A stretch of 48,380 bases of DNA from a candidate division WOR-3 bacterium (GTDB taxonomy: Bacteria; Hydrothermota; Hydrothermia; B15-G9; WFZT01). Where the stretch lies: positions 1 through 48,380 of the forward strand of contig JALUEE010000027.1 in NCBI GenBank assembly GCA_027053075.1. The letters run 5' to 3'. The notes beneath the pieces are model-generated. The model was not told the origin of the DNA. It did no database searches and saw only the letters and a program-made list of their open reading frames with translations. This document shows, in pieces, positions 1 to 48,380 of the stretch; positions within the stretch are counted from its first letter, which is position 1; each line of letters begins with the position of its first letter. A program made the position numbers and the translations under genes.

Positions 1-1
1 A

Positions 2-88
2 GGTGTGTGGAGTAAGCCAGAGCCGAGGTTTAAGGGTGTATTACCTGAGTTACACAGGATGTTTAGAGAAGTTTATGAGGAGGAGTGA
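2..88 (+). CDS. 3' end of a probable IS256-family transposase (partial, starts before the window)
   Basis: Frame 2 reads GVWSKPEPRFKGVLPELHRMFREVYEEE*, which resembles IS256 transposase C-termini, and is immediately followed by an IS256-type inverted-repeat sequence. Confidence 0.6.
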   Translation, partial: GVWSKPEPRFKGVLPELHRMFREVYEEE

Positions 89-94
89 AATGAT

Positions 95-123
95 GGTTTA
101 CACAAAATTCTTGACAAGTGTCC
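95..123 (+). mobile_element. IS256-like right terminal inverted repeat
   Basis: ggtttacacaaaattcttgacaagtgtcc matches the TTACACAAAATTCTTGACA pattern typical of IS256-family ends. It lies where the rve transposase on the minus strand stops looking like a transposase. The exact end is uncertain by a few bases. Confidence 0.6.
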
Positions 124-1086
124 CATTACCCTCAGCTCTCCCTCCGTCTCGTACCTCCTCCACCCTACATGCCTCCTCACAATCGAGTAATTCCTCGACT
201 CCACATACGCCGCATCATTCTTCCTGTACGGCCTCGACCTCGTAAATCTTATCCCCTCCTCATCACATAACCTCTTTAAATGCGCATTTATAAACTCTGA
301 TCCATTGTCCGTATGTATCTGCTTCACCCTGAAGGGCAATCCCTTCAATATCTCCCTCATCGCCTTCTCCGTCCACACCATCGCCTTGTTCTTCAACACC
401 CTTAACTCTGTTCACCCTGTCTTTATGTCCGTCACCGTGAGTGTGTACAAAAATTCCCCTCTGCCGCTTTCACCACTGTGGTGTACAAGGTCCACCTCCA
501 GGTGCCCTGTCTCCTTCCTGTCCTTCTCAAAATAACTCTCCACCTCTATCTCCTTCTTTATATGCGAACTGTATGGATTACTGCGGTATCTATTCCTTAA
601 TCTTTCCTTATCTCTTACTGGCCTTAATATCCTTTCTATTGTAGAAGCACTTATCTTTGATAATTGCTCCCTTGTCTCTTCGTCCGTGCCCTTCATGAAA
701 GGCATACGTTCTATCTCCTCCATATTTTCCTCTATAAATGCTTTCAAATGCTTCGACGATATGTGATCCGTTAGCCTCCAGAGATACACTATAACCTGGG
801 CCACCTTCTCACCGTACTTCTTTTTCCTTCCTCGCTTGTGAACTCTTAATTTCGTTATATCTCCTTTAAGAACAACACCTTTTCTCAATCTAATCCTTTT
901 ACCGTGTTTTCTTAGGAAGTAGCTTATGTATTTTCTGGAGAGGCCAGTGAGCATGGAGAGTTCATCGAGGATATTGGTTTTCAGTTTTTTAGAGGCTTTC
1001 CTGTATAATTTGGCATTATGAGCGATAAGGAGTCGTTTATTATTCATGGTCATCAGTCCTTTTGGGAAGGTGATTGAAGAACACAT
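124..1086 (-). pseudogene. rve-domain DDE transposase/integrase (IS481/ISNCY-like), inactivated
   Basis: ORFs 412..1086 and 73..399 are in the same frame, separated by a TGA at 412-414 (DIKTG*TELRVLKNKA, where W is expected). DDE motifs EVDLVHH, HTDNGSEF and RPYRKNDAAYVESRN are present. GGAGG SD precedes ATG 1086. The 3' end is cut by the IS256-like end. Confidence 0.85.
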
Positions 1087-1230
1087 GGGGGTTACCTCCT
1101 TTTTCAGTATAGAGTTTTTTGTTAGGAGAGAAGTATATTGGGAGGTAGCCCCTAAAAATAATTGTGGAGTAGGTAATTTTGAGGAAACGGAATCTTTTCG
1201 GGTAGATTATTTTTGACGAAGATCGCCCAC

Positions 1231-1259
1231 TTGACCCCTTAACTTACAACCTTCAAAAT
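1231..1259 (+). promoter_or_regulatory. putative sigma70 promoter, leaderless comF
   Basis: TTGACC-N17-CAAAAT-N6-ATG(1266); no SD. Confidence 0.4.
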
Positions 1260-1265
1260 TCAGAA

Positions 1266-1979
1266 ATGATCAAGGTCCTTAAACCCATTGTTGATCTCAT
1301 CGCCCCTCCCCTATGCCTCATCTGCGAAAAACCCACCGAAAAAGTTGTATGCGATACCTGTCGGTCAAAAATTGATAAAACCCTTGAGATAAAAGAAAAT
1401 TTCTGTCTCAAATGTGGCGGTGTTTTTGATGGACGTGTTTGCCCAAGATGCAGGGACACCAAATTTGTATTCGAGTTCAATCGTTCGGTTTACATTTATA
1501 AAAAACCGGTTAAAGACCTGATTGAGGATTTTAAGTATAGAGGGATCAAAAGGACGTCAGATTTCATGGCCGAGAAAATGGCCAATCTTATAGAGAAAGA
1601 GTTTCCACAAATTGACTTTCTTATTCCTATCCCCATTCACCCTACAAGAAAAAGAGAAAGGGGATTCTCCCAAACAGAGTTAATTGTAGAAAAAGTTTCA
1701 CAAATTACCGGAATTCCCTGCGATTGTTCGAGCCTGATAAGGGTAAAACATACAAGGGTGCAGGCCAATCTTTCAAAAGATGAGCGCAAGGAAAATCTCA
1801 AGGGCGCTTTTAAACTTAAAAATGCGGAAAAATTCAAGGGCAGGTCAATTCTCCTGGTAGACGATGTTATGACCACCGGAACCACCGTGAACGAGGCAGC
1901 CAAGGTATTTAGAAGATTTCGCAGCATAAGGGTTTATAGCATCACCTTTGCGATTGCAGTTTACGGAAGTCGGTCCTGA
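1266..1979 (+). CDS. comF: ComF family protein (double zinc ribbon + phosphoribosyltransferase-like domain)
   Basis: Four CxxC pairs at the N-terminus, then RERGFSQ and the PRT motif LLVDDVMTTGTT. Confidence 0.9.
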   Translation: MIKVLKPIVDLIAPPLCLICEKPTEKVVCDTCRSKIDKTLEIKENFCLKCGGVFDGRVCPRCRDTKFVFEFNRSVYIYKKPVKDLIEDFKYRGIKRTSDFMAEKMANLIEKEFPQIDFLIPIPIHPTRKRERGFSQTELIVEKVSQITGIPCDCSSLIRVKHTRVQANLSKDERKENLKGAFKLKNAEKFKGRSILLVDDVMTTGTTVNEAAKVFRRFRSIRVYSITFAIAVYGSRS

Positions 1980-3270
1980 ATGTGAGCATAAGCAAGTACA
2001 AAATAGTCAGGCCGAAAATCCAAAAAGAGCTGAAAAATATATAAATTGCTACAAGCACAATGGATATGGCAAGCACCGGGTCAAATTTTATCAACTCCAC
2101 GTCCCTTACGCGAAGTTTTATGTAAATACCTGCAAAAACATGACCTATAGGGTATGCTGCTGCCAGTCCTGCAAGTCCGTAGTATTTGCCCAAAATCACA
2201 AAGGAAACAATAAAAACGACCATCCAGATGAAGTTGTGGATGAAATAGGCCTTCATCTCTCCTATAGAGCGCAGAAACGTGGCATCAACCGAATAAGTAG
2301 AGCTAATGACAAGCCCTACGCCAAGTATCAGGAGTGCTCTGAACGCATCGAGATAGGAGCTTGTTGAGATTAGAATTATCAGCAATTTTCCAAAGACCAC
2401 ATATCCAAGAAAGAAGGCCGTTGAAAAGATAACATAAATTTTTTTAAGTTCCACAAGCACGGGGATAATTTCATCCTTTCGAGAGTCCCTCAAACTTATT
2501 TCAGGCGAAACAACGTCCAGGGGGACCTGAAAGACGCGACGCGAAAAATTGTCGATCCTCTTTGAAATGGTGAATGACGCGAGCACCTCGTAGTTCATCA
2601 CAAGCGGCGTAATTATCCTGTATAAGTACATGAAAATGGGCTGGAATATCTGATCTAAAAAGGCATACTTCCAGAATCCTTTGATTTCGAGCAGAATCGG
2701 CCTCAAAGAGACAAGGTCAAAAGTCGCCGGAAATACAAAATAAAAACCAAAAAGTACAGCAGCACCCGCCAGCATGAAAATAATACCAAGATTACCGACA
2801 GTTAGCGCCTGACGCTCAAGATAAATGAGTGTTATCAGCACAATGGACCTGAGGAGTGTCAGCCAGAAAAGGAATTTCATCTTAGAGCTCCCGATCAGAT
2901 AAGAGCCGATAAGTGGAAGGGCGCTAAATACGTATATTCCAGTAAACATCACCCAGAACGAAAGAGAATGGTAAAGAGTAATTCCAATCAGTAGCGACAG
3001 GAAAAGACCCGTAAAGTAAACGAGCATGGAAAAATTGAAAAGCGTAAGGTTTTCTCTTTTGCTGAACTTGGGCACGTATCGAACGAAAACGAAAGAAAAA
3101 CCAGCCTGAGATACAGTGGCGATAAAGGATGCAATTCCAATGATAAAAAAGATTTTACCCACCACAAGCTTGGGCAGGAACAGGGTGATGATTTTAATTT
3201 GAATTAATGTGGCGAGGACTTCAACAAATCTTGTCGAGTAAAGCAGTAAAGTGTTTTTGACAATTTTCAT
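1942..3270 (-). CDS. oligosaccharide flippase / polysaccharide biosynthesis exporter (Wzx/MOP-like)
   Basis: 442 aa with about 12-14 hydrophobic segments, N-terminal KIVKNTLLLY and C-terminal YGLAGLAAAYPIG typical of Wzx-like exporters. Confidence 0.7.
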   Translation of the reverse strand: MKIVKNTLLLYSTRFVEVLATLIQIKIITLFLPKLVVGKIFFIIGIASFIATVSQAGFSFVFVRYVPKFSKRENLTLFNFSMLVYFTGLFLSLLIGITLYHSLSFWVMFTGIYVFSALPLIGSYLIGSSKMKFLFWLTLLRSIVLITLIYLERQALTVGNLGIIFMLAGAAVLFGFYFVFPATFDLVSLRPILLEIKGFWKYAFLDQIFQPIFMYLYRIITPLVMNYEVLASFTISKRIDNFSRRVFQVPLDVVSPEISLRDSRKDEIIPVLVELKKIYVIFSTAFFLGYVVFGKLLIILISTSSYLDAFRALLILGVGLVISSTYSVDATFLRSIGEMKAYFIHNFIWMVVFIVSFVILGKYYGLAGLAAAYPIGHVFAGIYIKLRVRDVELIKFDPVLAISIVLVAIYIFFSSFWIFGLTILYLLMLTFRTDFRKLQSQR

Positions 3271-4124
3271 CTATGTTGGATTATTCTCAAGCCTCTCACC
3301 TTCTGGAAATATGCATCAAAATTAACCTTCCCCTGAATTGTATCCACTGAGAGTGGATCGATTTTCAACAACGCGTAGTATCCCTCCTGTGTGTAAACTG
3401 CGATGTATTGGGCATTTATCCAGTTGTTCGAGCCCACCTGTACACCGGTGCCGTATTGCGAGGAATCAGGAAGGATCTTTCTCCTCGTTGCATAATCGGT
3501 TATGAGATAAAACCTGGTATTCTTGAAGGAACACCGATAATGAATAAGCGAAGAATCGTGGGGAAATCTATACACAAGGTTGGATGAAACAAACCAGTAC
3601 GGTCCACTCCACCCGGTATCCATATCTGTCATGTAAAAATCAATTTTGAAGCAGTGTGTTGGGAGCTTCATCGGGAAAAGGCCACCGTATCCGCTGGTCG
3701 TATCGAACCCAAATCCCGAATAGTAGAGAGGAGATTGCTCCTTATCCAGCTCATAAATGGTGATATTCGATGTGTGTATAGGCACAGTGGAATCAATATT
3801 TGAAGGGTTGCTCTCGCCGAGATCAAAAGAATACGCGGTAACGTAGTAGTAACCTGTGGTATCTCCTGGAGTCACCGTATCGTAAAGTGCACCTGTTGTA
3901 TCAATAGGCTTGAAGGCTGTGTCATAAATGGATTTAAAGTAAACAATATATCCGTCTGGAATTCCAGAATCAGGTGCATCCCAGTCAAGCCTCACCGTGA
4001 TCCCGCTATTTGCCGAACTTAACCGCAGGTTTTTAGGCGGAGGAAGTTTCTGAGTAGCCGGATACTCTTCAATCGCACATCCACCTACAATCATTATGAG
4101 CAATACGAGACCAAGTTTTTTCAT
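3267..4124 (-). CDS. lipoprotein with FN3-like N-terminal domain, unknown function
   Basis: Signal peptide with lipobox IVGGC, FN3-like PPKNL...LDWDAP...GYIVY...YYVTAY...ESNPS. Paralog at 34849..35622. Confidence 0.7.
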   Translation of the reverse strand: MKKLGLVLLIMIVGGCAIEEYPATQKLPPPKNLRLSSANSGITVRLDWDAPDSGIPDGYIVYFKSIYDTAFKPIDTTGALYDTVTPGDTTGYYYVTAYSFDLGESNPSNIDSTVPIHTSNITIYELDKEQSPLYYSGFGFDTTSGYGGLFPMKLPTHCFKIDFYMTDMDTGWSGPYWFVSSNLVYRFPHDSSLIHYRCSFKNTRFYLITDYATRRKILPDSSQYGTGVQVGSNNWINAQYIAVYTQEGYYALLKIDPLSVDTIQGKVNFDAYFQKVRGLRIIQHR

Positions 4125-4127
4125 TTC

Positions 4128-5057
4128 CTATCCTTTAAATAAATTTTTCACAACAAAGAAAACGTTAGCAGGCCTTTCTGCAAGCCTCCTCATGAAATAC
4201 GGATACCACTCAGTTCCGTATGGAATGTAGACTCTCATTGTATAGTTTTTTCTTGCAATTTCAAGCTGTAGGTCTCGCCTGATTCCGTAAAGCATCTGAA
4301 ACTCAAAGCTATGGTCCGGGATTTCGTTAGATTTTATATAATTCTCGGCAAAGTTGATAATTCGCTCATCGTGAGTAGCGATGGCGGTGTGAACCCCCTT
4401 CTCGTGTGCATCAAGAAGCATTTTAAGTAGTTTTATGTAGTTTGCATCGACATCTTTTTTCTTGGGAAATGCAATGTCCGGAGGCTCTTTGTATGCACCC
4501 TTGCAAAGCCTCACGTTAGCTCCCACCTCAATCAAATTTTTAATATCCTGCTCACTTCTGTAAAGGTAGGCCTGGATGACCACGCCAACGTGATTTCCAA
4601 ATTCCTCATGCAGCCGATAATAGGTTTCAAGTGTTCGATCAGTATAGCTTGAGTCCTCCATATCGATGCGAATAAAGTTGTTGTACTGAGCTGCCCTCTC
4701 GACAACTCTCCTTACATTGTCGTAACAGAAATCAAAGCTTATATCCATTCCCATCTGCGTGAGTTTCAAAGAAGCGTGACTTTTGACCTTATTTCGCTCT
4801 ATTTCATCCAGAATACGAATATACTCGTTAGCCGCCTCGATAGCTTCCTCTTTTGATGTGACATTCTCTCCCAGATGATCAAGGGTACCAAATATGTTCT
4901 TTTCATTTAGCTCTCTTACCACATTAATGGCATCCTCGAGGGTTTCCCCTGCGACAAACCTCATCGCGAGGTTACGCGTAGGTGCAAACTTCATAAAAAG
5001 TCCCTCTAACTCACGTCTGTGCGACAGATAGATGAAAAATGCCCGCATTATTCCCAT
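4128..5057 (-). CDS. putB: monofunctional proline dehydrogenase
   Basis: Motifs RFVAGET, SLKLTQ, IDMED, QAYLYR, RLCKGAY, IATHD, FQMLYG and YFMRRLAERPAN. Confidence 0.93.
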   Translation of the reverse strand: MGIMRAFFIYLSHRRELEGLFMKFAPTRNLAMRFVAGETLEDAINVVRELNEKNIFGTLDHLGENVTSKEEAIEAANEYIRILDEIERNKVKSHASLKLTQMGMDISFDFCYDNVRRVVERAAQYNNFIRIDMEDSSYTDRTLETYYRLHEEFGNHVGVVIQAYLYRSEQDIKNLIEVGANVRLCKGAYKEPPDIAFPKKKDVDANYIKLLKMLLDAHEKGVHTAIATHDERIINFAENYIKSNEIPDHSFEFQMLYGIRRDLQLEIARKNYTMRVYIPYGTEWYPYFMRRLAERPANVFFVVKNLFKG

Positions 5058-5070
5058 TGCCTGTCTCCTT

Positions 5071-5997
5071 TCACTGATAGACTACTCTGTTTTTCCCCGA
5101 GACCTTGGCCCTGTACATCCTCATATCAGCGATTTTCACAAGGTCGTTGACGTTTCTCGGGTTATCTTTAAGAAGCTCAGCAACGCCGAGGCTGACCGTT
5201 ACCTTTATTTCGACGTTGCCATGTTTAAATCTTTGCGTCTCCACATTTTTTCTTATTCTCTCTGCAATCTCCACGGCCTTATCCATGTCCGCCTTTGGTA
5301 ATATAACAATAAATTCTTCTCCTCCATAACGCCCCACAAAATCAAACTTCCTTACACTCTTTGAAATGGTTTCCGCCACCAATTTTAAAACTCTATCCCC
5401 TACCTCATGACCGTAGGTGTCATTTATATGCTTGAAATTGTCTATGTCTATCATTAGAAGGGCGAGAGGTTTTTTATCCTCTTTGTGCCTTTTGAAAAAT
5501 TTCTTTAGCTCCTCAAAAAGATACCGCCGGTTCGGAACACCTGTTAGCTGATCAATAAGGGAAAGTCTCCTGTATTTTTCTCTCTCTTTTAACATTCGGC
5601 GAAGCCTCAAATGGACCTTTATCCTTGCTCTGAGCTCGTCTGGCTTATAAGGGATTTGAACAAAATCTTCTACTCCAAGATTGAGACCCTCCGAGGCCAC
5701 CTCTTCATTATCAATGCTGGAGACGAGAATCACCTGAATGTCCCCATACCCATTTTTTTCCATCCACCTGATGATATCTGTCCCCTTTATGTCCGGAAGA
5801 TTGTAATCAAGGAGCACCAGATCAGGCTTAAATCTCTCGATCATCTTTTTTGCATCTTCACCGGTTTTGGCTTCGTAAATCTCAAATTTAAACTCACCCT
5901 TTTCATCTGGAAAAAGAACCTGCTTTTTATAAAGCATCCTCTGGAGGTCAGAGTCATCAACGATTAAAACTCTGAAGGTTTTCAGCTTAGAACCCAT
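5071..5997 (-). CDS. response regulator diguanylate cyclase (REC-GGDEF, WspR-like)
   Basis: REC (IVDD, LLDYNLPD) plus GGDEF domain with DQLTGVPNRR, DIDNFK, RxxD I-site (RKFD) and GGEEF. Confidence 0.92.
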   Translation of the reverse strand: MGSKLKTFRVLIVDDSDLQRMLYKKQVLFPDEKGEFKFEIYEAKTGEDAKKMIERFKPDLVLLDYNLPDIKGTDIIRWMEKNGYGDIQVILVSSIDNEEVASEGLNLGVEDFVQIPYKPDELRARIKVHLRLRRMLKEREKYRRLSLIDQLTGVPNRRYLFEELKKFFKRHKEDKKPLALLMIDIDNFKHINDTYGHEVGDRVLKLVAETISKSVRKFDFVGRYGGEEFIVILPKADMDKAVEIAERIRKNVETQRFKHGNVEIKVTVSLGVAELLKDNPRNVNDLVKIADMRMYRAKVSGKNRVVYQ

Positions 5998-7118
5998 TTC
6001 ATCCCTTCCATCGCCTCATTTACAAAGTTCCTCAAAACGTTATATCTGATGTTAAACTCTCGATCAATAGGGCTTAACGGGACGCGCCTCTCAAGCATGT
6101 CGTTGATTCTCATACACTCATTGAAAAACTTTGTATTGTCCCCAATTTCCTCATACAGTTGAGCAAGCTGATAATGGATGAAATATATTCTGTCATTGAT
6201 TTCACGGGCCTTTTCGAGGTTGTAGATCGCATTTCTGATGCTTCCATCTTTGAGGTGTCTCAAGGCAGTAAGGATTAGAGTCTTAACATCTTCCTCCTCG
6301 TCTACTGCCTTTATCTTCTCTTCCACGTCCTCTTCTAACTTCTCAGACTCTGAAGCTGGGGCCTCAGCCACCTTTTCCACCCTGTGCTTCCGAAAAACGG
6401 TAACGCCTTTTATTTCCTCAGGGTATAATCCATTTTCCACGCCAATGAGGTACTCAGAGACACCGAGAATAATATAACCATCGTCGTAAAGCGCGTTCTT
6501 AAGGTTTGCAATGGCGATCTTTTTTGCCCTCTCGCTGAAATACATGAGCACGTTTCTAACAAATATGACATCAAATCTCCCATTTGATCTGGGAACGGGC
6601 TCGAGAATATTGTGTCTAAAAAATTCAACCCTTCTGTATCTGTTCCTCAATTTAAACCTATTGCCCGCGATTTTTTCAAAATAAAGTTGAATCTCTTTTT
6701 CTTTTAAAGCCCTCAGTGAGGACTTTGTGTAAACGGCCTCCCGCGCCTGCTCCAGCGCAACACGGCTGATATCAGAGGCGAGGATTCGGCATTCGTAATT
6801 ACATCGACTGCCAAGCATTATTGATATGGAGTAAGGTTCCTCTCCTGTGGAGCATCCAGCGCTCCATATTTTGACACGGCTTCTTTTCTCAAGAATATCG
6901 AAATAGATATAGTCTTTTAAGACTTCAAGATGCCCCTTCTCCCGGAAGAAATAGGTTTCTTTAATAAGTATGTCTTCCATGAAGCTCTCAAGTTTCTTTT
7001 CGCTGTTGAGAAGTTCCTCAGGGGCGAGGTTTCTCATTTCAAGCTCAATTTTAATTTTGTCTTCATCAAAAATAACACCGCACCTTCTCTCGATTTCCTC
7101 TATAACCCTGTTTATCAT
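5982..7118 (-). CDS. cheR: chemotaxis methyltransferase CheR with C-terminal TPR-like region
   Basis: ETYFFRE, IWSAGCSTGEEPYS and RNVLMYF; helical TPR-like tail as in WspC/FrzF. Confidence 0.92.
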   Translation of the reverse strand: MINRVIEEIERRCGVIFDEDKIKIELEMRNLAPEELLNSEKKLESFMEDILIKETYFFREKGHLEVLKDYIYFDILEKRSRVKIWSAGCSTGEEPYSISIMLGSRCNYECRILASDISRVALEQAREAVYTKSSLRALKEKEIQLYFEKIAGNRFKLRNRYRRVEFFRHNILEPVPRSNGRFDVIFVRNVLMYFSERAKKIAIANLKNALYDDGYIILGVSEYLIGVENGLYPEEIKGVTVFRKHRVEKVAEAPASESEKLEEDVEEKIKAVDEEEDVKTLILTALRHLKDGSIRNAIYNLEKAREINDRIYFIHYQLAQLYEEIGDNTKFFNECMRINDMLERRVPLSPIDREFNIRYNVLRNFVNEAMEGMKWVLS

Positions 7119-8158
7119 TTTCTTGAGACCTCACCCGCTTTTACGAGGAACTCAATAATTTCTTTAAGTGAAGAAGTTTTTTCTACAGCCCCAATCTCGA
7201 CAGCCGCACCTGGCATGCCGAAAACAACACAATCCTCTGCCCTCAGGGCAAATACTTTTGCGCCTCTTTCTTTCATCTTCTTGAGCCCGGCGGCTCCATC
7301 CTTACCCATACCCGAGAGGATAACGCCAATGGCTTTATCTCCATAAACCTCGGCAACAGACTCAAAAAGAACATCGGCAGAGGGTTTCTGATTGTTCACC
7401 GGCGGTCCATCATCAAGAAAAATCTTCCTCTCTGGTGTAACCTTCATATGATAGCCAACTGGGGCAACATACGCAGTAGTGGGATGCGCATCTTCACCGC
7501 TTTTTGCAAGTTTCACCTTGATACTCACGGTCTTATCAAGCCACTCTGCAAACCCCTCATCAAAACCAGGAGCAATGTGCTGAACAATAAAAACCGGCAT
7601 GGGATAATCAACAGGAAGGGCTGAAAGAATCTGGTGAATTAGCTTTGGTCCACCGGTAGAAGCCCCGATTGCAACTGCTTCAAACTCATGCTCCGGCATT
7701 TCCACTTTGGGCTTTGGTAGAGCTATGGTAGAAATTTCAATGTGAGGCACCACATGAACTTTTGAAACCTCTTTTACATTCTTAATAATCTCACTCGCAA
7801 TCTGCATCCAGCTCTGACCTTTTTCTATTGAGGGTTTCTCCATTACATTTACGGCGCCTCTTCTAAGGGCTTCCATGGATGAGAATTTTTCAGATTTATT
7901 GACTACGGACGATAAAACCAGAATGGGGATGGGTTCCTTTGACATTATTTTCTTGATTACTTCCAGCCCGTCCATTTTGGGGAGCTGCAAATCGAGTAGG
8001 ATAACATCTGGTTTCAGCTCAAGGGCTTTTTCAACCGCCTCCTCGCCATCTGTAGCTTCACCTATAATCTCTATCTCTGGATCATTCTCCAGCAACTTCT
8101 TTTCAAGAATCCTCTGTGTCGGCGAGTCTTCAACGAGCAAAACTCTAATCTTTCCCAC
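7115..8158 (-). CDS. cheB: chemotaxis methylesterase CheB
   Basis: REC domain plus GASTGGP, VQHI and GMGKDG catalytic motifs; GTG start. Confidence 0.95.
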   Translation of the reverse strand: MGKIRVLLVEDSPTQRILEKKLLENDPEIEIIGEATDGEEAVEKALELKPDVILLDLQLPKMDGLEVIKKIMSKEPIPILVLSSVVNKSEKFSSMEALRRGAVNVMEKPSIEKGQSWMQIASEIIKNVKEVSKVHVVPHIEISTIALPKPKVEMPEHEFEAVAIGASTGGPKLIHQILSALPVDYPMPVFIVQHIAPGFDEGFAEWLDKTVSIKVKLAKSGEDAHPTTAYVAPVGYHMKVTPERKIFLDDGPPVNNQKPSADVLFESVAEVYGDKAIGVILSGMGKDGAAGLKKMKERGAKVFALRAEDCVVFGMPGAAVEIGAVEKTSSLKEIIEFLVKAGEVSRK

Positions 8159-10159
8159 TTATCTTCCCTCCAGATATTTTCGTATAATTTCAAGGAACTT
8201 AGCCGGGTCAAACGACCCTTTTGTTAGATATTCGTCAGCACCTACCTCTTTACCTTTCTTCCTCTCCTCTGCACTTCCGAATGACGTTAACATTATAACA
8301 GGTAACGCTTTTAAATGTGGAGTTTCTCGTATGTATTTTGTAAGCTCATAGCCATCCATCTGAGGCATGTTAATATCTGTCACCACAAGATCAAAGTCTT
8401 CTTTTCCGAGTTCACGCATGGCCTGAATACCATTCTCAGCTGTAACAACTTCATAGCCCGCTCCCCTTAAGAGGCCAGAGACAACTTCCCTCGTGGCAGG
8501 GGAATCATCCACAACGAGAATTCTCTTTCTTTTGACTTCCTCAGGTCTCACGTGGGATTTAATCTCTTCTCTAAACTTCAGCATGGATTCCATGATGGAC
8601 ATTTCTGAGAGATCAATGAGATATGCGATATTCTCGGTAGAAAGGGGAACAAATCCCTTCAACATGCTCAGGTTTTTGAGCGGACCGGACATTCTCTTGA
8701 TGACAACTGATTCCTCTCCCACGATTTCATTAACCATATAACCAATTCGGTTTCTACGCGTAACTATCAGATATTCAAGGCCCTCTCCTGCTGGAACGAG
8801 GTCCACAACTGGTATTCTCTCCTCTCCCACATCGTAGTATTTCCGACCGTTTGACAGAGTTATAAGCCGATTTTTCTCAATCCTTATGATGTTTTCCACA
8901 TGGTAAGAAGGATAAGCAAAGGTAAATTCACCGATCCTAAAGAAAATAAGGTTAACGGTGGCAATGGTTAATGGTAATATGAGCTCGATGCGTGTTCCGT
9001 AGCCCGGTGTTGTCTCGACGCTAATCTCTCCACCGAGCTCCTCTACCCTCGATTTCACCACATCCATCCCCACACCTCTTCCTGACATGTCGCTTACCCG
9101 CTCCTTTGTAGAAAATCCGTGGATAAAAATGAGGTCTATTTTTTCCTTCTCACTTAAGTGTGCTGCTGTTTCCTGGTCAATTATTCCTTTTTCAACCGCT
9201 TTTTTTACAACCTGCTCTGTATCTATTCCACGTCCATCATCCTCAATCTGGATAACTACTTTCCCCTCTCGCTCAAAGGCAGACAAATACAGGGTTCCAT
9301 ATTCTGGCTTTCCCTTTTTAACCCTCTCCTCCGGGGGTTCTATTCCATGGTCAAGTGCGTTTCTTATGAGATGAATAATTGAATCAAGGATGGAGTCCAG
9401 GATACGTTTATCGATTTTGATATCAGTGGACCTGAGATTGACCTTCACTTTCTTTCCCAGTGAGGTGGCAATCTCGTAAATAGGCCGGGTGATGGAGTCA
9501 AAAACTTTGGAAACGGGCACAAGACGTAAATCAGAAATTTCCATTGTCAGTTGATGTAAACTCTTCCTGAAAAAGTCAAAATCGCTCAATAATTTTTCAA
9601 TTATTTCAGCAGTCTTTCGGTCTTCTATCTGGCTTAAAAGGTCTTTTCTATAGCGCACAATCCCAACTGTTCGCATGTAGAGGTCTTCCAGCTTTTGTGA
9701 GAGTTTTTCTATCTGCTCATATTCAACAGGTATAAATTTCCAGACATCCTCGACTTCAAAGCTTTTCGTGATTTCTACCGTGCCCTCACCCTGCAATTTA
9801 TCCGGATTTTCGAGAACCTCAAGCACAGACTTTTCATCTGATTCGCCCTTTTCTATGGCATTTCTGATGTAATCAACAGCCCTGAGAGCAGCCTTAACCA
9901 TTTTTTCGGTTTCAACTTCCCCGCTTCTATACCTCTTTATTAATGTCTCAAGTGCATGTGCCACCTCGCCTGTTCTGGAGTACCCCACCATCCTTGCTGC
10001 CCCTTTAATGGTGTGGGCCTCACGCTGGAGGTTATCGAGAATCTCCTGGTCCTCGGGATTGCTCTGGAGTGCGATTAAACCGTCTTCTATATTTTTTAAT
10101 CTACCACGAACCTCATCCTTGAAGACATTGATAATTTCGTCGAAACCTTCGATGCCCAT
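8159..10159 (-). CDS. cheA: hybrid CheA histidine kinase with C-terminal receiver domain
   Basis: HPt REAHTIKGAA, HATPase HLIRNALDHG / DDGRG / GRGVGMDVV, CheW-like domain and C-terminal REC (VVDDS...TDINMP). Confidence 0.95.
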   Translation of the reverse strand: MGIEGFDEIINVFKDEVRGRLKNIEDGLIALQSNPEDQEILDNLQREAHTIKGAARMVGYSRTGEVAHALETLIKRYRSGEVETEKMVKAALRAVDYIRNAIEKGESDEKSVLEVLENPDKLQGEGTVEITKSFEVEDVWKFIPVEYEQIEKLSQKLEDLYMRTVGIVRYRKDLLSQIEDRKTAEIIEKLLSDFDFFRKSLHQLTMEISDLRLVPVSKVFDSITRPIYEIATSLGKKVKVNLRSTDIKIDKRILDSILDSIIHLIRNALDHGIEPPEERVKKGKPEYGTLYLSAFEREGKVVIQIEDDGRGIDTEQVVKKAVEKGIIDQETAAHLSEKEKIDLIFIHGFSTKERVSDMSGRGVGMDVVKSRVEELGGEISVETTPGYGTRIELILPLTIATVNLIFFRIGEFTFAYPSYHVENIIRIEKNRLITLSNGRKYYDVGEERIPVVDLVPAGEGLEYLIVTRRNRIGYMVNEIVGEESVVIKRMSGPLKNLSMLKGFVPLSTENIAYLIDLSEMSIMESMLKFREEIKSHVRPEEVKRKRILVVDDSPATREVVSGLLRGAGYEVVTAENGIQAMRELGKEDFDLVVTDINMPQMDGYELTKYIRETPHLKALPVIMLTSFGSAEERKKGKEVGADEYLTKGSFDPAKFLEIIRKYLEGR

Positions 10160-10162
10160 GAT

Positions 10163-11905
10163 TTAGACTTTGAAAATGGAGGTACTCTCTACGAGGCTTC
10201 TAACAGATTGAACCAGTTCTTCGTAGGCCTCGGCTATTTGCTTTGCAGAAGCGCTCAATGTTTTGATGGCTGAATTGAGATTGCTGGCAGCAATTGCAAC
10301 ATTTTCACTGGACTTCTTTTCCTCATTGGTATACTGGACAGCCTCACCCGTCCAGTCTCTAATGAGTCTGGAACTCTCTATGATTTCCTTAAGATACTTC
10401 CTTGTTTGCTTGATATTTTGCTCACCTGTTGATGCCTCGGCCAAACTGGTCTCAAAGTTCAATACCGCTTTTTCTATGGTATCGTTTATCTCGTGGGCAA
10501 GATTTTCGATGCTCCTTGCAGCTTTATCGGAGTCACCGGCCAATTTTCGAATTTCCTCAGCCACGATAGTAAACCTTTTCCCGCTCTCCCCTGCGGCCTC
10601 CGCCTCAATCGCCGCGTTGACCGAAAGGATACGCGTCTCCCTGGCCACATTCTGGATTGATCTCACGATATCAACAATGCCAGCAGCTTTATTTTCCAGC
10701 GAAAGAATTTCATCAGAAACTGTCTGAATCCAGTTTATCAAGCTGGAGTACTTGTCCAGGGTATCCTGCATGACCGAATTGGCGTTCACAATTTTTTCCA
10801 TGGTCTCCTCTGCAAATTTAGCGACCCGGGAAATGAAAGAGTGTATTTCTTCAGAAGTTTTCTCAAGCTCCTGAGCAGCAGCTGACAGCTCCCCCACTGC
10901 TCCGGTCTGCTCCATAATAGAGGCAAAGGATGAGTCAATGGAACTCTTAATCTGCTCACTCAGTTTGTTAATAGACTCGGCTGTGATTTTAATTTTTTTG
11001 ACAATAGTTGCATTTCTATCCAGCATTTCGTTTAAATAGAGCACTATAGAACCGATCTCATCGGGAGTAATGGAATAGGCGCGCACATTCAAATAACCTT
11101 CAGTGATTTTCGGAAACACATCTCTTAAGATCTTTAGTGCCCTGCTTCTTTTTATCCCTTCGAGGATTACCACAAAGGTCACAACGAGGAAAAGCACAAT
11201 GGAAAAAATCATCATGATCTTGAGGTAATGTCCTCGAGCTTGAAGGGCGATCTGATGCACATTTTTGTAAGTATCCCCGAGTAGATAGATTATCTGGGAG
11301 GAATACCTGTTAAAGGCACCATATTCGATTAAAGTAGCATAAATTACAGAAAAAAGGACCGTTGTTATAACCCCTATGGGAAGCTCATATTTGAGGCTTC
11401 TCTTGAGGAAACCAAATCTCTCGCGTTTATCAATCTTCAGACTTTCCAGTATGTAAGTGGTAAACAGGTCAAGTCCCGCAAGGATTATCATTGAGTACGC
11501 AAGAGAGCTGGCAAAAATCCAGAGGATAAAGGCATAAAAAGCATCGTCCGCCAGCGTGGTTGCCCCTCTGATGTAAACATACCCCATAGGCAATACACCT
11601 GTAACAATAAAGGCATAAATTGAGAGGAAAAGAGGCAAATCAAAAGTTCTTTTGACAACAAGTCTCCTGTCAACCCTGGCCTTGCCTGTAACGTAACCTG
11701 AGATGGGAATAGTATAAACTATATAAAAAATGGAAATTGCAAAGACAGAAAAGATTGCTATGTATATGCCCAATTTAACGGCGAGGTCAACATGGGCTTT
11801 ATCAGCAAAAAGCAGTCTGGGTCCTATCCAGTAACTCACGAACAATTCTACAAGTAGCCAGAAGAATACCCACAAATTTATTAAATTAAAGCCCTTTCTC
11901 TCCAT
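10163..11905 (-). CDS. methyl-accepting chemotaxis protein
   Basis: Multi-TM N-terminus, HAMP-like DEIG segment and signalling tip LSVNAAIEA...IVAEEIRKLA. Confidence 0.88.
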   Translation of the reverse strand: MERKGFNLINLWVFFWLLVELFVSYWIGPRLLFADKAHVDLAVKLGIYIAIFSVFAISIFYIVYTIPISGYVTGKARVDRRLVVKRTFDLPLFLSIYAFIVTGVLPMGYVYIRGATTLADDAFYAFILWIFASSLAYSMIILAGLDLFTTYILESLKIDKRERFGFLKRSLKYELPIGVITTVLFSVIYATLIEYGAFNRYSSQIIYLLGDTYKNVHQIALQARGHYLKIMMIFSIVLFLVVTFVVILEGIKRSRALKILRDVFPKITEGYLNVRAYSITPDEIGSIVLYLNEMLDRNATIVKKIKITAESINKLSEQIKSSIDSSFASIMEQTGAVGELSAAAQELEKTSEEIHSFISRVAKFAEETMEKIVNANSVMQDTLDKYSSLINWIQTVSDEILSLENKAAGIVDIVRSIQNVARETRILSVNAAIEAEAAGESGKRFTIVAEEIRKLAGDSDKAARSIENLAHEINDTIEKAVLNFETSLAEASTGEQNIKQTRKYLKEIIESSRLIRDWTGEAVQYTNEEKKSSENVAIAASNLNSAIKTLSASAKQIAEAYEELVQSVRSLVESTSIFKV

Positions 11906-11906
11906 C

Positions 11907-13703
11907 TCACTTCTCCTCGTTTATCTTAAATCTCTTTATTTCCTGGTTGAGAATTTCAATCTGGTTGCTGAAATTATTGAAGCTATTTTCGAGGTCATGG
12001 GAGGACTGGCGAATCATCTCGATAGCCTTTTTAACTTCTTTCAGCGCCTCGGCAAGCTGTTTTATAGACGTTTCCTGCTGCCCTGTAGATCTCTCAATAA
12101 TGGAAATGCTCTTTCTTCCCTCAATAACACTTGAAAATAAAAGGTCAAGGGTTTTTCTGGCTTCACCAATCTTTGCAAGGCTTTTGCCAGCATCTGAAAC
12201 GCTCTTCTCTGTTGTAGTTATTGCTTCACTTGCTGCCTGTGTGATCTCTTTTATGATAGACTCAATTTGTGATGCAAAATTCTTCGCGTCTTCTGCGAGT
12301 TTTCTGATCTCCGACGCAATGATGGAGAATCTCTTACCGTACTCCCCGGCAACAGATGCCTCTATTGAGGCATTTATAGATAAAAGATGGGTATCATCGG
12401 CAATTTTATAAATGACATTGCCCACCTCTCCGATCATTGAGATTTTCTGGGAGAGGTTTTGAACCTTATCAGAGATGTTTTGAATACCTGCGGTGAGAAG
12501 GTCTATATCCTTAAAAAGACCTTCAAGAAGGGCTTTGTTTGCTTCAACTGTGTCTCCAGCCTTCTCCATCTTCTGGTTAAGGTCCTGAATCTGGCTGTGA
12601 ATGTCCTCCACAGAGCGTTTGAACTCTTCTATACTGGCTGATATCTGCTGGACAGACGCTGAAATCTCGGCAATTGAAGTGGAATTGTCGGTTATGGATT
12701 TCTTAATATTATTCGAAAGGGCATCAATCTGTGAGCCAAGATGAAGGATATTTTTCACCATTCTCCCGAGGCTCTCTATCATAAGATTAAACATAGAGGT
12801 GAGCTCGCCCACCTCATCAACCCTGGTAACGGGAATAAATGAGCGAAGGTCACCATTTGCGGCCTTCTCGGTACTCTCAAGCAGATTATAGAGGGATCGT
12901 CGGAGTTCGATGGCAAAAACAATGGGATTCAATGCCACCACAATAAGCAGTATCAGGGGGAGTGTATAAAGATACCCCATCTTCCAGTTCTGAGAGAAGA
13001 GTTCCTCTATGTCATCCTGCAGAAAACCAATCTCTGTTATAGCATCTTCCACAGGCAACTTTCTTATTTTTTCCATTTTCTGTATCACAGCTTTCTTCTC
13101 AACTTCCATTTTCGCATGTATCTGGCGGTAACTGGCAAGGGTCATGTAAACGATAGAGATAAAAACGCTCATTATGGTCATGTAGAGAATAACAAGTTTG
13201 ACGGAGCGCTTTATATATTTTGGCTTCTGAAAAACCTTCAGCGCTTTATAGTAATCGAGCATGATGAGGCGGAAACCACTGGAAGCCAGCAATCCTACCC
13301 CAAGCCCGGTGGCAAAACTCCAGATGATGAAACTCACAAAATCCAGTCTTGTCCAGAGACCACGCTTAAATAGATCGAGGGCGATTATATAACCTGCCAG
13401 AGTGAAAAGAACTACTATGTAAATGTCAATGTATACAATGTTTCTGTGAGTTTCTACAAAACATTTCTCGCTATTTTCCCTGTTTAGCGTCTTCTCCACG
13501 GCGCTGCAGGGCGAAAAAATTAGAAAAGGCGCTGGTGCAAAGAGGATGACCAGAATGAGATAAACAATAAACGAGGTAAATATGTACCCACCGGAGAACC
13601 TATAAGTCACATTCAGGAAAATCGGGGGCATCACAAAATTGAAGATTAATCCAGCAAAAATCGTGAGAAAAAGCCACAGCTGTGCCTTGCCTTTATTTTC
13701 CAT
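11907..13703 (-). CDS. methyl-accepting chemotaxis protein
   Basis: Multi-TM N-terminus, HAMP (GDL...DEVGELTSMFNLM) and tip LLSINASIEA...IIASEIRKLA. Confidence 0.9.
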   Translation of the reverse strand: MENKGKAQLWLFLTIFAGLIFNFVMPPIFLNVTYRFSGGYIFTSFIVYLILVILFAPAPFLIFSPCSAVEKTLNRENSEKCFVETHRNIVYIDIYIVVLFTLAGYIIALDLFKRGLWTRLDFVSFIIWSFATGLGVGLLASSGFRLIMLDYYKALKVFQKPKYIKRSVKLVILYMTIMSVFISIVYMTLASYRQIHAKMEVEKKAVIQKMEKIRKLPVEDAITEIGFLQDDIEELFSQNWKMGYLYTLPLILLIVVALNPIVFAIELRRSLYNLLESTEKAANGDLRSFIPVTRVDEVGELTSMFNLMIESLGRMVKNILHLGSQIDALSNNIKKSITDNSTSIAEISASVQQISASIEEFKRSVEDIHSQIQDLNQKMEKAGDTVEANKALLEGLFKDIDLLTAGIQNISDKVQNLSQKISMIGEVGNVIYKIADDTHLLSINASIEASVAGEYGKRFSIIASEIRKLAEDAKNFASQIESIIKEITQAASEAITTTEKSVSDAGKSLAKIGEARKTLDLLFSSVIEGRKSISIIERSTGQQETSIKQLAEALKEVKKAIEMIRQSSHDLENSFNNFSNQIEILNQEIKRFKINEEK

Positions 13704-14043
13704 ATTCTTCCCCCTTTTTTAAGCAAAATTCGAGAGTTCCATCAAAATCCACGAGATACACAAGCTTTTTTTCAAAAACACTGATGCCTATAAATGGCAG
13801 GCTTGAAAACATTTCTGGAATTTTGTGGATTTCATCTATTTCAAACACGTCATGAACCTCCTTCACTTTCAGCCCAATATTACCACGCCAGACTACATAT
13901 TTTTCATCCTCTTCTTTGTGAAACAAACACTTTGATGCTGAAACCAGCTCATCGGCCTCTTTAGCGGCAGTTATGCCTGACACTTTTGAAACCTCTACCC
14001 CAAGAACTGAGTCGTTACTTCTGAATATTAGAAACTGATTCAT
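13693..14043 (-). CDS. cheW: CheW-like protein (divergent)
   Basis: FLIF...LGVEVSKVSGI...GLKVKEVHDV...LVYLVD pattern. ATG 14043 with a GAGG SD is preferred over 14073. Confidence 0.65.
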   Translation of the reverse strand: MNQFLIFRSNDSVLGVEVSKVSGITAAKEADELVSASKCLFHKEEDEKYVVWRGNIGLKVKEVHDVFEIDEIHKIPEMFSSLPFIGISVFEKKLVYLVDFDGTLEFCLKKGEEYGK

Positions 14044-14434
14044 ATAAATGTTCCTCGATCCGGTCTGTATCAAGCAACAGAATTACCTTATCCCCGATCT
14101 TGAAATCTCCGATCACAAAGGGGTCTTCAAGCTCTTCAAGGTCGCTCTCTTCAATGGTGACAATATCATAGATGTTGTGGATAGGGAATCCCCAGTCATT
14201 CTCGCGCCCTTTGACAATAAGGAAAAGCTCTTCGTTACCTTCGAAATCCTCTATGCCAAGGATTTTGTTGAGTGAAACGATAATGGTAACCTCTCCCATT
14301 ACCATCGCAAGTCCTTTGAAAATATCAGGAACGAAGGGGATAGGCGTATAACTTATATCCGGCACAATTCGGCGGGTTTTCTTTAGCTCAAAACCATAAA
14401 GCCTGTCGTTAATAACAATAACGAGGACTTTCAT
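14015..14434 (-). CDS. cheW: CheW coupling protein
   Basis: YGFEL, TPIPFVPDIFKGL and GEVTIIVSL. ATG 14434 lies 6 nt after a -10 box. Confidence 0.85.
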   Translation of the reverse strand: MKVLVIVINDRLYGFELKKTRRIVPDISYTPIPFVPDIFKGLAMVMGEVTIIVSLNKILGIEDFEGNEELFLIVKGRENDWGFPIHNIYDIVTIEESDLEELEDPFVIGDFKIGDKVILLLDTDRIEEHLYESVSNIQK

Positions 14435-14440
14435 ACATTT

Positions 14441-14469
14441 ACTATATAGCAAACCCATTAAATCGACAA
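14441..14469 (-). promoter_or_regulatory. putative sigma70 promoter of the chemosensory operon (leaderless)
   Basis: Minus strand TTGTCG-N17-TATAGT-N6-ATG(14434). Confidence 0.55.
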
Positions 14470-14573
14470 GAAAATGCAGTGTTTATTCGTAAAATTTACG
14501 GTTGTCAGCAAAAGTCATCCCACTCTCTCTACACGATGTGTATGGATACACAACTTCTCAAGCGGTGTTCTTT

Positions 14574-17500
14574 CTACTTCAAAACCGCAATCCTCTTCAC
14601 CGTTTTTCCAATCCTGACGAAATAAACTCCGGCTTTGAGATTCCTCACCTTATAAATTCCTCTTCCATTTATGAGTCTTGTCCTGACCACCCTTCCAGTT
14701 ACATCGTAAACTTTGAGCAATTCACGTGAACCCACGTGAGGAATTACTTCGAAGCCTCCGGGTATATAAAAAATTTCAAAAGTTTTCTTCGCCATCCCTT
14801 CGTGCACATCCAAGGGATTAAGCGTGTATCCGGTGATGGAAAAATCATCCAGGTAAAACCCTTCAGCAGTATCCTGTTCGTCACTTACAAACTTAAAAAT
14901 CACCCTTACCGTATCCCCGGCGTGCAAAAAGCGGAGTGGGTATCTGTAAACTGCCCATGAATTCACAAATGAGGTCAGCGAGTCAAGTGCACCACCTGAA
15001 CCGAGAAAATCCAGCGTATCAACAATTCCATCATGAGAGACTTCGATGTAAATACCGTCCGAGCCGTAGGTCGCCACGCTATACCATAGCGCAAAACTAA
15101 GAATTGGCTGGTAAGCGAGTACTATAGGAGGGGATATCGCCTGAGTGGTCCAGTTGTTCCCATAACTCCACGACGCGGGATTGCCACAGTAAAGTGATTT
15201 TTGACCGCCAAGATGTCTTCTCTCCACCACCGACCAGTGGTTCCCAAGAGTCCAGCCCTCAAGTGTAGATTCAAAACCCTCGTGGTAACTCGAATTTCCT
15301 ACCACTCCATCAATAGCACATGAATCCACATATCCTGAAGCCCGGTATGAAAACATCAGAGTAAATCTTTCTCCAATGGGGACTCCACTCTCCACATAAA
15401 GTGGAAGGGTGAAATCTACCTCTCTTAATATCTCCCCAAACGAAAGAGAATCGTTCAAAACCCTTATACCCGGGTTGGAGGAGTTTATATGAATCGTCAC
15501 ATCTCTTGCCGGCGAGGGAGAATAGTTAACCAGTACAATGATAACATTATTTGTGTCGCCGGGAACAATGTTTTCAGTTACATATCCTTCCCCCCTCAGG
15601 ACTGGACGTGTTATAAGCAATCTCAAAAACGAAGTATCACTCCCCATTCTCAAAATCAGGATGGAAATGTGAGGTCTGCAGCTATCTACAGAATATGAAA
15701 AATTAAGGGTATCTGAACCTGATGGCGAAAGTGATGGTAAACTTAAAGTACCGGTAGAAACCTGAAGAACACTGTCAGTAGAAGTAAGTGAAACCTGTAC
15801 CGGCGGTGATGTAGCATTGCCGGAATTCCTGATAATAACTCTCATGATTCCACTCTCTCCGGGAGAAAGAAGAGAGTCAGGATAAGCCCCTGTATCCCTC
15901 ACTAAAATAGTATCTGCAATAAGATTGTAACCGTTAGGCTGAACGTAAATCTGCTTGATAAGGGGCACAAAAGAACGCCTGAAAACTGTCAGAGTCAGGG
16001 GTCCAGAAATATCTGAAGGTATATGCAAAATTATATTGCCATAATGTATGAATCCTCTCTCAACTACGCTGTCTCCTTGGATTAGATACACATGTCCTTT
16101 TAAAATATTTTCAAAACTGATCCTCAGTTCAGAACCCTGAATGACAGTATCGGGGATTTCACCAGAGATTTCCCGCGGTATTTCAGTCCATATGGGCATA
16201 GCAGGGTCACCAAGAAGATTAAGCTGATACTGGTGCCATCTATATACGTTCTCGTCACGTGATAAAGGAACAAATGACACTTTATCAAATGCAAGAGCCA
16301 TACCTGCACGGAACTCGTTGTACCATAATAGAGCGCGATAAAACATCTCATCAAACTTATCCGAGTAGCCGTATCCCGGATTTCCTGGAGAGCCCCAGCC
16401 GTATCGAGAATTACCAATAAACGCCACTCCGCCGCCATGGGGATTTCTTATAAAGTGCTCGGATATTGCATCCCTATCAAATGCCCCAACCCAACAACCT
16501 ATGGAGTAAAGAATTCCAAGCCTCAAACCGTTTGTCAAATTATCAATATCAGATGTTCTAATCACGTCAGGGCCTGTTCCCATAACCGTATACCAGCCAT
16601 GTCCATCGTGGTTTAAGAGGTTAACGCCACCATTTATGGAATTTTCTACCGCTGCAGAGTTTTCATTCCCTCGAGTTTCGTAAAGTTTGGTAATAATTTG
16701 CCCGGGCGGAATATAGAGGCTATCAATCATGTCTTTTGCAACTCCCTCGTCAGTGAACGGATCATTCCACAGTACTTCTGCAAAGAAGAGTACTTTATTT
16801 TGATAGTCCCTGTACTGAGGGGCAGGATTTTCGTATGCTATCACTTTTCTCACGAATGTCATAGCTTCCTCTGAATTCCTGACCGGTGCCCTGCCAACAA
16901 ATACATCTGGATAGAGGTCAACTGAGTCCGCAACTTCGCCAAAAGTTCCGTTATTATTAGCATCCCAGGTGCCGTCAAGGTCAGAATAGTAAAGGTCCGC
17001 CCTTATGCTGTCCTCATCGCTAACGTATCCTGCACCAGAGGTCATGGCATAGGCCACTCTTGCAGGAACCTGCTCAACATCTCCTCCAAGGAGCACAAAG
17101 GTTAGGCCAGAATCCTGATTGCATACTTTAAGGTAGTTTCTTATCTTCTCGGCAAGGTCACGACCTGAATAGTGGGAGCCTATCCACTCCACTGTCCTGA
17201 CCTCAGTTTCAAACCCTAATTTTCTGTACCACCTTGCAAGTGAATCAAAGGCGTTAGACATATCTGTGTTTGTAATGATGAGGTAGTCTATTCCATTTTG
17301 AATTGTATCAATGGAAAGAGAAACATCTTCACTGTTTGCGACGAGTGAAGAGATGGCGTCCTTTATCATTGAGGCAGTGATTCTGGATTTCTTTATAGAG
17401 GTTTTCGCCGGTGTGGTCTCTATTTCGATGTCCACTGATTTGACAAGCTGAAGCTTCCTTCTCACAGGATTGTACCTGTAGGGATAAAAAATGAGTGAGG

Positions 17501-17876
17501 CGACCTTTTGACCTAAAAGTGTATAAATTCCTCTAAAAATAGCAGGCGATTTCGGGTAAAAAGCGTCTTTCCTATAAATCGCAGGGTCCGGATAGCCTTT
17601 TGCAGGCTTCTTGAGTGAAAGTATGGCCGGAGGAGGAACGGCTGGAATATTGAATTTTCCGGGGATGTTCTCAAACTGTATATGCTTAATTTTGAAACTC
17701 TTCAGGTTTCCATCAACTGCGAAAAAGTATGCTTTCATGGGAATTGCGGGGACTCCAGCAGTGGCAGGGAGCACAAAATCCGAATCAAGTACCACAGGCT
17801 TTTGCCCCTTAAAAGTAATTTGTGGCCCGGTTATATGAAAACTAAACGAAACGACGAGGGCAAGTAATAAACTCAT
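14574..17876 (-). CDS. C25 family (gingipain-like) cysteine peptidase with propeptide, Ig-like/beta-sandwich domains and T9SS type-A-like C-terminal domain
   Basis: YLIIT, LLGGD, DLYYSDLDG, VGRAP, catalytic NHDGHG and IGCW, LLGDPAM; C-terminal VYDVTGRVV...AGVYFVRI. AGGAGG SD precedes ATG 17876. Confidence 0.9.
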   Translation of the reverse strand: MSLLLALVVSFSFHITGPQITFKGQKPVVLDSDFVLPATAGVPAIPMKAYFFAVDGNLKSFKIKHIQFENIPGKFNIPAVPPPAILSLKKPAKGYPDPAIYRKDAFYPKSPAIFRGIYTLLGQKVASLIFYPYRYNPVRRKLQLVKSVDIEIETTPAKTSIKKSRITASMIKDAISSLVANSEDVSLSIDTIQNGIDYLIITNTDMSNAFDSLARWYRKLGFETEVRTVEWIGSHYSGRDLAEKIRNYLKVCNQDSGLTFVLLGGDVEQVPARVAYAMTSGAGYVSDEDSIRADLYYSDLDGTWDANNNGTFGEVADSVDLYPDVFVGRAPVRNSEEAMTFVRKVIAYENPAPQYRDYQNKVLFFAEVLWNDPFTDEGVAKDMIDSLYIPPGQIITKLYETRGNENSAAVENSINGGVNLLNHDGHGWYTVMGTGPDVIRTSDIDNLTNGLRLGILYSIGCWVGAFDRDAISEHFIRNPHGGGVAFIGNSRYGWGSPGNPGYGYSDKFDEMFYRALLWYNEFRAGMALAFDKVSFVPLSRDENVYRWHQYQLNLLGDPAMPIWTEIPREISGEIPDTVIQGSELRISFENILKGHVYLIQGDSVVERGFIHYGNIILHIPSDISGPLTLTVFRRSFVPLIKQIYVQPNGYNLIADTILVRDTGAYPDSLLSPGESGIMRVIIRNSGNATSPPVQVSLTSTDSVLQVSTGTLSLPSLSPSGSDTLNFSYSVDSCRPHISILILRMGSDTSFLRLLITRPVLRGEGYVTENIVPGDTNNVIIVLVNYSPSPARDVTIHINSSNPGIRVLNDSLSFGEILREVDFTLPLYVESGVPIGERFTLMFSYRASGYVDSCAIDGVVGNSSYHEGFESTLEGWTLGNHWSVVERRHLGGQKSLYCGNPASWSYGNNWTTQAISPPIVLAYQPILSFALWYSVATYGSDGIYIEVSHDGIVDTLDFLGSGGALDSLTSFVNSWAVYRYPLRFLHAGDTVRVIFKFVSDEQDTAEGFYLDDFSITGYTLNPLDVHEGMAKKTFEIFYIPGGFEVIPHVGSRELLKVYDVTGRVVRTRLINGRGIYKVRNLKAGVYFVRIGKTVKRIAVLK

Positions 17877-18244
17877 AACCCAACCTCCTTTTCTCAAATG
17901 GTAATGACCCACCGCCAAACATGCAAGAAAATCCGTGAGTCTGCTTCAAAATTACCAAATTGCCGGTTTGAATAAATAAGCAATTGCTCTTATATGATGA
18001 ACTTATTAGATCCGAATATGAGGAGAGTTTGCTTATCCAAAAACCTCTTATTCCTGAAAAAATCACTCTTGGGGAGAGTTACATCTTGAATTCATAAATT
18101 TCACATGGAAAGGCCCCCACCTTATCTTTCCCTGAAGAGAAGAAAAGAAAATCTTCAGATTCATCTGAAGCGCGAGATAATGGGCTCGGGGGAAAAGTGT
18201 CGCAACCAATATTCAAGCCTCTTCGATCACGATCCTCGTAATAT

Positions 18245-18369
18245 GAGCCTGTTCGAAAAAATCTCAAATTCTTTGATTTTTGAGGAAAAATTTACCCCCC
18301 ACCTTGTTCCTCCCCCCACGCACAAAGTGCGTGGGGGGAGGAGAGGAGGGGGAATTTTCGAACAAGCTC
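18245..18369. mobile_element. MITE copy 1 (125 bp)
   Basis: TIRs gagcctgttcgaaaa / ttttcgaacaagctc, flanking direct repeat tcgtaatat (18236-18244 and 18370-18378), internal GC-rich hairpin. Near-identical to 29379..29504. Confidence 0.9.
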
Positions 18370-18377
18370 TCGTAATA

Positions 18378-18406
18378 TTGATATTTTTCTCCCGATGAAA
18401 TAAAAT
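18378..18406 (+). promoter_or_regulatory. putative sigma70 promoter of the AAA ATPase
   Basis: TTGATA-N17-TAAAAT. Confidence 0.6.
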
Positions 18407-18416
18407 TTTTCATGCA

Positions 18417-19631
18417 ATGAAAAAATTTCACTACCGCAAAAGATGGCTTGCTCACTCTGTCAAAATTGCCACTGAAATGATGGAAAGTGGAGCTATTTCT
18501 GTTATTACCCTCACTGGCGCAAGACAGGTTGGTAAAACCACATTCGTGAAGCACGAAGAGCCTTTTAGCTCTTGGGGTTATATCAATCTGGATGATTTAG
18601 ATACACTGGCTATAATTAAGAAAAATCCTGAACTTGTGCTGAGAAAAGAGAAGCATCTTGTTATAGATGAGATTCAAAGGGCACCAGAACTCCTTTTAAA
18701 TATCAAACTCCTTGCGGACAACGAAAATTTTAAATTCTTACTCACAGGCTCAGCAAATATTCTGGTTATGAAAAATGTTAGCGAAACTCTGGCTGGTAGA
18801 AGTGTTATTTTTTCACTCTTACCATTTGCCCTGAGAGAATGGGAAGAAAAAGCCCCAGGAGTGCTATTTGATTTCTTGTATAATGAGATTGAGCCAGAGG
18901 GAAGGAGAATCCAGAAGGTAGATGTAAAATCGAGGATAATAAATGGGTCAATGCCAGCAACAATGCTCTTAAAGAGAAGTTACAGGATTTGGTGGTATGG
19001 ATATATCAAAACTTACATTGAGAGGGATTTAAGGGACATTTCCTCTATTTCCAATCTTGCAGATTTCCATAGAATGCTTGAAATCTTAGCCCACATGACC
19101 GGTAACTTACTGGTAGAAACTGATATTGCGAGAAATATTGGAATAAGCGTGCCAACAACTCACAGATGGATCAATATCCTTGAGACCTCATTCATAATCT
19201 TCAAGTTAAGACCATATCTCAAAGGAAAGATTTCGAGAATAAGGAAAACACCCAAGATTTATTTTATTGACCCTGCTCTGAGTTTCCATTTAATGAAGAC
19301 GGAAGAGCCCACACAAAAAGAATGGGGACGACTGTTTGAAAATTTTGTTTTTCTCCAGCTCTTAGCAATGAAAAATGCCTTTGGTGGAGAATTATACTTC
19401 TGGCGAACCTCAGGTAGCACAGAAAGAGAAGTGGACTTTGTCCTGGAGTATAAGAGAAGGGTCATTGGCATAGAGGCTAAATTTAAAGAGGAAGTTACAA
19501 TGAAAGATGCTACCAATCTTATATTTTTCTGTGAAAACAACGATTGTGAAGCTGGATTTATCGTTTACACAGGTGATAGGATCATCAAGCTCTTAAGCAA
19601 TATCTGGGCAATACCTGTTGGGGAGATTTAA
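18417..19631 (+). CDS. AAA_14-type ATPase with DUF4143 (PD-(D/E)xK-like) C-terminus
   Basis: GARQVGKT, VIDEIQ, TGSA, SETLAGR, KIYFIDP, LFENFV, YFWRT and EVDF...IEAK. Confidence 0.9.
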   Translation: MKKFHYRKRWLAHSVKIATEMMESGAISVITLTGARQVGKTTFVKHEEPFSSWGYINLDDLDTLAIIKKNPELVLRKEKHLVIDEIQRAPELLLNIKLLADNENFKFLLTGSANILVMKNVSETLAGRSVIFSLLPFALREWEEKAPGVLFDFLYNEIEPEGRRIQKVDVKSRIINGSMPATMLLKRSYRIWWYGYIKTYIERDLRDISSISNLADFHRMLEILAHMTGNLLVETDIARNIGISVPTTHRWINILETSFIIFKLRPYLKGKISRIRKTPKIYFIDPALSFHLMKTEEPTQKEWGRLFENFVFLQLLAMKNAFGGELYFWRTSGSTEREVDFVLEYKRRVIGIEAKFKEEVTMKDATNLIFFCENNDCEAGFIVYTGDRIIKLLSNIWAIPVGEI

Positions 19632-19758
19632 ATTTACAGATTCCTGTACGATGAATTTATTTAATTGTTGGACTCTATGATAGATCTCTACGGAATAAAC
19701 ATGGAAAGGATGTATGAGTTATAAAGTGAAGTAATCCTCATAGGGCAACCTGAGTTTA

Positions 19759-20100
19759 TTACCACTTTTCATTTCTCATAATTTTCTCAATTTTAATTTT
19801 TAGTTCCGGAACATCTTTATGAATAGTTTTCCATATGATTTCGTAATTCACTCCGAAATATTCATGGATAAGCTTATCCCTCATCCCCGCAATTTCTTTC
19901 CAAGGAACCTCCGGATATTTTTCCTTAAACTCTGCTGGCAAATTTTTAACCGCCTCACCTATTATTTCAAGACTTCTTATAAATGCACGTACCAAAACGG
20001 GGTCTTTAATAAAATCACCAAAGCTCATTCCTTTGGATTTTTCCATCAGAAATTCGCATTCCTGTAAGATATGTTTAAGATAGGGCTTAGGGGATTTCAT
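19759..20100 (-). CDS. hepT: HepT-like HEPN RNase toxin (DUF86)
   Basis: LEIIGEA, PWKEIAGM and the RX4HXY motif RDKLIHEY. Confidence 0.9.
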   Translation of the reverse strand: MKSPKPYLKHILQECEFLMEKSKGMSFGDFIKDPVLVRAFIRSLEIIGEAVKNLPAEFKEKYPEVPWKEIAGMRDKLIHEYFGVNYEIIWKTIHKDVPELKIKIEKIMRNEKW

Positions 20101-20408
20101 ACTGTCACTACGTCTTTTATGTATGGTTTTATAAAAGGACTTATGCTTTCCTCGGTGAGAAGGTCAACTTTTATTCCCAGAATCCTCTCTAACTCCTCCT
20201 GAATCCTCACAAATTCGATAAGCGTGGGAATTTCCCTAAATTTCACAATTAAATCAATGTCACTTGACTCTTTCTGCTCACCCCTTACATAAGAACCAAA
20301 AATCTTTATTTCCTCAATCTTATATTTTATCCTAAGCTCCTCCCTGTGGTCCCTTAAAATTTCAATTATTTCAGACAAATTTTTCATGGTATCGTTTCTC
20401 TCCACCAT
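20097..20408 (-). CDS. mntA: MntA-like minimal nucleotidyltransferase antitoxin
   Basis: GSX10DXD motif (GSYVRGEQKESSDID) and KVDL; 4-nt overlap with the HEPN gene. The start may be ATG 20387. Confidence 0.9.
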   Translation of the reverse strand: MVERNDTMKNLSEIIEILRDHREELRIKYKIEEIKIFGSYVRGEQKESSDIDLIVKFREIPTLIEFVRIQEELERILGIKVDLLTEESISPFIKPYIKDVVTV

Positions 20409-20545
20409 AGATTGCTACAAGTGACATTTAGGTATTAATCGCTCATTACCGGAGTTTCAATACTCCTGCATACCTGACTTTGCTGATTTAAAAAACCTAT
20501 TCAGTCCCTCTTTCTGGCTGGATCCGTTTTTCCCTGTTTTACACC

Positions 20546-21166
20546 CTAATGTGCCCTTACTATATCCTTTATCTTCATTATTCTCACCTGGTCGGAGCGT
20601 TCCATTTCGGAGAGTTTCATGGTAATGAATTTTACCGTCTCCTCAAGACTGGGAATTAAGACATACTCAAGTGAATTTACCCGTCTGCGGGTGCGGACGA
20701 TTTCGTCGGCAATCATCTGAAGGGCCTTTTCCTTTGAGGCAAGGTCAATAAGTTTTTCAACTACACTCTCAAGGGCCAAAAGTGAGGCATCAAGTTCCGA
20801 GGATGTGGTTATAAAACTGTAGGAAATCATCTCACCGGAAATTTCCTGCTCAAATTCAGGCACCTTCAGGTTCATGAGCACGATAAGCTTTTCTATGACC
20901 TTAATATTTTTAGTAGGTATTAAAAATGCCTCTTTCACTTCCTCCGGCTCCATCAAGGCACGTGCAAAGAGAAATCTCCTTGTGGTCTCAGTTAGTTCCT
21001 TCTCAACCTCTTCCCTCAGCTCCTTTATACCACGCATCAGAATCAAGAGCTGCCGCACGAGCTCGTCCTGCTTATCCTTCAGGAGTTTGTGTCCGCGCTT
21101 TGCAAGAGCTGTCCGCTTTTTCAAGCGGAGCAGCTCCATTCGGGTCGGATTAACATCAAGCTTCAT
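20546..21166 (-). CDS. atpD: A/V-type ATP synthase subunit D
   Basis: NPTRMELL...RGHKLLKDK and [10 protein letters not shown]. Confidence 0.96.
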
Positions 21167-22578
21167 GATTCCTCTTTCTTAAACCTTGGTAAATACTTAT
21201 CCAGATATTCGTCTCTGATACGCTTGAGCTCTGATCTCGGGAACATGGAGAGGAGCTCCCAGCCGAGGTCCAGCGTCTGGAAAATGCTTCTGTCCTCGTA
21301 TTCCCCCTGCCCCACATACCTTTCCTCAAATATGTCGGCAAATTTGTAGTAGAGCTTATCCATCTCAGAAAGAGCGGCCTCACCCAAAATCACCGCAAGC
21401 TCCTGAGCCTCTTTACCGCGGGCATAGGCAGCAAAAAGCTGGTTGAATACGTCTGAGTGGTCTTCCCTCGTTTTCCCTTCACCAATTCCCTTGTCCTTCA
21501 AACGCGAAAGTGAGGGCAATACATCAATGGGTGGGTAAATCTTCTTTCTGTGAAGTGCCCTTGAAAGAATGATCTGGCCCTCTGTAATATAGCCCGTTAG
21601 GTCCGGAATTGGATGGGTTTTGTCATCCTCAGGCATGGTCAAAATGGGAATCAACGTGATGGACCCCTTCTTGTTTTTAATCCTTCCAGCCCTCTCATAA
21701 ATTGTCGCAAGGTCCGTGTAAAGATAGCCCGGATATCCACGACGTCCCGGCACCTCTTTCCTTGCCGCGGAAATCTCACGCAGCGCCTCACAGTAGTTGG
21801 TCATATCTGTCAAAATCACAAGCACGTGGTAATCTTTGGTGAATGCGAGGTATTCGGCAGTGGTCAAAACAACCCTTGGTGTCGCGATTCTCTCAATTGC
21901 CGGGTCATCTGCAAGGTTCAGGAAAAGCACTGTTCTCTCAAGCGCGCCGGTCTTTTTAAAATCGTTGATGAAAAATTCTGCCTCTTCAAAGGTAATTCCC
22001 ATGGCCCCGAAAACCACGGCAAACTCTTCCTGCTCACCGAGCACCTTTGCCTGACGCGCAATCTGAGCAGCAAGTTTATTGTGCGGCAATCCCGAGCCTG
22101 AAAAAATGGGTAGCTTTTGACCCCTCACAAGTGTATTGAGTCCGTCAATTGCAGAAATTCCCGTCTGAATAAACTCGTTAGGATAGTCCCTCGAATAGGG
22201 ATTGATAGGGGCACCGTTTATGTCCCTTCTCTCCTCAGCAATAATCTCCGGGCCACCATCAATGGGCCTTCCAAGACCATCGAAGACCCTGCCCAGCATG
22301 TCTGTTGAGAGCGGAAGTTCAATTCCCTTCGCAAGAAATCTAACCTTCGTCTTTGGTGTATCAATTCCGGTGGTTCCCTCAAAAACCTGAATCAGGGCCT
22401 TGTCGCGCTCCACCTGGAGCACCTGTCCGTGCCTTGATTCGCCAGATGGAAGCACAATTTCCACGAGCTCTGCATATTTAACACCCTCCACTCCCTCAAC
22501 AAGGAGAAGAGGACCGGAGATGTCATTAACAGCCTGATATTCGATAAATTTCTTGGAATTAAGCGACAGAGACGGCAT
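21163..22578 (-). CDS. atpB: A/V-type ATP synthase subunit B
   Basis: [28 protein letters not shown] and [15 protein letters not shown]. Confidence 0.97.
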
Positions 22579-24310
22579 TTTGAATTTCCTCCTGTATGGA
22601 TTTTGTTACTTCTTCAATTTTGTCCTCGGTGGCATATTTCATCCTTGCAATCCGCTCCCAGGTAGGTAACTCTTTGAGCTCCGCAACTGTCTTGCCCTGT
22701 TCGATCATCTTTTTGAGCTGCTCGTAGAAGAAAATGATGGTTTTGAGCATGAGATACTGTTTTTTGAGTGATGAATAAGTGTCCACCTCATGGAATGCGT
22801 TCTGGTGCAGAAAATCTTCTCTGATGGAGCGGGCAATCTCAAGAAGCAACTGGTCTTCCTGTGAAAGGTTTTCAACTCCCACAAGTCTGACAATCTCCTC
22901 AAGCTCAGCCTCTTTTTCAAGTATCCTCATGGCATAGTTTGTAAGGTCAAAGAAATCCTCTGCCACATTCTTCGATAGCCACTCCTTTGAAATATCCCTG
23001 TAGAGGGAATAGGATGTGAGCCAGTTAATTGCAGGGAAATGCCTTCTGTATGCAAGCTTATCCTCGAGTGACCAGAATACTTTCACAACCCTGAGGGTTG
23101 CCTGAACCACAGGGTCTGAGAGGTCACCACCGGGAGGTGAGACCGCACCGATAACGGTGAGTGAGCCTTCTCTATCCGGTGAGCCGAGGCATTTCACGCG
23201 CCCGGCCCTTTCATAGAATGTTGCAACCCTTGCTGCAAGGTATGCCGGGTATCCCTCTTCGCCGGGCATCTCCTCAAGACGCCCTGAAATCTCCCTCATT
23301 GCCTCAGCCCATCTTGATGTGGAATCGGCCATGAGGGCAACGGAATAGCCCATATCCCTGAAATACTCGGCAATGGTAATTCCTGTGTAAACTGAAGCCT
23401 CGCGGGCTGCCACAGGCATGTTGGATGTATTGGCAATAAGAACTGTTCTCTCCATTAAAGGCAGCCCTGAACGCGGGTCTTTCAACTCCGGAAATTCAAT
23501 CAATACGTCTGTCATCTCATTTCCACGCTCACCGCATCCGATATAAACCACGATGTCTGCATCAGACCACTTTGCAAGCTGGTGCTGAATAACCGTCTTG
23601 CCAGAGCCAAAGGGACCGGGAACACAGGCTGTGCCGCCTTTCGTTACAGGGAAAAACGTATCAATAACACGCTGTCCGGTCACCATGAGCTCGATCGGAA
23701 GCACCTTCTCCCTGAACGGTCTCGGCTTACGAACGGGCCATTTCTGCATCATTATGATGTCTTTTGTTTCGCCTTCCGGTGTCTTCACTTTCGCCACAGG
23801 CTCCTCGACCGTGTACTCGCCCTCTTGAATCTCGACAAGTTCACCCCTAACACCCGGTGGGACCATGATTTTGTGGACAACTAACTCGGTTTCCTGAACC
23901 TCTCCAATCACATCGCCGGCTTCGACAGTGTCACCTTTTTTCTTCGTGGGCTTGAAGTGCCATTTTTTCTCCCTATCCAGTGCAGGAACGTGGATACCCC
24001 TTGTGATAAAATCGCCTGCAAGTGCTGCGATCTTATCAAGCGGCCTCTCAACACCATCATAAATTGACCTGATCAGGCCCGGGCCAAGCTCCACAGAAAG
24101 AGGAGCACCTGTGGGATACACAGGCTCACCTGGCCCTACACCTGCAGTTTCCTCATAAACCTGAATGGATGCAAGGTCCCCCTTGAGCTCGATAATCTCG
24201 CCCAATAGTTTTTTCTCGCTAACCAGGGCCACATCATACATTTTAGCCCCGCTCATTCCCTCTGCCACCACGAGGGGACCTGCAACTTTTACAATTCTCC
24301 CAACTTCCAT
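22559..24310 (-). CDS. atpA: A/V-type ATP synthase subunit A
   Basis: Walker [17 protein letters not shown] and [12 protein letters not shown]; no intein. Confidence 0.97.
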
Positions 24311-24322
24311 GTTCTTTTCTCC

Positions 24323-24628
24323 TTAAAAAATATCTGCTCCGATTGCCCTTTTTATGATTTCTCTTAAATTCTCAAAAGCCCTGCCACTGCTGCCAAGTGG
24401 ACCGGGGATCGCCGAAATCACCGGAACCGCCTTCTCCATGGTCTTTTCAATCAGGTCACTCAGATGCTCGTAGTAATCCTCCTGAACAAAGATAAGTGAG
24501 TACCCGTCCAATGCGGATTTCACCGCCTCAACAGCCTCTTCTGCACTGTTTACCACTCTGATGTCAAAACCCACAGCACTGTATGGCATGACCACGTTTT
24601 TATTGCCTATGCATATAACGTTACTCAT
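24323..24628 (-). CDS. atpF: A/V-type ATP synthase subunit F
   Basis: 101 aa, C-terminal IKRAIGADI and operon position. Confidence 0.9.
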   Translation of the reverse strand: MSNVICIGNKNVVMPYSAVGFDIRVVNSAEEAVEAVKSALDGYSLIFVQEDYYEHLSDLIEKTMEKAVPVISAIPGPLGSSGRAFENLREIIKRAIGADIF

Positions 24629-25644
24629 CAGACCACCACCGTCAGGCTTTCTTTAATTTCCTGGGGTTTAACGTTGTAAAAAACTCCGATAAACGTGATC
24701 CGCAGGGCTCTGATCTCCTCGAATTTGAAGTAGAGATAGGCAATAATCGGCTCAACTCCCATATCAATCTTCCTCGTCTCCTTTAAAAAGCCGTTGAGAT
24801 ACGATTTCATGAGCCTTTCATAGACTCTCAGAGAACCGGATTCTTTGAACGCCCTGTATCCTTCCTCGTAAATTTTGCCATAAGGTGTGTAGGAAAGTCG
24901 GTCAACAAGTCCATCTGGCTCCTCGCTTAGAAACAGCCCCGGCTCGAGGTACCCGGTATCGAGCAGGTAATTTTTTAGCTGGTCTGCCGAATCAAGGTTG
25001 TAAAGCCTGAGAAAAGTTCTGATATTGATCAGGTCGGATTCTAAACGGTGATAAATGGCAAAAAAGTCATTCTCCGTGGCAGGAGAAGTGAGAAACCTAT
25101 ACATCTCGCGGTCAACTGCTGTAGAGAGGTCCTGGTAGCTTTTTGCCTCATAGTAAGCCGTGACGCCTGCCTCCACAGCCCGCGTCAGGTGCTCCGGCAA
25201 CCACGAATACTTTTCGTCCTTGAAAATCTGCTTCAGGTCGTCAATGGGCACCGTGCCGTCCTCGGAAAGTGCAAAGTCAAATTCCTTTTCCTCTATTTTC
25301 GATTTCAGGAGCACTTTAATGTTGTGAAAATCAAACTTTGCGCGCGCTTTTAGCTTTAAAGACTCGTCCTGGCAGAGTTCATCGAAGGTCTTTAGCACCT
25401 CTCGTCTCTCGGCAATGAGCATATTTTCAAATGAATCCTCGTCGCGAACATCGGCAAGGTATTTTGAATAGGGGGTCTCCTGCAAGAATTTTAGGTAATC
25501 TGCCACCTCACCAGCTTCGGCAAGTCGGTCGAAAAAGCTGCGCGGAATCAGGCTTTTCTCTAATACACGAATGCGGCCGACGGCATAGGTGTAGCGCGCA
25601 TCTTCCTTTCCAAACGGAGGATATTTCAAAAAGTTAATAGCCAT
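24628..25644 (-). CDS. atpC: A/V-type ATP synthase subunit C
   Basis: YAVGRIRVLE, DFHNIKVLLK and EPIIAYL...EIRALR. Confidence 0.9.
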   Translation of the reverse strand: MAINFLKYPPFGKEDARYTYAVGRIRVLEKSLIPRSFFDRLAEAGEVADYLKFLQETPYSKYLADVRDEDSFENMLIAERREVLKTFDELCQDESLKLKARAKFDFHNIKVLLKSKIEEKEFDFALSEDGTVPIDDLKQIFKDEKYSWLPEHLTRAVEAGVTAYYEAKSYQDLSTAVDREMYRFLTSPATENDFFAIYHRLESDLINIRTFLRLYNLDSADQLKNYLLDTGYLEPGLFLSEEPDGLVDRLSYTPYGKIYEEGYRAFKESGSLRVYERLMKSYLNGFLKETRKIDMGVEPIIAYLYFKFEEIRALRITFIGVFYNVKPQEIKESLTVVV

Positions 25645-26225
25645 TATTCCTCGAAGAGCAGACCTTTGATTTGGTCTTCAAGCTCGTCCTTCAGGTCAGG
25701 AATGATCACCTCGGGAGCAAGATTGATCTCAATCTTTCCCTGCTTCAATGTGAAGCCATAATAGCCACGTGCCTTTTCCTTTGAGAGAGTGAGCTCGAGT
25801 CCTGTTGTCTTTGCGAGTTCCTTCACAAATCCTCCATCCACTCTCTTTTCTCTGTCTCCGGGTATCACCTCAAATTTACCTTTTAGCTTGAGTGCCTTAA
25901 TGAAACTCGCAATGTGCTTGAGAAAGTCGCCTTTTGACTCTTCTTGGAGTTTTTTCTCCACTTTTACAAAGACGGAGTCCATGATTTCGCGCTTTGCCTG
26001 CAGGACTTTCTTGCGGAGCTCGATTACCTCAAGACCGATCTTTTTCTCTTTCTCTTTCTTCGCTACCTCTTCAGCCTCTTTTTTTGCGGATTCTATGATA
26101 AATTTCTTTTCCTTTTCCGCGTCCTCAAGGATGGCTTTTGCCTCAGCCTCTGCCTGCTTGATGATCTCCTTCGCCTGCTCTTCCGCCTCTTTTAATATTT
26201 TTTCTGTAATCTTTGAGCCGTGCAT
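25644..26225 (-). CDS. atpE: A/V-type ATP synthase subunit E
   Basis: Charged N-terminal coiled coil plus globular C-terminus; operon position. Confidence 0.85.
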   Translation of the reverse strand: MHGSKITEKILKEAEEQAKEIIKQAEAEAKAILEDAEKEKKFIIESAKKEAEEVAKKEKEKKIGLEVIELRKKVLQAKREIMDSVFVKVEKKLQEESKGDFLKHIASFIKALKLKGKFEVIPGDREKRVDGGFVKELAKTTGLELTLSKEKARGYYGFTLKQGKIEINLAPEVIIPDLKDELEDQIKGLLFEE

Positions 26226-26229
26226 GATG

Positions 26230-26721
<492 letters not shown>

Positions 26722-26767
26722 TTACTTTCAACGGGGTCTCCCCCGGGTGATAAGTTCACCTCCAGAT

Positions 26768-28759
26768 TTACGCACTTTTTCTTATTTCAGTGTAATAGCC
26801 CTCAATTCCAAAGGGCTTAAATTCATGGCCTCCGTTATCATAAAACTTCGTGAAAAATTCCACGTACTGAAGCCTCAAACTGTGAACAAAGGCACCCATG
26901 ACGTTGATTATTATGCTGAATAGATGCCCTCCAATGAAAATCAAAACAGCAAGTACAATCCCTAAATACGGGATTGGAAGCACAAGTTTTGCGACAATGT
27001 TGATGGACATGGCAATTCCGGCCGTCACCATCCCAAGAGCCATGAGCCTGACATAGGAGAGCAGGTCACCTACATATCCCGTGATTCCGTAGAGATTGTA
27101 GAGCCCTTTAACAAGCCTCACAACAAAGCTGCCCGATGTCCCGCCACTTAAGAAGATAATCAGTAGAATCGGTGCGAAAAGGAAAAATGAAATGATGTAG
27201 CCAACAACCCCGTAGTGAAAAAGAACTTCACCGTATGACTTCCCGACCTTCACCCCCACAATATAGGGGACAATGAGGAAAAGGATAAGGAAAAACCACG
27301 AGAGTTCATTTGCAATACCATCAATCAGTTCACCGTTTTTCACCCTTTTGTAAAATCCAACAAGAAGCCCCAGCTCCACCTGAATCAAACCCAGGACAAG
27401 GGAAAGGTAGAAAAACGGCATGGGATTTATCATGGGGTCAAAGAGTAGCAGGCTGTTTCTGAATTTGTGTAAAAATGGAACCGGCAGGGACGTAAATAGG
27501 TCGCCAAACCAGCTACCTGTTATCGCTCCTGCAAAAATTGCCATAATCCCACCATAAAGTAGAACACTCAAAAACTGCATTTTGCCAAGCTTTTTCATGA
27601 GAAGCAGGGCAATAATGATGAGCGAAATTCCGTACCCCGCATCTGTTAGACATAATCCAAAGAAAACCGCAAAAAATGGTGTCAAAAGTGGGGTGGGGTC
27701 AACCTCACGCAGATTGGGCAACCCGTAGAGCTTTGTTAAAAGCTCAAAGGGCTTAATGGGCTTTTTGTTATCAATAAAAGTTGGTGGATTGTCCTCTGGT
27801 GAGGGCTCTTCAACATTGTAGGTGGCAGATTCAAATTTTTTAAGGATTTTATCAAGTTTTTTGACGTCTTTTTCCTTTATCCAGCCTGTGACAAGGAACG
27901 TTGACTTTGTTTCCAGTCCCTGATTTTCCACGCGGACTTTATTGCCTTCATTTGAGAGAAAATCATAGACAATCAGAAGGTTGAGCTTTTCTTTTGCAAG
28001 CTCTGCTGCTTCTTTGAGCTTTTCTTCCCTCTCACGCCAGAGATTTTCAAGCTCCCTCTTGAATTTTTCTACCAGTTCTGCCGGCTTTCCTTTAAGCCCT
28101 TTAAAATCAACCTGCTCAAAACCCATTTTTAAAAGCTCATTTTTAACTTTAGTGGAAATTTCCTTTAAAAATGCGACGATAAGATAGACAAACCTTGAGT
28201 CACGGCTGATCACAGAATATTCGATATCTTCGATGTTTTTTAGCTCATATTCCTGATTTGCTGGAATGGTGCCAGCGACAATCTCCACTTTCTCAGAAAC
28301 TCCAATCTCTTCGACTGGGATATCGAGGTCATACCATTTTCTGAGGGAATCTATCCGGGATGTGAGGTTGGCTTCTAAATTCTTTAATTCGGTTAGCCTC
28401 TTTTCTATGCCCTCAATCTTATCGAGGGTCTTTTCATAATCGTAGGTCTTCGGGACTTTCCTTAGTTCTTCCTCTGTAATCTCCGGCTTGATTTCAAAGA
28501 ATGTCTCCAGGAAGCCTTTTTTGCCGTCAAATTGATTGAGAAATTCCACAGCTCGACGAATTCGCGAGAGTGTATATTCAATCTCAGGAGCAGATGCCTC
28601 GACCCTTTTCTCCTTTACTTCGGGGATTTCCTTGAATGCGGGGTCCTCTCTGACATCACTAATATGAACAAGCCCCTCTTCCTGCAGGGTATCAATAAGA
28701 TGGTCCTTTTCACTTTTGTGGACAACGAAAGTGATTTTCTTGACTTTTACAATAGCCAT
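26768..28759 (-). CDS. atpI: A/V-type ATP synthase subunit I
   Basis: YGLP...DPT, TDAGYG, SYVRLMALG and HSLRLQYVEFFTKFY. Confidence 0.96.
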   Translation of the reverse strand: MAIVKVKKITFVVHKSEKDHLIDTLQEEGLVHISDVREDPAFKEIPEVKEKRVEASAPEIEYTLSRIRRAVEFLNQFDGKKGFLETFFEIKPEITEEELRKVPKTYDYEKTLDKIEGIEKRLTELKNLEANLTSRIDSLRKWYDLDIPVEEIGVSEKVEIVAGTIPANQEYELKNIEDIEYSVISRDSRFVYLIVAFLKEISTKVKNELLKMGFEQVDFKGLKGKPAELVEKFKRELENLWREREEKLKEAAELAKEKLNLLIVYDFLSNEGNKVRVENQGLETKSTFLVTGWIKEKDVKKLDKILKKFESATYNVEEPSPEDNPPTFIDNKKPIKPFELLTKLYGLPNLREVDPTPLLTPFFAVFFGLCLTDAGYGISLIIIALLLMKKLGKMQFLSVLLYGGIMAIFAGAITGSWFGDLFTSLPVPFLHKFRNSLLLFDPMINPMPFFYLSLVLGLIQVELGLLVGFYKRVKNGELIDGIANELSWFFLILFLIVPYIVGVKVGKSYGEVLFHYGVVGYIISFFLFAPILLIIFLSGGTSGSFVVRLVKGLYNLYGITGYVGDLLSYVRLMALGMVTAGIAMSINIVAKLVLPIPYLGIVLAVLIFIGGHLFSIIINVMGAFVHSLRLQYVEFFTKFYDNGGHEFKPFGIEGYYTEIRKSA

Positions 28760-29070
28760 TATTCAAAAACCAGTTCAAAGACTTTTTTAACGGCAGAGTC
28801 TATCTTTTTTTCGCCCTGTTCTTTTATCTTTTTAACCTTCTCTTCGGTTTCTTTCTGAAGTCTTTTGATCTCCTCGTCAGCCTCTTTATCTGCTTTTTTA
28901 ATGGCAGCCTCGATTATTTCCTGCCTCTTTTTCTCGGCTTCAGCCCGGAGCTCTTCCCTCTTTTTCTTGGCATCTTCTACGATTTTTCGTGCCTTTTCCT
29001 GCGCTTCTTTTACAATACTATCTGCCTTTTGCTCTGCCTCTTTAATTTCTTTAATGATTTCAACAGCCAA
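28759..29070 (-). CDS. atpH: A/V-type ATP synthase subunit H/G (peripheral stalk)
   Basis: 103-aa K/E/A-rich coiled coil, first gene of the operon; TTG start with GGAGG SD. Confidence 0.85.
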   Translation of the reverse strand: MAVEIIKEIKEAEQKADSIVKEAQEKARKIVEDAKKKREELRAEAEKKRQEIIEAAIKKADKEADEEIKRLQKETEEKVKKIKEQGEKKIDSAVKKVFELVFE

Positions 29071-29103
29071 TGTGAAACCTCCCTTTGAAAAATCAGGTAA
29101 AAG

Positions 29104-29133
29104 ATTGTATTGAGCTTATAGTGGACCTGTCAA
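29104..29133 (-). promoter_or_regulatory. putative sigma70 promoter of the ATPase operon
   Basis: Minus strand TTGACA-N18-TACAAT. Confidence 0.55.
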
Positions 29134-29378
29134 GGCAATTCAGGCCCGATTTCACAAGTTTTCATCACACTTTTAAAGAATTGACAATATTGACTAATTT
29201 AATAAAGGGAAAGGAGTGGGAATAAGGAACATTTCCTCACCGTAAAGATGAGAAAGCCAGCAGTGTGCATATATCAATGAGAGTCTGAACATTTCTTTAC
29301 TTACAGAGTCAATTTAGACAATTCATAAGCCACACACAGTAAATGAAGGAAAAGCAATTTTGACGAAAATCGAGGTAT

Positions 29379-29504
29379 GAGCCTGTTCGAAAAAATCTCA
29401 AATTCTTTGATTTTTGAGGAAAAATTTACCCCCCACCTTGTTCCTCTCCCCACGTATAAAGTGCGTGGGGGGGAGAGGAGGAGGGGGAATTTTCGAACAA
29501 GCTC
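29379..29504. mobile_element. MITE copy 2 (126 bp)
   Basis: Same TIRs as copy 1; flanking direct repeat atcgaggtat (29369-29378 and 29505-29514). Confidence 0.9.
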
Positions 29505-29513
29505 ATCGAGGTA

Positions 29514-29542
29514 TTGACATCAAAATACAAAAGGCATATAAA
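29514..29542 (+). promoter_or_regulatory. putative sigma70 promoter upstream of the HEPN/KAP genes
   Basis: TTGACA-N17-TATAAA. Confidence 0.65.
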
Positions 29543-29654
29543 TAATCGTAATCGTAAATTGTGAGAATTCTATCTGAATGAGGTTTCAAGCAATTGGTTC
29601 AACTATATCGCGCAATTAGTGTCATAGTCGGTCACTAATTGTTTGGACTTTACA

Positions 29655-30461
29655 ATGATGAAATCTGTTATTGAACGTTTCAAAGAGGATCTTGACAAGT
29701 TGATTTATAAAGGGGAGCGTCTTCTTTTTTCAATGCAAAGGGAATGTTTTCCTGAAGAATTTGACCGTGCCATGAAGAGAAAATTTGGTGATCAAGTACA
29801 AGATATCATAAACTCCCTTCCCTCTTTTACTGATGAGTATCAGAGTTGGTACTCAGAAGCATTGATACTAATGAAACAACTGCTTCCTGACAGAGTTGCA
29901 GATTTCGTTCGTTATTATGCAAAACCCAGAGGACGAAAAGACATTGACTATGAATCTTACAGAATTGAAAATTATCTTCAAGGCCTGAGAGTAAATAGTT
30001 TAGGTAAAAAAATCGTAGGTCCAGAAGCTGCTATACCTCTTTTTCGACAGCAATTGGCTATGTTGAAGTCTGCAAGACGCCGTTTCGAGAGTTCCATATT
30101 TGATATTCGTCAACTGGTGCAAGCGGACCTCTTTGATTCAGAACTAGAAGCAGCCAAAGTGCTTCTGAAACATAAGTTTTTACGTGCGGCAGGGGCTTTG
30201 GCTGGCGTAGTGCTTGAGCGGCATCTTAAACAAGTGTGTGATAATCATGGCATAAAGGTGAGGAAGAAATCTCCAACTTTCGCCGATTTAAATAATGCTT
30301 TGAAAGAAAACGAAGTTATTGAGATTGTTAAATGGCGCTATATCCAGCACTTGGCGGATATCCGTAATCTATGCACTCATGACAAAAAGGTTGAACCCTC
30401 AACATAACAGGTCGGTGAGTTAATAGATGGTGTCTCAAAATTGACAAAGACAGTATTTTAG
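29655..30461 (+). pseudogene. HEPN-domain (DUF4145-like) protein with premature stop near the C-terminus
   Basis: RAAGALAGVVLERHL and the RX4H motif RNLCTH. After TAA 30405-30407 the frame continues QVGELIDGVSKLTKTVF* to 30461, an amphipathic terminal helix. It may still be expressed as a truncated protein. Confidence 0.65.
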
Positions 30462-30666
30462 CGTTTTACTTTATCCACCTTTAAGGTGGGTTAACCCATA
30501 AGGTAGCAGATTTAGCCTTTACGCTAATTTTGAGGCGGCAATTTGCAATGTGAGTGTCGGGTCTGTTGAAATGGAGTTGTGCTAATCCACAATCTTGGTA
30601 GAAAGAGTGTATATGTATAAATTTCAAACTGCTTCGAAAAAGCAGCACACAGGGAGAAAAAATTAC

Positions 30667-32733
30667 ATGCCCTTAAAGGCCGATAAACCAATTAAAACCC
30701 CAAAGGAAGATGTACTTGGTAGAGCAGAGGTTGCGGTGTCATTTGCTAAGCAACTTTTGTCACTTGATATATCTGAAGGTGTCGTTGTAGGTGTCCTTGG
30801 CCCTTGGGGATCTGGAAAGACATCCTTCGTTAACTTGGTACGGGGATATTTGGAAAATCTCCGTGTTCCTGTGCTTGATTTCAATCCATGGATGTTTAGT
30901 GGCACTGAACAGCTTATAGATTCATTCTTCATTGAACTTTCTGCACAATTGAAACTCAATTCTACCCTTCATGAAATCGGAAAGGCTTTAGAAAGTTACG
31001 GAGAGATTTTTTCTGGGTTGGGCTCGTTACCTTTTGTAGGTCCATTGATTGAAGGAAGTTCAAAAGTTTCAAAGACTTTAGCCAAGATTCTCCAGCGTAG
31101 AGAGGGGGGCATTACCAGTTCTCGAGTCAAAGTTGAGAAAGCTTTGGCAACTCTTGATAAACCGATTGTTGTAATCATTGATGACATTGACAGATTAACT
31201 GTGTCAGAGATTCAGGATATCTTCAAGCTTGTTCGGTTGACCGCGAATTTTCCTAATGTTATTTATATTTTGGCTTTCGATCGTCTTCGAGTAGAGCAAG
31301 CTCTTACTGAGCAAGGTCTCCCTGGTCGTGATTACCTTGAAAAGATACTCCAGATCAGTGTTGACCTCCCCGCAATTCCAAACCAAATACTGAACAGGCA
31401 TATTTCACAAGCTATTAACGAAGCGATTGACGGAATTAAAAATCCTGGTCCATTTCAAAAAGAGCGCTGGCCAGATGTTTTCATGGAAATTATTCGTCCC
31501 TTATTCAAAAACATTCGAGATGTGCGGCGTTATGCACTTGCTGTCCATGGTACAGTACTAAACTTAAACGGCCAAGTTGCCCTTGTTGATGTGTTAGCGT
31601 TGGAGGCTATTCGAGTTTTCCTACCTGATGTTTTCTATCAGATACATGAGTCTATCGACGGACTCACTGAGACCTCTGAGATCACTTTAGATACTTACGA
31701 AAATCAGTCACCCCTGAAGGAGCAGATTGACCAATTGATTGAAACGGCTGGTAATAAAGCTAATGTTGTTCGAGCACTTATAACGCGGATTTTCCCTGCT
31801 GCCGAACGACATATAGGTGGTCTTCGTTACGGAGATGAGTGGAAAAAACGATGGCTTCAAGAACGACGCGTTGCTCATGAGCACATCCTTAGATTTTATT
31901 TAGAACGTCTTCCAAGTAAAGGGTTACAAGCGTTTGTGGACGCTGAGCGGGCTTTCGAGAAAATGGCAAACCTCGAAGAGTTCAACCATTATCTTCGTTC
32001 ACTTGACCCTTCACGGCTGGAAGATGTTATAGCTTCCTTGGAAGTGTTTGAAGATAGATTTCGTGCTGAGCATGTGGTACCAGGGGTAGTTGTGCTACTC
32101 AATATATTACCTGAAATACCCGAGAGACCATTGGGGATGTTTGATTTAGGGCCCGAATTAATTGTGAGCCGTGTGGTTTACCGGTTAATTCGCTCTTTAC
32201 AGGACCACAGTAGAGTAGAGGAAGCTGTTAGAAATATTATTCGCCATCTCAATACCCTTTACGCAAAGGAATTATTGATCACGATGGTCGGCTATCAAGA
32301 AGGGGCAGGACATAAACTTGTGTCAAAGAAAGCAGCAGAGAACTTCGAAAAAGAATGGAGAGATGAGGTACGTTCTGCCTCTATTAGCACTTTAATAAAG
32401 GAAAAAGGTCTCCTCAGAATTTTATTACTTGTGAAACGCAGGGCAGGCCCAGAAGAACCTCCACTGGATATCCCTGATTCACCCTTTATGACTCTTGCTC
32501 TTCTACGATCCGCTCAGGTTGAGGTTTACAGTCAATCTATGGGGAGTCGATTTGTGCGTCCTTCCGTTCGCCTTGCATGGGATGAATTGGTTGAATTGTA
32601 TGGAAGCGAAGATGTTCTTCGTGATAGAATCGAGAAGCTGAAGTCAACACATCCAGAAGGTGCAGATGAACTGCTCTCTTTGGTGGATAAGTATCTCGCA
32701 GGTTGGCGCCCCAGCGATTCTGGTAGAAATTAG
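30667..32733 (+). CDS. KAP-family P-loop NTPase
   Basis: DVLGR, Walker A GPWGSGKTS, FNPWMF, Walker B VIIDDIDRL and YLEKILQ. ATG 30667 with a GGAG SD is preferred. Confidence 0.9.
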   Translation: MPLKADKPIKTPKEDVLGRAEVAVSFAKQLLSLDISEGVVVGVLGPWGSGKTSFVNLVRGYLENLRVPVLDFNPWMFSGTEQLIDSFFIELSAQLKLNSTLHEIGKALESYGEIFSGLGSLPFVGPLIEGSSKVSKTLAKILQRREGGITSSRVKVEKALATLDKPIVVIIDDIDRLTVSEIQDIFKLVRLTANFPNVIYILAFDRLRVEQALTEQGLPGRDYLEKILQISVDLPAIPNQILNRHISQAINEAIDGIKNPGPFQKERWPDVFMEIIRPLFKNIRDVRRYALAVHGTVLNLNGQVALVDVLALEAIRVFLPDVFYQIHESIDGLTETSEITLDTYENQSPLKEQIDQLIETAGNKANVVRALITRIFPAAERHIGGLRYGDEWKKRWLQERRVAHEHILRFYLERLPSKGLQAFVDAERAFEKMANLEEFNHYLRSLDPSRLEDVIASLEVFEDRFRAEHVVPGVVVLLNILPEIPERPLGMFDLGPELIVSRVVYRLIRSLQDHSRVEEAVRNIIRHLNTLYAKELLITMVGYQEGAGHKLVSKKAAENFEKEWRDEVRSASISTLIKEKGLLRILLLVKRRAGPEEPPLDIPDSPFMTLALLRSAQVEVYSQSMGSRFVRPSVRLAWDELVELYGSEDVLRDRIEKLKSTHPEGADELLSLVDKYLAGWRPSDSGRN

Positions 32734-32956
32734 GGGATCAGATTTGCTGAAAAGGTTTCTAAAATGCAATATTGGGGTTAGCAAGCGCTGGAGAAATTGC
32801 TAACAATAGTATTCAGCGGATGTGGCTACACACGAACATAAGTAAAATTTTGACCTGCAATCATGCGCCAAGGGTGAATCGCGAACGGTGACAATATGCA
32901 GGTGATACTAACATCCCTTAGTTTTAATGTCGTAATACTTTAATTGGGAGAGTGGA

Positions 32957-33307
32957 ATGATGATAAATCCGGGATTGAAGGGCAAAGTGGTATTTTTTAC
33001 AGAGGTAAATAACACCTACGGAATCGGTGCGGCTTCGGTCAGAGCATTTGTCACCCATGAAGCGCGTGTGTTTCTCCATTTTTTCCGGTCATTCTCTACC
33101 AACCCTGATCAGGAAGAGATAGACGGTCCCGGGTTTGCCTTTTTCAATGCCCAGCAAAGCAAAACAGCGGATGAAGTCCTTCGGACAATCTACCAGAATG
33201 GTGGGCAAGCGGCAGTTTTCGAACTGGGACAGCATGGTATAACAGTCAAAGTGGTTGCACCGAGGCCAGTTCAAACTGGATATATCACACCAGAGATGGG
33301 GATATAA
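32957..33307 (+). pseudogene. SDR oxidoreductase remnant (internal deletion)
   Basis: LKGKVV...YGIGAA N-terminus joined directly to ELGQHGITVKVVAP-PVQTG. The YxxxK catalytic region is missing. Confidence 0.7.
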
Positions 33308-33390
33308 AGAAAGTTTACTTCTCGGCAAAAAGACTCACTACTCTATCATTCCTGACCTGATTACCAGGAGCTTAAATTGTTCTCACTTCA

Positions 33391-33437
33391 CATTGTCAAC
33401 CTAATTGTCAACCAAATGAATCCTGTTTTTGTCAACC
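33391..33437. repeat. 47-bp direct repeat copy A (3 x TTGTCAACC)
   Basis: 40/47 identical to 34510..34556; overlaps the last codons and stop of the regulator gene. Confidence 0.9.
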
Positions 33438-34495
33438 TCAACACGCCTGAAAAAGGGGATAAGTTCTGGGGGAACATTTATTACTTTAACAATTAAGTCT
33501 TTTTCACCAGACGGGAAAACTCTTAAGAGCTCGTCAAGGAACCCCTGCCCAACCATCTCAACTTTTTTGAAATCAAATATCACCTCTTTAAATTTCCCCC
33601 TTATGGGCTGAACCAATCTTTTTGCCTGGGATCGAGAAATAAGCTTTTTCCCCAGGATAGTCACCACCACTCTTGATATCTGGAAATTAAAATCATACCT
33701 GTATGGCGCATAAATCTCGAATATATCACTCAATCTTTTCCTCATGTTATAGGGTACAACAAAAGCAACAACAGTACCCTTTATGTAACCCTTCAATTTC
33801 TCAACCCAAGCTTCCTGACCATAATTATCAAAATGTAATGCCAGTTTATGAGATTTAATAACCATTTTCCTTGATGCTTTTGATGAGAAAAAAATGCCTT
33901 CACCTGTGTGTCTCTCCTTCTGCGTGGTTGTCTTCCCGGGTATAAGCCATGTAATTGCATCTGATTCAGAATTAAGCCCAAATTCATCTGATATTCGCTT
34001 AAAAATCCCAACTCCATAATCCCTGATTTCCATACTCAAACTGTAATTTTCAAATTTAACAACGACATCTATCCACGGAGACGATGAATGGTCAATGGCA
34101 TTATTGAATATTTCTGTAAAAACATACCTGCAATTATCTAAGGCATTCGTGTTAAGGAATTTTTTCAAATTTGTTACCGCAGCAACCTTATCAAATACTA
34201 TGTCCTCTGACTCATCCGGCTTAAATCTGAACCTTATCTCCCTTTTTATTGCCTGTCTTGCTACCAGATTCCTCGGAATTACTTTTTTACCGATACTTTT
34301 TATTCCCTCTTCGGTTAAAAAATATCCTGAATTTTTTGTTCTCCCGATCTTTAACAACAACCCCTGCTCTATCAGCCTTTTTACCCTTTTATGAACTGCC
34401 TGTCTGCTAATACCAAGCCTTCGACCAATTTCTGAAAGTGTTGTATTATTATCATTGAAGATGTATTCCAGGATTTCCCTATCCTTCTTGTCCAT
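33401..34495 (-). CDS. winged-helix + HATPase + STAS-like (DUF4325) protein
   Basis: HTH EIGRRLGISRQAVHKRVKRLIEQG; HATPase boxes EIFNNAIDHS, DYGVGIF and GEGIFFS; STAS-like SRSQAKRL...DFKKVEMVGQGFLDE. Confidence 0.85.
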   Translation of the reverse strand: MDKKDREILEYIFNDNNTTLSEIGRRLGISRQAVHKRVKRLIEQGLLLKIGRTKNSGYFLTEEGIKSIGKKVIPRNLVARQAIKREIRFRFKPDESEDIVFDKVAAVTNLKKFLNTNALDNCRYVFTEIFNNAIDHSSSPWIDVVVKFENYSLSMEIRDYGVGIFKRISDEFGLNSESDAITWLIPGKTTTQKERHTGEGIFFSSKASRKMVIKSHKLALHFDNYGQEAWVEKLKGYIKGTVVAFVVPYNMRKRLSDIFEIYAPYRYDFNFQISRVVVTILGKKLISRSQAKRLVQPIRGKFKEVIFDFKKVEMVGQGFLDELLRVFPSGEKDLIVKVINVPPELIPFFRRVEVDKNRIHLVDN

Positions 34496-34509
34496 ACTGC
34501 TATATTAGC

Positions 34510-34556
34510 CATTGTCAACCTGATTGTCAACCAATTTAACTTAGTTTTTGTCAACC
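34510..34556. repeat. 47-bp direct repeat copy B (3 x TTGTCAACC), overlapping the promoter
   Basis: On the minus strand the middle box supplies TTGACA-N17-TAATAT-N6-ATG(34495). Confidence 0.9.
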
Positions 34557-34795
34557 AATACCCAAAAACCCGTTTGGAAATTCTATAGAGTGCGTAAACG
34601 GTCGTATTCTCTGCTTTACTCGTTCACACAACTAATATCCATGCGGCAACCCGGTCAGAGTAAGGAAGTTAAAAATTCGAGATGTATTTTTCTCCCTTCT
34701 CATATTAGGTAAAAACTAACCAAGTAATAATTTCGGTTGGTTGAAGGATTTCCCAGATAATCACAAGAATTTGTTTGAATTAGCTGCATAAAAAT

Positions 34796-34826
34796 TTGGG
34801 GCGGGGCCCGAAGGGCCCCGCCCCAA
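34796..34826 (-). terminator. intrinsic terminator after the lipoprotein gene
   Basis: Perfect 14-bp stem ttggggcggggccc-gaa-gggccccgccccaa followed by a T-rich tract on the minus strand. Confidence 0.8.
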
Positions 34827-34848
34827 CAAAAACTCACATAATTCTTCC

Positions 34849-35622
34849 TTACTTTGCCGCGTTACCCACTCTCTTGAGACCGGGTATCGTCTGATATGCT
34901 CCCTCAAGTGTTACTGAATGCTCTGTGTCGTTCACATTCAACACCTTGATCTTTGCATAATGTATTTCATTGTTGCTCTGTACAAGCTTTACATAATACA
35001 CATCATTGACGTGAGGCTGGAAATTCGGCTCTATGGGCTCCACAGTTACACTATCTGCATCGCCATACCTTTGGCTGGTTAGGAGGAAGTATGTAGAATC
35101 CTGTGAATTGGGGCAGGATGTGTGAGATAATTGAATACCCATTACAGAACTAAGATAGTAGTAGAAATCAACTACCTCACAATGATTGGTTAAAGGATAT
35201 ACGATTAAATCTCCATTGGAATTCCAGCCCGCTCCAGATGGATGGGTAGTGTCAGAATAATTATTTGCATCGTAGATCGTTACGTTAGATGTCTCCACTG
35301 GTCTCAAATCCACTATATTCGTTGGGTCACTTTCAAGGTCCCCCTTGTATGCAGTAACTTTGTAGGCACCAATCTCATCCACACGAATGGATGTGCTGTC
35401 TTTGTCCTCTATCGTATCAACCACAGCATCTCCAAGGTAGACATAATAACCTTCAGCGTCAGAGACGGTATCCCACGATAGGACAACCGCAAATCCGTCA
35501 TTTGTAACCTGATACGTAAGAGTCCCTGGTGAAGCCAGGTACTCATTTTCATTTGTTGTGGTACATCCGGCCATTATTGCAAGTGCACCTACAACAAGAG
35601 CAGCATATAGTACTTTTTTCAT
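34849..35622 (-). CDS. lipoprotein, paralog of 3267..4124
   Basis: GGAGG SD before ATG 35622, lipobox MAGC, and shared motifs with the paralog. Confidence 0.75.
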   Translation of the reverse strand: MKKVLYAALVVGALAIMAGCTTTNENEYLASPGTLTYQVTNDGFAVVLSWDTVSDAEGYYVYLGDAVVDTIEDKDSTSIRVDEIGAYKVTAYKGDLESDPTNIVDLRPVETSNVTIYDANNYSDTTHPSGAGWNSNGDLIVYPLTNHCEVVDFYYYLSSVMGIQLSHTSCPNSQDSTYFLLTSQRYGDADSVTVEPIEPNFQPHVNDVYYVKLVQSNNEIHYAKIKVLNVNDTEHSVTLEGAYQTIPGLKRVGNAAK

Positions 35623-36358
35623 TGCTGAACCTCCTGTTTGAGTTTTAATGAATAATAATTGTGAAGTGCGAATCAATCAAGGTTAAGAGGTGAACTGAGC
35701 TCATTCAGAAAATGCTGAATCTTAGTTACCACCTTTTTCCTACTCCCACAAATCCTCGTAACCTCAACGAAATTCGCAGACCAGTCGGTAAGTTGCCCGT
35801 CCTTCACTGGGAAAGAAAGGGTTAAGGGGGAAATGGGGCATGATTAACACTCTTTAAACTATCAGGGTAACGATATTCCTGAAGATGGTTGGATACTTTC
35901 GCTCGATTATTTTTACATTCCACCCCAACCCTCCCCTCCGAAGGGCTGACGTCACCCACGAATTTCTGGAAAATAACACCTCATCCCTTACCACGACTAC
36001 AAAAAGGTGTACTACGCTCAATATTTGAACACTCTCTTTATACGGTATAAACGAATATATCCTTCCGGTAAAAGTTGTTGATTTAGTGCGAAAAATTGAA
36101 TTTCCCGCCCAGATTGCGTTGTATAAATATACATGAAAAGCAAAAACATGGGTGATGTCAGCTCCGAAGGGAGGGAGGGAGTTTCGCTAATCATTACGGC
36201 TGGTGAATCTTGAGTCATTCAGATTTTAACCTCCTCAATACACTCAACGCAGCACAAATGGATAACCAGGGGGTGACATTTTCTAACAGGTTCGGTGATA
36301 CTTGATAAAATTTACCGTTTACTTTAATTTGTAAGCCTAAAATTAACCGGAGGGCCGT

Positions 36359-36715
36359 ATGGATCAAAAACAACTGGAACACTTCAAGGAGCTTCTCCTT
36401 AAAGAGAAGCAGAGGATCATGAAGAAACTGTTAAAAATAAAAGAAGTCGAGGAGCAGATTGGAAACAACTGGGACGAGCCCAAGGACCTCGAAGACTGGG
36501 CCGATATTACCTTAACTGAGGATGTCCAGGCAATAATTGCGACAAGGGATGCATCCGTACTTAACGAAATTGATATTGCCCTTGGAAAAATTGAAAAGGG
36601 CACTTATGGCATCTGTGAGAGATGTGGAAAGCCCATTGAACCTGAGAGGCTCGAGCTCATTCCCTGGACAAAATTCTGCTCAAAATGTGCACACGAAATT
36701 GAAGGAGGTGCTTGA
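36359..36715 (+). CDS. dksA: DksA/TraR C4 zinc-finger protein
   Basis: Coiled coil with DxxDxA (DLEDWA), GTYGICERCG...ERLE and CSKC. Confidence 0.85.
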   Translation: MDQKQLEHFKELLLKEKQRIMKKLLKIKEVEEQIGNNWDEPKDLEDWADITLTEDVQAIIATRDASVLNEIDIALGKIEKGTYGICERCGKPIEPERLELIPWTKFCSKCAHEIEGGA

Positions 36716-36716
36716 A

Positions 36717-37196
36717 ATGAAAAAAATGCTTTCATTGCTCGTGACATTATTAATGGTCTCAACCCTGGGAGCAACGAGAAGACATATTCCAAAGGCACCG
36801 GATTTTACACTTCCGGGGGTCAATGGCGATACAGTTCACCTATACGACTACAAAGGAAAGGTTGTAATCCTTGATTTCTGGGCAACATGGTGTCCTCCCT
36901 GTAAGGCAGAAATTCCGGGATTTGTCAAACTAATGAAGGAACTCAAAGGTAAACCCTTCACCGTCATAGGGGTTGCCCTCGATGACCCCAAGAGAGTAGA
37001 CGCCTTTTACAAAAAATATAAGATGAATTATCCTGTGGCCTATGGTGATCGCCAGATTGCAAGGCTTTACGGCGGAATTAGAGGAATACCCACAACATTC
37101 ATTCTCGACAAGGATATGAGAATTGTGAGAAAATTCGTGGGCTACAGGAGTAAGGAGATTTTCCTTCAGACAGTTGAACAACTTCTGAATGAGTAA
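36717..37196 (+). CDS. TlpA/ResA-like thiol-disulfide oxidoreductase
   Basis: Signal peptide, APDFTL, DFWATWCPPC and GIPTTF; GGAGG SD before ATG 36717. Confidence 0.9.
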   Translation: MKKMLSLLVTLLMVSTLGATRRHIPKAPDFTLPGVNGDTVHLYDYKGKVVILDFWATWCPPCKAEIPGFVKLMKELKGKPFTVIGVALDDPKRVDAFYKKYKMNYPVAYGDRQIARLYGGIRGIPTTFILDKDMRIVRKFVGYRSKEIFLQTVEQLLNE

Positions 37197-38319
37197 AAAA
37201 ATTGCCCTTTTAGGTGCGACAGGCTCGATTGGCACATCCACACTTGATGTCTTGAGAAATCTTGGATTTGAGCTTGTCGCATTTTCTTTTCATTCTAATG
37301 TAAACCGGGCAAAGGAGATTGTTAAAGAGTTTCATCCCCGATTCGCGGTCTGCACATCCAACAAAAAATCAGATATCGGCGTTCCCATACTTTATGGAAG
37401 GGACGGGCTTGAATTTGTCGCATCCCTTGAAGATGTGGATATTGTACTTGTTTCTACTGCCGGAACTATCGGTGTCTTTCCAACACTTGCCGCACTGAAA
37501 AGTGGAAAAAGAGTTGCCCTTGCAAACAAGGAAACTCTCGTTTCATTCGGCCCCATTGTCAAAAAAACACTTGAAAAATCCCAAGGAGAAATAATTCCTG
37601 TTGACTCGGAGCATTCCGCCATCTTTCAGCTTCTTGATGGACGAAAGGACGAGGTTGAGAACATCTATCTCACCGCGTCTGGAGGTCCTTTCCGGCAAAC
37701 CCCAAAGGATGAGTTGAAGAATGTAAAGCCCCGGGATGCACTGAAGCATCCTACATGGAGTATGGGACGTAAAATCACCATAGACAGCGCAACCATGATA
37801 AATAAAGGGCTTGAAATCATTGAAGCCTATTATCTCTTCGACATGCCACCGGAACGTATAAAAGTAATTGTTCATCCACAATCCATTATCCACGGTATGG
37901 TCGAGCTTAGAGATGGGGCCTGGCTTGCACACCTGTCCTTCCCTGATATGCGGATTCCCATTCAGTATGCTCTCACCTATCCTGAAAGACTTCCTTCACC
38001 GGTGAGAACGTTCAACCCGTTCGAGGTATCTGAGCTTACATTCGAAAAACCGGATATGGAGAAGTTTCCAGGGCTGAAGCTTGCCTATGAGGTACTTAAA
38101 GAAGGTCGAGAACTTCCTACCATTTTCAACGCTGCCAACGAAGAGGCTGTGTATCTATTTTTAGATGAGAAGGTTGGGTTTACAGATATCCCGGAAATAA
38201 TTCACAGGGTAATTGAACTGAATCCCGGATTTGACCACAATTCCCTCGAAGGCCTCCTCGAAGCTGACCGATGGGCAAGGGGAAAGGTAAAAGAGGTGGC
38301 CAGAAAGTTGAATAAATAA
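37189..38319 (+). CDS. dxr: 1-deoxy-D-xylulose-5-phosphate reductoisomerase
   Basis: LGATGSIG, LANKE, PVDSEHSA, TASGGPF and HPTWSMGRKITIDSAT. Confidence 0.97.
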   Translation: MSKKIALLGATGSIGTSTLDVLRNLGFELVAFSFHSNVNRAKEIVKEFHPRFAVCTSNKKSDIGVPILYGRDGLEFVASLEDVDIVLVSTAGTIGVFPTLAALKSGKRVALANKETLVSFGPIVKKTLEKSQGEIIPVDSEHSAIFQLLDGRKDEVENIYLTASGGPFRQTPKDELKNVKPRDALKHPTWSMGRKITIDSATMINKGLEIIEAYYLFDMPPERIKVIVHPQSIIHGMVELRDGAWLAHLSFPDMRIPIQYALTYPERLPSPVRTFNPFEVSELTFEKPDMEKFPGLKLAYEVLKEGRELPTIFNAANEEAVYLFLDEKVGFTDIPEIIHRVIELNPGFDHNSLEGLLEADRWARGKVKEVARKLNK

Positions 38320-38502
38320 ACCTCTGCGAGAATCTTTAAAGTACCTTGTCAATATCTGGCTTGAAACACAGATCGCGCTCAAGTTTTGAGGGAAGTTTTT
38401 TAACACATATGGAAATCTCTGCAGTCTTATTCCAGAGTGAATCTTACGACAACCACTTATAATCCTTCTTTTTCAAAAAATCATTAGATCTCAATGAGGA
38501 AA

Positions 38503-38542
38503 GCCCTCACCCCCTGCTCTCTCCCGCTTCACGGGAGAGGGA
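38503..38542. repeat. REP/MITE-like GC hairpin
   Basis: ccctcaccccctgctctctcccg-cttca-cgggagaggg lies between convergent genes and resembles the MITE core. Confidence 0.5.
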
Positions 38543-38698
38543 GATTGACAGGTTTTCGATAAAAATTTCAGATGTACCGCTATGCCCCCATGCATAAATT
38601 TGACTGCGGTGGGAAGGTAAGGAGAGAGGTCACATCTGCAATTTTAGAACAGACCTTCCTCACTGTACTTTCTGAAATTTCCGCCAATTTAAAATTGC

Positions 38699-39457
38699 TC
38701 AATCCACCTTCCTGAGCAGGGCAGCTATGTCTGCGGCCTTCGAAATGATATATTCTTTTCCCCTCTCAAACTCACTCCAAAGTGGGATATAATCAACCTT
38801 CGCCTTTATTGTCAAATCAATGGCATACACACCTCGCCTTTTGACGGCCATGTGTTCCAGCCCCGGATATGTTTTGCCCTTGTGGGTTGCAAAACCAACC
38901 GTATAACCCGCTTCCAGCGCTGATTCAATCACCCGCTCGTCGTACCTCCCATAAGGATAGGCAATAGCAAAAACCTCATCTCCGATAATATCCTCAAGGA
39001 TCTGGCGGGAAACCTTTAGCTCCTCTTTGAGTTTTTTCTCACTCACTCTCAAAAGGTCCGGATGTGTATGAGTATGTGAGCCTATAATCCAGCCATTCTC
39101 GTGGAGTTCCCTGATTTCACTCTTTCCAACATGGGAAAATTTGAATCCAAAGTTCAAATCCCAATCGTTGGTGCCACCTATGTATTTTGTAACAATGAAG
39201 ATAGCCCCGTTTAATCCTGCCTCCCTTAGCACGGGAAAGGCAACCTCATAAACACACTTATAGGCATCATCAAAGGTAAAAAGCACGTCGCCCTCATTCC
39301 AGGTTAGAGACTTTAGCAAATCCCTTGAAATTCCAGAAAGTCCCCTTTTCTTAACAAAATTCACATGACGTTTAAAAATTGAAGGATGTATCCAGGTTCC
39401 ACCAAGCTCGAATTTAGTGGTCACCTTATGATATTGAAGGAAAATCGCCGTATTCAT
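38699..39457 (-). CDS. polysaccharide deacetylase (CE4/NodB)
   Basis: YHKV, TFDDAY, GSHTHTHP and AYPYG. Confidence 0.9.
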   Translation of the reverse strand: MNTAIFLQYHKVTTKFELGGTWIHPSIFKRHVNFVKKRGLSGISRDLLKSLTWNEGDVLFTFDDAYKCVYEVAFPVLREAGLNGAIFIVTKYIGGTNDWDLNFGFKFSHVGKSEIRELHENGWIIGSHTHTHPDLLRVSEKKLKEELKVSRQILEDIIGDEVFAIAYPYGRYDERVIESALEAGYTVGFATHKGKTYPGLEHMAVKRRGVYAIDLTIKAKVDYIPLWSEFERGKEYIISKAADIAALLRKVD

Positions 39458-39498
39458 TCACTTGACTGTAAAAATGCCAAACATTATGTTATAAACCA

Positions 39499-42400
39499 AT
39501 GATGAATTTTCTGATACCGTTATTACTACTCCAATTTTATAGTGGGCATCTTCAGGATGTCCAACTTCTTGCGTCAGATTCCCTATGGAGTCTGGACTAT
39601 GCTCTGACGCAGGTAAAAAGTGATTATAAAACCACACCTGCACTACTTGAATTGAACCAGTATTTTGAGCTTTTTCTCGCCAATCGTGCAACCACTATTC
39701 CTGCCCGTGAGGTAACATTCAAAAGCCTGAATGCGCTCACCAGGAGTATGGATAAGAATACCGAGGAACTCGCTCTATTTAACATCATTGTTGAGAAACT
39801 CAAAAGTGGACGCTACCCTGATAAAGAGATCAAAACTTTTAAAGAAAATTTTGCCGGCAGCAGGCTTTATCCATATCTAAAACTTCAGGAAGCACTTTTT
39901 AACGTGAGAAAGGGAGATACACTCTTAGCAATCCAGGCGTTGAAAGACCTACTTGAGTATGGTGGAGATGTCTACCTTATAAAATCTGCACTTCTCTGGA
40001 TCGGAAAACTCTCAATCCTCACTGGAAACTACAAGGATGGGAACTATTATCTCAACAAGTTTACAAAACTCTTTCCACACGACCCGGTTGCAAAAGACCT
40101 CAACCTTATCCTGCTTGTCCTTTCGCTGAAGAAGAGGGACTTCGAGACAGCTTCCAGCATCATCAAAGAAAACAATTTCAAGGAATCTGATAAGCCACTG
40201 GTTTTACTAATCTCAGGATACATGGATATCCTGCAGGGAAAATTTGCTCTGGCGAGAAAGGAATTACAGGCCTCAGATTCCCTGCCGGCCGATGCCATAC
40301 CCCTTAAAACCTATCTTCTTGGATTCCTGGACTACAAAGCCGGAAACACCTCATCGGCCATCTCGCGCATGGATTCGGTAATTCAGAGTGGTAAAAAGGC
40401 CCTCATTCCTTATGCTAAGTTCATCAAAATCCTCGCGTTCAAAAAATCAGCAAAGCACAAAAAATACGTCAATTCCCTCGAAGATTTTATCAATAGTTAC
40501 CCGGACTCAAAACTCACTGCTTATGCCGCTTATCTACTCGGGCTTGAATATTTTAAGAAAAATGAGCTTGATAAGGCCCTTCAGTATTTTGAGAAGGCCC
40601 GTGACCTGGCGCAGGAACTTCCCATAAAGCCGCAGGTTTATTTCATGCTTGGTGAGATTTCTTTTCTCAAAAAAGATTACAAGGACGCCATAAACTATTT
40701 TTCGGTGGCTCAGGATGGGCTTAATGACAACAACTACAAAAGCTATGTCTCACTTCGCATAATCATGTCGCTTTACAACCTCAACAAGCTGGATGATCTC
40801 GTCTCCTACTCTGAGGAGGTGCTAAAGACCGCGCCGGATTCGGTAAAAGAGTGGATTCATTTCTACAGGGCAAAGACCTACATGAAAATGAAAATGTACC
40901 AGTACACTGAAGACGAGCTTGTCCATATTATTCGCTCGAGGGCGTTTGGAGATGTGCTCTACTATGCATATTTTGAGCGAGGACTACTTCACTACAAACT
41001 AAAGCACTACAGGACAGCTGAAAAATATTTCTACCAGGTGATTTCCAACTACTCGGATACCTCAAAAATTTACGAGCTTTCTTTTCTTTACATAGGCGAC
41101 TGCAAATTTAACAGACACCAGTATGGGCTCGCTGCAAGATACTACGAGAAATTCCTTGAAATGCATCCTCAGGACAATCTTTATTACAGTGCACTATGGC
41201 AGCTCGGCCTCACATACTATCGAATGAGGAAGTATGACAGGGCGCTTGATGTGTTCAATAAAGTCTATTCTTCCAATATAAAGAAATCTTTGAAAGATTC
41301 TGCACTTTTCATGATGGCAGAATGCTACAAGAGTCTTGAGGATTACGAGAAAGCTGCAGAGATTTACACGCAGATTTACAAAGACCCATCCTCTCACTTC
41401 CGTGCACTTGCCCTCTACAAACTTGGTGATATGTATTACAACCAGGAAATGTACGAGAACGCGTACGAAACTTATAGAAAGATTATTGAGGAATTTCCAT
41501 CAAGTGACCTTGTTGACGACGCCATCGAAGGTTTTCTCCAGAGTGCAGGTAAGATTGGAAAAGATCAGGAAGCATACGCCTTTTTTGATTCTCTAATCTA
41601 CAATTCGCCACCTGTAATTGCCGCCACCCTTATTTTTAAGAAAGGAGAGTACCAGTTTAACCAAGGCTGGTACGAAGAGGCAATCAAGACGTTTCAGGAG
41701 ATTGTAAATAGATACCCGAGCCAGAAGCTGCTTGACAAGGCCTACTTCTGGATTGGAATGGCCTACGTGAGGCTCGATAGCTGCGACAGTGCAATAGCTA
41801 ACTTTGAAAAGGCCGCTAAAATCCCTGAATCTTACTACTACATAGCTGAGTGCTATTTCAAAAAACAGGACTTTGTCAACGCTCGTGATAATATGCTCCT
41901 GTTCCTGAAAAATGCACACAACCAGACTATAAAATACCCTGAGGCGTACAGAGTGCTTGCATACTCATACATAAATCTTGGTGACACCACGGCTGCCGAT
42001 TCCATGATGCAGCAGCTCCTTATGAAGTATCCGGATAATCCCGCTGCCGACGAAGCAAGACTGTACCTCGCATCAAGGCTTGCACAGAGGGCTGAATATG
42101 ATTCTGCAATGGCTTTGATTAAAGTGATAAAGAAGAACCGTTCAGATGAGATTGCAGCAAAAGCCAGCCTCCTTCTTGCAGATATTTACCGCGACATGGG
42201 CGAGATCGAAGAGGCAATTATTGAATACATAACCACTTACAGGATTTATGAGAAGCTTTACCCGGAAGTCGCAGAGCAGGCCCTTGTGAGGGCTGGAGAG
42301 CTTTACGAGCAGCAAAATCGCCTTGAGGAGGCACTTACAGTCTATAGAAGGGCAATAAGGAAATTCCCAAATGCTCCCGACCGGGAAGAGCTCGAAAAGA

Positions 42401-42522
42401 AGGCAAAAGAGATAGAGCAGAAACTAATAGAAGAGAAGCTTAAAAAGGCCCCTCAGCCATCTCCGACAGCACCGGAATCCGGCAAAATTAAACCACCTCA
42501 AAAAGAGGAGGGCCAGCAATGA
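39499..42522 (+). CDS. large exported tetratricopeptide-repeat protein
   Basis: Hydrophobic N-terminus and many TPRs with YP.S/FP.S turns (CpoB/BamD-like). Confidence 0.85.
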   Translation: MMNFLIPLLLLQFYSGHLQDVQLLASDSLWSLDYALTQVKSDYKTTPALLELNQYFELFLANRATTIPAREVTFKSLNALTRSMDKNTEELALFNIIVEKLKSGRYPDKEIKTFKENFAGSRLYPYLKLQEALFNVRKGDTLLAIQALKDLLEYGGDVYLIKSALLWIGKLSILTGNYKDGNYYLNKFTKLFPHDPVAKDLNLILLVLSLKKRDFETASSIIKENNFKESDKPLVLLISGYMDILQGKFALARKELQASDSLPADAIPLKTYLLGFLDYKAGNTSSAISRMDSVIQSGKKALIPYAKFIKILAFKKSAKHKKYVNSLEDFINSYPDSKLTAYAAYLLGLEYFKKNELDKALQYFEKARDLAQELPIKPQVYFMLGEISFLKKDYKDAINYFSVAQDGLNDNNYKSYVSLRIIMSLYNLNKLDDLVSYSEEVLKTAPDSVKEWIHFYRAKTYMKMKMYQYTEDELVHIIRSRAFGDVLYYAYFERGLLHYKLKHYRTAEKYFYQVISNYSDTSKIYELSFLYIGDCKFNRHQYGLAARYYEKFLEMHPQDNLYYSALWQLGLTYYRMRKYDRALDVFNKVYSSNIKKSLKDSALFMMAECYKSLEDYEKAAEIYTQIYKDPSSHFRALALYKLGDMYYNQEMYENAYETYRKIIEEFPSSDLVDDAIEGFLQSAGKIGKDQEAYAFFDSLIYNSPPVIAATLIFKKGEYQFNQGWYEEAIKTFQEIVNRYPSQKLLDKAYFWIGMAYVRLDSCDSAIANFEKAAKIPESYYYIAECYFKKQDFVNARDNMLLFLKNAHNQTIKYPEAYRVLAYSYINLGDTTAADSMMQQLLMKYPDNPAADEARLYLASRLAQRAEYDSAMALIKVIKKNRSDEIAAKASLLLADIYRDMGEIEEAIIEYITTYRIYEKLYPEVAEQALVRAGELYEQQNRLEEALTVYRRAIRKFPNAPDREELEKKAKEIEQKLIEEKLKKAPQPSPTAPESGKIKPPQKEEGQQ

Positions 42523-44012
42523 AAAGATTATTCCTGTTACTGCTTCTTGGATTGCTCTCGGCACAGGAAAATCCAGAGCAAACCCCAGAACTCCCCCAGC
42601 TCAAAGTTGAAGAATTTACTATTGTTGGCATAGATACCTTCAGGGCGCAGAGACCGATCGTGGATGTGACACCGGGATTTAGAAGCTATATTCCTATTGG
42701 AGATCCCGACCTCGTGGGATTTGTCAGTGGTCAGTTCCCTGTCAAAACTTTTGAAATCAAAATTGAAGGCCATAAAGAGAGAAAATCATTTTTTAGGTCA
42801 TCTTTGGGAATGGGCTATGGGAATTATGTGCATCTCAGAATGCTCGGTGGTAAGCTCGGCAAGGGCTCAAGCATCCTCGGGAACTTGAAGATCACAGGTG
42901 CAATCGGTGGAAATCACGGGATAAATACCATAGACGGTTTTGTTTCTTTAAATGGGAAAAACGGCATTCTCTGGACTCTCACAGCATCTATATTCTCTAA
43001 AATGGAGAAAGCATCCAGGGTAGATACGATTCTGTCACATAAACTCTTCTCACCATCAATACACGGAAATTTAAGCTACCTCCCGGAAAATAACGGCTTT
43101 TTCACACTTGCCAGCCTTGATCAGGAATTTGTGGTAAACGATACCGGAAAATCTCATAACTTCTCGTGGACAAAATTTAATGCGTCAGTGGGTTATATTC
43201 TTGATAAGCCACTAAAAATTTCTGCTGACCTGAGTCTCGAAAAGCTCAAGTCAACAGGTGTTACATCGTTCGGTCTTGGTATGGGCACTATGCTCGGGAA
43301 GATAAAATCCTTGCTGAGTGCAGGATTTGCCGGCTCTTCAGAAGGTAAGTCCACACCTGTATTTGCTGCATCCCTCGTATTCCCCTTCGCTTCAAATCTA
43401 AAATTCGGCTTAAAGGTTTCAAAAACGCTTATGACCGCCGATTTTGGTTTATTTGAGGCAAACTCAGCTCTACTCGGAGATGTCTCAAAACCGCTGGAAG
43501 AGCAGACATCTATCACTTTATCAACCCATTACACAACCGGTACATTTGCCCTGCAGTTTGGTGCTGGCTACAGAGAATACACGTGGGCACCTGTTCTTGC
43601 TAAAGATTCAAGCAGATTCTGGGTACTCACCTCCGATACGACTTCAATCAGGGGAGCGATTCTTGAATTTTCACTCTACGATTATCGGCATCTCTCAATA
43701 AACGGGAGCTACTTCCTCACATCTCAGGAATTCCCGCGCGATACACTCTTTCTCAGAGGTCTCCTGGGGATCAGCTACACTTTGCCTGAGGGGCGGATCA
43801 TTCCGGGGGTTAGATTCGGCCTGAATCTTGCGAATTTCAACAGGCGCACAGTGGCTGAGGAAAGTTTCGAGATTTCAAAGAGCTTCACGAGGCACGTGGG
43901 TGCATTTATTGAAATTATAAATCCATTTAAAGAAGGGTTTGAGATTTTCGCACCAGATTATAAAATAAACAACGGGTTTTCACTTGCCCTTGGTTTAACC
44001 ATGAAATTTTAA
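42519..44012 (+). CDS. putative outer-membrane beta-barrel protein with TonB-box-like N-terminus
   Basis: Signal peptide, EEFTIVG, alternating amphipathic strands and a C-terminal ...LGLTMKF beta-signal. Confidence 0.6.
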   Translation: MKRLFLLLLLGLLSAQENPEQTPELPQLKVEEFTIVGIDTFRAQRPIVDVTPGFRSYIPIGDPDLVGFVSGQFPVKTFEIKIEGHKERKSFFRSSLGMGYGNYVHLRMLGGKLGKGSSILGNLKITGAIGGNHGINTIDGFVSLNGKNGILWTLTASIFSKMEKASRVDTILSHKLFSPSIHGNLSYLPENNGFFTLASLDQEFVVNDTGKSHNFSWTKFNASVGYILDKPLKISADLSLEKLKSTGVTSFGLGMGTMLGKIKSLLSAGFAGSSEGKSTPVFAASLVFPFASNLKFGLKVSKTLMTADFGLFEANSALLGDVSKPLEEQTSITLSTHYTTGTFALQFGAGYREYTWAPVLAKDSSRFWVLTSDTTSIRGAILEFSLYDYRHLSINGSYFLTSQEFPRDTLFLRGLLGISYTLPEGRIIPGVRFGLNLANFNRRTVAEESFEISKSFTRHVGAFIEIINPFKEGFEIFAPDYKINNGFSLALGLTMKF

Positions 44013-44027
44013 AGGAGGTCTTTTCCT

Positions 44028-44654
44028 ATGCAGTTCACATTACTTCAAATACTCGCAAAGGGTGGGATCATTGTATGGTTGATTCTTCTTTTATCTGTGA
44101 TCGGGCTTGCCATTGTCTTTGAAAGGCTTATGGTGCTGAAAAAGGCGAGAACCAATACCCGTATCTTCATGCTGGAGATCAAAAATATCGTATTGAAAGG
44201 GAACTTCGAGGAAGCACTAAGGCGAGCCCGTGAGTCAACCGGTCCCATCGCAGCCATTGTCTATGCAGGATTAAAGAGCTTTGGTGGCTCAAGGGAGGAA
44301 ATAAGAAGCTCTATCTCGGATGCAGCTGATATCGAGATTTACAGACTCGAGAAGCATCTTGATGGACTTGCCACCATTGCAAGCACTGCCCCACTTCTTG
44401 GATTTCTCGGAACGGTAACGGGAATGATCAATGCCTTTATGAAGATTCAGGCACTTGGAGGTGCTGTGGATGCCTCGGTTCTGGCCGGTGGTATCTGGGA
44501 AGCCCTCGTAACAACGGCAGTGGGCCTGACTGTCGGAATCATCTTTTACTATCTTTATAACTACATGGTTGGAAAGGTCCGCGAGATCGTTTATGAGATG
44601 CAGACCAGCTCAATTGAGCTACTTGACCTCTTGAGTGAGGTGAGCCAGTCATGA
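44028..44654 (+). CDS. exbB: MotA/TolQ/ExbB proton channel protein
   Basis: APLLGFLGTVTGMI and GIWEALVTTAVGL. Confidence 0.9.
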   Translation: MQFTLLQILAKGGIIVWLILLLSVIGLAIVFERLMVLKKARTNTRIFMLEIKNIVLKGNFEEALRRARESTGPIAAIVYAGLKSFGGSREEIRSSISDAADIEIYRLEKHLDGLATIASTAPLLGFLGTVTGMINAFMKIQALGGAVDASVLAGGIWEALVTTAVGLTVGIIFYYLYNYMVGKVREIVYEMQTSSIELLDLLSEVSQS

Positions 44655-45055
44655 AATTTGAGATGAAGCACAAGCCTATGTCCGTCTTCAACTTCATCTC
44701 CCTTGCCGACATTGTTCTGCTCCTGCTGATTTACTTTTTGCTCACCTCTACCTATGTGGTGCAAAAAGGCATTCGGGTGAGGCTGCCAAAATCTGTAACG
44801 AGTGAAAAAACCACAGTAAACAAGCAGATTACCATTACCGTTACAAAGAGCGGCGCCATTTTTCTCAACAATAAGCCCGTTTTACTAAAAGATCTTTCAC
44901 CAAAAATAAAGCAGCTTCTTGAGATTAATCCCAAGCAGATCATTGTTTTGCGGGCGGACGCCTCACTCCCCCTCGAGCAAGCTGTAAAAGTTCTGGACGA
45001 GGCAAAAAAAGCCGGCGGGGAGAAACTCTTGATCGCAACTTATAAAGAAGAATGA
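44651..45055 (+). CDS. exbD: ExbD/TolR biopolymer transporter
   Basis: SLADIVLLLLIYFLL with the conserved Asp, VRLP and LRAD. Confidence 0.9.
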   Translation: MKFEMKHKPMSVFNFISLADIVLLLLIYFLLTSTYVVQKGIRVRLPKSVTSEKTTVNKQITITVTKSGAIFLNNKPVLLKDLSPKIKQLLEINPKQIIVLRADASLPLEQAVKVLDEAKKAGGEKLLIATYKEE

Positions 45056-45660
45056 AGCTCAATAAGCCCATTTTATATTCAATCGCCATTCACGCTGTGA
45101 TTCTCCTGATCTTTGCATTCATAAAGATTAGCTCGCGACCGAAACCACCTGAGGAAAAATGGGTGGAGGTACAGACACTCCCCACAACAGTGATAAGAAA
45201 ACCCGCTCCAAAACCTGCCCTCGAGAAAACGAAAGCGGGGAAGAAGCCTCTGAAAACCGAGGAAAAGACTCCTGAGGAGAAACTGGTTGAGGAACGTATA
45301 CGCCAGGAGATGCTGGCAAAGAAAGAGATTGAAAAGAAAGAAAAGGAAATAGCCCAGCAGCTTTTTGGGAACAAAAGTGTGAATGTAAAGATTGAGGGGA
45401 TAATCAGTCAGAGAAGGCTAATTAATTACGTCCTGCCCCCACGGTTGCCACTCCTTTCAGATGTTACCATCAAAGTCAGAGTAACAGTTGACCCTCAAGG
45501 GTATGTGAAAAGGGTGGAATTTGTGAAGAAAGGGGATCCAAATGCCGAACGGAGCATAAGAAGTATACTCTATCAGTGGCGATTCGAGCCCCTCAAGAAA
45601 GGCATCAAACCCCACCTCGAAGAAGGCATAATCACATTCCACTTTGTAGTAGGCCCATAG
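45052..45660 (+). CDS. tonB: TonB-family energy transducer
   Basis: N-terminal TM with SxxxH (SIAIH), Pro/Lys-rich linker and TonB_C (VDPQG...WRFEP). Confidence 0.75.
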   Translation: MKLNKPILYSIAIHAVILLIFAFIKISSRPKPPEEKWVEVQTLPTTVIRKPAPKPALEKTKAGKKPLKTEEKTPEEKLVEERIRQEMLAKKEIEKKEKEIAQQLFGNKSVNVKIEGIISQRRLINYVLPPRLPLLSDVTIKVRVTVDPQGYVKRVEFVKKGDPNAERSIRSILYQWRFEPLKKGIKPHLEEGIITFHFVVGP

Positions 45661-45670
45661 AGAAGTTTTG

Positions 45671-45699
45671 TTGATTAATGTTCTGTATTGGAGTAAAAT
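45671..45699 (+). promoter_or_regulatory. putative sigma70 promoter (leaderless) of the CHAT-STAND-TPR gene
   Basis: TTGATT-N17-TAAAAT-N6-ATG(45706). Confidence 0.55.
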
Positions 45700-45705
45700 C
45701 TCGGT

Positions 45706-48380
45706 ATGCAGGAACCTTTGAAACTGGATGTTCATATATGGCAGGAAGAGGGGGAATATTTTTTAAAGGTTCAGGGTGATTCACCCACAAAATTCTCATT
45801 TCCTGAGCCCTACTGGAGCGAATACAAAAGGCATTACAAAGTTGACCCCCAGAAAGCACACCTCTTCGGTAATAGAATATTTGAAGTCACTTTTTCAAAT
45901 GAATCAAGACGAAAGCTTTTTGAAAAACTATTCCAGGAAGCAACAAACAATAAAAAACACCTCGTAATCAACATCTCCTCAAATATCCACGAAATTCAGG
46001 CAATCCCGTGGGAACTCCTGAATCCAGAGCCCAAACACAACTCATTTCTTGCAACAGGAGGAAATGTCTCCATCATCAGGTCAGTTCCCGGAGCCGCATT
46101 TTTATTTAATCCACCTGAAAAGCCACCGATAAAGATGCTCATAATCCTCTCCATGCCCATTGAAACATACAGGGAGAGGCCACTTGACCCATTAAGAGAG
46201 ATAGAGATAATTCGGGAGTCGGTCTCTGATTACCTCTCGTCCGGCCTTCTCGAAATAGATATTGAGGTTGAGGCCAACCGTGCTCGCATAAAGGAAAAAC
46301 TTGCCCGCGGTGGTTATCACATCATTCATTACATTGGGCACGGTGCAAAAGGAAGAAAACTTCTATTAGAAAACCAGAAAGATTTTACCCGAACCGACGA
46401 AATTGATGGAGAGGACTTTGCAGTTCTTTTCCAGCAGGTGAATGCTGGACTTGTGGTTTTAAATGCCTGTGAAACTGCTGCTCCCGACTTCGGGGCATTT
46501 TCATCTGCTTCATACTTTCTACACAGCCGCGGTGTCCCCATCGTAGTTGCACATCAGACCACTGTGAGTGATGAAGATGCCATTGAGACTACAAAGAAAC
46601 TTTACGAAGACATCTTCAGGCTCAGTTTCCCTGCCGAAGCACTGGATATGGCAAGAATAAAACTTCAGTCAGGTGGTGGTGAATGGTGGAATCCCGTTTT
46701 GTATCTTGGCATAAATCACAATATTTTTGAAAACGCGCTAAAGGAAAAGAGGGAGAAGAAAAACAGGGTATTTATCTCCCTTGGAATCTATTCACCGGGT
46801 AAACCCTTTGTCTATAGGTTTGAGCCTGTCAGGAAGGTGGCACATCACCTTGAAAATGCGAATATTGTGGTTCTACACGGTATTGGAGGCTCCGGGAAAA
46901 GCTCTCTTGCCGATTATACTGCCCATCTATTAAGGTCCCAATACGAGCACATTATCGGTGTTAAATTGCCAGATGAGAAAATAAACTCCCCCCATGAGCT
47001 CCTGCTCTATATCATAGATAGATTTATTGAGGGTGGTGTTGGACCTATTAGAAGATTGATGGAATTGAGGGAAGATACAGAGCAATTTAAAGAAAAGTTT
47101 TCCCACCTTGCCCCTATGAGCCTTTTTAAAAGATTTTTTGAAATTCTCGATTATCCATCAATACTGCTAATTTTGGACGATTTTGAAGGGTTACAGGATA
47201 GAGACTCAGGAGTTATTACTGTTACCTCCTGGAAAAACTTCCTTAAAAGTGTCAATAGCCATGAAATTCCCCTTAAGGTAATAATCACCACAAGACTGTC
47301 TCCTGCATTTACGGAAAGAGAACCACTTGAACCTGTGGTGCATATCAAAACTTTCAGCCTTGAAGAATTTAAGTATTTCCTCAATGAGTTGGTATCCGCT
47401 GGTGAATCGGATAAGGCAGAGAAATTACTGGGTAAATTTCCTGACCTTGTAAAATATGACTTCCATCCCCTTTATCTCAAACTTTTTGAGGATTATGACA
47501 GTGAGAGGGAGATTTTCTCGCATCCGGAGATGAAAAAGGTCCTTGAGTTCTATGAATATTACTTCAAAAATTTCCAAGAAATCCAGGGACTCCTCATACT
47601 TAAGCCACGAAGAGCTTTCCCGACATTTCTTAGCCGGGATTTCCTTGAAATCCTCATACCATTAAAATCGGGTATTCTGGATTTACTCCAGAATAAACTT
47701 AAAATTCTCTACCCGGAAGGAGATTTTTTCAGGGTCTATGGAGTAATAATCAGTGCATTGAGAAATAGAATTCCCTTTCCACCAGAGCAAAGAAAAGAAA
47801 TTGTGAAAAAGATAATGAACTTTGAACCCCGCGGAACAGGTGATACCATCCAATGCATACAGATTCTCGAGGAAGAGAAGAAATCCGAGGAAATTACTAA
47901 AAAGCTTGTTGCACTGTACGACAAACTTGCAAGAGATTTACAGGATCGAGGGAATTATCCGCTTGCACGAGGATTTATCAACAGGGCAATAGAACTTGCT
48001 GGAAAAGTTTATAACAAAAATGATGAAATATTTGGGATACTCTACAACAATTTAGCATCGATACTACAGGATATGGGGGAACTTGAGGAGGCTAAAAAAT
48101 ATACATTGAAGGCTATTAAAATAGATGAGAAGGCATTTGGCCCAGATCATCCCACTTTAGCTACTGATTACAACAATTTAGCACAAATACTACAGGATAT
48201 GGGGGAACTTGAGGAGGCTAAAAAATATACATTGAAGGCTATTGAGATTGATAAGAAGGCATTTGGCCCAGATCATCCCACTTTAGCTACTGATTACAAC
48301 AATTTAGCACAAATACTACAGGATATGGGGGAACTTGAGGAGGCTAAAAAATATACATTGAAGGCTATTGAGATTGATAA
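45706..48380 (+). CDS. CHAT (caspase-like) protease - STAND/NB-ARC-like NTPase - TPR protein (partial, runs off the window)
   Basis: Translated by hand, the frame is open for at least 891 codons: AIPWELL, HYIGHG (His 46339), VVLNACET (Cys 46468), Walker A GIGGSGKS (46879), Walker B LLILDD, IITTR, then 42-aa TPRs. Confidence 0.9.
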   Translation, partial: MQEPLKLDVHIWQEEGEYFLKVQGDSPTKFSFPEPYWSEYKRHYKVDPQKAHLFGNRIFEVTFSNESRRKLFEKLFQEATNNKKHLVINISSNIHEIQAIPWELLNPEPKHNSFLATGGNVSIIRSVPGAAFLFNPPEKPPIKMLIILSMPIETYRERPLDPLREIEIIRESVSDYLSSGLLEIDIEVEANRARIKEKLARGGYHIIHYIGHGAKGRKLLLENQKDFTRTDEIDGEDFAVLFQQVNAGLVVLNACETAAPDFGAFSSASYFLHSRGVPIVVAHQTTVSDEDAIETTKKLYEDIFRLSFPAEALDMARIKLQSGGGEWWNPVLYLGINHNIFENALKEKREKKNRVFISLGIYSPGKPFVYRFEPVRKVAHHLENANIVVLHGIGGSGKSSLADYTAHLLRSQYEHIIGVKLPDEKINSPHELLLYIIDRFIEGGVGPIRRLMELREDTEQFKEKFSHLAPMSLFKRFFEILDYPSILLILDDFEGLQDRDSGVITVTSWKNFLKSVNSHEIPLKVIITTRLSPAFTEREPLEPVVHIKTFSLEEFKYFLNELVSAGESDKAEKLLGKFPDLVKYDFHPLYLKLFEDYDSEREIFSHPEMKKVLEFYEYYFKNFQEIQGLLILKPRRAFPTFLSRDFLEILIPLKSGILDLLQNKLKILYPEGDFFRVYGVIISALRNRIPFPPEQRKEIVKKIMNFEPRGTGDTIQCIQILEEEKKSEEITKKLVALYDKLARDLQDRGNYPLARGFINRAIELAGKVYNKNDEIFGILYNNLASILQDMGELEEAKKYTLKAIKIDEKAFGPDHPTLATDYNNLAQILQDMGELEEAKKYTLKAIEIDKKAFGPDHPTLATDYNNLAQILQDMGELEEAKKYTLKAIEID
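48043..48380 (+). repeat. 126-bp near-identical tandem repeats encoding 42-aa TPR units
   Basis: Units start at 48043, 48169 and 48295 (YNNLAQILQDMGELEEAKKYTLKAIEIDKKAFGPDHPTLATD). Confidence 0.95.

Follow-up and report, generated by a model that had tools for sequence, protein, structure and literature searches.

The question raised by this locus is why two copies of a short repeat each abut the -35 box of a promoter-like site, and what might place them there. The window (the whole stretch of DNA analysed, 48,380 nucleotides) comes from a candidate division WOR-3 bacterium, whose genome is called G000 here; G004 is the genome of a relative. The two window repeats belong to a MITE family with many copies, and in most of its insertions the target duplication closes with the first T of a -35 box; both the identity of the elements and this register are practically certain. 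The features are listed in Table 1. The original prediction of two real copies of about 125 bp, with 15-bp TIRs and different duplications and thus independently inserted, holds in all coordinates and sequences, and in both copies the last base of the right duplication is indeed the first T of a -35 with a -10 spaced by 17 bp. The two copies are 95% identical and their TIRs (GAGCCTGTTCGAAAA / GAGCTTGTTCGAAAA) are complementary at 14 of 15 positions. The strong G+C-rich hairpin was also confirmed (-72.5 kcal/mol, z -9.8, matched by 0/200 shuffles); it is absent from the terminator scan of both window copies, and none of its 23 Rfam matches reaches the gathering score. The promoter of copy 1 scored 10/12 in the promoter scan, while that of copy 2, whose -10 lacks the last T, falls below the rule of the scan.

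Table 1. Coordinates of the MITE family members and neighbouring features in the window
Feature	Position	Strand	Details
Left target duplication, copy 1	18236..18244	+	9 bp, TCGTAATAT
MITE copy 1	18245..18369	+	125 bp; TIRs 18245-18259 / 18355-18369
G+C-rich hairpin, copy 1	18296..18352	.	perfect 16-bp inner stem 18308-18342
Right target duplication, copy 1	18370..18378	+	TCGTAATAT; final base is first T of -35
Promoter-like site, copy 1	18378..18406	+	TTGATA 18378-18383, 17 bp, TAAAAT 18401-18406; consensus match
Gene downstream of copy 1	18417..19631	+	AAA_14 + DUF4143 ATPase; PADLOC candidate family PDC-S01
Left target duplication, copy 2	29369..29378	+	10 bp, ATCGAGGTAT
MITE copy 2	29379..29504	+	126 bp; TIRs 29379-29393 / 29490-29504
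Right target duplication, copy 2	29505..29514	+	ATCGAGGTAT; final base is first T of -35
Promoter-like site, copy 2	29514..29542	+	TTGACA 29514-29519, 17 bp, TATAAA 29537-29542; below the rule of the scan
ORF downstream of copy 2	29643..30407	+	254 aa; no Pfam or PADLOC family
Empty site, triple-repeat	34510..34557	-	in G004 a family MITE adjoins the first TTGACA; no -10 at 16-18 bp
Third family member, older	35697..36293	.	597 bp, degenerate TIRs; duplication GGTGAACT 35689-35696 / GGTGATACT 36294-36302
Unrelated MITE nested in third member	35946..36161	.	216 bp; own 10-bp duplication
Promoter-like site, third member	36302..36330	+	TTGATA-17-TAATTT; begins on last duplicated base

The third member of the family in the window, which was missing from the original prediction, has its TTGATA in the same register.

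In the whole host genome 209 family ends were found, compared with 10 in the shuffle, and the MITEs are short, bounded by TIRs, without a transposase and present in many copies. Looking outwards from the 208 flanked ends, a TTGACA (at most one mismatch) starts at offset 9 in 35 and at offset 10 in 22 of them; the counts for the 57 remaining offsets lie within 0-6. A -35-like hexamer (at most two mismatches, one side) begins on the last duplicated base in 36 of the 43 duplication-confirmed elements, a count for which the best side was chosen and to which about 4.8% of control hexamers would qualify. The offset to the -35 is kept in the other genomic copies, and the predicted non-autonomous element at a fixed register on sigma70-type promoters is borne out both by the ends (57/208 at offsets 9 and 10) and by the elements; in G004 the register is found in 28/32 elements. 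The opposite side of the target has at least three mismatches to the hexamer in 42/43 host elements, and a symmetric (palindromic) target was rejected on these grounds. The duplications of the 43 elements are 9 bp (33 elements), 10 bp (nine) or 8 bp (one) long, and 2/32 of those in G004 are 11 bp. In both genomes the register tracks the length of the duplication (9 with 9-bp, 10 with 10-bp), therefore the promoter side is the anchor. The hexamer profile at the 43 sites is T40 T39 G34 A36 C21 A23, and seven of these elements have no motif. The same register is used by full ISs and by subfamilies with other interiors, and tandem stacks of elements occur. One full IS end in G004 (locus L022) adjoins an antisense TTGATA-17-TATAAT within an IS110 transposase gene. 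A slight TTC bias is seen just 5' of the duplication, which may come partly from older tandem elements. A scan of genome contigs gave four loci only.

Some features of the two window copies do not extend to the family. They do share one orientation, but genome-wide 10 insertions have the hairpin end facing and nine the other end. Also, the target consensus TCGnnnTATTGA is common to both and occurs at 2/43 sites in all; TCGnnnTA as a consensus of the family is confined to these two copies. The proposed bias towards accessory or defence genes was not upheld, as 13 of the 20 downstream ORFs scanned have Pfam matches and these are mostly housekeeping.

Concerning the source of the transposase, the search for an autonomous IS with the same TIRs led to a full IS in the relative (G004:C168:4933-5993) of 1061 bp, with GAGCCTGTTCGAAAA at both ends and a 10-bp duplication. 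It encodes a 309-aa IS5-type transposase, 40% identical to that of ISAae1 (E 4.6e-51) and 27% to that of Thermus ISTth7 (E 2e-5). Since it has the same ends, duplication length and target register as the MITEs, this IS is likely their mobiliser. The host genome holds broken remnants of the partner transposase and no intact one. Other candidates in the host were rejected: the single PF00872 match and the five PF01609 matches lack the TIRs of the family, and on C14 an element of 1868 bp with TIRs at its borders proved to be a MITE holding an IS110-type transposase gene (family assigned by eye). The signature of the IS5 family is a DDE triad with Y-2-R-3-E-6-K. In the family transposases the triad D112, D188, E246 is invariant, R242-E246-K253 is present in 37/37 and Y239 in 33/37. 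The best NCBIfam model, NF033579 (IS5), is matched by all 37 at E<=0.001, the partner scoring 104 bits against a curated cut-off of 140. The predicted fold consists of an N-terminal helical domain and the DDE core, with no extra domain; it compares better with Tn5 (Z 15.5, TM 0.50-0.53) than with ISCth4 (Z 11.3, TM 0.41-0.45), though the lowest Foldseek E-values are to ISCth4.

The same register is found outside the host lineage, in Thermotogota, a deltaproteobacterium, Aquifex and Thermus. In other lineages 36/83 ends have the motif at offsets 9-11, and 24 of the 36 have a -10, with control rates for other phyla taken from G000; it is also seen in 7/8 duplication-confirmed elements, including ISAae1. 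In 61 Thermotogota-centred genomes TTGA stands at offset 9/10 in 10/21 TIR matches. For ISTth7 the -35 motif is at offset 9 in 11/33 ends and at any other offset in at most two, and 2/11 elements with perfect duplications have no motif.

Comparison of the two genomes shows the targets before insertion. Sixteen of the 22 insertions private to G004 have an empty orthologous site in G000, which already carries the -35-like hexamer and a single target copy; a pre-existing duplicated sequence, which would have refuted the original prediction, was not found. For window copies 1 and 2, no clean empty site was found: in G004 the copy-1 promoter has next to it an older member of the family that has diverged, and past the copy-2 site the region differs. 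A contig of run X2 connects 17953 with 18378, but its short side has just 30 letters, too weak to count.

What positions the insertion can be approached through the -10 box. The chances appear evenly balanced that a promoter-bound RNA polymerase of the sigma70 type positions the transposition complex. A -10 (TATAAT, at most one mismatch) is present exactly 17 bp on in 20/41 sites against 2.0 expected from a hexamer-matched intergenic control, and in 20/43 against 3.9 in a strict control (sites lying 30-250 bp before the start of a gene); all but one of the sites analysed are fixed genomic insertions, already filtered by selection. In 65 pooled sites the spacer is 17 in 23 and 18 in five, with at most two at any other spacer of 8-29. 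Weak -35 boxes (two mismatches) are followed by a -10 in 8/17 cases against 1.0 expected, an excess which would be hard to obtain by reading six bases alone. From DDE chemistry, the promoter-side cut would always fall between base pairs one and two of the -35 and the other cut would lie 9-11 bp upstream of it, so that the complex would be centred near -39/-40. This is the zone where class II activators touch sigma region 4. The core promoter would survive because the duplication would restore the bases beside the -35; only upstream (UP-element) DNA would be displaced, and the target site would stay reusable, giving tandem stacks. Against positioning by the polymerase, a cut placed within the -35 may collide with sigma region 4 bound there. 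The sites with a -35 but no -10, the elements lacking the motif, the weak -10 excess at G004-private sites and its absence at perfect TTGACA sites count against it too. Complex prediction for the transposase and sigma region 4 of the host scored 0.02 (mark 0.32) and counts neither way.

It is possible, though somewhat doubtful, that the transposase itself reads a TTGACA-like hexamer on one side, as a mimic of sigma region 4, and that active promoters are favoured solely as open, bent or nucleoid-protein-free DNA, the -35 then being no more than the best-matching hexamer in an accessible stretch. Direct contact would fit a cut inside the -35, and sites with a -35 in register and no -10 are known: the laboratory insertion of ISTth7 inside Thermus ago (TTGACG), the triple-repeat site at window position 34557, and 4/11 offset-9 ISTth7 ends. 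The -10 excess is also weak at the 22 G004-private sites, with three at 17 bp against 3.0 and seven at 16-18 bp against 5.2 in the strict control (neither significant); a looser TAnnnT rule gives 9/21 against 5.9 (P 0.09), or against 3.6 in the all-intergenic control (P 0.003). Against direct reading, the target profile of the 43 sites is as loose as that of a sigma70 -35, poor hexamers are used mainly with a -10, and the predicted fold offers no extra domain, though this is compatible with both models.

A further explanation, that TTGACA is read anywhere irrespective of promoter state and that purifying selection against genic and leader insertions has left the complete promoters, is improbable. 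Fifteen of the 16 empty orthologous sites are non-coding (crude ORF calls) and TTGACA hexamers are mostly coding (1355 vs 290), which therefore argues for strong selection or for targeting, and at perfect TTGACA sites the -10 shows no excess (9/17 vs 6.9 in the strict control). Selection would hardly produce the 8-fold excess of the -10 at weak hexamers over gene-upstream sites, and a peak as sharp as that at spacer 17 would also be hard to explain in this way.

That the family derives from Mutator-type (ISLre2/ISKra4) elements, as the original prediction had suggested, or is a domesticated insulator or terminator cassette at accessory-gene promoters, is very improbable and a Mutator origin is largely refuted: the duplications of 8-9 bp and the targeting of promoters in either orientation described for the ISKra4 group (accessible part of PMC3942029), the Foldseek ranking of ISCth4, the strong hairpin and the PDC-S01 match of the copy-1 gene speak for it, whereas the partner is IS5-type and nearer to Tn5 in structure, the C/DxxH motif of p-MULT3/4 (11-19 aa after the second D) is found in 0/37 family transposases, the whole D-E spacing of 53-63 aa leaves out their helical insert of 99-138 aa, the sole host PF00872 match lacks these TIRs, and full ISs and other-interior subfamilies keep the register, in both orientations and with housekeeping genes downstream.

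Returning to positioning by the polymerase, we hold tentatively, and a little below even, a wider view: an IS5-type clade in at least five bacterial lineages would have independently evolved promoter docking, binding sigma70 holoenzyme in the manner of class II activators, with the cut placed at base pair one of the -35, as a second, unrelated safe-haven solution besides TnGBS/ISLre2. Insertion at the promoter edge would let an element multiply without severing genes from their promoters; this would explain how a genome of 2.4 Mb can hold about 100 elements in front of housekeeping genes. If this view is true, promoter-edge insertion has evolved convergently, the insertion scars are natural promoter marks in uncultured bacteria and phyla, and the element suggests a way to deliver DNA to positions immediately 5' of promoters. 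ISTth7 in Thermus thermophilus would be the first tractable system for a complex of transposase and RNA polymerase; since this active element shares the register, polymerase tethering and direct reading of the -35 can be distinguished experimentally.

Among known systems, the closest to the partner are two other IS5-family elements, ISAae1 (Aquifex aeolicus) and ISTth7, which are likewise 1.0-1.1 kb long, with G-starting TIRs of 15-16 bp and 9-bp duplications; the -35 register common to them and the window family was found here. According to the parts of these papers available, ISTth7 is very active in Thermus (PMC6352166) and belongs to the ISH1 subgroup of IS5 (PMC6352166, Table 2) or to IS427 (PMC9456066), and the same parts report no promoter targeting by it, the word promoter being absent from PMC6352166; the original ISTth7 paper (Gregory and Dahlberg 2008) may give a target consensus. 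No mention of ISAae1 was found in the literature searched, and in the open-access papers searched no IS5-family element was reported to target the -35 in this register. MITEAba12 is similarly mobilised by a co-resident IS5-family IS with the same TIRs, ISAba12, and has 9-bp duplications (PMC6382973, in part). For MITEAba12/ISAba12, ISAba13 and IS903 the portions available describe an AT-rich preference, the duplication itself showing no trend in sequence and the flanks beyond not being profiled (PMC6382973), or H-NS-bound DNA (PMC11335895), and report no -35 register. The hotspots of E. coli IS5 upstream of fucAO, bgl and flhDC are also IS5-family insertions upstream of promoters; in the partial accounts available, however, they are selected, linked to stress or DNA structure and gene-activating, whereas the register of the window family is fixed genome-wide.

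TnGBS / ISLre2 (p-MULT3) and the ISKra4 group (p-MULT4) insert upstream of sigmaA promoters (Guerillot et al. 2014, PMC3942029, here and below as far as the available text goes). Like the window family, these are DDE elements at a fixed distance upstream of sigma70/sigmaA promoters, and they insert in both orientations when their IRs are near-perfect, as the window family also does. For TnGBS-type elements a contact with the polymerase or initiation complex was proposed by analogy with Ty3, and not demonstrated (PMC3942029). They differ from the window family in transposase superfamily and in distance: theirs are found 15-17 bp 5' of the -35 (range 13-17 bp; PMC3942029), whereas here offsets 13-18 hold 1-4/208 ends each and the peak is at 9 and 10, with 8-9 bases between TIR and -35 and a duplication that includes the first base of the -35. 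Here a small, single-ORF IS5-type transposase shows a base-pair-precise promoter-edge register; promoter targeting has previously been published for Mutator-type elements.

Copies 1 and 2 of the MITE are 95% identical, have 15-bp TIRs and lie between target duplications of 9 and 10 bp, respectively; in both, the final duplicated base doubles as the initial T of a -35-like hexamer, and a -10-like hexamer follows 17 bp on. These sequence facts of the original prediction all hold on re-reading. The strong GC hairpin is also real (z -9.8); it is not among the calls of the terminator scan of the window and gave 0/23 Rfam matches at the gathering score. The hairpin is dispensable for targeting, because full ISs and other subfamilies have the same register. 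The window features and loci discussed are collected in the following table.

Coordinates of window features and of loci in other contigs and genomes
Position	Strand	Feature	Remarks
18245-18369		MITE copy 1, 125 bp	
29379-29504		MITE copy 2, 126 bp	
35697-36293		Third, older family member with nested second MITE	TTGATA starts on last duplicated base
35946-36161		MITE of the second family	
17700-19000		Region covered by contigs of runs X3 and X6	MITE right end joined to left end via ~7 bases; either tandem copies or circle junction
19759-20408		Nucleotidyltransferase and HepT-like pair (MNT-HEPN type)	Convergent with copy-1 gene
29104-29133	-	Strong promoter-like site (11/12) of V-type ATPase operon	Lies 245 bp from copy 2, facing away from it
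30595-32733		KAP NTPase, after copy-2 ORF	Matches PADLOC PifA (E 6.7e-64)
33391-33437, 34510-34556		Triple TTGTCAAC repeats flanking one gene	Operator-like, made of -35-type hexamers; family MITE at upstream one in relative G004
33401-34495		Gene between triple repeats	HTH, ATPase-like and STAS-like protein
48043-48378		Three tandem 126-bp coding repeats (window end)	Probably encode helical-repeat protein
G000:C14:7052-8919		Family MITE carrying inserted IS110-type transposase gene	In G004 (L022), IS5-type element within that gene, at antisense promoter-like site
G197:C1:240475-245339 (L067, L084)		Full IS copies head-to-tail, same 10-bp duplication between	End at TTGATT-17-TAAAAT
L090 (G065:C13:3546-6560), 1473-1515		Putative 43-bp minimal element, barely more than two TIRs	TTGAC-type hexamers at offset 10, both sides
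L050:871 onward		IS end, Thermotogaceae assembly	Adjoins perfect TTGACA-17-TATAAT, then tRNA-like gene (by eye)

In the genome of the window (G000), 209 TIR-like ends (up to two mismatches) are found vs 10 in the shuffled genome. Reading outward from the 208 ends with flanks, TTGACA (up to one mismatch) begins 35 times at offset 9 and 22 times at offset 10, with 0-6 starts at each of the remaining 57 offsets; the promoter offset predicted for other genomic copies is thus kept. Requiring paired ends and a duplication gave 43 confirmed elements of 93-1868 bp, none dropped and a few pairs possibly false, with duplications of 9 bp (33), 10 bp (9) and 8 bp (1). A hexamer with up to two mismatches starts on the last duplicated base, i.e. 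in register, in 36/43 elements when the better side is taken (about 4.8% of control hexamers are as good), and in 23 with up to one mismatch. On the opposite side of the element, 42/43 have at least three mismatches, so that only one side of the target carries the motif. When aligned, the sites (n=43) read T40 T39 G34 A36 C21 A23, 17 bases, T32 A32 T19 A23 A27 T27, with no consensus within the duplication. The proposed shared target TCGnnnTATTGA matches 2/43 sites, namely the two window copies, and the proposed fixed orientation is lost among the 19 G000 hairpin-type copies with a good hexamer: the promoter is faced by the hairpin end in 10 and by the other end in 9. For G004-private hairpin-type copies these numbers are 15 and 4.

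Among 60 sampled loci of the relative G004, picked from the best matches, 32 elements were confirmed; 28 of them have an in-register hexamer, and 10 are common to G000. For 16/22 G004-private insertions the G000 orthologue is empty, with one target copy and the hexamer already present, as expected from the original prediction, and therefore the promoter is older than the element; 15/16 of these empty sites are non-coding. Each insertion restores its target through the duplication, so sites serve repeatedly: tandem stacks of elements occur in G000 and, as head-to-tail full ISs, in G197. A co-oriented ORF lies just downstream of 24/36 in-register sites. Pfam families were found in 13/20 downstream ORFs scanned, mostly of housekeeping type (among them RecJ, IMP dehydrogenase, LptF/G, V-ATPase subunits and FKBP), so that the supposed bias to accessory or defence genes is not supported and the defence-like copy-1 neighbour (PDC-S01) is not the rule. 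The outcome of targeting is a safe haven.

Concerning other lineages, 83 distinct ends come from Thermotogota genomes, an assembly of a deltaproteobacterium and contigs of metagenomes: TTGACA (up to one mismatch) is found at offsets 9-11 in 36 (20, 13 and 3) and in at most two at any other offset. A -10 lies at 16-18 bp in 24/36 of these in-register ends, the controls being from another host and some ends maybe chance matches. Of the eight elements confirmed by a duplication, seven are in register with both boxes, among them ISAae1 of the Aquifex plasmid (TTTACA-16-TATACT), and one is internal to a tandem. TTGA is present at offset 9 or 10 in 10/21 exact TIR matches from 61 genomes centred on G158. 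ISTth7, based on five Thermus plasmid records and one region (33 distinct ends), has 11 ends at offset 9 (two of them the same promoter) and at most two elsewhere; among its 11 copies with perfect 9-bp duplications, eight have up to one mismatch, one has two and two lack the motif.

The autonomous IS expected to share the TIRs, and the probable mobiliser, is a 1061-bp element of G004 with identical TIRs, one 309-aa ORF and a 10-bp duplication ending on TTGACA. The true partner in G000 is present as remnants only, and we infer that the MITE is moved by the IS5-type transposase of G004. This protein matches DDE_Tnp_1; its best model is NF033579 (IS5 family), at 104 bits under the 140-bit cut-off, and its identity is 40% to the ISAae1 and 27% to the ISTth7 transposase. 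The predicted structure is confident (pLDDT 93.6) and closest to Tn5 (Z 15.5, rmsd 5.0, 264 aligned), with ISCth4 at Z 11.3, rmsd 6.3 and 229 aligned; the Foldseek E-value ranking puts ISCth4 first. A profile search with the transposase gave 846 representatives at E<=0.001.

The -10 played no part in choosing the side, for which only the -35 was used, and so tests the promoter independently. At exactly 17 bp, TATAAT (up to one mismatch) is present in 20/41 sites (two sites without the initial T omitted), where intergenic sites matched for the hexamer predict 2.0. Under a stricter control the figures are 20/43 vs 3.9; it uses non-coding sites upstream of a gene in the same orientation, at a distance of 30-250 bp, genes being crude ORF calls. 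The excess is greatest for weak hexamers with two mismatches (8/17 vs 1.0); it is 12/23 vs 3.6 for one mismatch and not significant for perfect hexamers (9/17 vs 6.9). The 22 G004-private sites have little excess (3 vs 3.0 at 17 bp, 7 vs 5.2 at 16-18); by a TAnnnT rule they give 9/21 vs 5.9 (P 0.09), or vs 3.6 (P 0.003) against the all-intergenic control.

Under DDE chemistry the duplication would be bounded by the two target cuts. The promoter-side cut would be constant and the far cut would shift by 1-2 bp, and for this reason the transposition complex may be anchored from the promoter side, its centre near -39/-40. We favour positioning of the complex by the sigma70 holoenzyme, to which we give an even chance, because the -10 peaks at 17 bp and weak hexamers are rescued. 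A one-sided direct reading of the hexamer, boosted at open promoters, is a less probable though serious alternative, and accounts better than holoenzyme positioning for the -35-only sites. One is the ISTth7 copy that interrupts ago in a lab Thermus strain, with a duplication ending on TTGACG and no -10, presumably the lab-arisen insertion reported in PMC6352166; another is the MITE that G004 has at the triple repeat (empty site at window 34557), with an in-register -35 hexamer and no -10. Thus, the hexamer can be enough to define the register, at any rate where selection acts. The full IS end within the IS110-type gene of G004 adjoins a complete antisense TTGATA-17-TATAAT. Direct reading with selection alone is improbable, as it fits poorly the -10 excess at weak hexamers.

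A second MITE family (214-216 bp, own ends, mostly 10-12 bp duplications) is found in the window and in 25 further G000 places, with 26 left ends and 23 copies with both ends. It inserts in G/C-rich hairpin stems. One of these is the stem of the promoter-docking MITE, and several 350-bp forms are explained in this way. The hairpin core CACGCAC-nnn-GTGCGTG occurs 121 times in G000, in 68 cases no more than 330 bp from a TIR end; cores away from TIR ends look like a free REP-like repeat.

For IS5-family elements, an AT-rich or H-NS-guided preference is described (PMC6382973, PMC11335895); no -35 register was found in the accessible parts of the literature examined, including PMC6352166, PMC9456066, PMC9208149, PMC10969869 and PMC3299598, and the original ISTth7 description might give a consensus. 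Insertion upstream of promoters, 15-17 bp from the -35, is published for the TnGBS/ISLre2 and ISKra4 group, for which polymerase contact is proposed (PMC3942029). The Mutator-type kinship first suggested is contradicted by the signatures of that study: C/DxxH is present in 0/37 transposases of the IS5-type family, and their D-E spacing is 53-63. The promoter-docking IS5-type family works like ISLre2/ISKra4 but is not a member of that group.

Follow-up and report, generated by a model that had tools for sequence, protein, structure and literature searches.

We describe a single gene of the window (the whole 48,380-nucleotide stretch of DNA analysed here) that encodes a winged helix-turn-helix (wHTH), a GHKL domain and a STAS domain in one chain and is bracketed by two three-box arrays, one over its predicted promoter and one across its end. 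This layout is real, conserved among homologous loci and apparently undescribed. Sequence comparisons lead us to favour, with slightly better than even confidence, a reading in which the winged helix would sit on both arrays, the 3′ set would tighten self-repression, probably by a loop, and the gene would be lost between the repeats.

Gene, promoter and arrays in the window

The features of the locus are as follows.
33401–34495, (-) strand: wHTH-GHKL-STAS (DUF4325) gene, 364 aa, with matches to wHTH, HATPase_c and DUF4325
34502–34530, (-) strand: predicted leaderless sigma70-type promoter (-35 TTGACA, 17 nt, -10 TAATAT)
34510–34556, (-) strand: promoter-side (5′) array of three GGTTGACAA boxes (box 1, 34548–34556; box 2, 34524–34532; box 3, 34512–34520; spacing 24 then 12 bp), with a triad at the same position in 55/164 homologous loci
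33391–33437, (-) strand: gene-end (3′) array, its three boxes and their spacing matching those of the 5′ array
34796–34826, (-) strand: terminator-like hairpin of the upstream gene

An earlier, sequence-only reading of this DNA had reported 47-bp repeats 1119 bp apart, 40/47 identical and mismatched only between their boxes, which proved exact on recount: the repeats at 33391–33437 and 34510–34556 differ at repeat positions 13, 26, 28 and 31–34, seven mismatches that all fall between boxes. The three perfect boxes that it placed in each repeat, at 12- and 24-bp spacing, correspond to six perfect TTGTCAACC boxes starting at 33393, 33405, 33429, 34512, 34524 and 34548. The two arrays run in direct orientation, and neither has an inverted arm to match. 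As that reading had also stated, one array supplies the -35 of a predicted leaderless promoter: box 2 of the 5′ array is the -35, box 3 lies between the -35 and the -10, and the promoter ends 6 nt before the ATG. The other array is indeed written into the last codons and stop of the gene; it overlaps the coding end V-D-K...V-D-N-stop, the encoded C-terminus being RVEVDKNRIHLVDN followed by the stop, and no -10 comes after it. The hairpin at 34796–34826 is predicted to insulate the promoter from read-through, and no terminator-like hairpin was found 3′ of the gene in 33200–33400.

A scan for further boxes, as that reading had proposed, returned no other cluster in the 2.44-Mb genome. The box word, with 15 perfect copies against about 22 expected under Markov models, is not enriched genome-wide, and the two triads of the window are its only clusters, ruling out a regulon elsewhere in the genome. 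The gene thus has no visible regulon except itself, and its output is probably the protein itself.

Domain architecture and the acceptor residue

The structure model of the 364-aa protein (mean pLDDT 82) comprises three domains.
34277–34495, (-) strand: winged helix-turn-helix, residues 1–73, recognition helix SRQAVHKR (Pfam HTH_24, E=1e-13)
33740–34249, (-) strand: SpoIIAB/RsbW-like GHKL domain, residues 83–252
33425–33694, (-) strand: DUF4325/VapS-like STAS domain, with an S-R-S motif at 287–289 and the Gln317 codon at 33545–33547

In structure comparison, the winged helix resembles MarR/DtxR-like folds (Z about 12). The GHKL domain of the predicted model, whose top Foldseek matches were SpoIIAB, aligns to 1l0o_A with Z 14.0 and rmsd 3.1 over 135 residues. 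Its near-invariant residues are E128, N131, N132, H136, D159, G161, G163, G187, H196, G198 and G200, with N131, N132, H136, G161 and G163 found in 164/164 homologous loci and D159 in 160/164. SpoIIAA provided the top rows for the STAS model (E 0.04, prob 1.00), and VapS was the second-best PDB sequence match of the STAS profile, a weak one (E=0.25). In this weak alignment (E=0.25, assuming an 18-residue tag and the numbering of the passages on VapS in PMC13373217), Gln317 aligns to VapS Ser48, the phosphorylated serine. Gln stands at this phospho-acceptor position in 163/164 loci, a count biased by the search pattern, which included that Gln; the residue is also invariant in 50 proteins found without a Gln-containing pattern. 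Because the acceptor serine position is Gln317, a canonical kinase-to-STAS phosphorylation switch is contradicted. The S-R-S motif, near invariant at the start of STAS helix 1, may be an alternative phospho-acceptor or a phosphate-binding site. Neither a recombinase nor a nuclease domain emerged from domain matches, Foldseek or structure comparison of the protein.

Five shorter matches of ~240 aa (L408, L409, L412, L413 and L414) consist of winged helix and kinase only, without STAS; in the two examined over their whole length, the kinase motifs are eroded and the promoter boxes number no more than two.

Distribution of the layout across the family

At least 5900 relatives of the protein were recovered among the 7997 candidates scored. 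At 50% identity, 1065 clusters were counted (E<=1e-30), a large family for which the literature searched yielded no description. Loci were taken as the best 80 of 583 from genomes, the best 80 of 535 from metagenomes and all 35 from viruses, a sample that leans to close relatives because the best loci of longer lists were retained. Nine further loci of the window's phylum were added; both ends could then be read in 174, and the removal of 10 near-duplicates left 164. Triads, defined as TTGACA boxes spaced 23–24 then 11–12 with at most two mismatches, occur at the promoter in 55/164 loci, at the gene end in 29/164 and at both ends in 28/164. The 3′ triad is absent from 27 of the 55 loci that have one at the 5′ end; part of the family can thus do without the second array. 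An earlier pass over both strands of the remaining 2.34 Mb of these loci found only six other triads, of which four lie upstream of the gene, one 99 bp downstream and one 3.4 kb downstream. Most of the genomes are incomplete assemblies. Across the phylum, an exact pattern scan matched 17 of 272 genomes (reversed control, 0); the gene is present in 13 of these 17, with both arrays in all 13 but one, which is split across contigs.

One contig carries two full array-gene-array copies (L053 and L054) 17.6 kb apart, with 84% protein identity. The 35 homologues on viral contigs (L190–L224) have no TTGACA triads and lie mostly in distant clades of the FastTree tree, and tblastn against plasmid and phage record collections gave no match to the protein. 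Sixty triad matches in viral contigs were set aside, having no homologue nearby and being mostly 12-nt tandem repeats or coding coincidences.

Among the 28 paired loci, inter-array distances cluster at 1046, 1056, 1066, 1077, 1088 and 1119, while others are half a turn off. Their phasing at 10.5 bp gave R 0.43 on 23 clade-level values and 0.32 on unique values, for a period chosen afterwards and with protein indels as a confounder; a 5.25-bp period, also post hoc, fits the 28 loci better (R 0.61).

The gene-end array is conserved as a DNA site

When the 5′ and 3′ copies of the same locus were compared (28 loci), boxes were 97% identical, spacers 68% and the 12-bp flanks 34–35%. Ten of these loci have spacers no more than 0.6 identical (mean 0.47), and in them the boxes were still 96% identical. 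Boxes 2 and 3 of the 3′ array lie at or past the stop in 20/28 and 22/28 loci, respectively, and a -10 (at most one mismatch to TATAAT) follows box 2 in 16/28 of the 5′ arrays against 0/28 of the 3′ arrays. With its outer boxes mostly beyond the stop codon and no -10, the 3′ array is therefore conserved as a set of DNA sites; the sequence-only reading had taken conserved boxes with drifting spacers to suggest selected protein-binding sites. Coding constraint was rejected as the source of box conservation, since boxes 2 and 3 are mostly at or beyond the stop, and a role of the 3′ array as promoter for downstream genes was ruled out by the absence of a -10 (0/28). The array geometry is kept in the 3′ copy (long spacer 25/28, short spacer 28/28). 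Box 1 usually lies directly after the last STAS helix, hence the recurring V-D-N ending, and this position is common to deeply diverged proteins. Spacer identity was 0.68 within loci versus 0.49 between loci (0/100000 permutations), a difference confounded by shared ancestry.

Other operators and the recognition helix

A motif-free alignment of 5′ against 3′ regions was applied to the 164 loci, with 100 shuffles each and a mid-gene control scoring at most 37 points. Scores exceeded all 100 shuffles at 43/164 loci, of which 37 were kept after dropping three weak scores and three matches to unrelated repeats. These 37 include six loci whose operator layout is inverted and two whose boxes read TTTACAA, on separate FastTree branches, i.e. 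two further clades that pair a different operator. The paired arrays in homologues and their covariation with the recognition helix, both suggested as checks by the earlier reading, were recovered: in addition to the both-end triads, helix residues Q-A go with direct TTGACA (90 loci), A-Y/V-Y with both orientations (21), Q-T with TTACG (9) and Q-R with TTTACA (7). Box type hence appears to track the recognition helix, a correspondence confounded by shared ancestry.

A nested clade of 31 members without a 3′ array has 4.2 upstream boxes on average versus 3.1, often with a second upstream triad, which fits the need for an auxiliary site. Five loci (L031, L036, L040, L127 and L128) display two tandem upstream triads and no 3′ triad, an alternative six-box arrangement.

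Filled, solo and truncated sites

Empty sites with one repeat, which the earlier reading had proposed to look for, were identified as solo arrays at four orthologous sites: G004 compared with the window, G064/G065/G066 with G068, G151 with G150, and G280 with G272. In the genome G004, of the same genus as the window, a single array stands in place of the window's array-gene-array. On the gene-end side, G004 agrees with the window flank over ~9 bp, beyond which it also lacks the adjoining 4-kb island, and its promoter-side flank is joined to an intact gene start, a filled allele, in contigs from two studies. No contig bridging the G004 junction was found, the far flank lying outside coverage and contigs dropping rare variants. 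The site filled in G068 is empty in G064 and G065 (two boxes each) and in G066 (three boxes); no direction of change was obtained for G064, G065 and G068 (support 75). The site filled in G150 is empty in G151 (two boxes), and other members of the genus have no array there. Finally, the solo of G280 is clean and in register, with 94% identity to G272 along 1.5 kb.

In total, ten three-box solos (G004, G066, G109, G257, G259, G280, G281, G287, G397 and G401) and three two-box solos were recorded, the crossover register thus varying between three boxes and two; the seven three-box solos other than G004, G066 and G280 are without a matched filled counterpart. None of the solo-array genomes, some of which are incomplete, yielded the gene. 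Two other genomes, G001 and G398, retain only the 3′ part of the gene and the 3′ array.

Spacer changes over 14 pairs comprised 29 concerted sites, common to both copies, and 26 vertical sites, separately inherited. Some lineages would thus reset their two array copies to near identity and others keep them apart for long; spacer identity between the copies reaches 0.9–1.0 in 7/28 loci. Elements that are 93–95% identical also occur in unrelated neighbourhoods, their homology stopping 12–57 bp beyond the boxes, where dispersed repeats abound. The unit therefore also moves, and our favoured reading gives no route for this. Neither a circle junction, which the earlier reading had proposed to seek, nor a loop-out joint between arrays was seen in contigs of four sequencing runs; contigs drop rare variants, so that absence is not implied.

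The 52 immediate neighbours scanned are heterogeneous and include no recombinase or integrase, no sigma factor and no PIN family (E<=1e-8); PADLOC models match 2/52, leaving a defence role weakly supported. Downstream neighbours are found on the same strand (17) and on the opposite one (15). The G+C content of the gene is below that of its flanks in 31/35 paired loci and in 79/88 unpaired homologues.

At L060 (3930–8560), a second promoter array and a decayed gene start lie 3.4 kb downstream, and the arrays bracket an AIPR/AbiU-like gene and a 376-aa gene without Pfam or PADLOC match. Its candidacy as a cargo-bearing cassette was downgraded, the second array being a duplicated promoter with a decayed gene start.

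Comparison with known systems

The closest described regulators are CapK and CapS, which respond to DNA damage and are encoded by two genes, HTH-STAS-GHKL and STAS-wHTH; according to the sections of PMC13373217 devoted to them, CapS binds two sites, before and after its own gene, and represses itself, the sites being palindromic TTAA sequences both located in promoters, with activation by single-stranded DNA, phosphorylation of a STAS serine and an immune operon downstream. The protein studied here has the same helix-turn-helix, anti-sigma-type GHKL kinase and STAS parts as in those sections, and the active-site Asn and G boxes of its GHKL domain are conserved. It differs from that description by a single ORF in the order wHTH-GHKL-STAS, by direct-repeat TTGACAA triads of which the second has no promoter, by Gln at the acceptor (163/164, from the weak VapS alignment, E=0.25), by the lack of a fixed downstream operon (PADLOC 2/52, mixed orientation) and by loss between repeats. 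As the VapS phospho-acceptor serine aligns to the invariant Gln, we consider the protein a cousin of CapK/CapS and not a member. A term search of the main text of PMC13373217 returned no fused one-chain form.

The same paper, in its part on VapKSC, presents a toxin-antitoxin system with GHKL and STAS (PMC13373217), and DUF4325 genes coupled to PIN.4 VapC appear in the relevant passages of PMC5499597. The GHKL and STAS pairing and the weak VapS match of the STAS profile recall VapKSC, whereas here no PIN toxin stands among the 52 neighbours, a DNA-binding domain is fused and the acceptor serine is absent. The partner switches SpoIIAB/SpoIIAA and RsbW/RsbV, a type of switch that involves binding to a cognate sigma factor, are the closest folds for kinase and STAS; unlike them, our protein is one chain with a winged helix, its acceptor serine is replaced and no sigma factor is nearby.

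Repressor loops with auxiliary operators are established for lac O1/O2, lambda OL/OR and deo. The present locus shares with them a second, distant, non-promoter operator under selection, but the predicted loop would contain no gene other than that of the repressor, and its sites are recombining 47-bp direct repeats. Integron cassettes and pdif modules have palindromic attC or dif structures, the former together with an integrase. Like these cassettes and modules and like solo LTRs, the unit has one gene, a stop codon inside its terminal site, and filled and solo states; unlike them, it lacks both a recombinase and a palindromic attC or dif structure, and has its own promoter and a variable crossover register. 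The DUF4325 passages of the literature searched contain nothing on a wHTH-GHKL-STAS architecture, and nothing relevant to the paired-array layout was found in that literature, most subscription papers being outside its scope. Within the same scope, the earlier reading's statement that it knew of no described system with this layout agrees with our search.

The protein unites in a single chain the stress-sensing parts known from the recently discovered CapK/CapS and VapKS, without their switch residue, and its mode of action must therefore be another. Its operator, present twice, is predicted at single-base resolution, and filled, solo and truncated alleles occur naturally. Self-looping of a gene, and the question whether operator pairing promotes gene loss and spread, are directly testable with a 1.2-kb fragment.

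Proposed mechanism and rival explanations

In the reading that we favour, the gene stands alone and its winged helix likely occupies both three-box arrays, the 5′ one over its own predicted promoter, through binding that would be cooperative. The 3′ array would act as an auxiliary operator, and a loop of about 1.1 kb is predicted to tighten self-repression. As the arrays are direct repeats, the gene would be lost between them, leaving solo arrays; loss and resetting would involve ordinary short-homology recombination, with no enzyme dedicated to the task. The STAS domain, whose acceptor site carries Gln, may serve the kinase as a brake or sensor that cannot be phosphorylated. This retains from the first interpretation offered by the sequence-only reading a winged helix on both arrays, here a prediction strongly supported by comparison (box conservation outside coding sequence, helix tracking and pairs in three clades); a canonical phosphorylation switch is contradicted by Gln317.

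By analogy with CapK, a stress signal (DNA damage or phage infection, as for CapK) might lift repression, and a burst of protein might hit a host target through released kinase or anti-sigma activity, a speculative extension that is less likely than not. An unlikely one goes further: one protein on -35-like boxes would loop its own gene silent, site pairing would drive excision, amplification and re-insertion at solo arrays without a recombinase of its own, and on stress the fused kinase would break the loop, so that the freed protein shuts down host or phage transcription, possibly on consensus TTGACA promoters.

Among the rivals, an active one-gene mobile cassette survives best, and we regard it as rather unlikely. 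Here the protein would join the arrays and promote a ~1.1-kb circle keeping an intact promoter and gene, which re-inserts at solos or spreads to new hosts, the 3′ array being selected for mobility and not regulation. Thirteen solo arrays, ten with three boxes and three with two, from genomes that yielded no copy of the gene, 5′ and 3′ copies almost alike in several lineages (spacer identity 0.9–1.0 in 7/28), a patchy distribution (17/272 genomes of the phylum, unrelated neighbourhoods) and the two copies on one contig (L053, L054) are what such a cassette would leave. The lower G+C of the gene in 31/35 paired loci points the same way, but is equally common in unpaired homologues (79/88). Moreover, the protein has no recombinase or nuclease domain and no integrase is found among 52 neighbours, registers vary and homology continues past the boxes, 5′ and 3′ spacers are separately inherited in some lineages (26 vertical versus 29 concerted sites, 14 pairs), and insertion at a naive site alone would not yield six boxes. 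The second interpretation of the earlier reading, recombination or iteron-like sites of a mobile cassette, therefore keeps its empty solo sites and its near-identical units in unrelated neighbourhoods; a site-specific or iteron-like function is not supported because there is no recombinase, registers vary, homology continues for 10–60 bp beyond the boxes and no circle appeared in the contigs.

A reading in which the 3′ array is bound but forms no loop appears distinctly doubtful. The array would serve as a roadblock, terminating the transcript of the gene itself or stopping opposing host-gene transcription, or as a sink that sets the self-repression threshold. Such a reading would account equally for the contrast between boxes and spacers, and agrees with the lack of a terminator-like hairpin after the gene in 33200–33400 and with downstream neighbours in either orientation (17 same strand, 15 opposite). 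However, the 3′ geometry is that of the 5′ array (long spacer 25/28, short 28/28), and the second triad upstream in some relatives fits cooperation or a sink better than termination.

A functionless scar of past tandem duplication or gene re-integration is highly improbable: L060 documents that promoter-region duplications happen and several loci have partly decayed 3′ arrays, but boxes that stay 96% identical while spacers drop to 47% largely refute it. The site right after the last STAS helix, common to deeply diverged proteins, and the recurrence of pairing with other operators also speak against it.

Other elements of the window

The gene adjoins a variable island (29214–33381) that is absent from the same site in G004 and G003. 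It contains a 254-aa protein without family match, a PifA-like KAP NTPase (PADLOC E=7e-64) 0.7 kb from the gene on the opposite strand, and a short-chain dehydrogenase remnant. A 216-bp element at about 35941–36162, likely a miniature transposon, has about two dozen copies in the genome at 88–100% identity and many in G004. A 130-bp element with inverted ends occurs at 29370–29505 and 18246–18364 and is multi-copy in G004, where one copy directly adjoins the solo array.

Follow-up and report, generated by a model that had tools for sequence, protein, structure and literature searches.

What does a caspase-like NLR of bacteria act upon, and can its genomic surroundings tell us? We know of no substrate for many of the proteins that fuse a CHAT protease, a STAND NTPase and a TPR array, and their function is therefore hard to test. 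A gene for such a protein runs off the right-hand end of the window (the whole stretch of DNA analysed here, 48,380 nucleotides), and the initial annotation, which recognised it, supposed that a substrate might be encoded beyond that end. Its CHAT-STAND-TPR architecture is already known, as caspase-fused Avs/NLR; what is new is a linked pair of genes, for a KAP NTPase and a helical protein here called X.

The part of the sensor gene within the window (45706..48380, plus strand) is an open frame, as first read, of 891 stop-free codons on re-translation from the ATG at 45706. Its absence from the list of open reading frames is indeed due to the want of an in-window stop, because the window (contig C27:1-48380) ends at a scaffold gap of 100 Ns inside an array of near-identical 42-aa TPR units. 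With the numbering of the window continued past 48380 along C27, a second gap lies at C27:49024-49123 and the gene ends with a TAA stop codon at C27:50034-50036. Both gaps are in register within the 126-nt repeat, and the three sequenced segments total 4128 nt, or 1376 codons, so that the protein has at least 1376 residues, a minimum since the number of repeats across the gaps is not fixed. A pseudogene or frameshifted gene was ruled out: re-translation and the gap-flanking segments revealed no frameshift or premature stop, and the segments keep register and have a combined length divisible by three. Three more public DNA runs, each of a different study, contain strain variants across the gene, and no RNA run is listed among the public runs that hold it.

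The single chain has the effector-STAND-repeat anatomy that had been proposed for it, in the tripartite arrangement of NLR-like proteins. Its CHAT (caspase/HetF-like) protease domain (residues 69-323; 45910..46674, plus strand) is delimited by the Pfam profile PF12770 (E 1e-18, 68.1 bits against a cut-off of 24), conservation and fold. The His-Cys dyad is intact, with His212 (codon 46339-46341) in the motif HYIGHG and Cys255 (codon 46468-46470) in LNACET; the histidine is kept in 44/46 and the cysteine in 45/46 aligned close relatives, and both are invariant in all 18 rows of a separate alignment. No solved structure was found by sequence for residues 1-730. In an AlphaFold2 model of the sensor (pLDDT 94.4, pTM 0.90), the CHAT part resembles SAVED-CHAT (Z 22.4, rmsd 2.2, 193 aligned residues), Csx29 (Z 19.4) and separase (Z 18.0), while matches to the PADLOC SAVED_CHAT model (E 0.003) and to HetF in NCBIfam (22.7 bits against a cut-off of 1200) are marginal and weak, respectively. 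By profile, dyad and modelled caspase-like fold, the sensor is a member of the CHAT peptidase family, and proteolysis is predicted.

The STAND module follows (residues ~352-723; 46759..47874, plus strand), recognised by motifs, Pfam and fold and including a helical and winged-helix-like region. The translation bears out the Walker A (GIGGSGKS, residues 392-399; 46879-46902), Walker B (LLILDDFE, residues 487-494; 47164-47187) and sensor-1 (IITTR, residues 526-530; 47281-47295) motifs, and a His-Pro occupies the GxP-like position (47464-47469). The Walker A lysine is kept in 41/46 aligned close relatives, three of the rows being fragments there, and the NB-ARC profile matches narrowly at residues 374-572 (26 bits against a cut-off of 23.5). 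In the model, residues 352-720 align with the wheat resistosome at Z 19.1 and the STAND part with CED-4 at Z 18.1, residues 352-723 give Z 17.9-19.1 against the resistosome, CED-4 and WRR4A, and the top Foldseek match of the region is an archaeal STAND-TPR protein, 6mfv. Sequence and predicted structure thus assign this module to the STAND NTPases of NB-ARC/AP-ATPase type. The CHAT-STAND part draws matches from 9505 clusters at E 0.001 and from 41 at 1e-30. The Avs models of PADLOC 2.0.0 (2023), which predates newer families, gave no match at E 0.01, and seven supplementary files of PMC13581612 contain no mention of CHAT, KAP, caspase or Peptidase_C14.

The C-terminal TPRs, which the initial annotation had pointed out, begin at about residue 730 (Pfam TPR_12, 110 bits; TPR_10, 98 bits). 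The window holds the first 2.7 of at least 11 kinesin-light-chain-type units of 126 nt/42 aa (48043..48380, plus strand), and the array extends over the two 100-N gaps to C27:49628. The units are near-identical, their variation being concentrated at four codons. Positive selection was not detected there: pN is 0.38 at these codons, which were picked post hoc from data already seen, versus 0.021 elsewhere, but pS at them is 0.39. Across the sensor subfamily the TPR type differs, with units of 40-47 aa. A helical tail of ~150 aa closes the protein (from ~C27:49590 to the stop, plus strand); its profile matched 11/170 proteins at E <1e-7, all of the sensor subfamily and five of them close to training rows.

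Upstream the search for a partner ends quickly, for, as first reported, no substrate is evident among the genes there, which encode ExbB, ExbD and a TonB-like protein. An upstream substrate was ruled out, since the exbB-exbD-tonB-like genes are common to congeners in which other genes adjoin them. The left junction of the accessory insert falls at 45659..45670, just past the tonB-like stop: synteny with the sister genome G004 ends at 45670, loose contig ends occur at 45659 and 45670 in other sequencing runs, and the insert is missing at the corresponding site of G004. The genomic site of the sensor locus differs between congeners.

Extending the contig was more rewarding. Past the sensor stop, on the minus strand, lie the genes for X (281 aa; C27:51524-52369) and for a KAP NTPase (453 aa, soluble; C27:52366-53727). 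The expectation of a partner beyond the window was thus borne out, on the opposite strand; that of a gasdermin or other known type of substrate was not. No neighbour (ExbB, ExbD, the TonB-like protein, a 63-aa ORF, X or KAP) matched a gasdermin profile, nor were Cas7-11 or Csx30 neighbours found in C27:39499-53907, and the sensor has the order CHAT-STAND-TPR, not TPR-CHAT. The KAP protein matches PF07693 (91.4 bits against a cut-off of 20), has intact Walker A and B motifs and no membrane helices, and carries a DDLDRL motif invariant in 12 rows. It matches the PDC-S20, QatA and PifA models over the NTPase core only, with a QatA score of 82.5 bits against a cut-off of 600, and no further Qat genes were seen, only X and the 63-aa ORF following the KAP gene.

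Protein X is all-helical and has no catalytic-looking residues; its copies are 16-46% identical to the one at this locus, the first methionine is the sole invariant residue across 12 rows, and the alignment shows no evident conserved cleavage motif. It matched no family in Pfam, NCBIfam or the ESM Atlas, gave one PADLOC row at E 0.045 in one search and none in another, and had no Foldseek match in the PDB at E 0.001; structural comparison (VIA) reached a best Z of 8.3, to generic solenoids, which does not establish a new fold. That X might be a frameshifted KAP tail was ruled out, the two being separate ORFs with ATGA-type or short spacing at all loci. A word-based homologue search with a 7-row X profile returned two proteins only, 72,556 plasmid records yielded no match to X, and viral contigs held three distant KAPs and nothing else.

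The pair is linked to the sensor. The KAP gene lies directly upstream of X, on the same strand, at 13/13 X loci, which span the host phylum and six further phyla, with phyla taken from labels in sequence records, whose bins may be misassigned. A TPR-plus-tail gene abuts the pair at all 12 X loci with downstream context, in convergent orientation at 11 and co-oriented at one (the inversion in G004). At eight of the other 10 convergent loci the facing genes overlap at their stop codons by 4-68 nt, and at the remaining two the stops stand 3 and 29 nt apart. X was found in 4/272 genomes of the host phylum and 2/301 of another, and those same 4/272 are the genomes with the close KAP clade (354-526 bits; next best 118), all four having fed the KAP profile. 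Among 13 genomes picked solely for carrying the sensor subfamily, X was found in 8, or in 5/10 without those that fed the X profile, whereas a look beside 81 CHAT loci of more distant kinds, each with 2.5 kb or more of downstream sequence, revealed neither X nor KAP. At eight loci the sensor start is absent or lies on another contig than the tail; five were joined by best repeat match and G003 via protein P0002, no CHAT-STAND start was found for G004, and G258 gave no linkage result.

The association is one-way. Wherever the contig permitted a look, a TPR-plus-tail gene accompanied the pair, and the sensor often occurs without the pair, which matches what would be expected of an effector that needs its activator. 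At 4/8 loci complete on one contig or scaffold (L025, L031, L032 and L103) no pair follows, and a search of the three genomes among these four that allowed one did not turn up X at another site; the protease can therefore persist without X. This lends some weight to an unlikely alternative, that one mobile cassette carries two independent defence systems, of which one is a CHAT-NLR that works by itself on host or phage proteins, cutting them, and the other is KAP-X. The genes are convergent, KAP-X being transcribed from the opposite side unlike in most protease-substrate operons; a different defence-like pair occupies the same convergent slot at L025; and caspase-like defence proteases that need no effector exist, according to 10.1101/2025.11.14.688446. 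Against it, the 12 loci with context and two phylum-wide searches showed X and its KAP clade only beside a TPR-plus-tail gene, and the genes have stayed linked through divergence to 25-46% identity, a change of TPR type and the inversion.

Trees of the sensor and KAP from 10 loci agree on the single starred split and have one sister pair in common (Mantel rho 0.66, 0.60 and 0.56; p <=0.0002), and the X tree is without resolution. Two hosts of one class sit on opposite sides of the shared split, on one side of which three of four rows come from a single phylum; the sensor data reject a grouping of these two hosts (p-AU 0.023), and those for KAP narrowly fail to do so (0.063). The KAP-X pair is conserved and co-inherited with the sensor. 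Joint transfer alone would also make the sensor and KAP trees congruent, which speaks for the two-system reading. We regard sensor, KAP and X as probably one functional unit.

How might such a unit work? On the precedent of Avs and NLR proteins, ligand binding at the TPR array would lead to nucleotide exchange and oligomerisation of the STAND modules, which in turn would bring the CHAT domains together and switch the protease on. The arrangement of the genes, their translational coupling and the absence of catalytic-looking residues from X suggest that X may bind and restrain the KAP NTPase, and the parallel with Csx30, CalpT and further effectors under protease control would make X the protease substrate. 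The freed KAP NTPase could then cause abortive infection, as does PifA, a KAP protein without membrane helices (PMC13001434). The full chain, from a sensed invader through cleavage of X and release of KAP to arrest or death of the infected cell, is offered tentatively. A defence role of the sensor is supported only indirectly, by the accessory insert, the patchy spread, the defence-type neighbours and the published analogues. We lean slightly towards a so far undescribed, horizontally spread immune system of three genes, where an NLR-like caspase whose TPR sensor is rapidly reshuffled gates or guards a signalling ATPase of another class, KAP, via the new helical family X, the genes being retained as a head-on overlapping cassette across up to seven bacterial phyla.

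The roles could be distributed otherwise. KAP-X might be the guarded or upstream sensing part, attacked or activated by an invader, whose change is read by the sensor TPRs or tail, upon which CHAT kills by cutting host proteins; the post-TPR tail is subfamily-specific and is retained through changes of TPR type, which would suit a surface for binding a partner, and phage can itself trigger KAP ATPases (PMC13001434), but variable, swappable repeats better fit the sensing of foreign ligands than the watching of a fixed self protein, and helical tails are also found on subfamily members from loci without the pair, which leaves this arrangement rather improbable. Doubtful too is X as a latent death effector freed by cleavage, like gasdermin, EACC1 or Pepco, with KAP as the factor that chaperones or assembles it. 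Where a small non-enzymatic protein is encoded next to a defence protease, it is often a latent effector (10.1101/2025.11.14.688446), and conservation marks X as non-enzymatic, but its fold is that of a generic solenoid and its peak 19-residue hydropathy (1.65 across 12 rows) is below membrane-helix strength. Finally, a non-defence signalling protease with an ATPase-adaptor pair, serving stress or developmental control by regulated proteolysis of the HetF kind, is improbable, for although HetF is among the CHAT proteases (itself the weak match given above) and KAP ATPases have signalling roles (PMC13001434), the patchy, strain-variable presence, congener loci at different sites, near-identical variable repeats and cross-phylum transfer form the pattern of conflict genes.

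For the many CHAT-STAND-TPR proteins, then, the co-inherited KAP-X provides a direct candidate partner and a testable three-gene set, in the reading we prefer of an NLR-like caspase acting on KAP through X. If the link is functional, it would join the STAND and KAP classes of immune ATPases in one pathway; X would enlarge the small set of defence modules gated by proteases by a new family of effectors or inhibitors; and bacteria would offer an example of a variable-repeat sensor in the fungal style, with a screenable ligand. Searches that presume operons, on contigs broken within the repeat array, overlook convergent partners like these.

No description of the sensor with a KAP-X module was found in the literature, as covered largely outside subscription papers. 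The nearest relatives are the KrAvs12/EACC1 and Avs2/4 trypsin/MBL systems, which likewise combine an N-terminal protease, STAND and a TPR sensor with a linked, co-evolving neighbour (10.1101/2025.11.14.688446; 10.64898/2026.08.25.746987); on sensing the phage tail connector, Avs12 cleaves the neighbouring EACC1 by means of its fused caspase-like domain (10.1101/2025.11.14.688446). Here, unlike there, the neighbours are a KAP NTPase and helical X, convergent rather than co-oriented, and the sensor is a near-identical repeat array; the main text of 10.1101/2025.11.14.688446 names no KAP among protease-linked effectors, a matter on which its supplements may bear. All-in-one CHAT-NB-ARC-TPR NLRs share the domain order and, with high internal repeat conservation, near-identical TPR units; such proteins are described mainly in multicellular lineages, whereas our sensor has its own tail and partner pair, no KAP partner being mentioned in the available text (10.1101/2020.01.06.895854). 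The KAP protein resembles PifA, QatA and PDC-S20 in fold and intact Walker motifs, and PifA in lacking membrane helices, but differs from all three in its coupling to X and a STAND protease. With Csx29 of Craspase and SAVED-CHAT the sensor shares the CHAT fold (Z 19.4 and 22.4, respectively), the dyad and, as we propose by analogy, sensor-gated activation and a dedicated substrate; it differs from them in having neither a CRISPR effector nor a SAVED domain, its putative switch being the fused STAND module.

The initial annotation had proposed, from the window alone, an NLR-like CHAT-STAND-TPR gene opening at 45706 (plus strand) and without a stop, its substrate perhaps encoded further on, and the observation of this gene holds up. 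Translation of 45706-48380 gives 891 residues with zero stops and every motif listed at the time, and profiles place both the caspase-like protease domain CHAT (residues 69-323, 68 bits against a cut-off of 24) and NB-ARC (residues 374-572, 26 against 23.5) above Pfam cut-offs, with TPR_12 and TPR_10 also matched. No stop occurs in the window because it ends at a 100-N gap inside the repeat array. Further along the contig (C27, 53,907 nt, in an assembly of 2.44 Mb and 114 contigs) lies a second gap, at C27:49024-49123, both being in register within a 126-nt repeat; the frame closes at C27:50036, past a non-repeat tail of ~150 residues, for a length of at least 1376 residues (a minimum, the gaps lying within the array), and genes for a KAP-family NTPase (KAP) and a helical partner protein (X) follow downstream. 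No other CHAT gene was found in the assembly.

The AlphaFold2 model of this sensor, built on 67 sequences (pLDDT 94.4, pTM 0.90), matches archaeal STAND-TPR 6mfv, kinesin-light-chain TPRs, SAVED-CHAT and Avs3 in Foldseek, and in VIA resembles SAVED-CHAT (Z 22.4), Csx29 (19.4) and separase (18.0) on its CHAT side and the wheat resistosome (19.1) and CED-4 (18.1) on its STAND side. No NCBIfam family reached its cut-off, and PADLOC returned three weak rows, with no Avs model among them. A search with residues 1-730 gave 9505 matching cluster representatives at E 0.001, of which 41 pass 1e-30. Across 46 aligned rows (the best 43 of 150 listed matches, the sensor, plus two close genome-derived relatives), 44 retain His212, 45 Cys255, and 41, 40 and 34 the STAND residues Lys398, Asp491 and Arg530, several misses being fragments and two rows matching the CHAT part only. 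Of 170 proteins searched with a profile of the tail, 11 match (E below 1e-7), every one in the close subfamily and five of them near training rows.

The sensor is variable in its repeats. Eleven units were sequenced, with DNA identity of 86.5-100% (mean 93.5%), and 64% of the non-synonymous pairwise differences fall at four codons, where pN is 0.38 versus 0.021 in the rest of the unit. Two of these codons immediately precede the YNNL motif (T/I/P and D/R/H/L), and two are at +5 (S/Q/L) and +9 (D/A); the unit's first helix contains all four, and three presumably correspond to sites lining the TPR ligand groove. Positive selection is not demonstrated, since pN/pS is ~1 at these codons. In two other public DNA runs, loose contig ends encode Thr at position +5 of repeat unit 1. 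Relatives have exchanged the repeat type, with units of 40, 42, 45, 46 or 47 residues and identity between neighbours reaching 100%; near-identical TPR arrays are reported for bacterial NLRs in the accessible part of 10.1101/2020.01.06.895854. Database protein P0002 (952 aa), with a start of the type in congener G002, a tail of the type in congener G003 and one or two TPR units only, is either the product of assembly collapse or a short sensor as it occurs in nature.

Facing the sensor on the minus strand are the genes for KAP (C27:52366-53727, Pfam 91 bits) and X (C27:51524-52369, 281 residues), joined by an ATGA overlap, and after X a 63-aa ORF (C27:51299-51487, minus; single genomic copy, no family match), which we take to resemble small antitoxin-like proteins. 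KAP has intact Walker motifs and no helix of membrane strength, and its core matches PDC-S20, QatA and PifA models, far under the QatA cut-off. X is modelled as an all-helical solenoid (pLDDT 86.8, 7-row alignment), is invariant across 12 rows at Met1 only, and has no family or specific fold match in Pfam, PADLOC, NCBIfam, ESM Atlas, Foldseek PDB or VIA; from sequence and model it looks like a binding protein rather than an enzyme.

In a clustering of the neighbours at 79 loci, this KAP faces the sensor gene in Nitrospinae and Thermodesulfobacteriota records too, with an X homologue between in each. A three-row X profile recovered one metagenome locus and, from 251 genomes, three more; with a seven-row profile, X turned up in 8 of 13 genomes picked solely for holding the sensor subfamily (5 of 10 once those close to training rows were removed) and in neither of two congeners with fragmentary sensor contigs. 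At the 13 X loci examined, two of them near-identical, KAP is always directly upstream of X, and a gene for the TPR repeats and tail abuts the pair in all 12 with context (11 head-on, one co-oriented, in sister genome G004), the thirteenth being interrupted by a contig end. Stops at the ten convergent loci besides C27 overlap by 4-68 nt, or sit 3 and 29 nt apart; at C27 the interval is 1487 nt, holds dispersed palindromic repeats and the 63-codon ORF, and is likely a later insertion. Its first ~1.26 kb (C27:50036-51300; L001:5037-6301) holds G+C-rich, REP-like palindromic repeats with many similar genomic copies. CHAT-STAND, TPR, X and KAP share one contig or scaffold at four loci (C27, L026, L034, L101). 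Where the sensor is split (five genomes, assessed without G258), the halves are mutual best matches by repeat type, and the G003 tail matches that of full-length P0002; a search for a CHAT-STAND start in G004 found none. The hosts (among them Nitrospinae, Thermodesulfobacteriota, Syntrophobacter, Desulfobacteraceae, Nitrospirae, Melioribacteraceae, Desulfurobacterium and Campylobacterales in the sequence records) span, as we read the names, six phyla besides that of the WOR-3 host. One sensor copy (L029, G263:C237) is split in three and has internal stops, its near-identical counterpart L101 being intact, and reflects either decay or assembly error.

The pair is specific to these loci. X occurs in 4 of 272 host-phylum and 2 of 301 second-phylum genomes, each time at the examined loci. 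Members of the close KAP clade, at 354-526 bits, turn up in those four host-phylum genomes, whose sequences went into the profile; six other genomes reach 118 bits at most. X and KAP adjoin 3 of 158 scanned loci, all close subfamily, and none of the 81 distant CHAT loci that have 2.5 kb or more of downstream sequence. The dependence runs one way: the pair is missing at four of eight complete sensor loci (L025, L031, L032, L103), which counts against a strict link, and of the genomes behind these loci the three that could be searched gave no X; at L025 a different gene pair occupies the same convergent slot. That sensor and pair are independent systems sharing one cassette is on balance unlikely.

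Several observations concern neighbouring genes. The other L025 pair (299 and 418 aa) is flanked by two tandem sensor-subfamily copies (L025:4884-12467), and its larger protein matches PADLOC PD-Lambda-5_A (E 2e-21) and ParB-like Atlas clusters. At 16 of 79 loci (L046:12002-12672 and 15 others within L044-L091), a conserved ~155-aa neighbour accompanies more distant CHAT-STAND-TPR genes, many of them from Methanosarcinaceae. It has no Pfam, PADLOC or NCBIfam match in the copies scanned, often follows a zinc-ribbon-like ORF of 63-75 aa (10 loci), and marks a candidate second substrate module. In the window, an ORF at 30586-32730 (plus strand) weakly matches the KAP profile (E 1e-10).

Sensor and pair are also co-inherited. 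Trees were built for ten loci with sensor, KAP and X in one genome, one row pooling metagenome contig L101 with a near-identical genome copy (L193), and G003 and G004, for which no sensor start was located, being excluded. The sole starred split is common to the sensor and KAP trees, a sister pair is also identical, the X tree lacks resolved splits, and the distance matrices are correlated with one another (rho 0.66, 0.60, 0.56; p at most 0.0002). The WOR-3 genome groups with three Desulfobacterota-type rows, and G023, of its own class and a long, compositionally odd branch, falls on the opposite side; forcing the two together, a grouping named after the trees were seen, gives p-AU 0.023 (sensor) and 0.063 (KAP). 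Such agreement is compatible with transfer as a unit and is not by itself proof of joint function.

The locus is accessory. G004 is collinear up to window 45670 (ExbD and TonB-like proteins 99% identical) and ~400 nt past the break has the gene found at the start of C66 in the WOR-3 assembly; three congeners (G001, G002, G003) have different genes after tonB, where the G005 contig stops. In other runs, some contigs carry different DNA after tonB, from 45659, and others different DNA before the sensor gene, joined at 45670. The CHAT-STAND part is present in 4 of 272 host-phylum genomes; in the second phylum a match spans CHAT and STAND in 3 of 301, with two more CHAT-only. The insert, of at least 8.2 kb, terminates in an IS630-like element (C27:53781-53907 and C40:1227 onward), which is in two reading frames; the end sequence present here has six copies, several of them at contig ends. 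The preceding cluster (window 39499-45660) encodes a TPR protein of 1007 aa that looks secreted, a 497-aa protein that has no Pfam match and looks to us like an outer-membrane barrel, ExbB, ExbD and a TonB-like protein, and its 3' end is a hotspot whose followers differ between congeners.

Sensor, KAP and X probably form one functional unit. By Avs precedent (available portions of 10.64898/2026.08.25.746987 and PMC13581612), a ligand would drive oligomerisation of the sensor and activate its protease, which by analogy may cut X and release KAP to act as PifA does (PMC13001434, as far as accessible); this exact chain is tentative. That the pair is instead a guarded component or upstream regulator of the sensor seems less probable still; that X is a latent effector is more doubtful again; and a signalling role outside defence is the most improbable.

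The sensor-protease by itself belongs to an already known kind, and the novelty sits in the three-gene module, of which the literature searched holds no description; closed supplements of 10.1101/2025.11.14.688446 may list the neighbourhood, and 'KAP' and 'CHAT' are both absent from the main text and seven supplementary files of PMC13581612. The nearest tested case to the proposed cleavage of X, from the accessible part of 10.1101/2025.11.14.688446, is the caspase fused to Avs12, which cleaves its neighbour EACC1. In the portions available of PMC8195603 and PMC10907252, KAP is named only as a substitute for the STAND domain in other systems.
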